Part shown: in pieces, positions 1-64,000 of the stretch
Position numbering within the stretch: position 1 is the first letter of the stretch
How the letters are laid out: the number at the start of each line of letters is the position of its first letter
Source of the DNA: Strigamia acuminata
Lineage: Eukaryota
Direction of reading: 5' to 3'
Assembly: GCA_949358305.1 (NCBI GenBank)
Contig: OX442314.1
Location: forward strand, 29,946,001 to 30,010,000
Length of the DNA: 64,000 bases
The notes under the pieces: model-generated
Told to the model about the DNA's origin: nothing
Seen by the model: only the letters and a program-made list of their open reading frames with translations
The model's database searches: none
Program-made: the position numbers and the translations under genes

Positions 1-2
1 CG

Positions 3-3000
3 GCAACCGAGCGTAAAGAATTCGTCAAAAAGGAAGGTCGCTGCTTCAAATGCTTAAAAAAGGGACATTCGTCTCGAAACTGCACCTACCGTGTGACATG
101 TAAACTGTGTCAACGCCATCACAACCAACTCGTGTGCGAAGGACCATCTGAGACACCAAAAGAAAAAGTCACTCTGCTCGTATCAACCAACGAAAATCTC
201 GCTGCGTACGCTCAACCTCCGACCACAACATTGGCAACAATATTCGTAAAAATTCAAAACGAATCTCGTGAGTCCACCGTGCAATGTTTGATCGATCCCG
301 GAAGCCAAAGTTCCTTCGTACTGGCTAGTTTGGCAAAAGACATGCATTTAAAGCCGAATGGAGAGGAACATTTAAGCGTGCACACTTTTGGAAATCAGAC
401 ACCATTGAACACTAAAGGAAATCGATTTGAACTCAAATTGTGCAATGTTGGCGACAAAAATCGATCGCTCTGCGTTAATGCGCTTGAAACGCCATGGATT
501 ACAAAACCCATTTGTACCAAATTGCAGGCTGGCTTACGAGCCGCCCTCGAACGCGATCAAATCGTGATTGATTCTGGAAACAATACTAATTGCGATATTT
601 TTATTCTTTTAGGCGCAGACTGTATCGCGAAGATACTTACGGGATGCATACGAAAAATCGAGGAAAATTTGATCGCCATAGAGACGCTATTTGGCTGGAC
701 TTTGATGGGGTCATCAATAAATGTCACGACAATGTCCACACTAGTCACCCGCGTGTGCAGTGTGCGTCTCGAGGAGCGACTGGACGAGAGTCTGAAAAAA
801 TTCTGGGAGCTCGAATCCATCGGCATTCGCCACGAGAGTGAAGACGAAACATTGACCGATCGAAATTCCTGCGCAATTCGTTTTCGCGAACAAGTGACGA
901 GAGAAGAAGGAAGATACGTCGTCGCATTGCCGTGGTTGGTCGAACCGAGAAAACTTCACAATAATTACGAAATTGCTGAGAAACGTTTTTGGAATCTGGT
1001 AAGAAAATTTAAGAAAAATCCAGGATTCTACGCCGCCTACAAACAAATTTTCGACGATCAAATACGTGATGGAATAATCGAAGAAGTTAATGAACCGCAA
1101 CATGAAAATTCGTACTACATGCCACACCGAGCCGTTATTAAAGAAGATCGCGTCACGACAAAGATTCGGATCGTTTTCGATGCCTCAGCTAAAGGAAAAA
1201 ATGAACTTTCACTGAACGATTGCCTGGACAGCGGTCCTAATTTGCTGCCAGAAATACTTATATTGCTGATTTTGTTTCGAAAAGAACCATTTGCTTATCT
1301 TTCGGACATAGAAAAGGCGTTTTTACAGCTATTGCTGAGAATGGCAGATCGGGATTTCGTTCGTTTCCTTTGGACACCGGAAGAATGGGACGGTCGGCAG
1401 TTTGTGAAGCCCAGAGTTATGCGCCAGAAAAGAGTAGTATTCGGAGTCAAATCAAGTCCCTACCTTTTAAACGACTCAATTCAACTACATCTCGACAACA
1501 TGCGTGAAAAATATGAAGAAACAGTTGCTCAAATCAAAGATAAATTTTACGTCGACGACTTGCTCGGTTGCGCCAAATCCGAAGGGGAGGTGGAAAAAAT
1601 ATTCCACGAAGCTCGCAAATTGATGATGGAAGCGCACATGCCCCTACGCAAATGGCAATCGAACTCACAAAGCTTGCGAGAACTTTTTGCGAGAGAAATT
1701 CCGTCGGACGCAAATCTGGTCGACGCCGACAAACACTCGACGTCCGTGTTGGGACTGATCTGGAACTTTATAACCGACCACCTCCTGCTCGAAATAGGCG
1801 AATGGGCTGACGCACAAGATCAACTCAAGGAATCAAAACGTTTGATCGTTCAGTCCGTGGCAAGGATTTACGATCCATTAGGATTTGCGACACCATTCGT
1901 AATTGTCGGCAAACTGATGTTCCAGGAATTATGGACTCGAAATATAGGTTGGGATTCGCCATTACCCCCCGACATTTCAAAACAATGGTCAAGTTGGCGA
2001 CAACAAGTCGTATTGCTAAGAAAAATTGCCGTTCCTCGACATTACAGCGCTGGACAACAATCAAATCCAGATCGTGAATTGCATTTGTTTTGCGACGCAA
2101 GCCCCAAAGCATATGGAGTCGTGGTCTACATTCGAACAAAAAATGAAACATCCGTAGAAGTCACACTCTGTATGTCGAAGTCGCGCGTTGCACCACTGAA
2201 GTCTTTAACGCTGCCCAAACTCGAATTGATGGGCGCATTGCTGCTGTCGCGAGTTGCCGTGAAACTCAAGAAGTTAGAAATTCAGCGTGTTTTCTACTGG
2301 ACCGATTCGTCCATTACATATTTCTGGATTCGCGAGCAACAGAAGAAGTCAAATCCATTCGTCTCGAACCGAGTCCGCGAAATCCGCACGAACACCGAGG
2401 TCGCCTGTTGGCGTCATTGCCCGGGGAAGGTCAATCCAGCGGATAAGTTAACCCGAGGAATGGAGGCCGACAAATTGGTTCAAGACATCGAATGGTGGAG
2501 CGGCCCTGAGTGGCTGAAAAAGGACGAGACACATTGGCCACAAAAATTCGACGAAGAAACAGAGTCCAACTTTGAAGAAGAAATTGAAGAAATAGATACT
2601 CGCGTAAATGTGACTCGATCAAGTGAAGAGGCGATTTTCGATATTGAAAAGTACAGCAGTTGGACCAAAGTCAAACGAATCACCGCCTGGATTTTGAGAT
2701 TTTGCCACAATTCAAGAAAAATCGAAACAGTCATCGGACCGTTAAAGACGGAAGAGTTAGAAACAGCCGAAATTTATTGGTTGCGCAGTATACAAAAACA
2801 GAGATTTTCGGAGGAAATATATAGCTTGAAAAATTCAACGAAACTGAAAAGCGATTCACCCCTAGCAAGCGTAGCCGTAGTTCTCGACCAGAATGAAATT
2901 ATACGAATCGACTCGAGAATACGTTTTAACACGGGAATAGAAAATTTTGTGAGCCCCATCGTTTTGGATTCAAATTCACCGGCTGTAAAATTAATAGTCG

Positions 3001-4103
3001 AAGATTGTCATCATAGAACTTTACATGGAGGACTAGGCAACACTCTGTCAGAATTTAGAGCGAAATACTGGGTTAAAAAAGGAAGAAAATTCATCAAGAC
3101 ATTGATTTCCCGATGCGTGACTTGTCGAAGAGTGAACGCAAAATTGATGACTCAAACGGTCGGTCTGCTACCTGCGGACAGAGTGAATCGTGCGGAGCCA
3201 TTTCAAATTATTGGCATAGACTTCGCCGGACCACTATACACTAAAAACGGAAAAAAGACTTACATCGCTCTGTTCACTTGTGCCGTGGTGCGAGCTGTTC
3301 ATTTAGAACTTGTATCTGATCTCACTACGGAGAAATTCATTCTCGCATTTAAACGACTTATTGCAAGAAGAGGAGTCCCTGGCATTGTCTACTCAGACAA
3401 TGCTAAAACCTTTAAGCGAGCCGAAAAAGACTTGTCTTTATTCATCAACAGCTTCTCGCACGAGCTGTTCCAGGGGTTCTTGTCAAAGCAAAAAATACAG
3501 TGGAAATTTATCGTCGAATTGGCTCCGTGGTGGGGCGGATTTTGGGAGCGACTGGTCAAAACTGTTAAACTGAGCTTAAAAAAAGTCCTTGCTCGATCAT
3601 CGTTGGACTTTGAAGAACTGTCGACCGTTTTGACAGAGGTCGAAGCTGCGGTTAATTCGAGACCAATCACTTACGTTACGGACGATCCGTTGGAGCAAGA
3701 ACCGCTGACGCCTTCTCATTTTTTGACCGGAGGACGTCTCATCACGCTTCCAGACGTCTACAGTCCAGAAAGTCGTGTCGACAATTCATTTCGACCCGAG
3801 CTCGTGAAGCGATGGAAGCTGCGTCAACGTTTGATTAATTTGCTTTGGCGTCGTTGGACGCACGAGTACCTTGTCGAGCTTCGTGAATTCCGTCGTGTAC
3901 GAACCTCAAAAGAAGTTCAAATTGGGGATTTGGTTCTCATTCAAGAACAAGGTCAGCCTCGAATGTCATGGAAAATGGCAAGAGTTTCAAATACCTTTAT
4001 CGGACGGGACGAAAAAATACGCTCTTGTGAATTGACTTTGCCCGAAGGAAAAACTTTGAGACGCCCAGTACAAAGACTGTGTTCTTTAGAGGCTTCAGAC
4101 TAA
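3..4103 (+). CDS. BEL/Pao retrotransposon gag-pol polyprotein, 5'-partial (Zn knuckles, aspartic protease, RT, RNase H, integrase)
   Basis: Frame open from window start: CFKCLKKGHSSRNC/CKLCQRHHNQLVC knuckles, LIDPGSQ protease, FWELESIG, RIVFDAS, DIEKAF, FYVDD, IYDPLG, LHLFCDAS, integrase H-H-C-C plus GIDFAGP/SDNA/WWGGFWERLV, C-terminal RRPVQRLCSLE typical of BEL/Pao; no internal stops. Confidence 0.96.
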   Translation, partial: ATERKEFVKKEGRCFKCLKKGHSSRNCTYRVTCKLCQRHHNQLVCEGPSETPKEKVTLLVSTNENLAAYAQPPTTTLATIFVKIQNESRESTVQCLIDPGSQSSFVLASLAKDMHLKPNGEEHLSVHTFGNQTPLNTKGNRFELKLCNVGDKNRSLCVNALETPWITKPICTKLQAGLRAALERDQIVIDSGNNTNCDIFILLGADCIAKILTGCIRKIEENLIAIETLFGWTLMGSSINVTTMSTLVTRVCSVRLEERLDESLKKFWELESIGIRHESEDETLTDRNSCAIRFREQVTREEGRYVVALPWLVEPRKLHNNYEIAEKRFWNLVRKFKKNPGFYAAYKQIFDDQIRDGIIEEVNEPQHENSYYMPHRAVIKEDRVTTKIRIVFDASAKGKNELSLNDCLDSGPNLLPEILILLILFRKEPFAYLSDIEKAFLQLLLRMADRDFVRFLWTPEEWDGRQFVKPRVMRQKRVVFGVKSSPYLLNDSIQLHLDNMREKYEETVAQIKDKFYVDDLLGCAKSEGEVEKIFHEARKLMMEAHMPLRKWQSNSQSLRELFAREIPSDANLVDADKHSTSVLGLIWNFITDHLLLEIGEWADAQDQLKESKRLIVQSVARIYDPLGFATPFVIVGKLMFQELWTRNIGWDSPLPPDISKQWSSWRQQVVLLRKIAVPRHYSAGQQSNPDRELHLFCDASPKAYGVVVYIRTKNETSVEVTLCMSKSRVAPLKSLTLPKLELMGALLLSRVAVKLKKLEIQRVFYWTDSSITYFWIREQQKKSNPFVSNRVREIRTNTEVACWRHCPGKVNPADKLTRGMEADKLVQDIEWWSGPEWLKKDETHWPQKFDEETESNFEEEIEEIDTRVNVTRSSEEAIFDIEKYSSWTKVKRITAWILRFCHNSRKIETVIGPLKTEELETAEIYWLRSIQKQRFSEEIYSLKNSTKLKSDSPLASVAVVLDQNEIIRIDSRIRFNTGIENFVSPIVLDSNSPAVKLIVEDCHHRTLHGGLGNTLSEFRAKYWVKKGRKFIKTLISRCVTCRRVNAKLMTQTVGLLPADRVNRAEPFQIIGIDFAGPLYTKNGKKTYIALFTCAVVRAVHLELVSDLTTEKFILAFKRLIARRGVPGIVYSDNAKTFKRAEKDLSLFINSFSHELFQGFLSKQKIQWKFIVELAPWWGGFWERLVKTVKLSLKKVLARSSLDFEELSTVLTEVEAAVNSRPITYVTDDPLEQEPLTPSHFLTGGRLITLPDVYSPESRVDNSFRPELVKRWKLRQRLINLLWRRWTHEYLVELREFRRVRTSKEVQIGDLVLIQEQGQPRMSWKMARVSNTFIGRDEKIRSCELTLPEGKTLRRPVQRLCSLEASD

Positions 4104-4123
4104 TTGAATTCCCCCCCCCCCAA

Positions 4124-4498
4124 TGTAAAATCTAGACTGATTTAATTTGTTTTTAATGTTTATTCATGTATTTGATTTTAGTAATTTTGTCTTAGTTTAA
4201 TTATCGATTGAATTTAGTGATTGATTTGTGTTTATTACAATTAAGTGTTTTGTGTTTTGTTTTGTGTTTTGTGTTCTTTTTCATTCATTGTGCCTTATTG
4301 TGTATTATCGTGTTTAATTGTGTTTCATCATGGTTTTTGCTGACTTTTCAGTTGTGTTATTGCATTAAATTGTCTGTGTTCTTTTTGTGTTATATAAATC
4401 GCTCGAGGGTCTTTTCGAGAGCCCTCTTTTATGTAAATTGGGTATCTTTCGGCCCTTGTTGACCGGATGTAGACCCCGTTTTTTCTATGTAACCTACA
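4124..4498 (+). mobile_element. 3' LTR of the BEL/Pao element
   Basis: Begins TGTA 21 nt after the pol stop and ends TACA (inverted termini); internal TATATAAA; the second LTR is outside the window so the boundaries are not confirmed. Confidence 0.6.
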
Positions 4499-4679
4499 TT
4501 CCACCCTCAACTCGCTGACCACGCGTCACTTGTGAAAAAGAATGTCATTTTTCAACTCAAGTAAAATTAAAAGTTGTTAAGTTTTATTTCGACCGTCGCT
4601 TTTGCTGTTTTACAATTCATCACCCATCGTGAAGTTCATTTACAATTCGTAAAACGACTTAGCTACTATTGCATTAAAT

Positions 4680-5744
4680 ATGCATAAACTAGCCCAAGCA
4701 GGAAAGAATTCCACACCTGCAACACCCCAAACTATAAGTTTGAAACCCCCCGATATACCTGTATTTTCGGGTAAAACTGAAGAAAGCGAGCGCTTCCTCA
4801 GTATAATTCGAAACGTTGCGTTTCTGCGAAATATTTCACTCGATGAAATGCTAGTAAAAGGCGTGGCTGGTTACTTAACCGACCTCGCATATAGTTAATT
4901 TCAAGAGAGACGAGACGACTTTTATAATTGGGACACGTTTGAAAAAGCGTTTAGAGGAAGGTTTGTTGCCACATGCTTGGAACGAACAACCCAATTAACA
5001 AAGTTGAGACAACTCGACTCAGAGAACTTGTATGATTATACACATAAGTTTTACCAACTTTGGTTATTACAAGATAACCTTAACTCTCAGGGAGCTGCGA
5101 GTATATTCTTGGGAAGCATTACTCCCGCTAACGATCTTCTCTTGCACACGCAAGGTTTAGACGAACTCCCTTTCCTGGACATTTATAATGCCATTACGAA
5201 GAAGAAAGGACTGTACAGCCGTACAGCCAATGGGGTGAGAGTAATCGATCCAGTCGTTTTCCCACCTAGGAAACCGGACACTCGTTCGCAACCTAAAAAT
5301 AACGCCAAGTCCCTGACTTTGGAATCGGATGAACAGATTAATTTCTGTACAGATGAGTTGCCCGAAGAATGTGAACTAATTTACGCAGTAAATGGTGTAG
5401 TAGACCCCAACAGAAGGGGACAAATGGTTTGCTTTAATTGTAAGAAACCCGGACATTTCCGACGAGAGTGTCCAGATTTAAAACCTCGTTCGAATTTTAA
5501 GTCTGAAGACATTCAGAAGCGAAATACCCCAGATAATCCAACTTTGGATCCCTCTGCTAAGCGTAAACCTAATTGGGTAACCCAAGAAGTGTTGGATGCG
5601 ACACTAGATGTGAAACTTCATTCCAAATTTAACAATTTTGAGAATAAACTGCAGTCGACGCTCACTAATCAATTAGCTGAGATAGTCAAACAATTGGCTA
5701 AACCTGAATCTAACGATTCGACTGATTCTAGTGCAAAAAACTAG
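4680..5744 (+). CDS. Gypsy Gag with one in-frame TAA (4896-4898)
   Basis: ORFs 4680-4898 and 4977-5744 share a frame; PVFSG...AYS*FQ...WDTFEKAFRGRF capsid motifs; CFNCKKPGHFRREC zinc knuckle. Confidence 0.88.
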
Positions 5745-5775
5745 ATCCGGGGGATGAAGGACTCATTCAGCCCCC
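5735..5775 (+). promoter_or_regulatory. Putative -1 ribosomal frameshift signal (A AAA AAC plus hairpin)
   Basis: Heptamer directly before the gag TAG; downstream GGGGG-A-TGAA...TTCA-G-CCCCC stem; the -1 frame is open to the pol ATG. Confidence 0.8.
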
Positions 5776-5791
5776 AGAAATAGCTGATGCT

Positions 5792-8700
5792 ATGTCGGAC
5801 TCGTTGTTTATGGACGTGGAAACTACGTTTCTAGAAGAAGCCACTAGTCATAGCGGTGGAGTAGATGAAAATCTACAAAAGATGACGGAGCAATTCAAGA
5901 GCTTGACATTGTTTCCACATAAATGTTACACGAAGAAATTTTGTAGACCTAGACGACTCAACAGAGTCATCGGGAGCAATAATTTGCACAATATTACTTT
6001 GGGTAATAATAAAGACGATCCTCGAATGAAAGTCACAATTGGTGGGCTCACCTACAATGCGCTCATGGACACAGGAGCTTCTCAATGTTATATTGGGGAA
6101 CAGCTTTTGTCAGAAACTCAAGCTCTGCCTGATTTTTTACAAGAAGCACCCAGAAACATGTTGGTTAATGCTGTAGGTGTAGCGCACAAACCAGTCGGAC
6201 AAATAACTTTGTGCGTACAGTGGGCTGATGAATGCACGCCGATGAATTTCATCGTTTTAGCCAAACGAGTCTGTGGATTAATACTTGGACACAATTTCAT
6301 GCGTCGACAAAAGATTAGTACACATCCACATCTCCAGGAGTTCTCTTGTGCTGATAAACCTACTTGGTCCGCCCCTTATGTGTCAGAAGAGGATAACTTT
6401 GCAATGGCACCGCTAAATCGAATTACTTTCGAATATTTAGAAGAACTTGCGTCAGTTGCTGATTCAACTGAATTATCTGATGCACCCGTTTTAGAATGGG
6501 ATGAGAAGTTAGTCGAAGGTAGTGATTGCACTCCTGAACAGCGCCTAGCGCTTCGAGAAGTGGTCAATGCAGTATCTAATGTATTTCGTGACCAAGTTGG
6601 ATGTACGAATGTTACTCAACATCGTATTAAATTCAAAGAAGGGCATTCATTGCCCAGAATGCAGTACCGCATGTACAATCCGGCCAAGAGAGCCATTATG
6701 TCCAAATTAGTTGCTGAACTAGAACAAGATGGACTAATTGAAAAGGCCACTGGGCCATTCATTAGCCATCCTGTAATTGTTGCGAAACCTGATGGTACGT
6801 ACAGAATGTGTATCGACTACAGGTGGTTGAATGCAATCACCGAATTAGATGTGATTCAGATGCCTAGTATAGATCTGCTCTTGCATAATACTGGACCAGG
6901 AAGGTATTTCACATCCATTGACCTTGTCAAAGGTTATTACCAAGTCGAGATGTGTAAAGAAGATCGTCCAAAGACGGCTTTTTATACGCCAAATGGCCCT
7001 TATCAATTTGTGCGAATGCCATTTGGACTTTGTAATGCTCCTTGCACTTTCCAACGATTGATGGAAGGCGTTTTAGGCTCAGCATTGCAAAACTACGCGT
7101 TAGTTTATTTAGACGACGTAATTGTCTATTCGAATACTTGGGATGAACATCTCATTCATGTCCGAGACGTGTTGGAAAAGCTTAATAAAGCTAATATGAC
7201 GATCAATAAAGCGAAATCTCGTTTTGGAAGAACAGAACTCAAGTTCTTAGGACATTGGATTAAACCTGACGGTTTATATGGAGATCCCGATAAAATTTCT
7301 GCAATTATGAAATTTCCGACTCCGACATGTGCTAAAGACATTCAACGGTTTCATGGAATGACAAACTTCTTCAGGAAGTTCGTTCCTAATCACGGAGCTA
7401 TTGCTGCGCCATACACATGTATGATGAATGAGAAAACTCCATTTGAATGGGGAGATGCTCAAACTGAAGCTTTTAATAAAATTAAAGCGCTGCTTTGTAA
7501 CGACAATTGTCTGCACAAACCAGACATGTCCAAACCTTTCGTAGTCATGACTGACGCATCCCACGAAGGCTTAGGAGCTGTCATCTGCCAAGATGTTGAT
7601 CTTTTGGATAAAGACAAGAAGAAAACTGGCACGGCAGCCAGACCTGTAGCTTACGCAAGCAGAGTATTGAGAGGAGCGGAGAAGCGTTATACAACGCCAG
7701 AACTCGAATGTCTCGCAGTCGTGTGGGCTATTGATCGTTTTAAACCGTATTTAGAATATGGTACTTTTACACTCGAGTCAGATGCTGAAGCATTAAAATG
7801 GCTTATGCGAACGCCTGAACCATCTGGAAAATTTGGCCGATGGGCTTTAAGAATCCAATGTGGCGCTTTCAAGATTGTATTTCGAAAGGGTGCTTGTAAC
7901 CAAGTTGCAGACGCACTCTCGAGGGCTCCATTAGGAGAGGAAGACATTCCTCTTCGTGATCATGTGGAACCAATCGAAATAAATCAGTATTGGCCAGAAT
8001 GGGATGGCAATCCTTCGATTTCTTTAAATCGTGCTCCAGGAAAGTCAGAATATTTAGCAAATGTTCGTGTCCTTTTTTCAGAAAATTCTAAAGAATATTC
8101 TGAAGAAAGGGAGGGGGAGGAGATACAAGAAACTTTGTATAGTGCTCTCACAGATGTGATAAAAGAAGTCCCACCTACAAGAAGGGAAATAATTGATGCG
8201 CAGTTAGTCGACACTGAATGTAAACGCATTCGAGAGTATCTTTTATTCGACAGAATTGTTGGAATTCCGAAATCGGAAATAAAAGAATGGAAAAACAAAG
8301 TTAGAAACTACTGTTTAGACAAAAAGGAAGATGATGGCGATCAAATGATCATTTTCTTTAATCCTTCATTTGAAGAAGAACTCAACGACTCTGGTAACGG
8401 CTTCAAAGCGGTTGTTCCCAGTTCACTCATAAAGCGAGTGCTTTTCGCCTGTCATGGTCACCCTTTGAGCGGCCACGCAGGCATGAGTAAAACTCTCGAG
8501 AAAACTCGATTGATTTATTATTGGCCAGGAATGAGCCGAAGCGTAAGAAATTACGTTAAAAGCTGCCCGCATTGTAGTCAATACAAACCGGATCAGCAGA
8601 AAAAGCGTGCAGGTCCTTACGTACCTCATAACATGACCAACCCTTGGGAACATATTAATATGGACTTAATGGGGCCAAAACCAGCTGGGAGATCCCAAAA

Positions 8701-9907
8701 CCAGTACGTCTTCGTCATAATTGACAACTGTACTAAATTTGTAGAGATTAAAGCTTTAACCAAAGCCACGAGCGCTAATTGCGTTCAAGAATTAAGATCT
8801 GTTGCGAATCGTTGGGGTCACCCAAAGAAGATTGTTAGTGATAATGGGAAACAATTCGTTTCAGATATTTATAATGAATATTGCGAAACTTATCATATCC
8901 GACCGGCTCATACGAGCACTTATCATGCTCAGGCTAACCCGACAGAGAGAGCCAACAGGGACATTAAGATTTTATTGGCAATTTACACGGATGTGCACAC
9001 CCAATGGCCGCGATATTTAGACGAATTTGCATTTGTAATTCGTAATAATAAATCGGCTGCAACAAATTCGACACCGATGTTGCTTAATACGGGGAGAATT
9101 GTTACCTTACCTTTCGATCCGAGAATTCTCAGGCATGCCAATCCATTTGACAAGCGTAACCCTGAGAAGTATGTTCGAGAATTACTCGACATACTACGTA
9201 GAGCGCATCAAGAGATGCACAGAAGAATTCAATTGAATTACGAAAGACATCGTAAGATTCACGAACAAAAGTTCACAATTGTTGAATTCGAAGTTGGAGA
9301 TTTAGTTTGGAAACAAACCCACATTCTCTCGTGCGCAGATAAAAAGATCTCCGCAGGTCTTGCTGAGAAGCGGGACGGCCCTTGGGAGATTGTCGAAATT
9401 CTTCCAGGTAGCGCGTATAAATTACGCAAACTTGCTGATGGTTCAATAGAAAAATCAGTGAACATTAAGGCTTTATATCCTTATATGCCGTTATATCCAA
9501 TTGAAACTTGGAAAATAGGGCAGAAAACTGCTTCAAATACAGATCAGGAAAATCCTAAATGGATGGACGAAAGTAATGAACTTCCGTCACCACCTGTTCA
9601 AGAGGAAATAATTCCTGAAACTCCTACGGAAGTTCCGATGGAATTATCCGACTCGCCACAAGTACAGACCAAAAAATCTGTACAAGAAAAGTCTAAACAT
9701 AGACATCGACAGCGATTAATTGCTGTAGAAAAGAAAGCAGCAGTGGAACGAGGAGAACCTCTAAAGAAACCTCCTCGCAAACCCCAGAAACTAGTTGAAC
9801 GAACTAGCACGCGTCCTCGAAGAGAACGAGTTCCAAATCCGAAATATTCAGATGAAAATTTTGTGCGAAATATTACGGCAGTATTTAAGAAGCCTTACCA
9901 ACAATGA
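5792..9907 (+). CDS. Gypsy Pol (protease, RT, RNase H, integrase), -1 frame relative to gag
   Basis: LMDTGA, MCIDYR, MPFGLCNAP, VYLDD, TDAS, VADALSR, H-H-C-C, SDNGKQF, ERAN, GPW; uninterrupted 1371 aa. Confidence 0.97.
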   Translation: MSDSLFMDVETTFLEEATSHSGGVDENLQKMTEQFKSLTLFPHKCYTKKFCRPRRLNRVIGSNNLHNITLGNNKDDPRMKVTIGGLTYNALMDTGASQCYIGEQLLSETQALPDFLQEAPRNMLVNAVGVAHKPVGQITLCVQWADECTPMNFIVLAKRVCGLILGHNFMRRQKISTHPHLQEFSCADKPTWSAPYVSEEDNFAMAPLNRITFEYLEELASVADSTELSDAPVLEWDEKLVEGSDCTPEQRLALREVVNAVSNVFRDQVGCTNVTQHRIKFKEGHSLPRMQYRMYNPAKRAIMSKLVAELEQDGLIEKATGPFISHPVIVAKPDGTYRMCIDYRWLNAITELDVIQMPSIDLLLHNTGPGRYFTSIDLVKGYYQVEMCKEDRPKTAFYTPNGPYQFVRMPFGLCNAPCTFQRLMEGVLGSALQNYALVYLDDVIVYSNTWDEHLIHVRDVLEKLNKANMTINKAKSRFGRTELKFLGHWIKPDGLYGDPDKISAIMKFPTPTCAKDIQRFHGMTNFFRKFVPNHGAIAAPYTCMMNEKTPFEWGDAQTEAFNKIKALLCNDNCLHKPDMSKPFVVMTDASHEGLGAVICQDVDLLDKDKKKTGTAARPVAYASRVLRGAEKRYTTPELECLAVVWAIDRFKPYLEYGTFTLESDAEALKWLMRTPEPSGKFGRWALRIQCGAFKIVFRKGACNQVADALSRAPLGEEDIPLRDHVEPIEINQYWPEWDGNPSISLNRAPGKSEYLANVRVLFSENSKEYSEEREGEEIQETLYSALTDVIKEVPPTRREIIDAQLVDTECKRIREYLLFDRIVGIPKSEIKEWKNKVRNYCLDKKEDDGDQMIIFFNPSFEEELNDSGNGFKAVVPSSLIKRVLFACHGHPLSGHAGMSKTLEKTRLIYYWPGMSRSVRNYVKSCPHCSQYKPDQQKKRAGPYVPHNMTNPWEHINMDLMGPKPAGRSQNQYVFVIIDNCTKFVEIKALTKATSANCVQELRSVANRWGHPKKIVSDNGKQFVSDIYNEYCETYHIRPAHTSTYHAQANPTERANRDIKILLAIYTDVHTQWPRYLDEFAFVIRNNKSAATNSTPMLLNTGRIVTLPFDPRILRHANPFDKRNPEKYVRELLDILRRAHQEMHRRIQLNYERHRKIHEQKFTIVEFEVGDLVWKQTHILSCADKKISAGLAEKRDGPWEIVEILPGSAYKLRKLADGSIEKSVNIKALYPYMPLYPIETWKIGQKTASNTDQENPKWMDESNELPSPPVQEEIIPETPTEVPMELSDSPQVQTKKSVQEKSKHRHRQRLIAVEKKAAVERGEPLKKPPRKPQKLVERTSTRPRRERVPNPKYSDENFVRNITAVFKKPYQQ

Positions 9908-11008
9908 GATAAAAATCTCAAAGTTTACCTAGGATTTAATAAAGTTTTATTTAAAACTTGATGTGTGCTTATTTACATGTCTAAATTCGTGTAGAGATTT
10001 ATAATCTCAACACCGGGGGACATAATAAATACACATTTTCGTCAGATTTATATTAAAATATAAATTTGTATCGGAATTAATTAGTTTCGATAAATTATCT
10101 CTTTGATTGACTTTATTTGAGATATGCAGGTATTTTTTTATTATTAAAAAATACGAAGATTTACTTGAAACAAGTGATCTCGTCTTCTCACGAAGACACG
10201 TGATTATCGAAGTGCGATTAAACCTCGAACCCGATTAAAAGGGGATAAAAATCCCAGGGTTCATTGCACACACACACTTCAACACGTGGACACCGGTCTA
10301 CTCGTCTCTACCTTTTCTTCGCACGTCGAGAAAGATTTAAACGAACGGACTTATCCATTAAGTGAGAGTTTGCGGAAATTTAGGAATTCCTAAAACAATA
10401 ATTACGTAAGTAAATCTTGAATTCTTTTTCAAAGAGTTGTAAAATGTTCGTAACACTTGTATACGGCGTCCCGATAAAAGTTTTGATTAAAACTGGGAAA
10501 ATTCACGTGTAGTTATAAACGTGACTTAGCTAATTTAGCGGGGAAATTAATTATTCTATCGAATGAATTAGATGGCTTGAATTTAAACAAGTATTTGTTA
10601 ACTTAAGCGTAGTAGCACTAATTTAAATTAAGTCGCGGTCGAGGCTTGGGTAATTTTTTTATTCGTAATAAATTCCCAACCGAAGTTTATTCGGTAGTTT
10701 ATTCTCACTCACACGTGGAATGGAATAATTAATTATTCAGAACTAGAGTTTCTATAGAAAAGTTAGCTAAAAGAATTTTCGAGAGAAAACTCAACAAGTT
10801 GCGATTTTGAAAAATCCTTCGGGCGAGTCTATTCTCTTGTCGTAAACACAAGGGGACATGAGTCATTAAGTGCCATGTGATACAAGTTATAAATAACTCG
10901 GTTTACACGAAGTTGTTACGAACGTATTTTTTGCAATTTTTTGAATACAAAGAATTTTGGTAGTTTGGAAGCGAAAATTGTTTTAATAAATAATTTACTT
11001 TATTTAGA

Positions 11009-12502
11009 ATGGGTTCAAATAAGCATCATTCTAAACGAAGTCATCGTCGGCATCGACGAAGTTCCAGCTCCAGCTCGTCCACCTCAACGGAGGGAGAACA
11101 GCGTCGTTCCGCCGAACGGAATTTGATGAGGTTGCAACAAATTGCACCTGTGCCGACGTTCAACCTGACGCCGCTTCAATTGGCCGCGCTGAATTGGATT
11201 GGCTCGCACCCGGAATGCTTTCCGCTCGATATGCAAGCAAATGCGCCGTTGCCAACGGAAGTTCTTCCTGGGATAAGTGCCCAGCTGACCATTTCTGAGC
11301 CAGCTCCAATGGCCCAACTGGCCCCGCTCGCGCAAGTGGTACGCCCGCCGACTAACGTCATCAGTGTCCCGTTGGCTCCACACACGTCAGTGTTCCAACC
11401 ACCCGTAGCAAGTGTTCCGCCGACCGTCGCGAATACTTCCGCCGTCAGTGCCCCAGTTACCCCTGTAGCTGCGAATCCAAGATGGATTCCCGCCGGAGCA
11501 GAGTCGTCTGCCTCCTCGTCTGGATGGACGGAACCTCCGCCAGGAGCTTTTCGGCTGCCCGCGTCGACGGCCCGTCCCAACGCGCAGCGCATGGCTTATA
11601 AAGCCAAGAAGAAGGACGAGGCGGCCCAAAAGCGCCGTGAGCAGTGTGCGCGGGATATTGCGCAGGGAATTCCCCACGACAATATTGTCACCGACCAAGC
11701 GACGGAGACCATCTGTCCGTTTTGTGTAGGTTGTGGTTGGTGTTGCGGTGCTTCCGCCGGCTCTTCTCTTATGAGATGCCCCAACTGCCGAGGCACGAAG
11801 GTGCGACCGCGCTCAGAGCCCTGGCGCCAGGAGGTGGAACCCCACGTCGTGAAGGGAATGAAGACAAACGAGAAGAGATGTTGGGCTCACTGCCCAACCT
11901 GTCGCGTGTTTCTCAACGCTCGAGGAGAAGCCGTCTACATCGACCCCAGATTCCTCACGAAGGAACGAGCAGCTGCCAATGCGGGTTTAACGGTCGAAGC
12001 CTTTCGACATCCGCCTTCATCGACCGCATCAGAGATTTCGGAGGAAACGGTGCAAGAGGTTGAGAGCGTCGAGGAAGAAATGGTCACTCGTCCGAGAACC
12101 ATGTCTCGTGGACGAGGATGTCTTACACTGGACAGAGCTAAAGCAATTGCCCAGGAGCAGCGACAAAACATCGTCGCCCGTGGACGAGCCCGTCGGCTCC
12201 AGAAGATTGTGTCGGAGCAAGGTAAACAACCGGAGGTTCCTCCAGTGGCCAAGTCGGATATTTCCGACGAGTCAAAGTACGAGGATGCCGAGGAAAACCC
12301 GATTTCCATCGTTGACTTCGTGGCTGATCTTTTGGAAGATTTGCCGTTCCCTCCACCGAGTCCGGAGGAAGTGGAAAAACCCGAGGAAGCCGTATTTTCC
12401 GCCGTCTCCACCGAGGCAACTGAAGAATCTTCGGATTTCCTAACTTCGACCGAAATTGAGAAACCGGTTGAGAAGTCGACCGACGTCGAGAAGAAGGAGT
12501 AG
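11009..12502 (+). CDS. Extra Gypsy ORF of unknown function, 497 aa (basic/Ser N-terminus, Pro/Ala-rich region, Cys cluster, acidic tail)
   Basis: GC-rich ORF between AT-rich spacers, lying between pol and the 3' PPT/LTR; TTTATTTAG acceptor 1 nt before the ATG. Confidence 0.75.
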   Translation: MGSNKHHSKRSHRRHRRSSSSSSSTSTEGEQRRSAERNLMRLQQIAPVPTFNLTPLQLAALNWIGSHPECFPLDMQANAPLPTEVLPGISAQLTISEPAPMAQLAPLAQVVRPPTNVISVPLAPHTSVFQPPVASVPPTVANTSAVSAPVTPVAANPRWIPAGAESSASSSGWTEPPPGAFRLPASTARPNAQRMAYKAKKKDEAAQKRREQCARDIAQGIPHDNIVTDQATETICPFCVGCGWCCGASAGSSLMRCPNCRGTKVRPRSEPWRQEVEPHVVKGMKTNEKRCWAHCPTCRVFLNARGEAVYIDPRFLTKERAAANAGLTVEAFRHPPSSTASEISEETVQEVESVEEEMVTRPRTMSRGRGCLTLDRAKAIAQEQRQNIVARGRARRLQKIVSEQGKQPEVPPVAKSDISDESKYEDAEENPISIVDFVADLLEDLPFPPPSPEEVEKPEEAVFSAVSTEATEESSDFLTSTEIEKPVEKSTDVEKKE

Positions 12503-13215
12503 AGATTAACATTTGTTTTTTCGAGTGGATATTTTACGTTGTAAAATATGCCAAGTGTTGTCTGTTGTGTTTTCAAGTGAAATTTCGTTATTTTCGAATT
12601 AAGAATAATTTGTTTAAATGTTTGAAGATTTTTGAACTAATTATTAATATTCCTAAGAATAAGTTTAATTTGAAAATTGGATTCAAGTTTGAATTCAATT
12701 TATTTTGTTGATCTTGATTATTTTCATAATTAGATATGTTTGAATTACATAAAGAATTGTGTGTTTTGTTTTTACTTTGATCAAAGTTAAGAGACTTCGA
12801 GTTGAAGTCAGTTTTCATTTTTATAACAATCGTAATAAAGAATGATTCGTAGTTTAGATTTGATAAATAAAATTTGCATAAATTTATTTAAGGTCTCATC
12901 TAAGTTATATAAACTGCGGAGAAGTTTAATTTTTGATCAGAGAAGTTAAGATTTCCATCGAAATCCGCACTGTCGAACATGAGTACAAGTTCGGACGAGT
13001 TCATTTCGTTGCTTGGCAACCGGGAGATGTGCTGTGCGGGAAAGCCGATTAGTCTAATCGTTCTACGATGTTTCTGAAAGAAAGCAGTTGATTAATTTTG
13101 AATAGATTAAAAGAATACGAGTTGTTTGATAATTCACTATAATTTGGTGAACATTTCTTAAGATATTAAGAATGACAATTAAAGAGTTGGAAACTCTATG
13201 CTTGTCACCGGGGGA

Positions 13216-14765
13216 TGTGAGACGGTTATAAAACCGTATTATCCAATGTTCACACTAGGTGGCGCTGTTTATCTAACGCGCGCAGTTTAAACTCGATAAA
13301 GTTGCGGGATATATTAAATAGTTAATATAATATGGCGAATAAAATATACAGTATTTTATTAAACCTGATTAAGTATTATTTACTTGAGATATTGATTCTG
13401 TCGAATCAATATCCTGTTGTACTTACCTTTTTGAAGAGAACCAATTGGACTCTTCTGGACCCAGTTCAATATTAGGTCCGGACTTGTGATCCACGAATCC
13501 ATGGATTCTGACGTCTGATTGGCTGTCGCTAATCTGATTGTTCTCTCGAACTATATAAGCTCTGGTTTTCCACCAGACCTTCGGCTTGTTTTCTGTATGT
13601 TTGTATGTATTGTTGGTTATCGTTTGATTTCTCTCTTTCTTATCGACACATCGGGCCCCCTCGTTGTCTCAGTCAATATGTATTCAATACTATTGTGCTA
13701 TTCTTCGTTGTAGCGTCATTTTGGGAAGACTAACTCCGGTAACCAAATAGTCCCGTAGCGCTAGCCAGCTGTTCTAAGGAGCAGTAGGATTTCGTACGGT
13801 GACATAGTATATCGTCCATGCACGGGATTGATTAACACCGTTAAACAAATATCAAATTATATGATCGGTGATAGTCGCATCTATTTGCGAGATTCTCCGA
13901 TCATAGGTCAGATGCTCTGCCAGAGCACATATACGGGAAGTCAAACCCGTCAAACAAATGCGGGCAAACTATTTTCCCAGGGTTCCGATGCAGTGCATTG
14001 GCCCTTCTGTTAAGTGGGCAAGACTTGTCCGAGGTCGGTAAAAGCCTTATTCACAGGCGACGCACCGGGTTGGTGGCCCGTGAGCAATTGCATTCATACC
14101 TTGCGCTAAACAAACACTCGGGTATTGGTAATGCCGATCTGGTAGTCCCCCAGGAACTGTTTACCCAGTGGTTGGTACCACTGAAAGCGACTCGTCGCAG
14201 AAAACAAATACCCGGCGCCTGATCACGAGATCTTGTCGTCGTAAGGCATGCTGGCGGATGGAGTCTCAACAACTCCCGCGATGGTCCCCTCGACTGTCGT
14301 GACTGTCCCCGCCCATAGAATAACAATATAACAATTCATTTGTTATATTACACTAATATTGTTTTGTTGAATTGAATATGGAATATTCTAATGAATATTC
14401 CCGACCGAATACGAAGGACTCTTCGTATTAATAGATATCCGAGCTGCGGGACCGAATACGTCTCCGTAGCGCTAACTGTGACGATGCCGCAAAGTCAGCC
14501 GCACCACTCGAACAGCATCGCCCGGAACCTCAACCAGTGTAGCCGCCGTTACACTTATCCAGAACCCCAACTCCAGTTGTAATGTTAATAAACATGTAAT
14601 TATATCACACAAAATCGTAAGTTGTTATATTTGATCACATATTCACGTTGTACAGACTTCCGTAGCTTATCTCGGTTAGGTTATTTCTAGTTGTAGAAAT
14701 GTCTTGTCTAAACCGATTTATCTCTTGTAATGGCTAATTATTCAGCCAAAAGTAGAATCGTCACA
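13216..14765 (+). mobile_element. Gypsy 3' LTR (~1.55 kb)
   Basis: Follows PPT; TGTGA...CGTCACA termini; TATATAA ~13552, AATAAA ~14588; first ~310 bp homologous to 37635-37945, which starts TGTGACG. Confidence 0.75.
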
Positions 14766-17700
14766 AGCCGACACATTGGCGTAAATATCGGCAGCATATT
14801 CACCAGCTTCCTATAAAAACAGCCGTTTATAACTAAATGTTATATTGTACTGTATTACACATTGTAATACAGTAATAGACATTGGGTTTGTATGAAAGGA
14901 ACCTTCTCGAGGGAAAAAAAAATAATAGAAGTTAATGTTTTGTCATTGTGTTATGATTCGTTCGGTCAATTTAAACGCAGAGATCTCCAAAAGGAGATGG
15001 AGAAGAGGCCAAAATAGGATAAAAGAAATTACAAAATTGGCCAAAAAATGTGAATTTTACAATGAAAATGCATTAATTGATAATTTTGCTTCTTACTTTG
15101 AGTATTTCATAATGGTAGTCAAAATTTGAAGAGGCATTCCATAATTTTATAGAATTGTTTGCGAACATAGATGATGGATGGAGAAAATATAAAAGCTTGA
15201 AATGATGAACATCATTGTGCAGGTGTTCAGCTAATGTTTCCTTAAGCTTTACTATTTTTTCAGATTCTCGGCAATGGACAATGAGTGGAAAATGTATGAT
15301 TTTGTCTCTAGCCAGAATAACTGTTTTGACGACTGGATAATCGAAATAAGTACAAATAGAAGAGGAAATTAGGCAAATTGATATGAAAATCAGAAATAGT
15401 AACATAATGTTCTTCAGCTTATTTGCATTTTGCATTTTTGGCTTCGTTTCTAGAATTGCTTGAATTTTGCCTTTTAACATGGAATTTGATTTAGTTGATT
15501 TTCTGCACATCAAAAGAGGCATTTTGTAGCAGTGAACAAATATTTCGACGAGTGTTAAACAAGATATTCCAAAATAGAGTCCGATGTTTCCGCCAATGTC
15601 GCATAGTAAAGAGATAATGTCGTAAGAAAATTGTTCTTTAAATGTAAGAACATAATTATTCACAACAGAAACATCAAAGATATTTTCAGAATAGGGTATT
15701 GTATCAAAGGATGTGCTGAGTTGTGTCACGTCACACAAATCAAGACATTTGCACTGTTTTATTGCATCTTTAGATTCCAAAAATTCCAATAACTTTGAAA
15801 ATTGATGTCGTACAACATCGTCCTTGCATTCTGGTAGGTTTCTTGCATCGTAAAACGGATATCTGGCAAATGTTTTATTGATGTGCTTTAGAATGAATAG
15901 AAAACTGATGCAGTGCAAACACTTGAGCCAGTTACATTAAATAACTGATACAGAGTGACCAAAAACAACAGGATTCTGGAAAGTATGGTCAATTGTTTTC
16001 CATCAACTTTTAATCATGATGTAAAACACCTTGAGATAAATATTGATCACAATGGTTTAACAAACTTAAAAACAAACACTGTCCATAAATATTGCTTAAT
16101 TTTAAAATGAATGTCTTCATTTGTGTTTTCATCCCGGTGGTACTCACAAATAAAAACATTATTTGATCAATATTAAAAATGTACCTGCAAGTTATATTTT
16201 TCGTGAGGCAAGGATACAAACAGTCGTATAAATTGTTATCGCAAGGATTTCTCTTTGTGTTGAGGAAGTGATACTGAAAGATAATTGGTTAAATTTCAAA
16301 TAGACAACCGGAATGTATTTTGTGCAATATTTAATTTCAAGAATCTTGAAATTGTGTGTATTTAGACAATTTGGCACACAAGAATGTACTAAGTTATATG
16401 GGTGTGGAAGGTATGTCTGTGAAGGGTCCCTTAATTCTAGGGAGCCCCTAAATTGCAGAAAATTAAAACAAATGACTTCATCACTCTGCAGGTACAAAAT
16501 TGTGACTGATTCACGGCCACTGACAGCACGGAACCCACAGGGCCAGTCCAACCCCACCCTACTACAAAAAAAAAAAAAAAAAAAAAAAAGGTGGAGTTGA
16601 TAAGGAATAATGACCACTATGACATCAAGTCCAGTCAAATTACTCCAATAACCAATGGAAAAGGCATCTCGGTCATATGGGGCAGGAGTGGGGGTATAAA
16701 GGGCTCAACTTCCTGTTTGGACTCCAGAGTTGAATACTAGTATGATCAACACATAGCAGTTCTCCGCTCATGTTCACCATGATGACACTCAGGGAATGTG
16801 CCGGTACGCCATTCCAAGTACTGTGCGAGATTTATCGGCCAAATGTATTGAGGATGTACCGTATCGCCAATCAACAACCGCAGACAAAATGGCACGTCGG
16901 AGCCACGAGCTATGCGACATCGCGCACCAAATGCACGACCTAATCAACAGAATGAACAGTAGATCGACCACACTGGCACATGGGGTTAACCCTATAACAA
17001 CGTGTGCTGCATGTGGTTGCTGGTAGGCTGCAGTAATGCAGCACTAGCAATAGGAGAGGCATAAGATACTGACCCCGAGATACTGAATAAAGGTCATAAA
17101 CCATTAAATAGAGTCTCTTGTGCTCATTTCTATTTACGTGTCATGCATCCGGCGTTATTTGGGCTTTCCGGTGCTGGTAGGGCATTCCGTTGTCCAAATC
17201 GCATCTTTCCACTCTCTCAAAAATGGTATTAAAATTAAAATTAAAATTAAAATTTTGTGCAAATTTCTGATAATGGCCAACGAAAAAATAAAATATAACC
17301 GTGTGGAACATGCCAAATTGGAGTACATCAATCCAGCACATACCGGTACACATTTGATATGGATCACAAATATATTCTGTTAGATTTTTTTTTTAATTGT
17401 GTATTTTTTTTATATTTATAAAATTTCTTAGTGTCTTACTTTTTCCAAATTAGTTTTAGCAATATGTCTAGTTGCTGTCAAATTCACTCTATCCTTATGA
17501 GTGGTTTCAATATCCAAGTATTTTGCTTTCAGTAGCAAACTCACCCCTTCTTCAAAAGCATGTGGATAATACTTGCCTTGTGGAAAAGCTATTTTCACCT
17601 GAAAAATTTAAGAACCAGTCTAACAGTTTGTACAGAACATAATACACAAATTTAATAACTTTAGCAACATTAAAAACTTACAATAACGTCCAAGCATTCT

Positions 17701-18406
17701 GCTGTGAATTTTAGTTTGATCACCATCTTGTAATCAGAATTTCCATAAGGGAGCAGTATTGCTAATCAACAATTATGGATTTTGAAATAATAAATGCATA
17801 ATAACTTTTTTCTTAACTTACGACTTGAAACTTGAGCAGTAGGCTGCATAATGTTATCATAATTTTGAATTGTCAGGTTAATGTGTGATTTTCCCTGAAA
17901 AGAATTGCTTAATTATTTGTAAAATAAAGATAATAGAAATGGATCTTTACCTTTTCAAAGTGTGCATCAGTTATGTAACTTGGTATACTGGTATATTTTA
18001 TAAAATCAAGGAAATTATGATGACTACTATTGAAGGAATTATCACAATTTTCGAGGTCGTCACTTCTGCCATTCACTTTTGCTTTATACTCGTTCAACTC
18101 TCGTGTTGTATATGGGAAAACATAAACACATGGGAAAATACCATGCATTGTTTTAATTAAGTGTGAATCAACTGTTGTTGGTTCATCCAAGAAATGCAAT
18201 ATTCTATCTGAAGTTTGGTAAACACACACTGCCAAATTGACAATAAGTAATAGGAATAACAAATAAGATGTCTTTTTTTTCTTTTTTGAAATGTTTTTTA
18301 GTGATTTGACAAATCCTGGGGTCTCTGCCATGACAGTGCGAACAATAAGTTGCACTTTTCTTCTTCTTAGTTGTTGAATTCGGCCAAATGGTTGAAACAC
18401 ATCCAT
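14766..18406 (-). pseudogene. Concatenated DEG/ENaC gene, copy C (divergent, partly degraded, interrupted by the Gypsy element)
   Basis: TM1 exon ending 17951 (VYQTSDRILHFLDEPTTV...FPCVYV), small exons 17894-17822 and 17761-17682, exon ~15862-15097 with CKCLDLC...LLCDIGGNIGLYFGISCLTLVE then a linker and a second TM1 (...YFDYPVV...FPLIVHC); middle exons could not be joined in frame. Confidence 0.75.
16418..17219 (+). mobile_element. Possible solo-LTR-like insertion in copy C
   Basis: Higher-GC block with TG...CA ends, TATAAAA ~16695, AATAAA ~17086; no TSD found. Confidence 0.35.
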
Positions 18407-19357
18407 CTTTTCGTCTTCTGTTTTTGCTGTTTACAGAAACCGCATACAAAAATGATTGAATATTAACTATAAACGTACGGTACCTACAGTAGTAATAAGT
18501 TAGGAATATGTGAATTATAATTATGATGAGTTTGTTTTAATTTATTTCTTTCTTGCGATGAAACCGTAAAATGGTTTTTACTTCCAATGAGTAAAGTCAG
18601 GTTTCTATATTGACGGACTGAACCAAATGCAATGAATTTTTAAAATAAATGAAATAAAATATTTTATTTCATATTCTGCTTCTGTCAAATTAATTAAAAT
18701 TAAAATGATCTTTATGTAGTTTTTAACCTGATAATTTTCTAATACAGATTAAAAGTTCAATAACAACTAAATTGGGTACCCGGCATAACAATTTAAATTC
18801 ACATGGCCCAAAACTTAGATTTTGATATTTGGTCAAGAGCAAACAATAAAATAATTTTCCATGCCGTAACTTTCCAGATTGTTTTTGTTAGCAGAGCTAA
18901 GATGTGTAGTGGAAATAAATAGAGTACTCACTCTTAGAGTAAAACATGAGAAGTGTTTATCAAGGTTGAACGTAGGTTTGGCCACTTGGAGAATTAGGTG
19001 TACTCAGCTGTCATTGAACTAATTATTCACAGGATATTACTGATAGAACAAATCCTTTTTCAAGAAAACATAAGACAGGGTAAATGGCACTATTTTAGTG
19101 CTTATTCCTAACAGTTTTAAGTTGAAAACCAAGCTTACCTAAAACTGTGCAGAGCAAATGATTAAAATCCGTTTCTTTCACCATTCTTTAAATTTTAAGT
19201 GAATTATTCATTATTTTTAGATATCAAAACTTAGAAAGAATAATTCACTCCATTCCAACATTTGTGAGTTTGCTTTTTACCAGAAGCATGAGAAAAACCT
19301 TAAGGTCCAGCTACATCAATATTGGCGACGTTCACTGTCAGCTGTTATGGTTTGTCT

Positions 19358-19417
19358 CTGGACAATTCTAAATTGAAGGCAAGTTAAAGTAATTGCCTTC
19401 AATTTAGAATTTTCCAG
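19358..19417. repeat. Near-perfect 25-bp inverted repeat with a 10-nt loop
   Basis: CTGGAcAATTCTAAATTGAAGGCAA / TTGCCTTCAATTTAGAATTtTCCAG. Confidence 0.85.
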
Positions 19418-19589
19418 TCCATGGGTTGACCAAATCAATATTTGTGATCAACTATTTATGACATTTTGCAGTTGTAGCCATAAGTAACATTGATCTCACA
19501 AATGCTTTTAAATTTAATAATCAATATTTACACTTTTAAATTTTTTTAATCACTTAATGCGTTTTGCTATCTTTTTTTTCTCAAATATG

Positions 19590-19779
19590 CAGTCAAAACT
19601 CTTTATAACGAATCGCAATTCGCAAGGGACCCAAAAATCGATTCGTTGTAATGAGAATTCGTTATATCGAAATTTTTTAACATGTTGTTCTATGGCCAGT
19701 CAACGAAACCAGTCATTTTTAGGTATTCGTTATATCGATAATTCGTTATATCGCGATTCGTTTTAAAGAGTGTCGACTG
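19590..19779. mobile_element. Tc1/mariner-pogo-type MITE
   Basis: ~27-bp TIRs CAGTCAAAACTCTTTATAACGAATCGC / GCGATTCGTTTTAAAGAGTGTCGACTG, TA on the right flank. Confidence 0.75.
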
Positions 19780-20633
19780 TATAATGGTTCAAGTTCACAG
19801 AACTGCAAGACAGGGAGAGACACTTAAAGAAAAATTAGGTCAAGAGGACATTTTAAGGCACCCTGTCTATGTACAAGAAATAAATTAAATGTGGCCAGAC
19901 CGTTCATTTCATCTCATTTGTTGCCTAACGTCTCATGGCAATTCCCCTACAAACACAGAACTAATAACAGCCATTTACTTAATGACTCGATGATCTAATG
20001 ACGAATGTGGATTGATGTGTCAACTCGAACTCGAGCCATTTTTGTTCAATTTCAAGTTATAGTGCTGACCTCTCGTGTATAAAATGTGAAAATATTTTTA
20101 CCACAGCGCTGCTACTGTAGACTACTTTTATTTTTGCATTTATGATGTAAATACATTGAATTTTTTTCTCTTCTACAGAGTATAACCAAATAAAAGTCAC
20201 TGTATAAAAATTACTAATACAGTACATTGTATTAGAGGGTTTTTATGTGTAATTATTCTGTAAACGAGATTATTTTTTGTATCACATTGCATTATGGGAT
20301 GTGTAGAACTTGTGTAACTCGGTGAAAGTTGTTGTGAATCGTTATTGTGTAATCTGAAACTTTCATGGATATTATACCATTTGTTTATTGATCAATGTGC
20401 ATTGTGGAACATTATTTATCAAAACAAACACATTGTATATTGTCTTCTTTAGATTTGTCCTTGCTGCAACACTATTGTGCAAATTTTTCCAACACAATAA
20501 TAAATCATTTTAAGAGACAAATAGAGTCAATATTGCACTTAAATTACCCCATTGTACCTCCAATAAAGTGACAGACACGGAAGTTACACGAAAGAAATCT
20601 AAAGTACAAATTCTGGTTCATTGTGCATTAGGT

Positions 20634-23600
20634 TTATACAAATAGAATTGTCATTATGAAAAATTGGCAAATTATGATAGCTAACACAGAAACACCGAGA
20701 AGTAGACCAAAAATGTTGCCTACATCAGAAACTAAGGCAACAAATGAATATTTAAATTCTTCAAAAAAAAATTCTATTTTATTGGTAGTGAAAACAATGT
20801 TCACTATCGATGTATCCGGTAGCATAGGTGCAAAACTGAATTCGTTAATTTTGAAAATGGATTGTTCACAAGGTGAGGGACAAGCACAATCTTTCGTAAT
20901 GTCGGTGTTTGTGTGTATTTCATAGTATAATGTTCTAACTGCTTTGGCCGCTGCTGAAGAATTGCAGAAAGCGATGTCTTTCTTGATGGCAAATGGCATA
21001 CTGTTGGATAAACAAGAACATAAATGATCGAAACAAATTCCACTCATTTGCATAAATTTACCTGCACAACTGTTTACTTTTTATCTTCTTGTCCAAGCAC
21101 TGGTCTTTACAGTGGGAATAATCTATTGGATCTGAAGTACAAGGCTTAAATTTTGTGTTTAGATAATGTACCTAAAATTAATATTTTTTAAACCGGTTTA
21201 TAATCATATAAATATTAAAATGATTTATTGTACATACTTTCAATCTGCTAATCAAACTCGAAGTGCTGAACGAAGAAGGCAAAGCAGAGTTAAAATCGTC
21301 CGCGAAATTAGGAGTTTCACTTGCAGTGATATACACCTAAAGGTAACAAAATTATTGCATAGCAGAGGGTATGAGTTTGAATTCAATGCATTAATTTACC
21401 AAATATATTACATCTCATTTTGTATATTGTCATAAGAATAATTTTTTGTCAATTTTTAACATTTCTTATGTGTATTCTAGCTTAAAGGTCAAAAGACTTT
21501 GTAACTTTCTTTACATTGTGTTCAGCCGAAATACAGACTACTATGGATTATGTGTTTACTGTTTTAAAATAAACATCCAAAACAAATTTTAAGTTAAAAT
21601 AAGATTTAAGTTATATACTGTATTGTGATGGCAGGATCTTAACCAGAGCAGCTAGGAAACCAGTTACCCTTGTATGGGACGCGTGCTTACAGAAAATAAG
21701 AGACAAGGACTCCAGACTGTTGGGTTGTTGACATTTAATCCGTTGTCCAGGGGTCAGAATCTTAGTGTAACCTACGTGCTGGCAGTGCCACTTGGGCACG
21801 CCACACCAGCAACTGACCCGTCACACACACAGAGGTTATCCCATGAATGATGTGTTCGATATCTTAACTATTCCCTCGTACTTACCATGGCCCATGCAAC
21901 CAATCGTGGAGGCTGTGGTAGATTCATCAGCACTGAGCGTCACACGTGTTTATAAACTACAGACGCTACAGGAATCTTTGCGTGACTAATGCATCTGACG
22001 GAATTATTGACTCAAAACGGCAAGTTCCCTGCTCAGAATGCGCTAACCTCACCTCACCTCACCTTAACAGGGTCAAATAAAACAAAACAAAGCAAAACAA
22101 ATCAATCTAAAACCCTCACAGAGGAAAAGAGGATAAATTCAAAAATTCAACGCTGTTTTGGTCATACTGTGTAAATGACTTTTAATGATGAGTTTATTGT
22201 TGTTTATTTAATTTATTTTAGCATTATTAGGCCTAATAATAGCCTTAATACTGCTAAATAACAACTGGAATTGGACAATCGTCTGCGCAGAATGGGGCGC
22301 GCAGTACGAATTTAGCATCAAGATACCGTGCGCGAACTGTAGGTCAGACCACTCCGCAAAGGAGGGATGACCTTGGGGTCATTGGGCAGTGTGTGACAGT
22401 GAAGCAAATCACCCATGGGTGGGCAAGCGGTCACAATATAGCTTGTCTTTAGCAGAACAGTTGTGTGTTCTGACTGTACTACGTATAAGGATTAAAATAA
22501 AACGTAACGTGCACAATAACACAAAATAATGAAGTTAGTTTGAAACTTACTGATGTGAAATCAGGCTTGCATGGATTGTTTTCCACTTCGAAGATTATTT
22601 CAAGAAACATGGTGAATAATCGAAATTTTATTGGACCTAATGAGAAGAAGTTTATTCAACTATATTTTTTCTTTGTGGCTTAAAACTCATTAATCACCAA
22701 AGGAATGTTTGACACACGTTCCATGCGGACTTACAATGTTCGTATAATTTCGAACGTCAAATAGGTCTCCCGAAAATGGATTCTGAAAATTATGTTATGT
22801 TTTAATCTATCAATTTAATAAAATCGTTTTGACAAATTCACGATGGTGCTCCACATTGATTTTACTTACAAACATTTGGATAAGTTTCAAATCCGATGGT
22901 GCTGTATAAGTAAGATCCCACAGTTGATTTACAGTTAATCCTTTCCAGTTGACAAGGTCCAACATGTCAATATTGCATTTTGTATCATTCGGTTTGTGGT
23001 GGTTTAGATATTCTTCTTTTAATTCGATTAGAGCTGGGTTGTGTGGTCCAGCACAAATGATAATGTTCGGATACGTTACTGTTGGCAAATCTTCTATCAA
23101 TACGCTTCTTTGAATGGGTTTGTTCACAAATAATCGAATTCTTTGTTGAACCAAATACCCTCCGAATCCAAAAACACAAAGATAATGAACCCAAAAGAAT
23201 GGATTTTTAATTGACAGCAGAATTTGCATTCTTTTAGTCTTTTGGCTGGTTTTGAAACAGGTTTCAATTTTTCTTGTCATGTGATTTTTTGGGCCAAATG
23301 GCTTCTTTGTATACCATTTTGCAATGACCCAAACGAATTTGATCAAGAAAAGTGAAGAAAATCCTAACCAAAGACCCAAATTTCCACCAAAGTCAGAAAA
23401 AAGACTGATAAGATCGTAGATCAAGCGTTCTTTCAAAATGGTAACATGATCGTCGAGCAAATACCAAGAGATCGATGATCTGCCACTGCCATCGTGTTCC
23501 AATTCGAATTTGGGTAAAATCAGAGAGTCTTCACAACTTCTTGTGCATCTGCAGTCGGACACGGGTGTAGGTGTCATAGCATCGTGCATGTTTTCTTTGT

Positions 23601-25907
23601 ACATACGTAGCGTATTTTCGGAATTGCTGCAAAGCTGAATGTGGCTTCTATTTGGATAATTTGGCCTGTAGGGTAACCTGTCGAGAAATGTGTTAAGAGA
23701 GTAAAGATTTTGTTTTTATAAACAATTTGCCAAACTCACCAACATGGATTTTTGTCCAAAATCTTATTCACGCATTTATTGCCACATTCTATGTATTCCT
23801 TCATCAGAATGCAAGGTTGTTTTTTTGTGTTTTTGAATACATGCTTAAACAAATCACGATTCGGTTAGAATATTTCCTCACGCCTGAGCCAAGCTATCAT
23901 AACAGTAAGTTGAAATCACATATTTTCTCTTTTTTTTGGATCATTTGATTCAAGACTTCCGACAGTACTTTCGAATATTCTACTTTATAGTGTTACAATG
24001 TTCTCTGACATGTGATTGTGAATTTATTGTCAGGCCTTTTTTGAACTAACAAAATCGAATGATGGGTTTGCTCACAAAGCAAAACTCATTGTTTTTTATT
24101 CATCATTGTTACCTTTCTTGGGTAAAATCCGATTTTTGCAGACATTCCCGAAGTTAAGGCAAATCCTGCTTGGAAATCCAATGGCCATGCAGTTAATACC
24201 TAAAATTAGATTTTGCAACTGTAGATTTGTAAGTGGAATTAAACCAATTGATGTCATCGTATGGTTCGAGAAAATTTATTGTCCGCATAAAATAGTTTTA
24301 TTTAGACTGAGGCTTACGGCTTACAAAAATGTATACAGTAAAATATAGGATCCTGTATTGTAGGACTGGAAACATCACGGCGGAGGATCGAATCGTTGCC
24401 ATCCGAATCAGCGGATTGGGATCCAGCATTAATCTCTCTCAGCAACAAGATCCAAAACTTTTGCAGGAGGGATCTCCGAAAACGGATGGCCAAAAAAAGC
24501 TGGCTGAAAAGGAGCGAAGGATGCAGACTCGAGCGGGAGACTGAACTGTGAGCACCTGGACTCAATTGTAAGTTTGGGCTTAGTACTTTGTTGACATATG
24601 GTCTAATGTAATTGGGTTATTATTACAAGTATATGGTATTACTTTATTTCATTTTCATTTAGCTGGCTTTCACAGGGCACCTTGCGCTCTTTAGTCTATA
24701 TTTTCTCATGTTCTTTCCGGCTGTCACCAGACGGCGCCATATATCATTCTGTTATCAATCGCTAAGATGGCGAACACAAGCATTAGCGATGCCACATTGT
24801 TTTCCCAGGTCTGTAAGTTTATTTTGTGCAATTAAATTTTTTTGTTTCCATATTTACAGTTAGTATTCAATGCTATGCATGCCTGTCAATATCGTGTACT
24901 TCGCTATTGGCAGTGTTGTATCTCATTCATTAAATTGTGAACGCGTTCAAGTTCGTGTTTATGACTATGTGAAAGTGTTCACGTTTGCTTCACTAAATTT
25001 TTTTCTGAATTAAACTAAGTTCAAGTTTATGAACTTGAATTCAAAGTTTTAACAAAGGACTTTCCAATCCCCAGGGATGATGGTTATACGTTTTATATAG
25101 ACAAAGTTTAAAATATTTTACCAGCGTTAGAGATTTTCCTCGTATCAATTCCGGTATTTTTAAGTAGTAACCCTTTGTAGCACATATTTCAGGCCCACGC
25201 AGAGTTCTGTTGTCTAAAAATTAAAAAAAAAACTATAAATTGCTCGAATCAATAAGAGATCGATTTTATAAATTCACCTTCAACTTTGCTACAAGTACCT
25301 CTTGGATGCAGTACTTGCGTAATAGTTGCATTTTCTAGGACATGTGTCTAACAAAATCAGACACACATTAGAATCAAAATTGAATTTGAACTTTAATAAA
25401 CATCTAGTGCGTAGTTTGTTACAAACTTACTTTTCGCTGACGCCTACTGTCGAAGGAGAAGTAGTCCTCAACGATATTAAAACTGTAGTTCAAATTCCAC
25501 AACTTGGTAAGATCAACATCTGGTCTTGTTACGAGTGCATCCAATGGGTTCAGAGAAGCCATGTCAGTCGCTTCTAAGTCGGACGAGTTATAGTAATCCA
25601 ACACGTACTGATTTAGTGGTATGCAAACATGAGTGGGTCGAAACTGATACTTTTCGATCTTCTCTTCAAAAACATCGACTGCAGTTGGACTATCCAAGTA
25701 ATAAGAAATGCGATCGTACATTTGATAGCAGTATATGAGAATGCAGACACCAAGAAGAACAGCCCAAAAGAACCGAAATGCAAGTGTTTTGTTCTTATCA
25801 ATCATTGGTTGAAACTCTCGAGGAATTGTTGTTTCGATGTTTTGCCTTTCGAGTAAATGTCTCACTTGATGGCGGATTGTTCTGCGGGATCGTCGTTTCA
25901 TTTCCAT
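20634..25907 (-). CDS. Concatenated two-subunit DEG/ENaC (pickpocket-like) channel, copy A; 11 exons, 794 aa
   Basis: Exons 25907-25431, 25347-25278, 25213-25122, 24199-24113, 23843-23740, 23677-22870, 22782-22698, 22636-22551, 21336-21238, 21171-21062, 21000-20634; all introns GT-AG; total 2385 nt in frame; two sets of TM1, xPxGTC, thumb cysteines and TM2 (SDFGGNLGLWLGFS; SDVGNIFGLLLGVS). Confidence 0.88.
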
Positions 25908-26589
25908 TTTACCTGTTGCTGAACATTGGAATAAGTTTTTAAACGTGTACATAATTTGACGCATATTTAGATGTTGTCGAGCATATTGAATGGCTCCCAA
26001 GAATTTATAATTTATATGGGAAAAACAACGGCTGCAACACCAGGTCTGAATAGAAAACAAACTCTCAGAAACGTATAATTACAGGCAAGGCATATTAACA
26101 GTTCCCAAAACTGCATTATTAATAATATTTTATTTTTATACCGTAATTGCATTTTTATCTCCTTTGTATACTAAAGAAACTTAAAAATTGAAACGAAAAG
26201 TATATATTTTCTTTTTTCAGATAGTAGAGCTTGCCTGCAAACCACGCTTGTGTTGAGTAATAAGGATCGATCCAAATTTCCTGTTAAGGATACTGCTTGA
26301 TGGCCTACAAAGGTAAAAAGCATATCTTTTAAAAAAAAATAGTAGAAGATTAATCAGCAATTAAGCTTGCAATGGTTCGTCCAACACCAAATTAATATAC
26401 TTTTATGGCTATTACAATCGCGATTACATTGTTGAAATTGGTGACAAACGTAAATTTTGATTTTTTACACAGGGAACTCTTCTTATTTTTGTACTTTTAA
26501 GTCCATTGTTGATCTGTTGTGGAATTTTTTACTTACTTGTGATCACTTTGCTGTGGCACACTAGAACGACTGGACCGGGCATTTCGACT

Positions 26590-27800
26590 TGGGATCTGCC
26601 CGTAGCCGAATGACTAGACTCCGCAAACTGCTGTAAGCCCGTTGAAAAATCGAGGCCAATCTTTCGCTGCCTTCTCTCCATGGGAGTTGAACAACATAGC
26701 ATCCTTCTTCACGATGACGAATTGTTTCTTCGAATGACTGGAGAACTTCACGGTCCTTTTGATCAATCTTATCAGTGACTCCAATGTGCTCCAAACCCTA
26801 CCATCGCTCGAAATTATCTGAAACGAACAACTGGACACTCAGCGTGTTTGTGTTCCCCTTCGCAAAAAGCACATGGTGACAACCCAGGACTTCTGCTCGT
26901 CAAACCAGACGATGACAAAGTTGCTCCCTACTCAATTCACTTAGGTGTTACAACTTGACCAAACCCCTGACCAGTGGACTTGACATTTGCAGGAACTTGC
27001 CTTGCGCGAGTTCTAGCGACATTCTCCAGGGTGCTCAGTTCTTGAAAGAAGGTCATCAACTGACTAATCATTGGAATGGACTGGTAGTCTTGAGAACATT
27101 CCCATCTGAACCCAATCTCGCTTGGTATAACTCTGATCACAAGCAGAACCAGAATAACACTCATCCCTTCCACGTCTACCTACAGACTCTTCAAACCTCG
27201 CAAATGTGACTGGCATGTAGAGAATAATGACCGCAAAGCAACAATATCTTGAACCCGGTCCAGTACAGAAAGTCATTGCAACCCATCAATGTGCATTTGG
27301 ACAATCAAAGTTGCTCTGCGGAACTGCATTTCCAAAACTTCCAAGGCCTGTACTTTGTTTCGGGCTTCCAGAGTGAAGTTTGAGATGGCTGCAGCTGCCG
27401 TACCGGTGCAACAAGCTTGCAAGTATGCAAATTTGTCCACATCGCTAAGCTTGGAGTTGGACCCGATTGTAGAATGGAACCGGTCAGCAAAGGTCTGCCA
27501 CTTGAGAAAGACACCGTCAAACTTGGGGACGTCCAGAATGAATAGCTTGGCCTTTGTCCATGTCTGACCAGTTGTGTTGCCATGTGAAGAGTCGCTCAAA
27601 CTCCTCGACTGCAGGGATAAAGCGTCATCATGAAAATCTTCATCACCTTCCCGTGGTGTGTGCAGCAACGATGTATGAAGCAAAGGCGAGTGAGACAAAG
27701 GAGAGTGAGGCAAGGGCGAGTGAGGCAAGGGACTTGTGGACTCCTTCCAAACAGAGGGACTTGATTGTCAATAAAGAAAACTTAGAAGAATGAAAGCATA
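26590..27800 (-). mobile_element. Degenerate BEL/Pao fragment (gag and pre-RT region)
   Basis: LDVPKFDGVFLKWQTFADRFHSTIGSNSKLSDVDKFAYL (BEL gag) and EHIGV...FEETIRHREEGCYVVQLPW; broken by stops and frameshifts. Confidence 0.85.
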
Positions 27801-28482
27801 CAAGCATATGTCATAGCACTATTTCAAGCCAATTCAACAATAACAGTACCAGCAAACATCATCTCATTGTTATAACAATAGTGCATTCAGTAAAAGGCTT
27901 AGTTTTAGGTTTAACATGGGAATAGTAGAACATATGAAATAACATAGAAACCTTAAGAATAAGCACAATTAGAAGCAACATTACATAAAAATGGAGAAAT
28001 AAACATAGTAAGTGAGAAATAGCATAGGAAATGAGCAATAACAGCAATTCTCAAAAAAGCATAAATTAGTTATCATAACAACAGTGATCTTTTGCTCTAA
28101 CATAAGGTAAGCCTAGTTTTTGCTGCCCATGGTGGTGCTTGATCCAAATAAATGCTTTTCAACAAAATATTCATTCAAACATCAATGTCTACAATTATAA
28201 TGTTTTAATACCCTTATTTGTTAATTTTAGTAATTGATTCCGTCAATTACAAAAGCAAAACCATATTTTTACCATCATCTTTATAATTATGATTTGTTTT
28301 CATATTATAGAAGGTTTTTAACCCATATTCAAAGAATCGTTTGATTAATTGTTTTATAAATTTATTATAATCATAAAGAAAATACACAGCTTATTCTAGT
28401 GGTTTAATTATGGTACCGTAATGGTAAAGAAATTAAATGTGGGTGAAGGTGGAAATCTAAAGTACAAATTCTGGTTCACTGT

Positions 28483-29516
28483 CACTGCAAACAAAATTAG
28501 ATTTTCGTCCATAAAATATTTTAGAAACCCGAAAGTTATATTTCCAAATTGTACACAATATCAAATTTCCAATGACTTTCCAACACTGAATGCAACCATT
28601 TGCAAATGACTTTTCATAACATGATATATTACAGTTAAACACATATTTCTCAAGCAGTAAAGTTAAGATATCTAAATGTAAAATACTGTATGAGTTTCCC
28701 TTCAGTAAATAACAACTTCCCAAATATAAAATTTGATATTTCTTTTGAATAAAAATTTTAAATAAGTTAAATCTCGAAATAAATCTCATAGAAATAAATT
28801 ATTAAAAATTTACATAAAAATTCAGTACATCCTGAAAATATGCAGAGGATTCATTCCTGAATCCTGAATCCTGAATTCATTCCTGAATCCTAAATCCTGA
28901 ATTCATTCCTGAATCCTGAATTCATTCCTGAATCCTGAATTCATTCCTGAATCCTGAATTCATTCCTGAATCCTGAATTCATTCCTGAATCCTGAATTCA
29001 TTCCTGAATCCTGAATTCATTCCTGAATCCTGAATTCATTCCTGAATCCTGAATTCATTCCTGAATCCTGAATTCATTCCTGAATCCTGAATTCATTCCT
29101 GAATCCTGAATTCATTCCTGAATCCTGAATTCATTCCTGAATCCTGAATTCATTCCTGAATCCTGAATTCATTTTTGAATCCTGAATTCATTCCTGAATC
29201 CTGAATTTATTCCTGAATCCTGAATCCTAAATCCTGAATTAATTACTGAATCCTGAATTTATTCCTGAATCCTGAATCCTAAATCCTGAATTAATTACTG
29301 AATCCTGAATTCATAAATCCTAGTTTACATTAGCTTTCCATACATTTAACAAAAACTTGCAACATTATCTTTTAGTGTTGAAAATTTAAAGAAATTCAAC
29401 TTTCTAAAAAATATTTCTAATTTTCTTTCCATTATATTTCCATATCGGAATTTATCCAATTTCACTTTTAACTTTCCAATGACTTTATTTTGAAAATCCA
29501 AATTTTTTTGCAAGTG
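28483..29516. mobile_element. Non-autonomous CACTA/CMC-like DNA transposon carrying a minisatellite
   Basis: Imperfect TIRs CACTGCAAACAAAATTAGATTTTC / GAAAATCCAAATTTTTTTGCAAGTG, 3-bp TSD TGT; empty site present in the paralogous segment at ~20615-20630. Confidence 0.8.
28851..29312. repeat. 19-bp minisatellite (TTCATTCCTGAATCCTGAA)n
   Basis: About 20 near-identical units built from a 7-mer ATCCTGA. Confidence 0.95.
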
Positions 29517-30807
29517 TGTGCATTAGGTTCATACAAATAGAATTGTTATTATGACAAACTGGCAAATTATTTAAGGAATAACAAAATTGCCGACTTGTGC
29601 AAAAAATCTACGATAGCTAACACAGAAACACCGAGAAGTAGACTAAAAATGTTGCCTACATCAGAAACTAAGGCAACAAATGAATATTTAAATTCTTCAA
29701 AAAAAATTCTATTTTATTGGTAGTGAAAACAAAGTTCACTATAGATGTATCCGGTAGCATAGGTGCAAAACTGAATTCGTTAATTTTAAAAATGTATTGT
29801 TCACAAGGTGAGCGGCAAGCACAATCTTTCTCAATGTCGGTGTTTGTGTGTATTTCATAGTATAATGTTCTAACTGCTTTGGCCGTTGCTGAAGAATTGC
29901 AGAAAGGGGTGTTTTTCTTGATGGCAAATGGCATACTGTTGAATAAACAAGAACGTAAATGATCGAAACAAATTCCACTTATTTGTATGAATTCACCTGC
30001 ACGACTGTTTGCTTTTTATCTTCTTATCCAAGCACTGGTTTTTACATTGGTAATAATCTATTGGATCTGAAGTGCAAGGCTTGTATCTGGTGTTTAGATA
30101 AAGAGCCTGAAATTAATATTTTTAAATCAGTTGATAACCATATAAATATTAAAATGATATATTGTTGTTCATACTTTCAATCTGGTAATCAAACTCGACG
30201 TGGTGAACGAAGAAGGCAAAGCGGAGTTGAAATCGTCCGCAAAAGTAGGAGTTTCACTTGCGATGATGTACACCTAGAAGTAACAAAATTATAGCATACC
30301 AGAGGGAATAAGTTTGAGTTCCATCCATTAATTTACCAAATAAATTACATATCATTTTGTATATTGTCATCAGAATAATTTTTTTGCCAATTTTTAACAT
30401 TCTTTAGTTATGTGTATTCTAGCTGAAAGGTCAAAAAACTTTGTCACCTACTTTACATTATATTCAGCCGAAATACAGACTACTATGGATTATGTGTTTA
30501 CTGTTTTAAAATAAACATCCAAAACAAATTTCAAGTTAAAATAAGATTTAAGCTGTATATTGTGATGGCAAGATCTTAACCAGGGCAGTTAGGGCACCAG
30601 TTAGGCTGGTGTGGAACGCATGCATACATAAAATAAGAGATAAGGACTCCAGACTGTTAAATTAGGTTGTTGGCATTTAATTTGTTGTCTAGGGGTCGGA
30701 ATCTCAGTCTAGCCTACCGGTATATGCTGGCAGTGCCGCTTGGGCACGACACACCAGCAACTGACCCGTCATACAAAGAGAGGTTATCCTCATGAATGAT
30801 GTGTTTG

Positions 30808-31017
30808 CAGGGGCGGATCTAGCTTTTCGGGGGCCCGGGGCTTGAGGTTTTTCCGGGGCCCCTTTATCGAAATTTTTAATAGCGACCTTTCTTCTTTTTT
30901 CTTTTTTTTAGCGACTTTTTTTTTTTTTTTTAGTACATTGCCTTGCGTGTTGGGGCCTCCTAGAATTTGGGGGCCCTGGGCTCAAGCCCCATTAGCCCTA
31001 TGCTAGATCCGCCCCTG
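30808..31017. mobile_element. hAT-type MITE
   Basis: 16-bp perfect TIR CAGGGGCGGATCTAGC, 8-bp TSD TGTGTTTG/CGTGTTTG; absent at the paralogous site ~21850. Confidence 0.85.
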
Positions 31018-32796
31018 CGTGTTTGGTATGCTTAACTATTCCCCATAGTTACCCACTTGGGGTGGGGCGATTGAGCAGTGTGTGACGGGGGTCACGCTTG
31101 AGTGATCAAGTCGTAACGATTTTACAGCTTATCTATAGCAGAACAGTTGTGTGTTTTGGCTGTACTACGTATAAGGATTGAAATAAAACATAACGTGCAC
31201 AATAACACAAAATAATGAAGTTAGTTTGAAACTTACTGATGTGAAATCAGGCTTGCATGGATTGTTTACCACTTCGAAGATTATTTCAAGAAACATGGTA
31301 AATAATCGAAATTTTATTGGATCTAATGAGAAGAAGTTTATTCAAAAAAAATTTTCCTTTGTGGCTTAAAAATCATTAATTACCAAAGAAATGTTTGACA
31401 CACGTTCCATGCGGATTTACAATGTTCGTATAATTTCGAACGTCAAATAGTTCTCCGGAAAATGGATTCTGAAAAGTATGTTATGTTTTAATCTATCAAT
31501 TTAATAAAATCGTTTTGACAAATTCACGCATGGTGCTTCACATTGATTTTACTTACAACCATTTGGATAAGTTCCAAATCCGATGGTGCTGTGTAAGTAA
31601 GATTCCACAGTTGATTTACAGTTAAACCTTTCCAGTTGACAAGGTCCAACATGTCGACATTGCATTCTGTGTCATTCAGGTGTTGGTGATTAAGATATTC
31701 TTCTTTTAATTCGATTAGAGCTGGGTTGTGTGGTCCAGCACAAATGATAATGTTCGGATACATTACTGTTGGCGGATCTTCTATCGATACGCTTCTTTGA
31801 ATGGGTTTGTTCAAGAATAATCGAATTTTTTGTTGAACCAAATACCCTCCAATTCCAAAAAGACAAAGATAATGAACCCAAAGAAATGGATTTTTAATTG
31901 ACAGCAGAATTTTCATTCTTTTAGTCTTTTGGCAGGTTTTGAAACAGGTTTCAATTTTTCTTGTAATGTGATTTTTCGGGCCAAAGGGCTTCATTGTATA
32001 CCATTTTGCAATGACCCAAACAAATTCGATCAAGGAAAGTGAAGAAAATCCTAACCAAAAACCCAAATTTCCACCAAAGTCGGAAAAAAGACTGATTAGA
32101 TCGTAGATCAAGCGTTCTTTCAAAATGATGACATGATCATCGAGCAAGTAGGTATAGATCGATTGTCTGCCACTGCCATCATGTTCCAATTCGAATTTGG
32201 GTAAAATCAGAGTGTCTTCACAACTTCTTGTGCATCCGCAGTCGGACACGGGTGTAGGTGACATTGCATCGCGAATGTTTTCTTTGTACATACGTAGCGT
32301 ATTTTCGGAATTGTTGCAAAGCTGAATGTGGCGTCTATTTGGATATCTTGGCCTGTAGGGTAACCTGTCGAGAAAGTGTTAAGAGAGTAAAGATTTTGTT
32401 TTCATAAACAATTTACCCAACTCACCAACATGGATTTTTGTCCAAAATCTTATTCACGCATTTATTGCCACATTCTACGTATTCCTTCATCAGAACGGAC
32501 GGTTGTTTTTTTATGTTTATGAATTCATGCTGAAATAAATCACGATTCGGTTAGAACATTTCCTCAAGCCTGAGCCAAGCTAACAGTAAGATGCATTCAC
32601 ACGTTTTCTTTTTTTTGGAACATTTGTTCCAAGACTTCCAACAGTACAGTACTTTCAAATATTCTACTTTACAGTAGATCAGTAGAACAACTTGCGCAAT
32701 ATTGTTTGCATGTAGTGGTGACCACAAGTAGAGTGTTGACACAACAAGATCATGGTGTTGACACCTTTTGAGTCACCACAGATAAGGTCATTTTCC

Positions 32797-33062
32797 CGGG
32801 GTTTCTTCATTTTGTCGCCCTTCATTTCGTCGCCGTGTCATTTCGTCGCCGTTTTTGGCGACGAAATGACACCCAAAACGGAAAAAGGGCGACGAAATGA
32901 ATGGCGACGAAATGATACGGTTGAATCACCAAAACAACCCAAACCGAACAGAAGGGCGACGAAATGACACGGCGACGAAATGAAGGGCGACGAAATGATA
33001 CGGCTAAGTAACCGAAACAACCCAAACCGAACACGAAGTGATGGGATTAAAAAACGAAATGA
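32797..33062. repeat. Cluster of direct and inverted ATTTCGTCGCC/GGCGACGAAAT motifs (MITE subterminal-like)
   Basis: Repeated 11-mer in both orientations. Confidence 0.6.
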
Positions 33063-34200
33063 TGGCAAACTTATGGCAATATTATGGCAAAATTGTTGCC
33101 AAATTCTGGCAAACTTGTGACCAAATTATGGCCAAATTCTGGCAAAATTATCGCTAAATTCTGGCCAAATTCTGGCCAACTTGTGGCTAAATTGTAGCCA
33201 AATTATGGATAAATTGTGGCAAAATTCTGGCCAACTTGTGGCTAAATTGTAGCCAAATTATGGATAAATTGTGGCAAAATTTTGGCCAACTTGTGGCTAA
33301 ATTGTAGCCAAATTATGGATAAATTGTGGCAAAATTATGGCCAACTTGTGGCTAAATTGTGGCCAAATTATGGCAAAATTGTTGCCAAATTATGGCCAAA
33401 TTATGACCAACTTGTGGCTAAATTGTAGCCAAATTATGGATAAATTGTGGCAAAATTCTGGCCAACTTGTGGCTAAATTGTGGGTTTTGTGGCCAAATTA
33501 TGGCAAAATTGTTGCCAAATTCTGGCCAAATTCTGGCCAACTTGTTGCTAAATTGTAGCCAAATTATGGATAAATTGTGGCAAAATTCTGGCCAACTTGT
33601 GGCTAAATTGTGGCCAAATTATGGCAAAATTGTTGCCAAATTCTGGCAAACTTGTGACCAAATTATGGCCAAATTCTGGCAAAATTATCGCAAAATTCTG
33701 GTCAAATTCTGGCCAACTTGTGGCTAAATTGTAGCCAAATTATGGATAAATTGTAGCAAAATTATGGCCAACTTGTGGCTAAATTGTGGCCAAATTATGG
33801 CAAAATTGTTGCCAAATTATGGCCAAATTATGACCAACTTGTGGCTAAATTGTAGCCAAATTATGGATAAATTGTGGCAAAATTCTGGCCAACTTGTGGC
33901 TAAATTGTGGGTTTTGTGGCCAAATTATGGCAAAATTGTTGCCAAATTCTGGCCAAATTCTGGCCAACTTGTTGCTAAATTGTAGCCAAATTATGGATAA
34001 ATTGTGGCAAAATTCTGGCCAACTTGTGGCTAAATTGTGGCAAAATTATGGCAAAATTGTTGCCAAATTCTGGCAAACTTGTGACCAAATTATGGCCAAA
34101 TTCTGGCAAAATTATCGCTAAATTCTGGCCAAATTCAGGTTAAATTCTGACAAACTTGTGGCGAAATACTGGCGAAATTGTGGCCAACTTGTGGCGAAAA
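33063..34200. repeat. ~11-bp satellite (GGCCAAATTnT variants) with a 427-bp higher-order duplication
   Basis: Identical translated blocks start at 33337 and 33764. Confidence 0.93.
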
Positions 34201-34439
34201 TCTGAATATCAACTCAGATTTTTAAAATATTTAATAATTCCCAAGACCGTGGCTACAAATTGTTCAAAACTGTATACAAAAAAAATCGATTTTTGCAAAT
34301 TAAAAGTCCAACCATAATTCCAATCAAAAAGTTATTGACCCCATCGTTTTCAGCGGGATTTTCCACACTGGAAACTTTATTTAAACATTCCAATCGGTTC
34401 TTTTTTCAAATTTTAGGTTTTTCATGATCGAATCCAAAT

Positions 34440-34960
34440 TTTGCACTAAATTCCTCATTCGGTCGCCGCTAAGATCGCCCGAATCGGTACTTTTTCTCAA
34501 CCGATTCGAATTTTAAAAAATACAGACTTGTGCAGATTTTGATTATCTTTCGAATGAGCTTGGTTTCAGAATTATCTGACCTCATTTTGATACAGAAAAC
34601 ATAAAAAAAAACATCGAGACGAACATTTTCAAATTTCTCCATTCGATCAATCGCCCGAATCGCTACTTTATTTCACCCGAATCAAAAAATAAAAAATGCA
34701 AGCGCGTGCAGAATTGTCTGCTCTTTAAAATGAGCTTGGTTTCAGAATTTTCCGAACTCATCTTGATGTAGAAACAATTGAAAAACATATTGCGACGAAC
34801 ATTTTCAACCGAACTTCCATTCGGTCACCCGCTAAGATCGCTCCTTAACGCTACTTTTTATTCATCGAAAAATTTTAAAAAGGACACAGACTGGTGCAGT
34901 TTTTCATTCTCTTTCGAATGAGCTTGGTTTGGTAATTTACAAATCTCATTATAAACCGCC
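34440..34960. repeat. Three diverged ~185-bp tandem units containing CTTTCGAATGAGCTTGGTTT
   Basis: Motif recurs at ~34548, ~34723 and ~34911. Confidence 0.7.
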
Positions 34961-35383
34961 ACCAGGTGGCGCCACCGTTCCTCGAAAATTACAAAAGTTA
35001 CACACTTCCTGCATCGTACTTGTTGTTAATTTATGAGAGGCTGTACTCGTATCTGAGCAAGCGTCGAGATAGCCAACATCAATCCGATCGCGGTAATAGT
35101 CATTTTCCGACTATCTACCGCCATTGGGTGCCAGATTATCAATCAAAGAATTTCCGTCCTCAAAACCCCCTAGACCATGCCGCATATATTTTTTTCTACA
35201 TCATCACTACCGATCATCCGCCCGTTACCGATTGCCAGACATTGCTAGCGATCATCACACATCATCATCATGTGTTTTTGGATTTTTTTCTTTTTCTTCT
35301 AACAACTCCCACGAACCTTAACTGATCTTTTTAATGTGATAGGAATTGGGCACTTATTGACTCGTGATATGTCTGGGGAAAAT

Positions 35384-36001
35384 TGTGACAATCTGTGGTG
35401 ACCACGAGGTCACAAAAGTGTTTTAATTAGTTATGACTTAATAAATAGTGATTTTAGTATTCATAATAAAATGATTGTCAGATTACTGCGGGAAAACTAG
35501 CTATACTAGTTTTACCGTTTCTGCGGGATTGACGTAACAACGTCATGAATTTGCATAATTCTCCAAATTTATGCGAATACGTCATTTCCGGTCCAACAAG
35601 TATTTAAACCCGTGTCTGACCGGAAACCCCCACTATATAGATACCAGAGCAACATTAGCATCACCACCTCACCGTCAGGCCGTTTTACCGGATTGATAGA
35701 GGATCGATGCCCGTTGCCAATTACATCTATAAACAGAAGTCACAGATATTATCGTAGCAATACTACGATTGTAATATCTCCCGAAGCGAAGCGTTTGCGA
35801 ACACGTGTTTCGCCAGACGCCATTACCCTAGACAACAGAAGCCACGTGTAAGACTGCCGTGCAGCAACAAATCGTATCCGCCGACAAGGATCCGAGACCA
35901 CAACATTGTTAAGTATTATTGTAATATTACAGTGTTTCAATAAAAAGGTTATTTGTAAGATATTTGTGTAAAGTTTATTTACCGGAACTAAGGTTACGAC
36001 A
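35384..36001 (+). mobile_element. Possible solo LTR
   Basis: TGTGACA...CGACA ends, TATTTAAA ~35601, AATAAA ~35939; no clean TSD. Confidence 0.35.
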
Positions 36002-37634
36002 AATCGCTACCGATGTCTGGCGATCGGTAATGGGCCGATAATCAGTAGTGATGATGCAGAAAAAAAAATGCACAAAGGCCAAGCATATACGAAGCATTCC
36101 ACCGCTTCCGACGAGCGACCCCAAGATGAGACCAACAACTAACTTGTAAGTCAAGGCCATCCATCCATGACCACGCAAATCCAATGACGCATTCTTGGAT
36201 TCCATCAATTGTAATTTTATTTTATTCTAGCCTTTTTTAGTAAACACTATACAGTTTATCTTTACATATAGTGTAATAAGTCATTTGTGTACACAGATCT
36301 TCAAGTAATCAAACCACAGTGTTACTACTTGACCGGTAATTTTACATCGCTGGATGTATTCTTAATGTGTCCTTTCAGGGTTTTGTGATGTGTAAATGTG
36401 CATTTGTTGAGGAGTCAAGAAATGGCTGCCATTGAGTTGGGTGAGGAACAACTAGGAACAACTAGAGTCTTTGATTACTCTCTAAGAACAAGGGGGGTCA
36501 AGTCACCCTGGGGGGTGACTGTGTCACAAACAGATGTGGAGGAATGAAAATGAGTGGAGTGGAAACACTCCAATTCTCTAACATGTGATAGTGAATTTAT
36601 TGTCAGGCCTTTTTTGAACTAACAAAATCTAATGATGGGTTTGCTCACAAAACACAACTCATTGTTTTTTATTCATTATTGTTACCTGTTTTTGGTAAAA
36701 TCCGATTTTTGCAGACATTCCCGAAGTTAAGGCAAATCCTACTTGGAAATCCAATGGCCATGTAGCTAGTACCTGAAATTAGATTTTGCAAGTGTATATT
36801 TATACAAGTAAATGGAATTAAACCAATTGATGTCATTGTATGGTTTGACAGAATTTATTATCCGCACAAAATAGTTTTATACAGGGTGGTGCAGAAAGTC
36901 TGGTTCACAGTAAATAATTTCCAAACCGTTTTAGATGATGATTTAGCAAAATGATTGTAAGGGTAGTATGTCGGGGGAAATCCAATTATGACATCCAACT
37001 TGACCTCAGAGGTCAACTTCAAGGTTATCCATATTGTAACTCGAGAACCGTGACAGATAGAGAGAAAAAGTGAATCAGAAAGTTGTAGAGGACCATCTAA
37101 TTAGTTTAGAACTGTTCTTAAAAAAATTATTTCTTCCCCAAAAGTTTTGAGAAAAAAAGGTTTGAAATGGTAGTCTACTCAGCTTAGTAACCTAAAACTA
37201 TTGAGGCAATCAAGCTAATCCTCAATTAGAACACTTTATTGGGTGATACTTGTAACTGGAAGAGAGGAAAGGAAACACAAAAGAAAGGAAATAATTTATT
37301 TTGGAAATACATTCCAACATGATTGTTTTAGGTTACAAAGCTGAGTAGAGCGGGAGACCGTGAGCTGTGAGCACCAGGACTGAATTGTAAGTTTGGGCTC
37401 ACAAGGAGACCGCAGGAGTGTGTAATACACAATTGTTAAAATTATTGTTAAATAAAGGATTCACATGACCTGAGCAATGTTTCTTTCAAATATTTAAATG
37501 CAACGCTCTCTCACATTGTTACAAACAGTTACAACACAAAGGATTCTTTACTGTGTGTTGAAACACTATTTTTTGAATTTTTGAGTAAAAAGATCAAGTG
37601 TAGCACTATACTTGGTGATTAGCCTGTTCAAACT

Positions 37635-37945
37635 TGTGACGGTTATAAAACCGTATTGATTAATGTTCACACTAGATGGCGCTGTTCATTTAACGCGCGC
37701 AGTTTAAACTTGATAAAATCAAAGATTCGTGATAATTAATTGTTACAATGACGTGAATAAAATATAAGTTATTTTATTTGGCATAATAAAGTGTTAGCTA
37801 CTTGAGATATTGATTCTACCGAATCAATATCACGTTTTACTTACCTTTCGAAGAGAACCAATCGGACTCTTCTGGACCCAGTTCACTACTAGGTTGGGAT
37901 TAAAGCGACCTGCGAATCCATGGATTTGGGCATCTGATTGGCTAT
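37635..37945 (+). mobile_element. Partial diverged copy of the U3 end of the 13216-14765 LTR
   Basis: TGTGACGGTTATAAAACCGTATT...CACTAGATGGCGCTG...AACGCGCGCAGTTTAAACT colinear with 13216-13525. Confidence 0.9.
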
Positions 37946-39420
37946 CATCCAGAGAGTCTTGCGTAATTGCAAGGGTGTTAAGAACTATGCCGATAATGTG
38001 ACGGAGGTGGGTTCATCAGTTATGGATCATCACAACAATTTGGACAAAGTGTTAGTGACATTGAAGGAAAATGGATTGACACTGAACCGGAAGAAGTGTA
38101 AATTTGGAATGGAAAAATTGGCATTTCTGGGTAATTTGGTCACATCAAAAGGAGTGGCATTAGGTGAAGAGAAAATTCGAAAAATGAAAGAATTGCGAGA
38201 TCCGGAAGATGTGCATGAATTGAGAGGAGTTTTGGGTTTGGCAAATGCGTGTGAAAAATTTTTGCCACATTTAGCCAACATGGTCGAGCCGATGAGACGG
38301 TTGACACGCAAAAATGCAGTCTGGAATTGGGATCAAGAGCAAAAGAAAGCATTCCAGCGACTTAAACAGGCTGTGGCTGAGGCGACAATGCTGAATTATT
38401 TCAAGAAGGATTTGGAAACCTTTCTAGTCGTGGATGCAGGACCAAATGGCCTTGGAGCAGTGTTGACGCAGCGAAAAAAGGAAGGAGGACTTGCGATTAT
38501 TGCGTTTGCCAGCAAAGCGTTGAGTGAGACGGAAAGAAGATACTCACAGACAGAAAAGAAAGCTTTGGCAGTTATTTGGGGTTGTGAGAAGTTTCACATG
38601 TATTTGTTTGGGAGACAATTTACGGTGGTTACAGATCATAAACCGTTAGAAGTCATTTATTCGGCAACCCCAAGAGCTTCAGCGAGAATTGAGCAATGGT
38701 TATTGCGACTGCAACAATATAAGTTTGCCATTAAATATGAGAGCGGACTGACAAATATCGCGGATCCTCTGTCTAGGCTTTTAAAGACTGAAGGAAAACC
38801 TGAAAGATCTATTGAGAAATTGACTGAACATTATGTCAATTTTATGGTGCAACATGCAATTCCAAAAGCGGTGACGATTGAAGAAATTATCCAAGCAACT
38901 GGAAATGATGCTGAGCTACAACAAGTAATAACAGCAATTCAAACAGGAAGTTGGAACAATGCGCAAAAAGATTTCAAGCAGATAAAAATGGAACTGACCA
39001 GCGTTGGTGGTGTGGTTTTGCGAGAGAACCGTATCGTGATTCCATTAGAACTACGTAAGAAGATTTTGGCTATTGTGCATGAAAGTCATCAAGGGATAGT
39101 GCGAACCAAAGCATTGCTGAGAGGAAAGGTTTGGTGGCCAGGTATGGACACACAATTAGAGGACATGATTCGAGCATGCATCCCATGTCAAGCACAAGCG
39201 CAACCAGATCGTGTTCAACCAATGAGGATGACGGACTGGGCTACGAAACCATAGAAACACTTGGCGGTTGATATTTGTGGACCATTTCCAGATGGAAGCA
39301 GCGTTGTAGTGTTGGTAGATTATTACACCAAATGGCCAGAAGCAAAAGTGATGACATACAGCACGTAAAATTGTTGATTGGTTTGAAGATGTGTCTCACC
39401 CTTCAGCCAACGGTCTTGCA
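37946..39420 (+). mobile_element. Degenerate Gypsy pol fragment (RT C-terminus, RNase H, integrase N-terminus) from a different family
   Basis: YADN (mutated YxDD), VDAGPNGLGAVL, TDHKPL, IADPLSR, HESHQG...WWPG...CIPC; stop at 39254. Confidence 0.9.
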
Positions 39421-40213
39421 GCCATATCGCCATCCATTTGGCGCTGTTTACTGCCCGCTTTAGAGGTGAATTTATCAAGATCCAACTGTCAGGTGTGGTA
39501 TCCCAAGGAAACCATGGAAATCATAGATAGAGAATGTTTTTTGAAGAGAGAGAAAAAGCAAAAAGAGTGTAAACAAAAATAATAAACTTCCAAATTGCAA
39601 AGACTTGTTCAAAACTGTGGTTTGAGCACAGTCTCTCCACAAGCTGAGACAACTCAGAACTTTAAAGAAGATGAATAAAATTCAGAAAATCAAAGTTACA
39701 GGCTGGATTCCCAGTCTTTTTTCAAAGCTGGTAGCCACCTGAACGCACAGATATCGTTCCTACGACCTAACGAACTCTTTGTACCAGTTGAGCACTTCAC
39801 CATCAGTATCCCCGTACCTCCGGCAGCTTGCCCTGCTGTCCGAGTCCCAATCTTTCACAGTTCTTGGGTTGTATCCAACTTGCAACTGTTTCCGACCAGT
39901 ACACGGGACAGGGTAGGGATTGAAACGGTGTGAACCCTGGAAAACACAGAACAGCAGCAGGGCAACTCACTGCAGATGAATTGCCTCAGCAACTTTTAAG
40001 TCAGTCGGTCTCGCGTGTGCCCACACTTCGCTACCTACCCGGATCAAATTTTTTGAAGCTACGTCCTATTGTACGTCCTATTGTACGTCCTATTGTACGG
40101 AAGTAAAGAAGACGAGAACCGGGAACAAGAAAGCGTGTGCGGAAGTCGAGAAGACGAGACCCAAGAACGTAAAAATTCGCGAATGGCACGAGAAGCTTGG
40201 ACACAAATCAATT

Positions 40214-40801
40214 TTGAAGAAACTGAAAAACGACGTTGCAGAACAAATAAGTCGAACATTAATGGAAATGGCGCGATGTATGATTTTGCAGTCGAGTGAG
40301 GAATCGAGTGTGGAACTAGACGAAAACGAGAACGAAGTCGAAATTTCCGAGAACGAGAACAAAGTCGAAATTTCCGAGAACGAGAACGAGAACGAAGTCG
40401 AAATCGAGATCAATGACGAAGTCGAGAACGAGACGGAACAAGGGGAAGTTGAAACTCCCCAGATCAAAAACATACGACTGCCTCCGCGACAATCTTCGAG
40501 AACTCGGAAACTGTATTCAAATCAAAATGGAAAGCCACCAGGAAGAATTCGATATGAGGAGTATTAATTAGTAAAATGTATTATTTGGATTGTAGGGAAA
40601 CAAACACTCAGGGGAAGTGTTGTGATTGAGTGTGTTGTTGTCCCACCAGGTGAACATTCTCACCTGACGTATTGGCACCGACCAATCAGTGTCGTGTGCA
40701 CCATTTACCCCTGTACTATTGTTTGCAACTTTGAATAAAATATTCACCATATTGATTTACCCAACCACGCGTCTCCATGTTGTAATTCCCAACCTTTGAC
40801 A
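40214..40801 (+). mobile_element. Internally deleted Ty1/copia-like remnant with 3' LTR (40618-40801)
   Basis: VAEQISRTLMEMARCMILQS matches the copia integrase ERxNRTLxExARxM motif; PPT GGGGAAG, then TGT...ACA with AATAAA. Confidence 0.65.
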
Positions 40802-43154
40802 CTAAAAACTACACTACTTTTACAACTAAAAAAAATATTTGAGACTGTATTTTTATTATTATACCAATGCCTTCTTGGCTTTAGATGCTTCTGGTCCAAA
40901 GGCACATTTATGGCTTCATTTGGGTCAAAATGAGGAAATTTTCACCAATTGCAATGCCTATTGTATGTTTGTATATAGTACACTGTATACATTAAAGAGA
41001 GTAGGACTAGAATAACCTCCATCTTCTCATTTCAGTCGAGACTTGACTTGATCTTGCTACGTTCATAAGGTATGTGCGGGAAAATTAAGCTCCCACAATG
41101 CAAAGCACCCCTCTCGACCAATTGAAGCATCGATGTGTCCTCTTGGAAAATTTAACAAGAACTTTCCAGTCCGCAGGGATGATGGTTATATGTTTAATAT
41201 AGACAAAGTTTAAAATAATTTACCAGCGTTAGAGATTTTCCTAGTACCAATTCCGGTATTTTTAAGTAGTAACCCATTGTAGCACCTATTTCATGCCCAC
41301 GCAGAATTGTTTTGTCTACGGAAAAAAAAATTACAAATTGCTCGAATCAATAAGAAATCGAGTTTATTAATTCACCTCCAATTTTGCTACAAGTACCCCT
41401 TGGATGCAGTTCTTGCGTAATAGTTACATTTTCTAGGACAAGTGTCTAACAATATCAGACACACATTAGGATCAAAATTAAATTTGAACTTTAATAAACA
41501 TATATAGTGCATAGTTTCTTATAAACTTACTCTTTGCTGACGCTTACTGTCGAAGGAGAAGTAGTCCTCAATGATATTGAAACTGTAGTTCAAATTCCAC
41601 AACTTGGTAAGATCAACGTCAGGTCTTGTTATGAGTGCATCCAATGGGTTTAGAGAAGCCACGTCTGTCACTTCTAATTCGGACGATTTGTAGTAATCCA
41701 ACACATACTGATTTAGTGGTACACAAACATGACTGGGTGCATGGTAGCCCTCTTCCATCTTTTCTTCAAAGACATCGACCGTAGTTGGACTATCCAAGTA
41801 TTAAGAAATGCGATCGTACATTTGATAGCAGTAGATGAGAATGCAGACACCAAGAAGAAGAGCCCAAAAGAACCGAAATGCAAGTGTTTTGTTCTTATCG
41901 ATCATTGGTTGAAACTCTCCAGGAATTTTCGTTTTGATGTTTTGCCTCTCGAGTAAATGTCTCACTTGATGGCGAATTGTTCTGCGGGATCGTCGTTTAC
42001 TTTCCATTTTACTGTTGCTGAACAAGTAACGGCAAAACTGAATGTATAATTTGACGTATATTTAAATGTTGTCGAGCATATTGAATGGCTCCCGAGAATT
42101 TATAATTTATACGGGAAAAACAACGGCTGCAACACCAGGTCTGAATAAAAAACAAACACTCAGAAACGTATAATTACAGGCATATTCACAGTTCCGAAAT
42201 TATTAATATTTTATTTTTTATACCGTAGTTTCATTTCTATCTCGTTTGTACACTAAGGAAAATTAAAAATTGAAATGAAAAGTATATGTTTTCCGTTTTC
42301 AGATAGTAGAGCTAGCCTTCAAACCACACTTGTGTTGAGTAATAATGATCGTATCCTACAAAGGTAAAAAGAATATCTTTAAAAAAAAATAATAGAAGTT
42401 TAATCGGCGATTAATCTTCCAATGGTTCATCTAACACCAAATTAATATACTTTTATGACTATTACAATCGCGATAACATTGTTGAAATTGGTGGCCAACT
42501 CAGGGAACTCCTCTTATTTTTGTACTTTTAAGTCCATTATTGATCTGTTGTGATCACTTTGCTGCGGCACACTAGAACGACTGGACGAGTCATTTTGACT
42601 GTTTAAAACAGCTTGTGACCGCTTGGCCACCCACGGTGACCAGTGTCACTCCACGTGGAGTGGCAAAGGGCGACAGCCTTAAGACCACTGAACAGTGTGG
42701 TTAAACTTCGTTAAAAACTAATTGTGTTTCCCCAATTGGAATTGATTCTCCTTACATAAAAGAAGGATCTGTATGTCCACCAATAAGATCTGATCAGTGG
42801 GGTTTGATTACATGTGTAACAATCACACTGTTTTGACTGTACTAAATGATTAATTTCACCAATAGATGGCGCTGATGTTATTTAGCGGGAAATATTACTT
42901 ATAAACGTTTGTGATTCATACATAAAGTAAATAAAATCATGTTTTATGGCTGTTTCGAGTCAAATCTGGTTTTTAACATATTTATTCATACAAATATTTA
43001 GTTACAAATAGTTTATGATAATATTCTTAGAATTTATCATAAAACTAGGTTATGGATTAGAACCACCCTTCGCATCTGCACCAAGTTCACACTACACCTG
43101 GATTAAGTGAAAAGACTTAAATAAAAATTTTAAAAAAATTGTTGTATTTTATTA

Positions 43155-44219
43155 TTACCATTTTAGCCACTGATGTTTGAGTGACTCTTTTGCCGAAGAG
43201 CGGTTATGCGGATCAATCGCCAACATGGGCAATAAAAACTCGGCAAACTTGCGCGCTTCGTCTTCATTCCAGCCATGTGTTTTAGTAAGCAATTCAATCA
43301 ATCCACGTATCTTCATTTTAGGATAATGGCGAAGCTTCTCCTTCCTAGAAAAATATTTTAAAGTGTTTTTCTCGATCTTTCGTTGTGGTATACCGCCCAG
43401 CAATTCCAATATACGTAACATGTGTAGCAAATCCTCTTTCCGACTCTCTTCGTCATGAATTGGAAACAGAAAATGACCGGTTGCCAAATCAAATGCCATG
43501 CAAGCAGTGCTCCAAACATCAGCATTCGGTCCGTAATCTGCTTCCAACAAAACCTCTGGACAACGATACGCACTTGCTTGAATAAGAGTCGAGAAATGTC
43601 GATTGACCCAACAGCCATTTCCAAGATCGGCTATTGTAACCGTCAGTTCTTCTCGAGCATTCTTCACCAATAAGATATTATCTGGTTTAATATCCGTATG
43701 AATAATTCTACACGTTGTGTGCAAGTAATCCAGGGATTCGAGTACCTGTCGTATGATTCTTTTTACACTCGCTATTGGCAGACCTTTATCCTCTGAATTA
43801 ATGTTATATTTTAACAAATCTTGGCCCAAAACGTCAAACACCATGCACACGTGAGGGCCATACGTACCATTGAGTTCAAAATTGTCTCGTAAGTGAACTA
43901 TTTTGCCCTTATGAGATCCATCGGGGTCGCAGCGTCGTATGTGTTCGAGAATTTTGATCTCCCTTAGAGCTGATGTTGTGGCTTCTAGCGAAGTTTTCAT
44001 TATCTTTAATGCGACAGACTGCAGGTCGTGTTCGTCCCAGCACAGCCAAACGGTTGAGAAATTGCCCCAACCGAGTTTGCGAAGAACTGTGTATCTATTG
44101 CAAATCGTTTCACCGATTTGCAATCGATAATAACCGCCAAAATAATAATCGTCTTGATCTTCGACGTCGCTATCGCGATCATCTTCGGTCGCACTTTGCA
44201 AATTATTGTTTTCGTCCAT
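43155..44219 (-). CDS. SRPK: Intronless SR-protein kinase-like (SRPK family), spacer-less
   Basis: GGYY...RKLGWGNFSTVWLCWD, VALKI, HVCMVFDVLG, IIHTDIKPDNILL, IADLGNGCW, YRCPEVLL, DVWSTACMAFDLATG; first ATG at 44219. Confidence 0.9.
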   Translation of the reverse strand: MDENNNLQSATEDDRDSDVEDQDDYYFGGYYRLQIGETICNRYTVLRKLGWGNFSTVWLCWDEHDLQSVALKIMKTSLEATTSALREIKILEHIRRCDPDGSHKGKIVHLRDNFELNGTYGPHVCMVFDVLGQDLLKYNINSEDKGLPIASVKRIIRQVLESLDYLHTTCRIIHTDIKPDNILLVKNAREELTVTIADLGNGCWVNRHFSTLIQASAYRCPEVLLEADYGPNADVWSTACMAFDLATGHFLFPIHDEESRKEDLLHMLRILELLGGIPQRKIEKNTLKYFSRKEKLRHYPKMKIRGLIELLTKTHGWNEDEARKFAEFLLPMLAIDPHNRSSAKESLKHQWLKW

Positions 44220-44864
44220 GTTTTCTTGCTTCAACGAGTGAAATAAAAATAGTATTGTGACGGTCGACTACTGCCAAACGAAGTGTTTATGTTCTAGACA
44301 GAGAGTCAGGAGATTATATATGTATCAAATTTTGAGTCACGTATATTTAACGTACCGTATGTTGCGATAACGTAATAGAAATGTAATTTTGTATATTTTT
44401 ATGTCCATTGTTGACATTTTGAATTGTATCATTCAACAAAACCTATACCATTATTATTATTAACACCAAAACCTGTTCATTGTAGTGTTTAGACGTAAAT
44501 AAATTAACATTTTGCTGAATCCTGTTGCCAAAAAATCTTTTTTTTAATCTTTTAGTACATTATACATTATGAAAATATTACTATTGTGGTTTACATTATT
44601 TATACAATCTAATTAAAAGGCATATTTACTGGATTTTCACTCCAAAAACCCACAAGTTACCCGATAAGTGGTTTAAAAACTAACATTTTTTTGAAAATAA
44701 GAGTCAGAAGCGTGGAAATATAATAATTCCAAACCGTAAACTTACAAATTCGATGTTTTTTGAACAGATTATTATCCCTAATATTAACAATACAGTATAT
44801 TTAAATTACATATGAGATGTCATCACCATACGATCAAATAAATCAATTCTTTTTCACTTCATTT

Positions 44865-47104
44865 CTAATCAAGACAAGTGGTGCGAACTATAATCTCGGT
44901 TACAGCATAAGGATCACAATTGGAAGAAGGTCTACGATCTTCCAAATATCCTTTCTTATCTTCGGCCACACCGCGAGGAATTCGAATACTGGCACCACGA
45001 TTAGCAACTCCGGCTGAGAAATCATGAATACTTGAAGTTTCATGATGACCTTAAAAAAAAAAGAACATTTAATGATTAATATCTAAATAGTGGTCACTAA
45101 ATTGCATATCATATATTTAATGGTCGTGCCTTTGACTTTTTCGGTGTAACAACCCTTTGTTGTTCAATGCCAACTCAACTTTCAGTCATTAAATAACAAC
45201 CAGTTAATCCACACATTTTTAAAGCCAATAAATAATAATAAACAAAAGAAAATGATAATTTAGAATCCAAAAATAAACCTTACCGGTTAATCTTCGCTCA
45301 TTGTCCTTTCCCTGGTTTGGATCGTACGCTTTAATATGGTTTTCGTGGTTTTTGCCCAATTTCTCAATGGCTTTTTCAATATCTCTGCAAGTAAATCGCG
45401 AATTATGTAACAATTTACATCATAGGAATCGGCGGCACAGGACAATTTAACAAATTTAATTTCCTCAAAAGTATTCCCACTATACTTTGGGAAGTGTCAG
45501 TTATCGTCTATGCGTGTGCAGGATAAGCCTAATGCAATTTAACTCTCTCAAAGTGATTTAATAACTCGTTTAACAAAATAAAAGGCGTGCCGGTCACTTT
45601 TGTGCTTGTAAAAAGTGAAATTGTTGGGTTAGGGAGGTTAAAAATTAATTCTTACTGAAGTCCATTGTCATCTCTCATGGATTTGGTGCTGTAATTTGTG
45701 TGACACCCAGCACCATTCCAATTTCCAGGGATAGGTTTTGGATCGAGAGATGCAACGATGCCGAATTCTTCGGCTATTCGGTGGAGAAGGAAACGCGCCA
45801 TCCACAAATCATCACCCATGCTGATTCCTTCGCAAGGTCCAATTTGAAATTCCCACTGAAATCAAATTAATTAAATAATTAGGATATATATTTATAGAGA
45901 ATTAAAGGTTTCGTACAATTTTGGAGCTTTTTTTTTAAATTTTGAACTATTAAATTAGGAATTATCATCAAAAAATGATATTAGACACCAAATATGCACT
46001 AATTTGGGTCTAAATGTAATTATTAAAAGTTATTCACCTTTATATTTTTAATGATTTTGTATAAAAATTAAAAATGAATGAATTACCTGAGCTGGCATAA
46101 CTTCAGCATTAGTGCCGGCAATTTTAATTCCTGCGTACAGACAGGCTCGGTAGTGAGCTTCGACTACATCTCGGCCGAACACCTTATCGGCTCCAACACC
46201 GCAGTAATAAGGTCCTGTAGAAACAAATAAAAATGTATTCAATATTTAAAAAAAAAACATGTTTATTTAAATAATTTTTTTAAATGTCACCTTGGGGTCC
46301 AGGAAATCCATTTTTTGGCCAGCCAAAAGGATGTCCATCCACATCCAATAAAGTATACTCTTGCTCCATTCCAAACCACGGCTCGTAGCCTTTCACTTCT
46401 TCCATAACTTTGTTGCATGTTAAACGATGATTAGTATCTAAATGAATAAATAAATAAATATTTATAATTTAATTTTTAATTTTTCTGATATGTTACCCGT
46501 CGGCTTCTTATTATATTTGTACGTTTCGCACAAAACTAATTTGTTGTTTCCACCACGAAATGGATCGCGATAAATGGCTACCGGATAGAGATAAACATCG
46601 GAATTGGATCCTTCGGCCTGGTAAGTGCTCGAACCATCGTAATTCCAAATTGGTAATTCTATTTAAATAAATAAAAAATAAAAATCAATTAATTTGCTTT
46701 CCAAATTAATATTCTGCACCAATAAAAACAATTCAAAAATTCAAAACAAAAAATTCTGGCTCAAAACCAATTTTCTCAAATTACAATTTAAAAAAAAAAT
46801 CCAAACTATAATTCAAAATTGCATAAATTTAAATGCACAAGTGACCCAATTTAAAAAAAAATTAAATACAAATTATATATTTGGAATTTTATAACTTTAA
46901 TACACATTATATAATTGTATTATACACACCTGATGGACTTTTAGGTACAGTTGGGTGAGTGCGAGTTTTAGCCCTCAATCCTTCGCCAGTTCCATCAATC
47001 CACACATACATGCATTGGACCAGATCTTCAGGTTGGGCCAAATTCAAATATTTGGTCAAGATATTTTTATTGGTGACAACACTGGGAGAAATTGTCAATG
47101 TCAT
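44865..47104 (-). CDS. GS2: Glutamine synthetase (type II), 7 coding exons
   Basis: Exons 47104-46930, 46658-46497, 46437-46291, 46214-46087, 45855-45656, 45384-45284, 45049-44865; [77 protein letters not shown]; probable 5'UTR exon donor at 47721. Confidence 0.97.
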
Positions 47105-48062
47105 TCTTCACAATCTATATTTTTAAAAAAAAAAATCAAAAATCAAAATTATGAATATTTATAAATATTTCCGATAAAAACAAGGATTTTCCAAATAGAT
47201 AAAACATGATAGCCACAATCAAATCATGAGAAAAAAAATTAAAAACTAAACTGCAAACAGATTAAACCAATCAAAACCACTTAAATTTATCTCTGTATAA
47301 ATTGCCCGATACTCTTTCTCCTCCTTATCGCCTCACCAGTTGCAGAAAACGCAGAAAAACATCAAATATCCCTTCAAAATAAGCAAATAACCTTCAACTT
47401 ATGTCATATTCGTGCAGGAAGCACATTAAATTACATGCAATTTAATTTTTAAAAAAATATATATTTAATCAAACCAAAAAAATTGTTGTTTTCGATATTT
47501 TCCTTATGCAATTTCCACGTTCTCGCGTCCTTATTTCGAAATAAAATTTTATTAATTACATTCCCACACGTGGAAACATGCATAACATAATATTAAAACT
47601 AAACGAGCATGTGACGTTTTAAATAGCCGACTGCAATCACGTGCGCAAACACGGAAAGTTTTTTGAAAATGCAAACTCGAGAATTCGGTTTCGGAGACTC
47701 AGAGTTGAATTTCAGACTTACCGAAGTGTCCAAGCGAGAACAAAAGAGTGGAATAGAACTTCAGAGCACTTGTCGAGGCTTGAAAAGGTGTTCGCAGATC
47801 GGCAATCAGCTGTTTGAAGTACATGTGACCACTTGTTGCTGATTGGGCACCGGTATTTAAGGGTTCGTCCAAAATCGTGTCGAGAGGTATGACTCATTCA
47901 GCTGTGACGTTTCAAACAGCAATTAAATCGTTTTGTGTTTTTTTTTCTTCTTCCTGTTGGTTTCCAGCTCCAGATTTAAATTTTTGAATTTTGAGTTTTG
48001 GAAAAAATAAATTTTTTATTTATTTTTATTTATTTTTATTTATTTATTTTATTTTTGAGCAA

Positions 48063-48097
<35 letters not shown>

Positions 48098-48504
48098 AAA
48101 AATTGATTGGTTCAAAGTGGTTGCAGTAATTAAGAAAAATTGATTGATCCAAAGTGGTTGAAGTACAAGTAATTAAGAAAAATTGATTGACAATTATTGA
48201 GGTAGAAATAGAAACGTACAAATAAACTTTTTTGTGGAAAGAAATTCTCGATTTATTTATTTATTTAAAAAGTTTTAAAATTTTTTTTATTTTTTTTTGA
48301 AATTGATGCTTTGTGAGGGTAAATAAAGACTTGAGAAAGATTGTTGCCCTTTTTTTAGGTTTCGTCATGCTAAAATAGTAAAATACATAAAAGTTTAAGT
48401 GTTTTTGCCTTCGTGTGACATAGAAATCTCAATTCACACTTGCGCCACTAGGGCGCTCGTTTTAAAGGTGATGAGCATCCAGCAGGCGGCAGTTTGAAGG
48501 TTAA

Positions 48505-48938
48505 CCCTTCCAACCCTGAGATGGGTCATTTTGTGACCCTGTTTTAAAAAAATCATTATTTTTATAAGAAATAATTTTTTTTTCTCTCTGATTTTTGCTG
48601 ACTATTCCTTTGAAACATCACTAGACACTATACCACAGTTGAAACTTTTTTAATTTTTTAAGTTTTTCTATAATTTGAACTCAAAGTTTAACTGGGTCAA
48701 AAAAGACCCATCTTAGGATTCCAAAGGACATAAATTATGATCATCAGCAGGCTCCGCTAATGTCAATCATTGCCACCAGGTGTCGCAGCGGCCATCTTTG
48801 TTGTTGTCAAAAACACACGTGTTGGCCAAATTCCTTCGGAAATCTTTAAGACCCGGATTTTGCGCATGCGCAGAATCTGGGTCAAATAATGCCCATCTTA
48901 GGGAGAGATGGGAGGCCAATTCTTTCGGGTTGGAAGGG
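48505..48938. mobile_element. piggyBac-type MITE
   Basis: TTAA TSD on both sides, 12-bp TIR CCCTTCCAACCC/GGGTTGGAAGGG. Confidence 0.9.
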
Positions 48939-49376
48939 TTAATTATGAATTTAACGTTGGTGCAAATGCACCGATGCTAATATTGTCGTCATAAATGTCT
49001 CCACGTGTGAAAGTTACGGCGAAATTTGAACTCGGCAATTGAGTGATATTTTTTTATTTTTTTATTATTATCAAAGGTAATACGGCGCTTCACCACTTAG
49101 CACGCAGCATCAATGATTGCGAAGCGGCATGTGGTATTAATTTACTTGTTAGTGGTGCAAGTGAACTTCCGCACATGAATTTTGACGGATTGTATGAAGT
49201 ACATGTTAGTGTTTGATTGTTTGGATATTTTTTTGGTGATTTCGTTTCCACGGTTTTTATTATTTTAACCGTTCTAAAATATACTGGAATTTTAGTGTGA
49301 AAACATTTTATTTTGTATTTGCCGTCAGTTGTGTTGATTTTGATGCATTGGATTTTTTTTTGTACGATTCCCTTAC

Positions 49377-49490
49377 GAAATCGAAGAAAAATGGGACAAA
49401 ATAGATGGAAAAGTACGAAATCGAAGGAAAATGGGACAAAATAGATGGAAAAGTACGAAATCGAACGAAAATGGGACAAACTATAGAAGG
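49377..49490. repeat. ~40-bp tandem repeat, ~3 copies
   Basis: GAAATCGAAGAAAAATGGGACAAAATAGATGGAAAAGTAC repeated. Confidence 0.75.
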
Positions 49491-50662
49491 AAAAAGGATA
49501 CAAAACAGAAGGAAAAGGATTCTAAACAGAGTGCCAAATTCAGTTTGTTTTTTAGGAAACATTTCGTGTAAAAAAATAATACCGATAGTAATAAAGTCAG
49601 GAAAAAGGAGGAAACGAATATATTCCCACAAATACCGGTAAAAACCATTACACTTTCCTTTCTTACTTGCCTGCCATTTTCTTTCTCTTTCAATACAATA
49701 CAACTCTTTCTAGCCAATCTAGTGCTTTCAGTGGTGCACTGAGGGCGCCACCTATCCGACAGCAAGTTGACCCACACACAAATCTATCTCCCAGCTATAG
49801 TATTCAAGTAACCTTGCTCCCAGCTATTCACGTTAATGCAGGACTAATTAGTCAAACTCACCACAAACCACACAACTGAAAATAAAATATTTTCCTTTTT
49901 CTTCAAGAAAACTATTTATTTAAATTTATTATTTAAATTTCGAAACTTTTATTTACATTTTTGTTAGAGACGTTAAATAAAATAGTACAAAACCTACCAA
50001 AAATTAATTCCATGCTTTCAGATGCTTTTTCTCTTGATTTTTAAAGCAGGAATGTCTTCAACTTGTTGCTTCTTATCTGTAATCCACTTCGAGACGTCCG
50101 TAGCTCGCCCATTTTAAATTCCAAACCACCACCAATCAGAACGACTCCTTTTTCTCCTCACCCCACCTCAATGAACCACAAAAAGAACGAGAAACTGATA
50201 CGTCATTTCAAGTCGACTCGCTACTTCGAACCCCAGCAACAAGTTCGTTGTTTAGTCACGTGACCTGGATAGTCACGCATAACTGACAATAACTCTGATC
50301 CCAGGCTGATTATTAACAATGCACTAATTGAAAAGCGCACCTAATTGCCACAGCTAAAACGTGGATCGTTCGAAGTGGTGAACAACAAACGAAAATTCTA
50401 CGAATTCCAATTGCACTCGAATGATAGACACAGAGTGCTCGCAACTGATGCGAATTGTTGAAGGTGCGGAGCATCCGAAAACAACTTTTTTGGATTTTAA
50501 ATGGTGAGTGAATTTAGAAGAAGAAAAACAAGTTTTTCTTGGCACACAGATTTATTGGCTTTCATTGCAATAGCATTTTGGTGAATGGTTGAGCAAATGG
50601 AATTCGCATTTCAACGCTAGAAGCCTCCAAGCTGTTTCTCCATTGGCAGAATTAAATGCGAG

Positions 50663-53600
50663 ATGTGTACGTGGCCCGCAGCTTCACGTTCCTTAAAAAC
50701 AGGTCAGTGACATTGAATGAAAAAGTGCATTGGAATAAACTGTTCGTTGAAATTGATTGTTTGATCGGAATAATTAATTATTTTACTTTGGATGAATCGT
50801 AGCGCGGCTTCTTCGGAGTCCTACACGGGGGTCGACGATCAGTCATGTTGCATCGGATTTAGAAATCGGTTACAAATCAAATAGAATCCTACAATTTGCA
50901 GATTTGCTATACGAGATCTGTGTTAAAATTTGGTTGATTCGCTGATTTGCAACTGATTTGCTTGATTTGCAGTTAATTTACTGGATTCGCAGCTGATTTA
51001 CCAGATTTGCAACTGAATTTGCAGATTTGAAACTGAATTTGCAGATTTGTAACAGAATTTGCAGATTTGTAACAGAATTTGCAGATTTGTAACAGAATTT
51101 GCAGATTTGCAATTGAATTTGCAGATTTGAGATTGAGTTTGCAGATTTGTAATTGAATTTGCAGATTTGCAACTGAATTTGCAGATTTGCAACTGAATTT
51201 GCAGATTTGCAACTGAATTTGCAGATTTGCAACTGAATTTGCAGATTTGCAACTGAATTTGCAGGTTTGCAACTGAATTTGCAGATTTGCAACTGAATTT
51301 GCAGATTTGCAACTGAATTTGCAGATTTGCAACTGAATTTGCAGATTTGCAACTGAATTTGCAGATTTGCAACTGAATTTGCAGATTTGCAACTGATTTG
51401 CTGGATTTGCGGCTGATTCGGCTGATTTGCCAGATTTGCTGCTGATTTTCTGGATTTAATGCAGCTGATTTTCTGGGTTTTTAGCAGATTTACAGCCGAT
51501 TTGCTGGAATGCAGCAGATTTGCTGGATTTTTAGCTGATTTGCCAGATTTTCAGCTGTTTTGTTAGATTTTTTAGCAGATTTACCAGATTTTTTTTAGTA
51601 GATTTACCGGATTTTTTTAGTAGATTTACCAGATTTTTTTAGTAGATTTACCACATTTTTTAGTAGATTTACCAGATTTTTTTAGTAGATTTACCACATT
51701 TTTTAGTAGATTTACCAGATTTTTTTAGTAGATTTATCCGATTTTTTTTAGTAAATTTACCAGATTTTTTAGTAGATTTACCAGATTTTTTTAGTAGATT
51801 TACCAAATTTTTTTAGTAGATTTACCAGATTTTTTTAGTAGATTTACCAGATTTTTTTAGTAGATTTACCAGATTTTTTTAGTAGATTTACCAGATTTTT
51901 TAGTAGATTTACCAGATTTTTACATGTTTTGCTGTATCTGTAAAGACAGAATTGAATTGCTTTTCTAGACTGACAAGTGAGTTAAATCAAAATTGTGTAA
52001 AAACAGAATTTGGCATACATGCAAAAATGACAAAGTATGACTAAACTAGAAGCCGCAATTACACACCGCGAAACTTTCCCCAACCCTCACATCGCGCCAC
52101 CATCCATAATAACACAACTTTCTAATTTCCATATTCAGGGCCTGAAAGCATCCTCCACCAAAACCGTCGTCAAAAGAAACGATGCAGCTTCGGAGTCCGC
52201 ACGGTGGAACTGGAACGCAGCAAATCCGGCTACGGCTTCACCATATCCGGCCAATACCCGTGCATCCTCAGCTGCATAGTCAGCCAGAGCCCCGCGGAGC
52301 GCGTCGGACTGCGTCCAGGAGACTACCTCATCGCCGTCAACAACAAAAACGTATCGAAATCACTCCACGACGACGTGGTCCGACTCATCGGCAACTCCAC
52401 CGGCGTCTTGAAACTCCAAATAGCCGACAACTACTACACCGACTCATCGGGCGACGAACAAATCACGATCGTGCGCCCAAAGCTGAAATACCCGAACCGA
52501 ACCAAACACGCGCTCAGCCAGATCCGCGCGGAAAAAGTCGTCGAGGACCTCCAAGCCGGTCTCCTATTCAAATCCGAGCGCTCCGCCAAACAACACGACT
52601 ACAAAAACATCACCGACGCGCAGCTACTCATGCACCAAACGCTCAACGCGAATAAAATCAACGAAAAGGAGAATTGTTACATCGAGGACGAAGTGAATTC
52701 GCTCATGTACGCCTCGCTCCACCAGGTGCAACCGAAGTGCGAGGACGACGCGTTTTACCGGGCCGTAGTCGGCTACCTGGGCACGATAGAGATGCCGAAG
52801 GACTTGCAGATTCCGCGCTTGCAAGCCATCCGCAACTGCATCCGGAGGTTGCGCGTGGAGAAAAAGGTGCACATTTTGGTCCTCCTGTCGGTTTACCACG
52901 AGAAAGTGACTCTGATCAACCTGCGCGGCACCAAAGTGGCCGAGTATCCGTCGGAGAAGATCACCTACTCCGGGATCTACGCCAACGACAAGAAGTTCTT
53001 CGGTTTGGTCACGAGCAACGAGAAACGCACGCGCAGTTCGTGTCACGTGTTCATAGTGGAGTCGAAGATGAAATTGCATTCGATCCATCTGCAAGGAGCG
53101 CGAACGTTCAACATGAAATGCAATTTGAACTCGGGTTGCGAGTTTCCCGAGACGGCGGAACCGATTCTGTGCGCCATTTCCAGTTTGTACCGCAACCGGG
53201 CCAACGGGGGGTCTTTCGGACTGATAGACGTTACTTTGACCAATAGGAGCAACACTAGCAGTAACAGCAGTAACAGTGACAGCGGGATCGGCTTCCGGGA
53301 CGACTTTCACCATCAGAAGGACAGTGTGTTTGTTGTGCACGATAATAGTCACGCGAAGAGGACTAGCGGCGTGCAAAGTCCGGCGACTGTTTCGCTGAAC
53401 CAGGGGGAGAACAGGCTGACGGTTCGGGCGATGCCGAATCCGATCGGACTGTTGAACGGTTCGTCGGGGAGGAATAGTTGCAATTTTGAGCGGAACAGCT
53501 TCCACAAGTACGCGCCGAATAAGAAGGAGAAGGGGAAGAGTAATTTGCGGCCGAGTTTGATCCGGCCGATGATCGCGATGACGCCGAAGCGAATGTCGCC

Positions 53601-56600
53601 GAATTTGGCGGAGAATAAATTGAGCCCGAAAGTGTACGGCGTCAAATATCCCAATCAGTTGACAGGAAGAGATATAATGGCTGGGACGGCAGCTGCTGTC
53701 GACAATTGCTACGATCTGTCATGCAAGATGGAGATGGATGACTGCAAATTAAAGGATGGTAGTCAGGAAGTAAATCCGAGTGAAGGTCGCTATGAAACAT
53801 CCGAGTCGGATGCTGAAGAGGTAAGTCAGCGTGAGTTTGGATGGTTGAATAACATAATTTATCTATTTATCCGAGTAGTTTACACCTTGAATATTATATA
53901 AACATAAATTTGTCGTTTTAGTTTCTTTTTGTTCAATTTAGATATTTATTTTAGTCGTTTTGTTTTGTTTAGACATTTATTTTAGTCGTTTTGTTTTGTT
54001 TAGACATTTATTTTAGTCGTTTTGTTTTGTTTAGACATTTATTTTAGTCGTTTTGTTTTGTTTAGACATTTATTTTAGTCGTTTTGTTTCATTTAGACAT
54101 TTTTTTAAAATCGTTTTCTTCAATTTAGCATTTTTAAAAATCGTTTTCTTCAATTTAGACATTTTTTTTAAATCGTTTTCTTCAATTTAGACATTTTTTT
54201 TAAATCGTTTTTTTCAATTTAGACATTTTTTTTAGTCTTTTTCTTCAATTTAGACATTTTTTTAGTCGTTTTCTTCAACTTAGACATTTATTTTAGTCCT
54301 TTTCTTCAATTTAGACATTTTTTAAAAATAGTTTTCTTCAATTTAGACATTTTAAAAATCGTTTTCTTCAATTTAGACATTTTTAAAATCGTTTTCTTCA
54401 ATTTAGACATTTTTAAAATCTTTTTCTTCAATTTAGACATTTTTAAAATTGTTTTCTTCAATTTAGACATTTTTTCTAGTGGTTTATACTGGTACAGCAG
54501 TAGGGCCCTGAAAAACAATTTTAAATCAGTTGGAGGCCCCAATAATTGCTTCAAAAAGAGACAAAACGTTGAAAAAAGCCCTTCCACTCCTTTTAAGGGC
54601 CACAAAAACATTTGGGGGTTCCCTATCATTTATTTTATTTGGATCATTCGGGTTCAGTGGATCATAAATTGACGAAAACAATACAAACATGAGTTTGAGT
54701 TATCTGGCAAAGACCTAATGTGAATGTTTAACCTTGGTCTTTAATTTGGTGATGAAACACCCATAGGATATTGTGGTTCAGCCTTATTTAATCGCAGGAA
54801 ATGGGCTGTTTGCTAAGTTATTTTAATTAAGAATTTTAGTTTGATACTGTATCAACTTTATTGCACTTTTCTCCGTCTCCTTTTATCTGTCTGAGATTTT
54901 TCCTCTCTCGCTCGCCAACTTAATAACAAAAAAAAGTTTTTTCTCTTTTTTTTTAAAAAAAAAAATTGAAAATATTTTCCATCGTTTTCCACCAAAACAA
55001 TTTTTATAATCGAATCTTGTTTTTCAAAGTTCCTGCCTCTTCAGGAAGTGCACAAGTTTAAATTCCCAGTACAGTTAAAAACATGTTTTAATTGAGGATT
55101 TGTTGAGGAAAAAACTCTTCATTCGCTGTAATTTATTTGACGGGTAACGTTTCGAATTCGCATTTCTTTTTCTTTGGTTTTTCAATTTTAATTTATCACT
55201 AGTCACCTGGTTAAGTGGATTGAAAGGTTATAATTTGCAGTCTTAAGCCAAGTTCATTCACATTTTAATGGATTCCGAGTGTTTTCCAGCAACTAATTTA
55301 CGCTTTTTCACCATTTTCAGGACTATTCACAAGTGGATAACAAGTGGATTAGGATCTCATCACCTCCAACCTGTAAACAAGTACAACTGCATTCCACTGA
55401 GGTGAACTTTTAAATTTTCATACTAGTTACGAGTTCATTAATAAATATGTGTTTCTCTTTTTTTTTTCTTTTTTAATTTATTCATATTTTATGTTTGTTA
55501 AACCATATTTTTTTTTTATTCAATTAGGCTGATGGGATATCCAACTGTGAAGATTTGGTTAATGGTAAATCATCGAGCAATATGATGGGATTAGGCGTAA
55601 ATAATGCGAAATCGCTCGCTACGCAAGGAAGTCGAGTAGCGAATTGGGCCTTGAGTTTTGACAGGCTTTTAGAGGATCCTGCTGGAGTGCACACTTTTGC
55701 TGTATGTAGAATAAATACAACCATTTTTGTTTTTCACGGTAGATAAAGTTTGAGAAATAATAACAAGCAATAGTTGCATTCAAAAAGTCGTGTTGTAAAT
55801 CTTATGTGTTTGTGTTTTTGATTTGTGGTGTTCAAAGATACAAAAACAAACGCACAAACACCGAAAAACTAAAAATATGACTTTTTGAACGCCAGCTAAT
55901 GTGTATCTTTTTAAAAAAAAATTATAAATAAGCCGTGTTAAATTTTAATTAAATTTAAATTAAATTAATTTATTCTTTTATTGTAACTTATTGCTTTGTT
56001 GTTGTTTAATTTTCAATTTCCTTGTTATTTCTCTGGTTTCTGTTATATTTCTTATTTTCTCATGTTTCCATGTTAAACCTAACTTAAGTAATTAATTTAA
56101 TTTAATTTATTTTAATTTATTTTATTTTTAAATCAAAATGGTGTTAAAAATGACCGTGTAAAGGTTTTGAACTATTTTGTTTTGTTCTTTTTATTTCAGG
56201 TGTTTCTGAAACGGGAATTCAGTTTCGAGAACATACGGTTTTGGGTAGCGTGCGAACGGTACAAAGTTTTCGCCGTTACCGAAGAGGTAAAACTGTACGT
56301 CACACCAATTTTCCAATCGTTCTCATTTGTTTTTCAATTCAGTTGATGAGAATTAAAGCAAGAGAGATATTCCAACGCCATTTATGTATCGGCGCGAGCG
56401 AACCCGTCAACGTGGACAGCCAAGCCCAACAAATCGCCGAGGAAAATTTGGACAATCCAGACACAGAAATTTTCATTCCGGCACAAAAACAAGCGAGTTT
56501 TTAAATATATAACCTATTAATTCGATACTAAATTCTAATTCTTCTCTTTTTAGATTTACAATTTGATGAAATTTGACTGTTATCTCCGTTTCTTAAAATC

Positions 56601-59600
56601 TTCCATTTACAAAGACACTTTGGTCAAAGAGATCAGTGACGAGACATTACTACAAACAGGAGATGACGACTTGGATCCAAGTTTACCCTACACAGACAAC
56701 AACATTCCAATCAAGGTAAAAACACCCAGCGCCATCTTGGATCCGGTTTGCTTTCAAATAAAATGAATAATGCGAACGTCGAATTCAACAGGGACAAAAG
56801 GACAGGATTATGTTCGAAGAACACAGGCGGAAATCTCTACTGTCTTGGAACCGAGCAAAGAAAACTGAAAATGGCGACCCCAGAAAGTCGACGCGGAAAA
56901 AACGCAAAGATAAAAAAGACGATGCAATGTCCGAAACGCACGGTAGCCGCTCTTCGCTAGCAAATGGGGATTTGGCCACAATACAGCGATATACATCATC
57001 GAGAGAGGTAACAAGATTTTATACACGAGTTCGATGTTTAACCCTTCCAACCCTAAGATGGGTCTTTTTGTGACACCATTTTAAAAAACGTCCAACGTGA
57101 ACGTATTATTTTATGTAAAATTAATTTTTTTTATCTGATTTTTGCTGACTATTCCTTTGAAACATCACGAGACACTACACGATAAATTAAAATATTTTTA
57201 ATTTTTTAATTTTGTCTGTAATTTGAAACGAAAGATTAACTGCGTCAAAAAAGACGCATCTTAGGAGTCTATAGGACATAAACCCGTGTCCCTTAATTGC
57301 TAAAGTCTGGCTCTGTCTAGATATATTTAACGGGTTTTGACATTTTTCAGTCGCTGAATGGCATCGAGTCTTATTTTTCTGAAGACGGCTGCACGCTGTG
57401 TCGAGTGTTGCTTCCCGACGAGTCTACCGCGGTCGTACAAACTAAATGCGGGGAATCCGTGCTGAGTATCCTGAGAAATCTGACTCGCCGAAGAAATTTG
57501 GATTACACAGCCGTGGATGTTTTTCTCGCCGATTCAAACAAGGTATGACGACCGAATAGGTTTGCCATTCCACGGTTTGATCATCCTTTTTATCCCAGAC
57601 GATTGGATCGTACGAAGATTCCCGGATTCTCTGTAATCTTGAAATCCGCATCGAAGAACGCACGCTGTTTCGCCTTACACTGCCGAATAAAAAGACACTA
57701 GTCCTCAAAAATGACTGCAACCAAATTATCCGAGATGCTTTACGGGCAGTTTTAAATCGGTGTGGATTTAAGATGGAATCGGTAGTAGTAACGGTAAGTT
57801 ATACCACAGTGGAGGTGGCGTGTGAAATGTGACTGTTAATTCTGTTTTTGCTGTTCAGACGTGCAACAATCAAGAGATTGATATGAATTTACCAGCTAAG
57901 AGTTTTGATAAGCAAGGTTTAGTGGTTGATTTCAAGGAGAAGCAGTTGGAATGGGGTTCTAATGCCGCAATACGACGTAAAGCCGATGATGTTGATCCGA
58001 CGTTAAGACTGTTCGACGACATCCTGAATGAAAAAGTGCAACCTCAGTGGGATGAATACGGTGTTTGGGATGTGGAGAAAATTGTAATTATGTTTTTTTT
58101 TAATTGTTTTCTGTACTTATCGGGTTGTTTTGTTGTTTGTAGAATGATAATAAGAACAGTTTGGAACGGATGTCAGCTGGAATTCTGGGTGTCGTGAGGC
58201 GAAATTCGCTTCATTTCGAGCGGGATATTAAGAAGTTTAAGAATAAAAATCGAGCGTCGATACATGAATCGCTTAATCACAGAATAGTGCAACAACCGGT
58301 CACGGAAAAGCCGCCCATTCACAAAGGGTACAAGAAAGAAAAAGAAAACGAAGGTACAAACGGTAATTGAAATAGAAAACTTATCAGTAGCCAGTAGGGT
58401 AAATTGTTTGTCGAAATTCATCAAAAATTTTCCCGAATTTTGACCAAATTCATCAAAAATATCCCGAATTTTGTCGAAATTCATCAAAAAATTATCAAAT
58501 TTTGTCAAAATTCATCAAAAAATTATCAAATTTTGTCAAAATTCATCAAAAAATTATCAAATTTTGTCAAAATTCATCAAAAAATTATCAAATTTTGTCA
58601 AAATTCATCAAAAAATTATCAAATTTTGTCAAAATTCATCAAAAAATTATCAAATTTTGTCAAAATTCATCAAAAAATTATCAAATTTTGTCAAAATTCA
58701 TCAAAAAATTATCAAATTTTGTCAAAATTCCTCCAATTTTGTCAGAATCCATCAAAAATTCCTCAAATTTTGTCAAAATCCATCAAAAAATTATAAAATT
58801 TTGTCAAAATTCATCAAAAAAATTATAAAATTTTGTCAAAATCCATCAAAAAATTATAAAATTTTGTCTAAATCCATCAAAGAATTTTCAAATTTTGTCA
58901 AAATCCATCAAAAAATTCTCAAATTTTGTCAAAATCCATCAAAAAATTCTCCAAATTTGTCAAAAATCCATCAAAATCTCATACATTTATTTCCTTCAGA
59001 TTTATATCAAGTGTGGGAACGAGCCCAAAGAAGTCGCTTAGACGACCAACGAGGCACTGAAATCAACTTCGACATGCCCGACTTTCTCAAACCCCAACCG
59101 AAGAAACCACCACTAGAAAACCGTTCCAGCGAGCCATCAATCAGAACAAAATACTACAACGATCCAAACAACCAAGTAGTCATAGACGACTTCTCCGGAA
59201 ATTCCGTCATTCCAACTGTCGACCAAGCCGAAGACTTCTTCTCCGCCAAATCAGCCGACTCCATATACTTCACCTCGAAAGACGAACAGCCATATTTCTC
59301 GACAAAAAAACTCTCCCTCACGTCCAAACCGTCCATGCAATTTCCCGCAACCAAAGTGTCAATGGCCAAGCCGGAACGAACACTTTCATTTCCCGACCCC
59401 AACATGCAGAATCTGCCGCCAGACAACAAGGACGATTCATTGACGCCGTCTAAGATTTCGCCGCCTTCCAACATCAACGACACGTCTCTGCACGTCGAGG
59501 AAGCGAATTTCACGCCGCCCCCGCGACTCCAATTGCCGACGCCGCCCAACACTCCGCCGCCGTTGCCGCCTAAGCCGAAATACTACCCGCCGAGGCCGAG

Positions 59601-59751
59601 TTTCGGGGTGAAGAAAGTTGCGAACACGGCGCAGGATCCGAACAAAAAGAGGACGTCGAAAGAAACGAATAACGAACATAAGTTACGATCTCGAAGAGCG
59701 ATGTATATAGAGAGGGATTTGGGAGATAAGTTTAGTATTAGTTTCGTGTGA
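50663..59751 (+). CDS. loco: RGS12/loco-like regulator of G-protein signalling (PDZ-PTB-RGS-RBD-RBD-GoLoco)
   Basis: PDZ GYGFTISGQYPCILSCIV and PTB VGYLGTIEMP in exon 52139-53820; RGS exons 55528-55701, 56200-56286, 56343-56492, 56554-56715 (WALSFDRLLEDPAG, FLKREFSFENIRFW, MKFDCYLRFLKS); RBD CRVLLPD; GoLoco QRSRLDDQRG in the last exon 59000-59751; first exon 50663-50702 inferred from phase. Confidence 0.92.
50930..51920. repeat. Compound intronic satellite: 20-bp GCAGATTTGCAACTGAATTT array grading into a ~21-bp AGATTTACCAGATTTTTTTAGT array
   Basis: Direct inspection. Confidence 0.95.
53930..54475. repeat. ~29-30-bp intronic minisatellite (TTTAGACATTT...GTTTTCTTCAA)
   Basis: Direct inspection. 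Confidence 0.93.
57042..57280 (+). mobile_element. Truncated second copy of the piggyBac MITE in an RGS intron
   Basis: TTAA-CCCTTCCAACCCTAAGATGGGTC... colinear with 48505-48730; right TIR missing. Confidence 0.85.
58405..58980. repeat. 31-bp intronic minisatellite (TTTGTCAAAATTCATCAAAAAATTATCAAAT)n
   Basis: Direct inspection; gives 31-aa periodicity in all three frames. Confidence 0.95.
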
Positions 59752-60144
59752 TTTTTATTTTTATTTTTTGATTTTGTGACTACAGGGATTTTAATGCATA
59801 AAGTTTGATTGAAATTTGTGCTTATTTTTGTTAAAATAAATGTATTGACATTTTTTTACGATGTTATTATGTGTGTGTATATATATTCCGTATATCAGGA
59901 TCATAAAAATAATTTGCTTGATCTCTGTTTATTTGCAGAAATTTGTAATTGCAGGTCATTGGAACAATTTTAGATGGGAAAAATATGTTTTTATGATTAT
60001 GAGTTTAAAAAAAAGCAATTTTTTTACCAAAAAAAAAAGATTAATTTATTTCGTATTTTCAACTTTTTCGGCCGAAATGTGGAATTTTTTACTGAAAAAA
60101 AGCAATTTGACGCACAAATGAATTTTTATACAAAATAGTACATT

Positions 60145-60500
60145 TTTATGATTAAGAAATGGATGTTTACGTTAAAAAATGGATTTTTATGTTAAAAAAT
60201 GAATTTTTACGTTAAAAAAGAATGGATTTTTACGTTAAAAAAAGAATGGATTTTTACGTTAAAAAAAGAATGGATTTTTATGATTAAGAAATGGATGTTT
60301 ACGTTAAAAAATGGATTTTTATGTTAAAAAATGGATTTTTACGTTAAAAAAGAATGGATTTTTACGTTAAAAAAAGAATGGATTTTTACGTTAAAAAAAG
60401 AATGGATTTTTACGTTAAAAAAAGAATGGATTTTTACGTTAAAAAAAGTCTATTTTTATGTTAAAAATGAATATTTACGCTAAAAACATGAATGTTTATG
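60145..60500. repeat. ~20-24-bp minisatellite (ATGGATTTTTACGTTAAAAAAAGA)
   Basis: Direct inspection. Confidence 0.9.
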
Positions 60501-60709
60501 CAATGAAAATGAATTTTTATGCTAAAAATTGAAATTTATAGCCAAAATACGAAAACTTTTACCCCAAAAAAAAGAAATTAGAAATTTCATTTTTGTAGAG
60601 TCAAATACTCAAATGTGCAACCTCCTTCATATGAATTTTTTTTTTTTTACAATTTTAGCCAAAAAATTACAATTTTCAGACGTTAAATGCATTCATAGGT
60701 AACTTTTCC

Positions 60710-61618
60710 CTAATTTTCCCTTGTAAACTTTTGCCAATACACCCTCTCTGCTTTCTTCAACCTAACCTCAACCTTCCTCGCAGTCAAGCTAACCAAACTA
60801 TTCTCAACATCAACAATCCCAAACAAAACAAACTCATTCTCATAAACAAAACCTCCAACACACTCCACACTCAACTTCAACTTAACACCATTCGCCTCTA
60901 TCGAACACCTATCCGGCAAAACCCCTTTTGCGTACAACGAGAAAAACACTTCACTACCGGTCTCGTACCAATCGTAACGCCAATTATTAGCACCAGTCGT
61001 CTCCCCCGAGCCCCAAACATGCTCACCGGAAGTGCAACCCACCTGCCCCAGAAAACTGCCAAAATCACACGTTTTTTTCAAACAACAGGACCAAAACTTC
61101 AAACCCTCGTGAAAAACCGGAATTCCCGGATGATAAACACATAATTGGGTCTCATTTTCATTGGTTTTACCACACCCACCGTTTTTACAACGGGCGCCAT
61201 TTTTCTCGTCGTTTGGTTCCGGATTCACGGGATCTAGTTCCAAGTTTTGCAGATATCTCTCCAGCGAGGTCGCTGTTGAAGCGGGTAATTCTACCATCGG
61301 CTCGTCTTCGTTCGGTCTCGGCAAACGTTCGTTGATTTTCGGAACCGATTGGTATTGAATGACGTCATCCGATGTCGTTTTTCTATTGTCCGGTGCTGGT
61401 TTTGTGTTGTCATGGAACGATCTGGTGCAGCCTTTTATGTTGAGAAATTCGGTGAAATCGGTGCATTTTTTATTGCAGCAAGCCCAGCCTTTGTACGCGT
61501 CGTGGAAAAATGGTTTTCCCGGGTGGAAGGTGCACGATTCTTCGTGGTTTTGGTCCGGGTCATAGAGTTGAGTGCAGCCCTTGTTGAAGCATTGGACGAG
61601 TGGTGATGCTTGCGTCAT
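60710..61618 (-). CDS. CHORDC1: CHORD domain-containing protein (Hsp90 co-chaperone CHP-1/Morgana), single coding exon
   Basis: CHORD-I CFNKGC...CTFHPGKPFFHDAYKGWACC...GCTRSFH, CHORD-II CKNGGC...CVYHPGIPVFHEGLKFWSCC...GCTSGEH, CS domain RYDWYET...KVEVRLKKAE. Confidence 0.95.
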   Translation of the reverse strand: MTQASPLVQCFNKGCTQLYDPDQNHEESCTFHPGKPFFHDAYKGWACCNKKCTDFTEFLNIKGCTRSFHDNTKPAPDNRKTTSDDVIQYQSVPKINERLPRPNEDEPMVELPASTATSLERYLQNLELDPVNPEPNDEKNGARCKNGGCGKTNENETQLCVYHPGIPVFHEGLKFWSCCLKKTCDFGSFLGQVGCTSGEHVWGSGETTGANNWRYDWYETGSEVFFSLYAKGVLPDRCSIEANGVKLKLSVECVGGFVYENEFVLFGIVDVENSLVSLTARKVEVRLKKAERVYWQKFTREN

Positions 61619-61774
61619 TTTTGTGTGGACAAGTTGGCACCGTGCTGGCTGTAGAAGTCGAGGTGGAAGTAGAACAAATCTTCAAGTGGAAACGGTCGCC
61701 CTCTGGTTAGAAAAACGTGTAACAACCTCATCCCATTTGTTGGGCATGTCACAAGCTCACAGCAGCAGTCCTGC

Positions 61775-62540
61775 AAAAATAAAGAATTTTGATTCAATAA
61801 TATAAATTTTTTATTCAAAAATAAAGAATTTTGATTCAATAATACAGTGTAGGCTGTGTAGCCAGGACATAGGACGGGACCCAGAAAGTTGTCCGGACTA
61901 AAGGGCTGTCCAGATGGGAAAAGGGAATTTAGCATGGCTGGGTATAGACGGGACCAATTTACTAAATTGGTCCCACCAAATAGGACCTCAAAACCTGTCC
62001 GGACCACAGAGCTTGTCCGGTCGGGAGGTGTCCAGACTACACAGCTTACACTGTATAAATTTTTATTCAAAAATAAAGAATTTTGATTCAATAATATAAA
62101 TTTTTTGTTCAAAAATAAAGAATTTTGATTGAATAATATCAATTTTTTGTTCAAAAATAAAGAATTTTGTTCAAAAATAAAGAATTTTGTTCAAAAATAC
62201 CAAATTTTTTGTTCAAAAATACCAATTTTTTGGTTCAAAAATACCAATTTTTTGGTTCAAAAATACCAATTTTTTGGTTCAAAAATATCATTTTTTTTGT
62301 TCAAAAATATCAATTTTTTTGTTCAAAAATATCAATTTTTTTGTTCAAAAATAAAGAATTTTGATTCAATAATATCAATTTTTTGTTCAAAAATAAAGAA
62401 TTTTGTTCAAAAATACCAAATTTTTTGTTCAAAAATACCAATTTTTTGGTTCAAAAATACCAATTTTTTTGTTCAAAAATACCAATTTTTTTGTTCAAAA
62501 ATACCAATTTTGTTTGTTCAAAAATATCATTTTTTTGTAC
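61775..62540. repeat. AT-rich satellite (TTTTGTTCAAAAATA...) interrupted by a MITE
   Basis: Direct inspection. Confidence 0.9.
61845..62053. mobile_element. Tc1/mariner-type MITE
   Basis: TIR CAGTGTAGGCTGTGTAG / CTACACAGCTTACACTG, TA TSD; neighbouring satellite units show the empty site AATAATATAAA. Confidence 0.85.
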
Positions 62541-62992
62541 AAAATTTATTTTTTCCCAAAAAAAAATTCCCATTGGTGTTTAGCCGGAGTGTAACACTGT
62601 TTTCACCTACCCAAACCCATGGTGGGGTCACCAAAAAATCATTTAATATAATATATATAATATATATAATAACATAAAAATATTAGAAATAATTTTCTAA
62701 ATTTAGATGAATATACATATAAATGCATTTATCACACAGCTGTTATTTTTCTAACTACCATAATTAATTTTATCACTTTGACTACGTCATTTCAAATTAG
62801 CTCGATTGAACGCTTTTTTTATGTCTCAAAAACTCAATAAGTCAATTAACTCTAAGACCACAAACTGTTTACTTTTTCATAATTTTTTATGATTTCATTA
62901 AACAAAAATTTTGTATAAATATCGAAGCCGTCTACATCAAATACATTGCAAGCCACTTCGCGCGCTAAACCAACATTCAACATTCATCCAAA

Positions 62993-63901
62993 ATGAAAAT
63001 ATTCTTCCTAATCCTAACTTTGACATTTTGTCAAATAACTTCTGCTGCTGAAACGGTAAGAAAAAGCTTCTGCCCCCAAATCTAGGTTAGACTTCACCGC
63101 ACACCATCCCCAAGCCATTCCCTCAAACTTTATTAAATTTCTTTTCTGTTTTTCTACATTTTTGAAATAATTTATTCTACTAATTGCCACCCTTTCTTTC
63201 TCAACAGTGTGACTCAGCGTTGAAGGGATCACAACAAGCGTGCACTTATTTGACCGGTAAAATCAAGGATTTACCGGTAAGTTAAATTATATCAAAGAAA
63301 TGTTTGAACAAAATTCAACTAACCAAAATTAAATTTCTATAGTTAGCCAATGCGCTATGTGGCTGTGCTGCTGGCGTCATAGAACAAAAAGTAATTACAC
63401 AATCACATTAATTGATTCACTTGATACTTGACAAAAGTTGTCATTCTTAATTAATTTTAGGGAGAATATTGTAATCGAAAAGGGAATTTTGCAGCTGTAC
63501 CTGCCTGTGGCACTTTTATTAATTCTGAACCGGTAAGTGTAACTTTTTTAAATCTTTTTTTAGAAAAAGAAAACTAAAAACTTGTATTTACAGTCGGCAT
63601 ACGACGCCCTAATTGAAAGCAAATTTTCCCACAAGCTTATTGAAGTGATCTTAAGGGTGTTTGTAGGTGTGTGCACAAATTCCGACGAGGAAATTCAGAA
63701 AAGTTTCAATAACGTTTTCACAAACCCAGCTTGGTACGGAGTTATTGGTAAATCATTCATGTTTAATTTTCAAAATTCATATTTATGTCATGTACTTATT
63801 TGTCTTTAGAAATGGTGATCCAGCTCGTGTACCCTGAGCAAGGTGTTGCATTCAACAAGTGTTACGGCCAAATTCGGGGACTTGTTAGTCCTCCGAAATA
63901 A
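62993..63901 (+). CDS. Small secreted cysteine-rich protein, 6 exons, ~165 aa, unknown family
   Basis: MKIFFLILTLTFCQITSAAET|CDSALKGSQQACTYLTGKIKDLP|LANALCGCAAGVIEQK|GEYCNRKGNFAAVPACGTFINSEP|SAYDAL...VCTNS...WYGVI|EMVIQLVYPEQGVAFNKCYGQIRGLVSPPK*; all introns GT-AG and in frame; AATAAA at ~63941 and ~63955. Confidence 0.8.
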
Positions 63902-64000
63902 AAAATGTAATTTCAAATTAGAGAGATTTAAATTTGTGGAAATAAAGTAGAAACAATAAACATTTTTTGATTCATTTATTTATCCAACCAAAACCTACGC

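Follow-up and report, generated by a model that had tools for sequence, protein, structure and literature searches.

Our analysis of a 64,000-nucleotide stretch of the Strigamia acuminata genome (contig OX442314.1, positions 29,946,001 to 30,010,000; here referred to as the window) revealed three minus-strand genes, A, B and C, in which the end of one DEG/ENaC subunit is joined to the start of another. A preliminary description had placed a TM2-linker-TM1 fusion with a Lys-rich linker of about 40 residues in one open reading frame of gene C. All the peptides quoted there indeed lie in a single minus-strand stop-to-stop frame at positions 15073-15936, and the linker comprises 39 residues, of which 10 are basic (9 Lys and 1 Arg) and 1 is acidic. 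The first 25 and last 7 codons of this frame are intronic and fall outside exon 6 of gene C; the junction coding exon itself extends from 15862 to 15097 on the minus strand (766 nt), between the acceptor tttgccag and the donor GTAAGA. Six exons with AG/GT boundaries splice to 541 stop-free codons, which encode unit 1 in full, then the linker and unit 2 through its first quarter, as follows.

17951..18406, minus strand: gene C exon 1, with the start codon, the N-tail and TM1 of unit 1
17822..17894, minus strand: gene C exon 2, AG/GT boundaries, frame maintained
17682..17761, minus strand: gene C exon 3, AG/GT boundaries, frame maintained
17440..17598, minus strand: gene C exon 4, which may contain another 51-nt in-frame intron, judging by its length against the database proteins P0020 and P0004
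16287..17425, no strand assigned: 1.1-kb segment within intron 4 of gene C, in place of which another copy or allele has about 33 letters (joint 16286-17426; public runs X1, X2 and X3)
16185..16273, minus strand: gene C exon 5, in which the Cys-rich thumb begins, with 61% identity to P0020 over 33 aa
15097..15862, minus strand: gene C exon 6 (junction), running from the thumb end and TM2 of unit 1 through the linker to TM1 and beta1/finger of unit 2; AG/GT boundaries, Pfam ASC
15526..15609, minus strand: TM2 of gene C unit 1, with D0', G3', G6' and G10'-I-S12'
15409..15525, minus strand: Lys-rich linker of gene C, 39 residues, predicted to be cytoplasmic from the N-in/C-in topology of DEG/ENaC subunits
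15334..15408, minus strand: TM1 of gene C unit 2, with a Y-F-x-x-P motif at its end
15291-15271, minus strand: peptide FPLIVHC of gene C
15147-15130, minus strand: peptide KLWNAS of gene C

The evidence for the fusion is the TM2-then-TM1 homology in the correct order, within one frame and repeated in paralogues. Openness alone is weak evidence, because 35 open codons are reached by 14% of random frames in 14-32 kb. Pfam ASC (PF00858) matched the junction ORF of C in two stretches with 39.6 bits and the junction ORFs of B and A with 41.3 and 42.6 bits, respectively, each above the gathering cut-off of 23.6. The segment downstream of the linker, which had been taken for DEG/ENaC TM1/beta1, aligned as such: a second-unit profile built from C-family relatives and B matched the post-linker part of C over positions 6-113 with an E value of 4e-26. 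The small nucleotide similarity of C to A and B that had been remarked upon amounts to nil (best match between the junction exons of 26 nt, E value of 0.15), and the protein identity is 21-23%. A word-based search of longer proteins with the C exon gave 1 uninformative match among 1024 candidates, a single-unit scallop protein. We regard it as virtually certain that a fusion of two DEG/ENaC subunits exists in the DNA.

The C model covers the single-unit profile nearly end to end in unit 1, as do both units of B, and only up to position 145 of 420 in unit 2. A profile search of 2619 six-frame pieces found no later unit-2 exon of C below position 15076 in the window (best E value of 0.7), and C is therefore either truncated or continues past the window edge; positions 1-12.5 kb contain retroelement sequence (Pfam gag, pol). 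In three runs, the summed contig depth at the C junction was 9-25 times that of the neighbouring bin, a figure that is not a copy number and that hints at many near-copies. The contigs of three public runs from two studies contain 85-91% of the words of the window, and none of the 6 public runs listed for it is an RNA run.

Genes A and B carry the corresponding junction exons:

20634..25907, minus strand: gene B, 10 modelled exons, 765 open codons, two units, with a stop after TM2 of unit 2
22870..23677, minus strand: junction exon of gene B in the spliced model
29529..42007, minus strand: gene A, interrupted by a stop (codon 69) and, in its last exon, by a frameshift
31557..32364, minus strand: junction exon of gene A, reading frame still open

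The gene B model reads TM1-ectodomain-TM2-linker-TM1-ectodomain-TM2 with AG/GT at all boundaries, and it is 36% identical over 807 columns to P0003, a Strigamia maritima protein. The phase pattern predicts one short unit-1 exon between 25122 and 23843 that could not be placed, and gene B may for that reason be damaged. Gene A, recently duplicated from B (85-91% DNA identity), is likely a pseudogene; an 8.7-kb stretch of repeats and retroelements separates its modelled exons 3 and 4. The similarity of A and B stops just after exon 3 of unit 1 and resumes at one common point (B 25050-23990; A 41150-32680), with different inserts between the break points (1.1 kb in B, 8.5 kb in A) and one expected exon absent there. 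Hence no local copy is surely intact: A is broken, the B model lacks one exon, and unit 2 of C ends in the window. Intron phases 0-1-0-0-2 recur in unit 1 of C and unit 2 of B, which indicates that both units descend from one gene structure. We also considered a longer chain, in which the last exon of B would splice on into C, and rejected it on the basis of the models, in which a stop follows TM2 at the end of B and gene C begins with an ATG and N-tail of its own.

The remaining contents of the window are listed below.

1-4100, plus strand: retroelement fragment recognized by eye, which we take to be Bel/Pao-like
4653-9907 and 10994-12502, plus strand: LTR-retrotransposon gag and intact 1391-aa pol (protease, RT, RNase H, integrase), then a 502-aa ORF
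43155-44267, minus strand: intronless 370-aa protein kinase ORF (Pfam Pkinase), presumably SRPK-like and possibly a retrocopy
52126-53901, plus strand: PDZ-PTB exon (Pfam), which we assume to be RGS12/loco-like
60710-61681, minus strand: intronless CHORD-CS ORF (Pfam)

A repeat search found no LTR pair for the element at 4653-12502, and the 502-aa ORF after pol had no Pfam match. Short tandem-repeat arrays of about 11-21 nt at 32950-34200, 50890-51920 and 58400-58980 give rise to long spurious ORFs.

The suggestion that the fused architecture constitutes a family was borne out by database proteins. A profile of the three junction exons, run against 1.84 billion representative proteins at E values up to 0.001, matched 1094 proteins; the best 150 of these and two others, all of them gene predictions, were parsed into units. 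With a junction defined as a unit end followed by a unit start within 80 aa, the TM2-linker-TM1 arrangement was present in 44 of these 152 proteins, besides genes B and C of the window. Among the carriers is P0003 (T1ITL7, 805 aa), a gene model, and in another S. maritima model, P0152 (514 aa), the first half of unit 1 is followed by unit 2. An ESM Atlas search returned generic ASC clusters only. The fused two-unit architecture sits unlabelled in public gene models and is apparently undescribed.

Phylogenies of the separated units bore on the age of the fusion, which had been proposed to predate the divergence of A and C. In a tree of 29 units, all 10 first units fell on one side of a branch (bootstrap/SH-aLRT 94/88) and all 10 second units formed a clade (98/98); a quick tree of 47 rows likewise placed 15 of 15 first units together at 97 and 17 of 17 second units at 88. 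An AU test rejected a grouping of the B family's two units as sisters (p = 0.00014). The fusion is accordingly old and precedes the split of B and C, since the trees separate first from second units, and one old fusion of two already different subunits appears to be the best reading. A tree from 140 middle columns outside the search profile was mostly unresolved (3 label changes versus 7.0 in shuffled data), and in it no dimer's two units paired together. These trees lose support without the profile-covered columns, and several of their branches are long. Left out of both the 29-unit and the 47-row trees were P0152, P0012, P0057 and P0039, which are likely mis-joined or hold unit 2 only; P0152 had drawn three first units into the second-unit clade in an earlier tree. 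P0020 was omitted from the 47-row tree, and its unit 2 was included in the 29-unit tree. The dimer subfamilies share about 21-25% identity, and the junction persisted through this radiation.

Across 22 measured junctions, the linker comprises 32-60 residues with 7-15 Lys/Arg in each. In five C-family relatives, it is open rather than broken, differs in length by a few residues and is 33-44% identical to that of C, compared with 40-64% for TM1 and 41-52% for the following ectodomain; the junction exon as a whole is 45-53% identical, and the C-family linkers share a K-I-x-x-x-L core. The dN/dS of the junction exon, determined between A and B, was 0.54 (dN 0.066, dS 0.123; Fisher p 0.034; A is now broken). 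For the linker by itself, 2 synonymous and 4 non-synonymous changes (p 0.6) are too few for a test in so short a segment. The proposal that selection has kept the linker open therefore finds indirect support, in that the linker of the five relatives is conserved like its flanks, and none from the linker-only comparison of A and B. As the longest linkers keep a sequence resembling the tail that precedes TM1, the linker likely derives from the old N-terminus of unit 2.

The two units differ at the pore. TM2 of unit 1 carries the motif D0', G3', G6', G/S10'-x-S12' in both C and B. Gly at position 3' was found in 27 of 27 first units, a count biased by the presence of first-unit TM2 in the search profile, and in 78 of the 86 single-unit rows with a recognizable motif (95 examined). 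By contrast, only 1 of 10 second units has Gly at 3', most having Ser or Asn instead (Asn in unit 2 of B), and 4 of 10 have Ser at 6'. Second units keep D/N0', G10' and the thumb cysteines, the latter invariant across 9 dimers, which suggests that unit 2 still lines a pore. In ASIC1 the pore is lined by G3', G6' and G10'; in alpha-ENaC, positions 3' (S580) and 6' are both Ser (PMC8536179). Of 22 linkers, 21 lack the His-Gly motif expected ahead of TM1 of unit 2, and the single HG, in P0003, sits just after TM2. Its absence is not decisive for membership, because PDPNaC1, an accepted member, also lacks the canonical HG motif (PMC12714832). For P0003, an AlphaFold model was of low confidence (pLDDT 53.9, pTM 0.47) and uninformative on unit packing, and a complex prediction of its unit 1 with its unit 2, made without an alignment, scored 0.16. 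The top Foldseek matches listed for the P0003 model were all DEG/ENaC chains (best E value of 5.6e-16). Because each predicted polypeptide holds two units and four TM segments instead of one two-TM subunit, we class it as a new architecture made from DEG/ENaC units rather than among the canonical subunits.

Tandem-repeat channels such as K2P, two-pore and Nav/Cav channels arose by duplication and fusion of subunits, which fixes the order of the repeats and allows pore asymmetry. Their fold is unrelated to that of DEG/ENaC channels and their two or four repeats divide a four-fold pore evenly, whereas two DEG/ENaC units do not divide a three-fold one. Among solved structures, BRTNaC1 of Scolopendra subspinipes mutilans (8YMR/8YMW) was the best PDB profile match (E value of 8.5e-45) and the second by fold. 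It has a compact ectodomain similar in length to the units described here and, by way of P0045, whose C-terminal letters match the PDB chain, is 28% identical to C over 140 aa. PDPNaC1 of Scolopendra (9JF7) was the top Foldseek match of P0003 (TM by target, 0.63) and the top sequence match for the last exon of B. Both are channels of centipede antennae gated by heat and protons (PMC9974506, PMC12714832), and G378 at position 6' tunes the selectivity of PDPNaC1 (PMC12714832). However, BRTNaC1 is a single two-TM subunit of 431 aa, three chains of which make up each structure, and PDPNaC1 is an unfused 421-aa homotrimer (PMC12714832); the row matching BRTNaC1, the one of the two that is represented in the trees, groups with single-unit rows in the 29-unit tree and is sister to neither unit clade. 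In the vertebrate alpha-beta-gamma ENaC heterotrimer the pore is asymmetric, with Ser at 3' and 6' in one of its subunits (PMC8536179), much as is often seen in unit 2, but this channel is made of three separate genes and chains whose stoichiometry comes from assembly and not from a covalent link, and its sequence similarity to the dimer units is remote (E value of about 1e-6). Further counterparts are engineered ASIC concatemers, in which TM2 is joined to the next subunit via a short cytoplasmic linker and which are functional (PMC4529235, PMC10329638). These laboratory constructs keep the full N- and C-tails, while the natural join is old and its tails are trimmed to about 32-60 residues. 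An engineered ASIC1a dimer expressed alone produced currents in oocytes, and the concatemers also gave shorter by-products (PMC4529235), so that such currents do not prove how a dimer assembles.

We propose a model of origin and assembly. Two adjacent tandem genes would have fused once, losing the stop and the intergenic DNA, with part of the N-tail of unit 2 surviving as the linker, and the dimer gene would then have multiplied into many divergent paralogues. The fused gene is probably made as a four-TM protein. Its product would be a covalent heterodimer taking two neighbouring places in a trimeric sensory cation channel. As both ends of a DEG/ENaC subunit lie inside the cell, linking TM2 to TM1 through the cytoplasm raises no topological difficulty. 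The single chain would fix a 1:1 ratio and the order of the units. The pore-narrowing Ser/Asn at 3' would thus occur once per pore, as in alpha-ENaC, a subunit present once per channel, and by this analogy we read unit 2 as an alpha-like, once-per-pore subunit. DEG/ENaC channels are described as trimers of two-TM subunits (PMC10148893) and normally function as three-membered rings, so that a fused pair would likely depend on a third subunit supplied separately. This could come from a monomer gene or from the dimer gene by in-phase exon skipping; in B, skips from exon 1 to 6 or from exon 4 to 10 keep the frame and leave one collinear unit. The channel may serve the antennae or the cuticle in sensing acid, heat or chemicals, a sensory role being suggested by the nearest solved relatives, BRTNaC1 and PDPNaC1.

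We give about an even chance to an assembly in which the covalent heterodimer fills two of the three pore positions and a separate monomer completes the ring (2+1). A dimer that assembles with itself, three chains contributing six units, would form either two linked pores or a unit-1 homotrimer with unit 2 tethered as an accessory ring, non-conducting or ligand-catching. The canonical G3'/G6'/G10' of unit 1, the loss of G3' in 9 of 10 second units, the conducting ASIC1a dimer (PMC4529235) and the lack of a partner gene adjoining the A/B/C array in the window all speak for such self-assembly. We nevertheless consider it rather unlikely, given that the residues retained by unit 2 (D/N0', G10' and the thumb cysteines) suggest a pore-lining position and that a linker of 32-60 residues would fit neighbours in one ring. 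Alternatively, the fusion might serve co-expression, the basic linker being cut after synthesis to release two ordinary subunits that form mixed trimers. The richness of all 22 linkers in Lys/Arg and the lower-order products of engineered concatemers (PMC4529235, PMC10329638) would be in line with cleavage, but the linkers display no common cleavage motif or 2A-type NPGP, their conserved core resembles a helix more than a cleavage site, and a cytosolic linker, as predicted, would be beyond furin's reach; we therefore think this improbable.

The persistence of the junction exon bears on a further alternative, that exon skipping yields one chimeric unit as the working product, or that such genes survive locally as decaying pseudogenes. 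Exon phases do allow in-frame skips to one unit, P0152 looks like such a chimera, and the state of the local copies (A broken, B uncertain, C cut off) would fit decay. Yet every skip that yields one unit drops the junction exon, and this exon is conserved, both between A and B (dN/dS 0.54, p 0.034) and in the five C-family relatives, where it is 45-53% identical with an open linker, and it has lasted through a radiation to about 21-25% identity between subfamilies. Hence this alternative, too, has little probability, slightly below that of cleavage. That two adjacent single-unit genes were joined in error by assembly or annotation is very improbable, even though some multi-unit models do look mis-joined (duplicated pieces in P0011 and P0013, sister units in P0053 and P0082): the join lies inside one stop-free exon at three divergent or duplicated loci of the window, and contigs of public runs match it without a single difference, X1 over the linker, TM1, donor and flank of C (14800-15520) and X3, which may be the window's own source, across the B junction (23045-23524).

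Parsing of the 152 predicted proteins also gave three units in 16 of them, at least two of which, P0011 and P0013, consist of duplicated fragments instead. A clade of 30 rows (support 99) held most of the three-unit proteins, with their repeats grouped by position. Four proteins, P0046, P0048, P0063 and P0105 (1244-1289 aa), contain three full DEG/ENaC units with such position-wise grouping and are candidate single-chain trimeric channels; P0048 (1289 aa) comes from the shrimp Halocaridina rubra, where it is listed as a hypothetical protein. Eight related proteins (P0067, P0072, P0117, P0120, P0123, P0138, P0149 and P0150; 725-1053 aa) have a middle unit with about 200 residues between its TMs, as if one of three ectodomains had been discarded and the pore helices retained. 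A separate lineage, P0008, P0009, P0015 and P0028, has two to at least three closely similar tandem units and likely reflects an independent, younger fusion, or else annotation joins. In P0053, P0082, P0110, P0133 and P0145, two or three units group together or nearby within their own protein; they represent either additional independent fusions or tandem genes whose models were wrongly joined. The three-unit proteins, one of them from a shrimp, suggest repeated fusion. Tentatively, arthropods may have made multi-repeat DEG/ENaC chains several times over, in parallel to K2P and Nav/Cav channels: an expanded set of centipede 'tuning' dimers would dock on a shared or self-spliced monomer, and in shrimp-like crustaceans a single chain of 1250 residues would supply all three subunits of the pore, its repeats being specialised by position and the middle ectodomain reduced in some cases.

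No natural DEG/ENaC concatemer surfaced in the accessible parts of the literature searched; supplementary gene lists and subscription journals could mention one. The available portions of PMC8438182, PMC5203786, PMC9822975, PMC12714832, PMC10148893 and PMC3583452 contained nothing relevant on fusion, tandem arrangement or concatenation, and the S. maritima genome paper (PMC4244043) and a shrimp paper (PMC13372173) do not mention the family in the main text that was available. Crustacean ENaCs are mentioned in PMC7067487, in its accessible text without their architecture. A natural tandem precedent among pentameric channels was also considered and dropped, as term searches of the available text of PMC4795631 did not find it. 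Fused genes may have been missed because annotation pipelines easily split or mis-join them.

A natural, old and expanded dimer breaks the rule of one chain, one subunit in DEG/ENaC channels and poses a counting problem, as two units leave a three-fold pore one short. Concatemers serve in the laboratory as a means of controlling the make-up of DEG/ENaC channels, and these genes represent a natural counterpart, with which one could examine how selectivity and gating depend on the order of the subunits and on one asymmetric residue in the pore. The finding points to a large overlooked family of sensory receptors in centipedes.

What the first reader, a model, noticed from the sequence alone, without database searches (positions are those of the whole stretch)
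20634..25907. Naturally concatenated two-subunit DEG/ENaC channel in a single polypeptide
Seen: exon 23677-22870 encodes the end of one subunit (CRCTRSC...LISLFSDFGGNLGLWLGFSSLFLIKFVWVIAKW = TM2), a ~38-aa basic linker, then the start of another (FFWVHYLCVFGFGGYLVQQRIRLFVNKP...YPNIIIC = TM1 plus an FPAVTxC-like motif), with no stop or intron. The fusion therefore cannot be a gene-model merging artefact. Flanking exons complete both subunits (794 aa, 4 TM). Established: DEG/ENaC/ASIC/pickpocket channels are trimers of separate 2-TM subunits with both termini cytoplasmic, so a TM2-TM1 link is topologically sound and is how laboratory concatemers are made. Inference: a covalent dimer cannot fill a trimer evenly. 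It would enforce a fixed 2+1 heterotrimer with a monomeric partner, leave a subunit outside the pore, or cross-link two trimers. I do not know of a characterised natural example.
Basis: partly seen in the sequence, partly recalled or inferred. Interest (0 to 1): 0.95.

Follow-up and report, generated by a model that had tools for sequence, protein, structure and literature searches.

The report
Natural two-subunit DEG/ENaC channel chain
This gene, likely from a centipede, has one unbroken reading frame joining two different subunits of a normally three-part sodium channel; it belongs to a large family and likely fills two of the three seats beside a separate third subunit, while shrimp and crab relatives are predicted to carry all three in one chain.

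Summary
Confirmed and larger than reported. Eleven GT-AG exons give 794 aa with two Pfam ASC units; TM2, a 40-residue basic linker and the next TM1 share one open exon, and DNA contigs of three runs bridge it without a difference. Intron phases 0-1-0-0-2 repeat in both halves. The window holds a broken 90% copy and a distant paralogue with the same one-exon junction. Strigamia maritima T1ITL7 is a full-length orthologue (37%). Of the best 150 database hits, 32 have TM2 followed by TM1; 24 belong to this family, whose first and second units form separate clades, so one old fusion was multiplied whole. The gate glycine (PDPNaC1 Gly375) is kept in 26 of 26 first units and replaced by Asn/Ser in 8 of 9 second units. 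AlphaFold2 models two complete folds (pTM 0.69), closest to the centipede antennal channels PDPNaC1 and BRTNaC1. Decapod crustaceans encode separate three-unit chains. Most likely an asymmetric 2+1 sensory cation channel; stoichiometry, partner, stimulus and a transcript across the linker are not shown. Nine literature searches found no description.

The parts
20634..25907 (-). Gene A: 11 exons, 794-aa two-unit DEG/ENaC
25431..25907 (-). Exon 1: N-terminus, TM1 and first strands of unit 1
   Evidence: Pfam ASC E 1.6e-7
23740..25347 (-). Exons 2-5: ectodomain of unit 1; introns 1-5 have phases 0,1,0,0,2
   Evidence: colinear with T1ITL7
22870..23677 (-). Exon 6, the junction exon: end of unit 1, linker, start of unit 2
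   Evidence: open frame; two ASC stretches; bridged by DNA contigs
23320..23412 (-). TM2 of unit 1 (aa 366-396), canonical D-x-G-G; gate Gly375 at 23385-23383
   Evidence: alignment to PDPNaC1 and BRTNaC1; numbering
23200..23319 (-). Basic linker, aa 397-436, predicted cytoplasmic helical hairpin
   Evidence: model of the orthologue
23131..23199 (-). TM1 of unit 2 (about aa 437-459), weakly hydrophobic here
21062..22782 (-). Exons 7-10: ectodomain of unit 2; introns 6-10 repeat phases 0,1,0,0,2
   Evidence: a contig of a close relative lacks intron 6
20634..21000 (-). Exon 11: thumb end and TM2 of unit 2; Asn768 at the gate position (20717-20715); stop 17 residues after G-x-S
29530..42007 (-). 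Copy B: tandem duplicate of gene A, about 90% DNA identity, junction exon 32364-31557 open; stop at codon 69 and frameshift in the last exon, so a pseudogene in this assembly
15097..18406 (-). Gene C: distant paralogue (21-23%), six exons open for 541 aa, same intron phases, TM2-linker-TM1 again in one exon (15862-15097); its remaining exons were not found in the window

Best explanation
The gene has one open reading frame for two different, complete DEG/ENaC subunits joined head to tail, and the product likely occupies two neighbouring seats of a trimeric cation channel, with a separately encoded single subunit predicted to fill the third. Shown: the fused frame, the two ASC units, the repeated intron phases, the family and the conserved difference at the gate. 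Inferred: a tandem duplication lost the stop and spacer, the copies diverged and were then duplicated as one cassette; the short linker runs on the cytoplasmic side from TM2 of unit 1 into TM1 of unit 2 and fixes order and ratio; unit 2 puts one Asn/Ser at the narrow lower gate, making an asymmetric pore. By kinship with BRTNaC1 and PDPNaC1 and by the birth-and-death pattern, the channel is likely a sensory (chemical, pH or heat) depolarising channel; the stimulus is untested.
For: Units sort by position, not by gene: unit 2 clade 98/94, unit 1 clade 91/86; grouping the two units of the gene A lineage is rejected, p-AU 0.002. Unit 2 is as conserved as unit 1 against Strigamia (41% and 36%) and keeps 12 ectodomain cysteines, so it is not decaying. 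G-x-S to TM1 distance is 50-76 aa in 26 of 26 first units. AlphaFold2 on a 36-row alignment of the orthologue: pLDDT 77, pTM 0.69, two full folds, four long helices, TM2 and the next TM1 joined through an 8-residue loop; a pTM this high for two equal halves suggests a defined mutual placement (inference). Best folds PDPNaC1 (TM 0.71 by target) and BRTNaC1. Gly375 of PDPNaC1 forms a 0.39 A gate (PMC12714832 section 9); its equivalent is Gly in 26 of 26 first units, Asn/Ser in 8 of 9 second units. Three-unit chains in decapods (12 proteins; unit i best matches unit i in 362 of 396 comparisons) fit the idea that linked units fill one trimer. Single-unit relatives with a Gly gate exist in Strigamia gene models (T1J809, T1ITH0) and BRTNaC1 is a cloned 431-aa monomer.
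Against: No partner subunit is identified and none lies in the window. Laboratory ASIC1a dimers give currents with no added monomer, with cleavage or truncation bands (PMC4529235 passages), so a partner is not required in principle. One second unit keeps Gly (T1IPM9), and 3 of 109 single-unit hits outside the family also lack it, so the gate change is not unique to fused units; it also traces to one ancestral event, so the counts are not independent. The Strigamia proteins are automatic models from an annotation that also holds plain merges. The structure model is of the orthologue, not of gene A, and AlphaFold2 knows ASIC trimers.
Confidence: 0.5

Rival explanations
1. Dimers assemble only with each other: three chains build two cross-linked trimers (1-2-1 and 1-2-2), clustering the channels and perhaps coupling their gating.
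For: Artificial ASIC1a dimers are functional alone. The window holds only two-unit genes. A 40-residue linker could reach a neighbouring trimer (inference).
Against: The model makes the linker a tight helical hairpin. One of the two trimers would carry two Asn at a position that is a 0.39 A constriction with Gly.
Confidence: 0.2
2. Only unit 1 lines the pore (three chains per channel); unit 2 hangs outside as a tethered accessory, ligand-catching or trafficking subunit.
For: Unit 2 lost the gate Gly in 8 of 9 cases; its TM1 is weakly hydrophobic in gene A.
Against: Unit 2 keeps the upper-gate Asp (Asn in one) and the G-x-S glycine in the nine listed family members, and is as conserved as unit 1; pTM 0.69 suggests packing between the units.
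Confidence: 0.13
3. The fusion is a co-expression device: the chain is cut in the linker, or spliced across equivalent introns into chimeric single subunits, and these fill the trimer or its third seat.
For: All five skips between equivalent introns stay in frame and give 398-407 aa single units. The Strigamia model T1IS61 (514 aa) joins the front of unit 1 to the back of unit 2. Laboratory concatemers are partly cleaved.
Against: An R-x-K/R-R motif is present in only 2 of 26 linkers and the linker is predicted cytoplasmic. T1IS61 is not one of the clean skips and may be an annotation error. The linker has no strong splice site.
Confidence: 0.13
4. Artefact or dead read-through of two neighbouring genes.
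For: Copy B is broken; an open 40-codon stretch occurs by chance about 6% of the time.
Against: Same one-exon junction in three genes of the window, DNA contigs without a difference, a colinear orthologue, 24 family clusters, dN/dS about 0.5 between A and B, and 120 bases leave no room for a stop, UTRs and a promoter.
Confidence: 0.03

Closest known systems
PDPNaC1 (PDB 9JF7), Scolopendra antennal proton-dissociation channel
   Same: Best fold match (E 2e-16, TM 0.71 by target); short ectodomain, no HG motif, TM2 motif aligns residue for residue
   Different: 421-aa homotrimer of separate 2-TM chains; about 19% identity; Gly at the lower gate in all three seats
BRTNaC1 (PDB 8YMR), Scolopendra heat and proton receptor
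   Same: Best sequence match among solved structures (E 3e-12); second fold match
   Different: 431-aa monomer; falls outside both unit clades; the pH and heat sites were not tested here
Strigamia maritima T1ITL7 and paralogues (uncharacterised UniProt entries)
   Same: Same two-unit layout, 37% over the whole length, unit to unit
   Different: Automatic models with no functional name; whether their junctions lie in one exon could not be checked
Laboratory ASIC concatemers (PMC10329638, PMC4529235)
   Same: Head-to-tail TM2-to-TM1 links that give working channels of set composition
   Different: Engineered, keep both native tails plus a flexible linker; here the link is natural, short and joins 23%-identical units
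Internally repeated channels of other families: K2P, two-pore channels, Nav/Cav (recalled, not tested)
   Same: Gene duplication and fusion giving a pseudo-symmetric pore
   Different: There the repeat number divides the four-fold symmetry; two does not divide three

Membership tests
DEG/ENaC (PF00858) | ASC profile match above the curated cut-off, for each unit | tested here: met
   exons 1, 6, 11 pass; orthologue 111 bits, 4 stretches
DEG/ENaC (PF00858) | Palm, beta-ball, cysteine-rich thumb between two TM helices | tested here: met
   predicted in both units of the orthologue; 92 PDB matches at E<=0.001, all those listed are DEG/ENaC; 11 and 12 ectodomain Cys
DEG/ENaC (PF00858) | TM2 signature D-x-G-G...G-x-S | tested here: inconclusive
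   met in unit 1; unit 2 has Asn for the second Gly
DEG/ENaC (PF00858) | One subunit (2 TM) per chain | tested here: not met
   two units, four TM helices: each unit is a member, the chain is a variant
DEG/ENaC (PF00858) | Trimeric assembly and cation current | not testable with these tools
ASIC/ENaC proper | Pre-TM1 His-Gly motif | tested here: not met
   absent before both TM1s of gene A and of gene C; also absent in PDPNaC1
BRTNaC1/PDPNaC1 orthologues | Clade with BRTNaC1 | tested here: not met
   BRTNaC1-like P0064 lies outside both unit clades; PDPNaC1 was not in the tree
BRTNaC1/PDPNaC1 orthologues | Antennal expression, heat or proton gating | not testable with these tools
   no tissue data

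The most novel reading that the evidence does not exclude
Centipedes run a combinatorial sensory receptor system in which dozens of covalent two-unit 'tuning' chains with an asymmetric gate each combine with a shared single subunit, and arthropods have concatenated DEG/ENaC subunits at least three times independently (centipede dimers, a Strigamia three-unit family, decapod three-unit chains, some with a half-size middle unit), giving single-gene heterotrimeric channels.
Probability: 0.35. Interest if true: 0.93.

Novelty: new variant of a known kind. Interest (0 to 1): 0.83.

Why it matters
DEG/ENaC channels are described as trimers of separate chains, and their subunit ratio and order are a long-running question that is approached with artificial concatemers. 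Natural two- and three-unit chains give evolved examples with fixed order, show which pore positions may break symmetry, and the three-unit decapod chains should be expressible from one cDNA, which removes the usual need to guess partner subunits. They also point to an overlooked receptor expansion in centipedes and crustaceans that pipelines may split or discard as merged models.

Full report
Observation. On the minus strand, eleven exons from 25907 to 20634 with GT-AG at all ten introns give 794 residues without a stop. Exon 6 (23677-22870) carries the end of one DEG/ENaC unit, a 40-residue basic linker and the start of a second. Pfam ASC passes its cut-off on exons 1, 6 (two stretches) and 11; the eight short exons gave no ASC hit. 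The halves are 23% identical over 370 residues, and the intron phases 0,1,0,0,2 occur once in each half, the mark of a duplicated gene whose last and first exons merged. Contigs of three public runs from two studies cross the linker with no difference; one may be the window's own source. A contig of run X6, 90% alike and matching neither copy fully, lacks exactly intron 6, which supports that splice in a close relative but does not reach the linker. Hydropathy finds three TM segments clearly; the third is weak here (1.27) and stronger in relatives.

Neighbourhood. Copy B (42007-29530) is about 90% identical, keeps the junction exon open, but has a stop at codon 69 and a frameshift in its last exon. 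dN/dS between A and B is 0.49 overall and 0.45 in the linker, the latter on only six changes. Gene C (18406-15097) is 21-23% identical to A, open for 541 residues, has the same intron phases and again has TM2, linker and TM1 in one exon; retrotransposons lie where its remaining exons would be, and a profile search of the window did not find them. An open 40-codon frame arises in 274 of 4286 local non-coding windows, so chance could explain one linker but not three.

Family. The junction exon finds Strigamia maritima T1ITL7, 805 aa, 37% identical over the whole length and unit to unit. The organism of the window is therefore likely a centipede; it was not determined. A full HMMER scan gave 236 hits, of which the best 150 were examined; 32 have a TM2 followed within 130 residues by a TM1. 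I assign 24 to this family, by tree where the segment was long enough and by alignment for the short ones and P0009; 12 of the 24 are named Strigamia and 12 were not looked up. In a 45-row IQ-TREE tree of the thumb-to-TM2 region, second units form one clade (98/94) and first units another (91/86); the rows were chosen after a 151-row FastTree, so the grouping is partly circular, but an AU test rejects joining the two units of the gene A lineage (p 0.002). One old fusion was thus multiplied as a cassette. The G-x-S to TM1 distance is 50-76 residues in 26 of 26 first units. These database proteins are automatic models, and the same annotation holds plain merges; the window's one-exon junctions are what validate the layout.

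Structure and pore. AlphaFold2 on a 36-row alignment of T1ITL7 gives pLDDT 77 and pTM 0.69, two complete folds, and a linker in which TM2 runs on as a helix, turns through eight low-confidence residues and continues into TM1 of unit 2. The best folds and sequences in the PDB are the centipede antennal channels PDPNaC1 and BRTNaC1. In PDPNaC1, Asp372 and Gly375 are the upper and lower gates (0.86 and 0.39 A) and Gly378Ser shifts selectivity (PMC12714832, sections 9 and 10). The Gly375 equivalent is Gly in 26 of 26 first units and Asn or Ser in 8 of 9 second units (Asn768 in gene A). Of 109 single-unit hits, 93 have Gly; 13 of the 16 others fall in the second-unit clade and look like split or partial models, and 3 lie outside it.

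Mechanism. Shown: fused frame, two full units, family, gate difference. Inferred: the chain fills two adjacent seats of a trimer and a separate monomer the third (0.5), giving a pore with fixed order and one bulky gate residue; a sensory role follows from kinship and from the tandem, fast-evolving, pseudogene-bearing array. Rivals: three dimers forming two linked trimers (0.2), since artificial ASIC1a dimers conduct alone (PMC4529235 passages); unit 2 outside the pore (0.13); cleavage or splicing to monomers (0.13), since all five skips between equivalent introns stay in frame; artefact (0.03).

Wider pattern. Two Halocaridina hits have three units. A search with one returned 12 of 6146 candidates, all 1015-1289 aa with three units, from Halocaridina, Eriocheir, Portunus, Penaeus and five short Logan contigs; unit i best matches unit i in 362 of 396 comparisons. 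The units of the two that were in the tree form their own clade (support 92), so this looks like an independent concatenation that fills a trimer exactly. A second Strigamia family shows a 1-2-3 order in three models.

What is known. Nine searches of the open-access library listed no paper on natural multi-unit DEG/ENaCs. Seen: PMC9974506 parts 1-2 of 5 and passages; PMC12714832 part 1 of 9, sections 9-10 and passages; passages only of PMC4529235, PMC10329638, PMC5203786, PMC8438182, PMC10507113, PMC9822975, PMC5952958, PMC7067487 and PMC12804983. No supplements were opened, and family tables there could list such proteins; subscription papers, including the BRTNaC1 structure paper, were not searchable. 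The sequences are already in UniProt and RefSeq as uncharacterised entries. The comparison with K2P, two-pore and Nav/Cav channels is recalled.

Verdict. Real, conserved and apparently undescribed: each unit is a DEG/ENaC, the chain is a new variant of the family. Interest 0.83.

Noticed in passing
P0041, P0071, P0152-P0161 (database proteins): Twelve crustacean-type proteins of 1015-1289 aa with three TM2 motifs or profile hits each; named ones are from Halocaridina, Eriocheir, Portunus and Penaeus. Five come from Logan contigs of 3.4-4.7 kb that the coding sequence nearly fills (1039 aa on 3362 bases), so they are not merged neighbours. Eight have a middle unit of only 203-218 aa. Worth a study of its own.
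   Followed up: partly
Strigamia T1IZL2, T1IU28, T1IL99, T1ITG7 (P0008, P0011, P0051, P0012): A second, separate family with units in the same 1-2-3 order in three gene models (matching ends 93-97% identical); possibly a three-unit chain, possibly merged arrays.
   Followed up: partly
P0060 (ENA contig of 3782 bases): 727-aa two-unit protein with a 31-residue gap between units, in its own clade with monomers: a possible further independent fusion.
   Followed up: no
window 3-15000: Pao/BEL polyprotein (3-4103) and a gypsy-type gag and pol (4899-9907) with long open frames, plus a 502-aa ORF without Pfam match (10994-12502), lie where the rest of gene C would be.
   Followed up: partly
window 32676-41150 and 26500-27800: Introns 3 and 4 of copy B are swollen by tandem repeats and retroelement remains (37938-39254); Pao fragments lie upstream of gene A.
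   Followed up: no
window 22170-22345: Very high-copy short repeat in intron 8 of gene A, with inverted joints in the contigs: likely a small inverted-repeat element.
   Followed up: no
window 43155-44267 (-), 52126-53901 (+), 60710-61681 (-): Long single ORFs: a protein kinase, a PDZ plus PTB protein, and a CHORD-CHORD-CS protein; SRPK-like, RGS12/loco-like and CHORDC1-like are recalled labels.
   Followed up: no
Strigamia T1JET5 (P0010): A 'single' 410-aa model that starts in sequence matching the linker of T1IQZ3: likely a split-off second unit, or a natural re-fission.
   Followed up: partly
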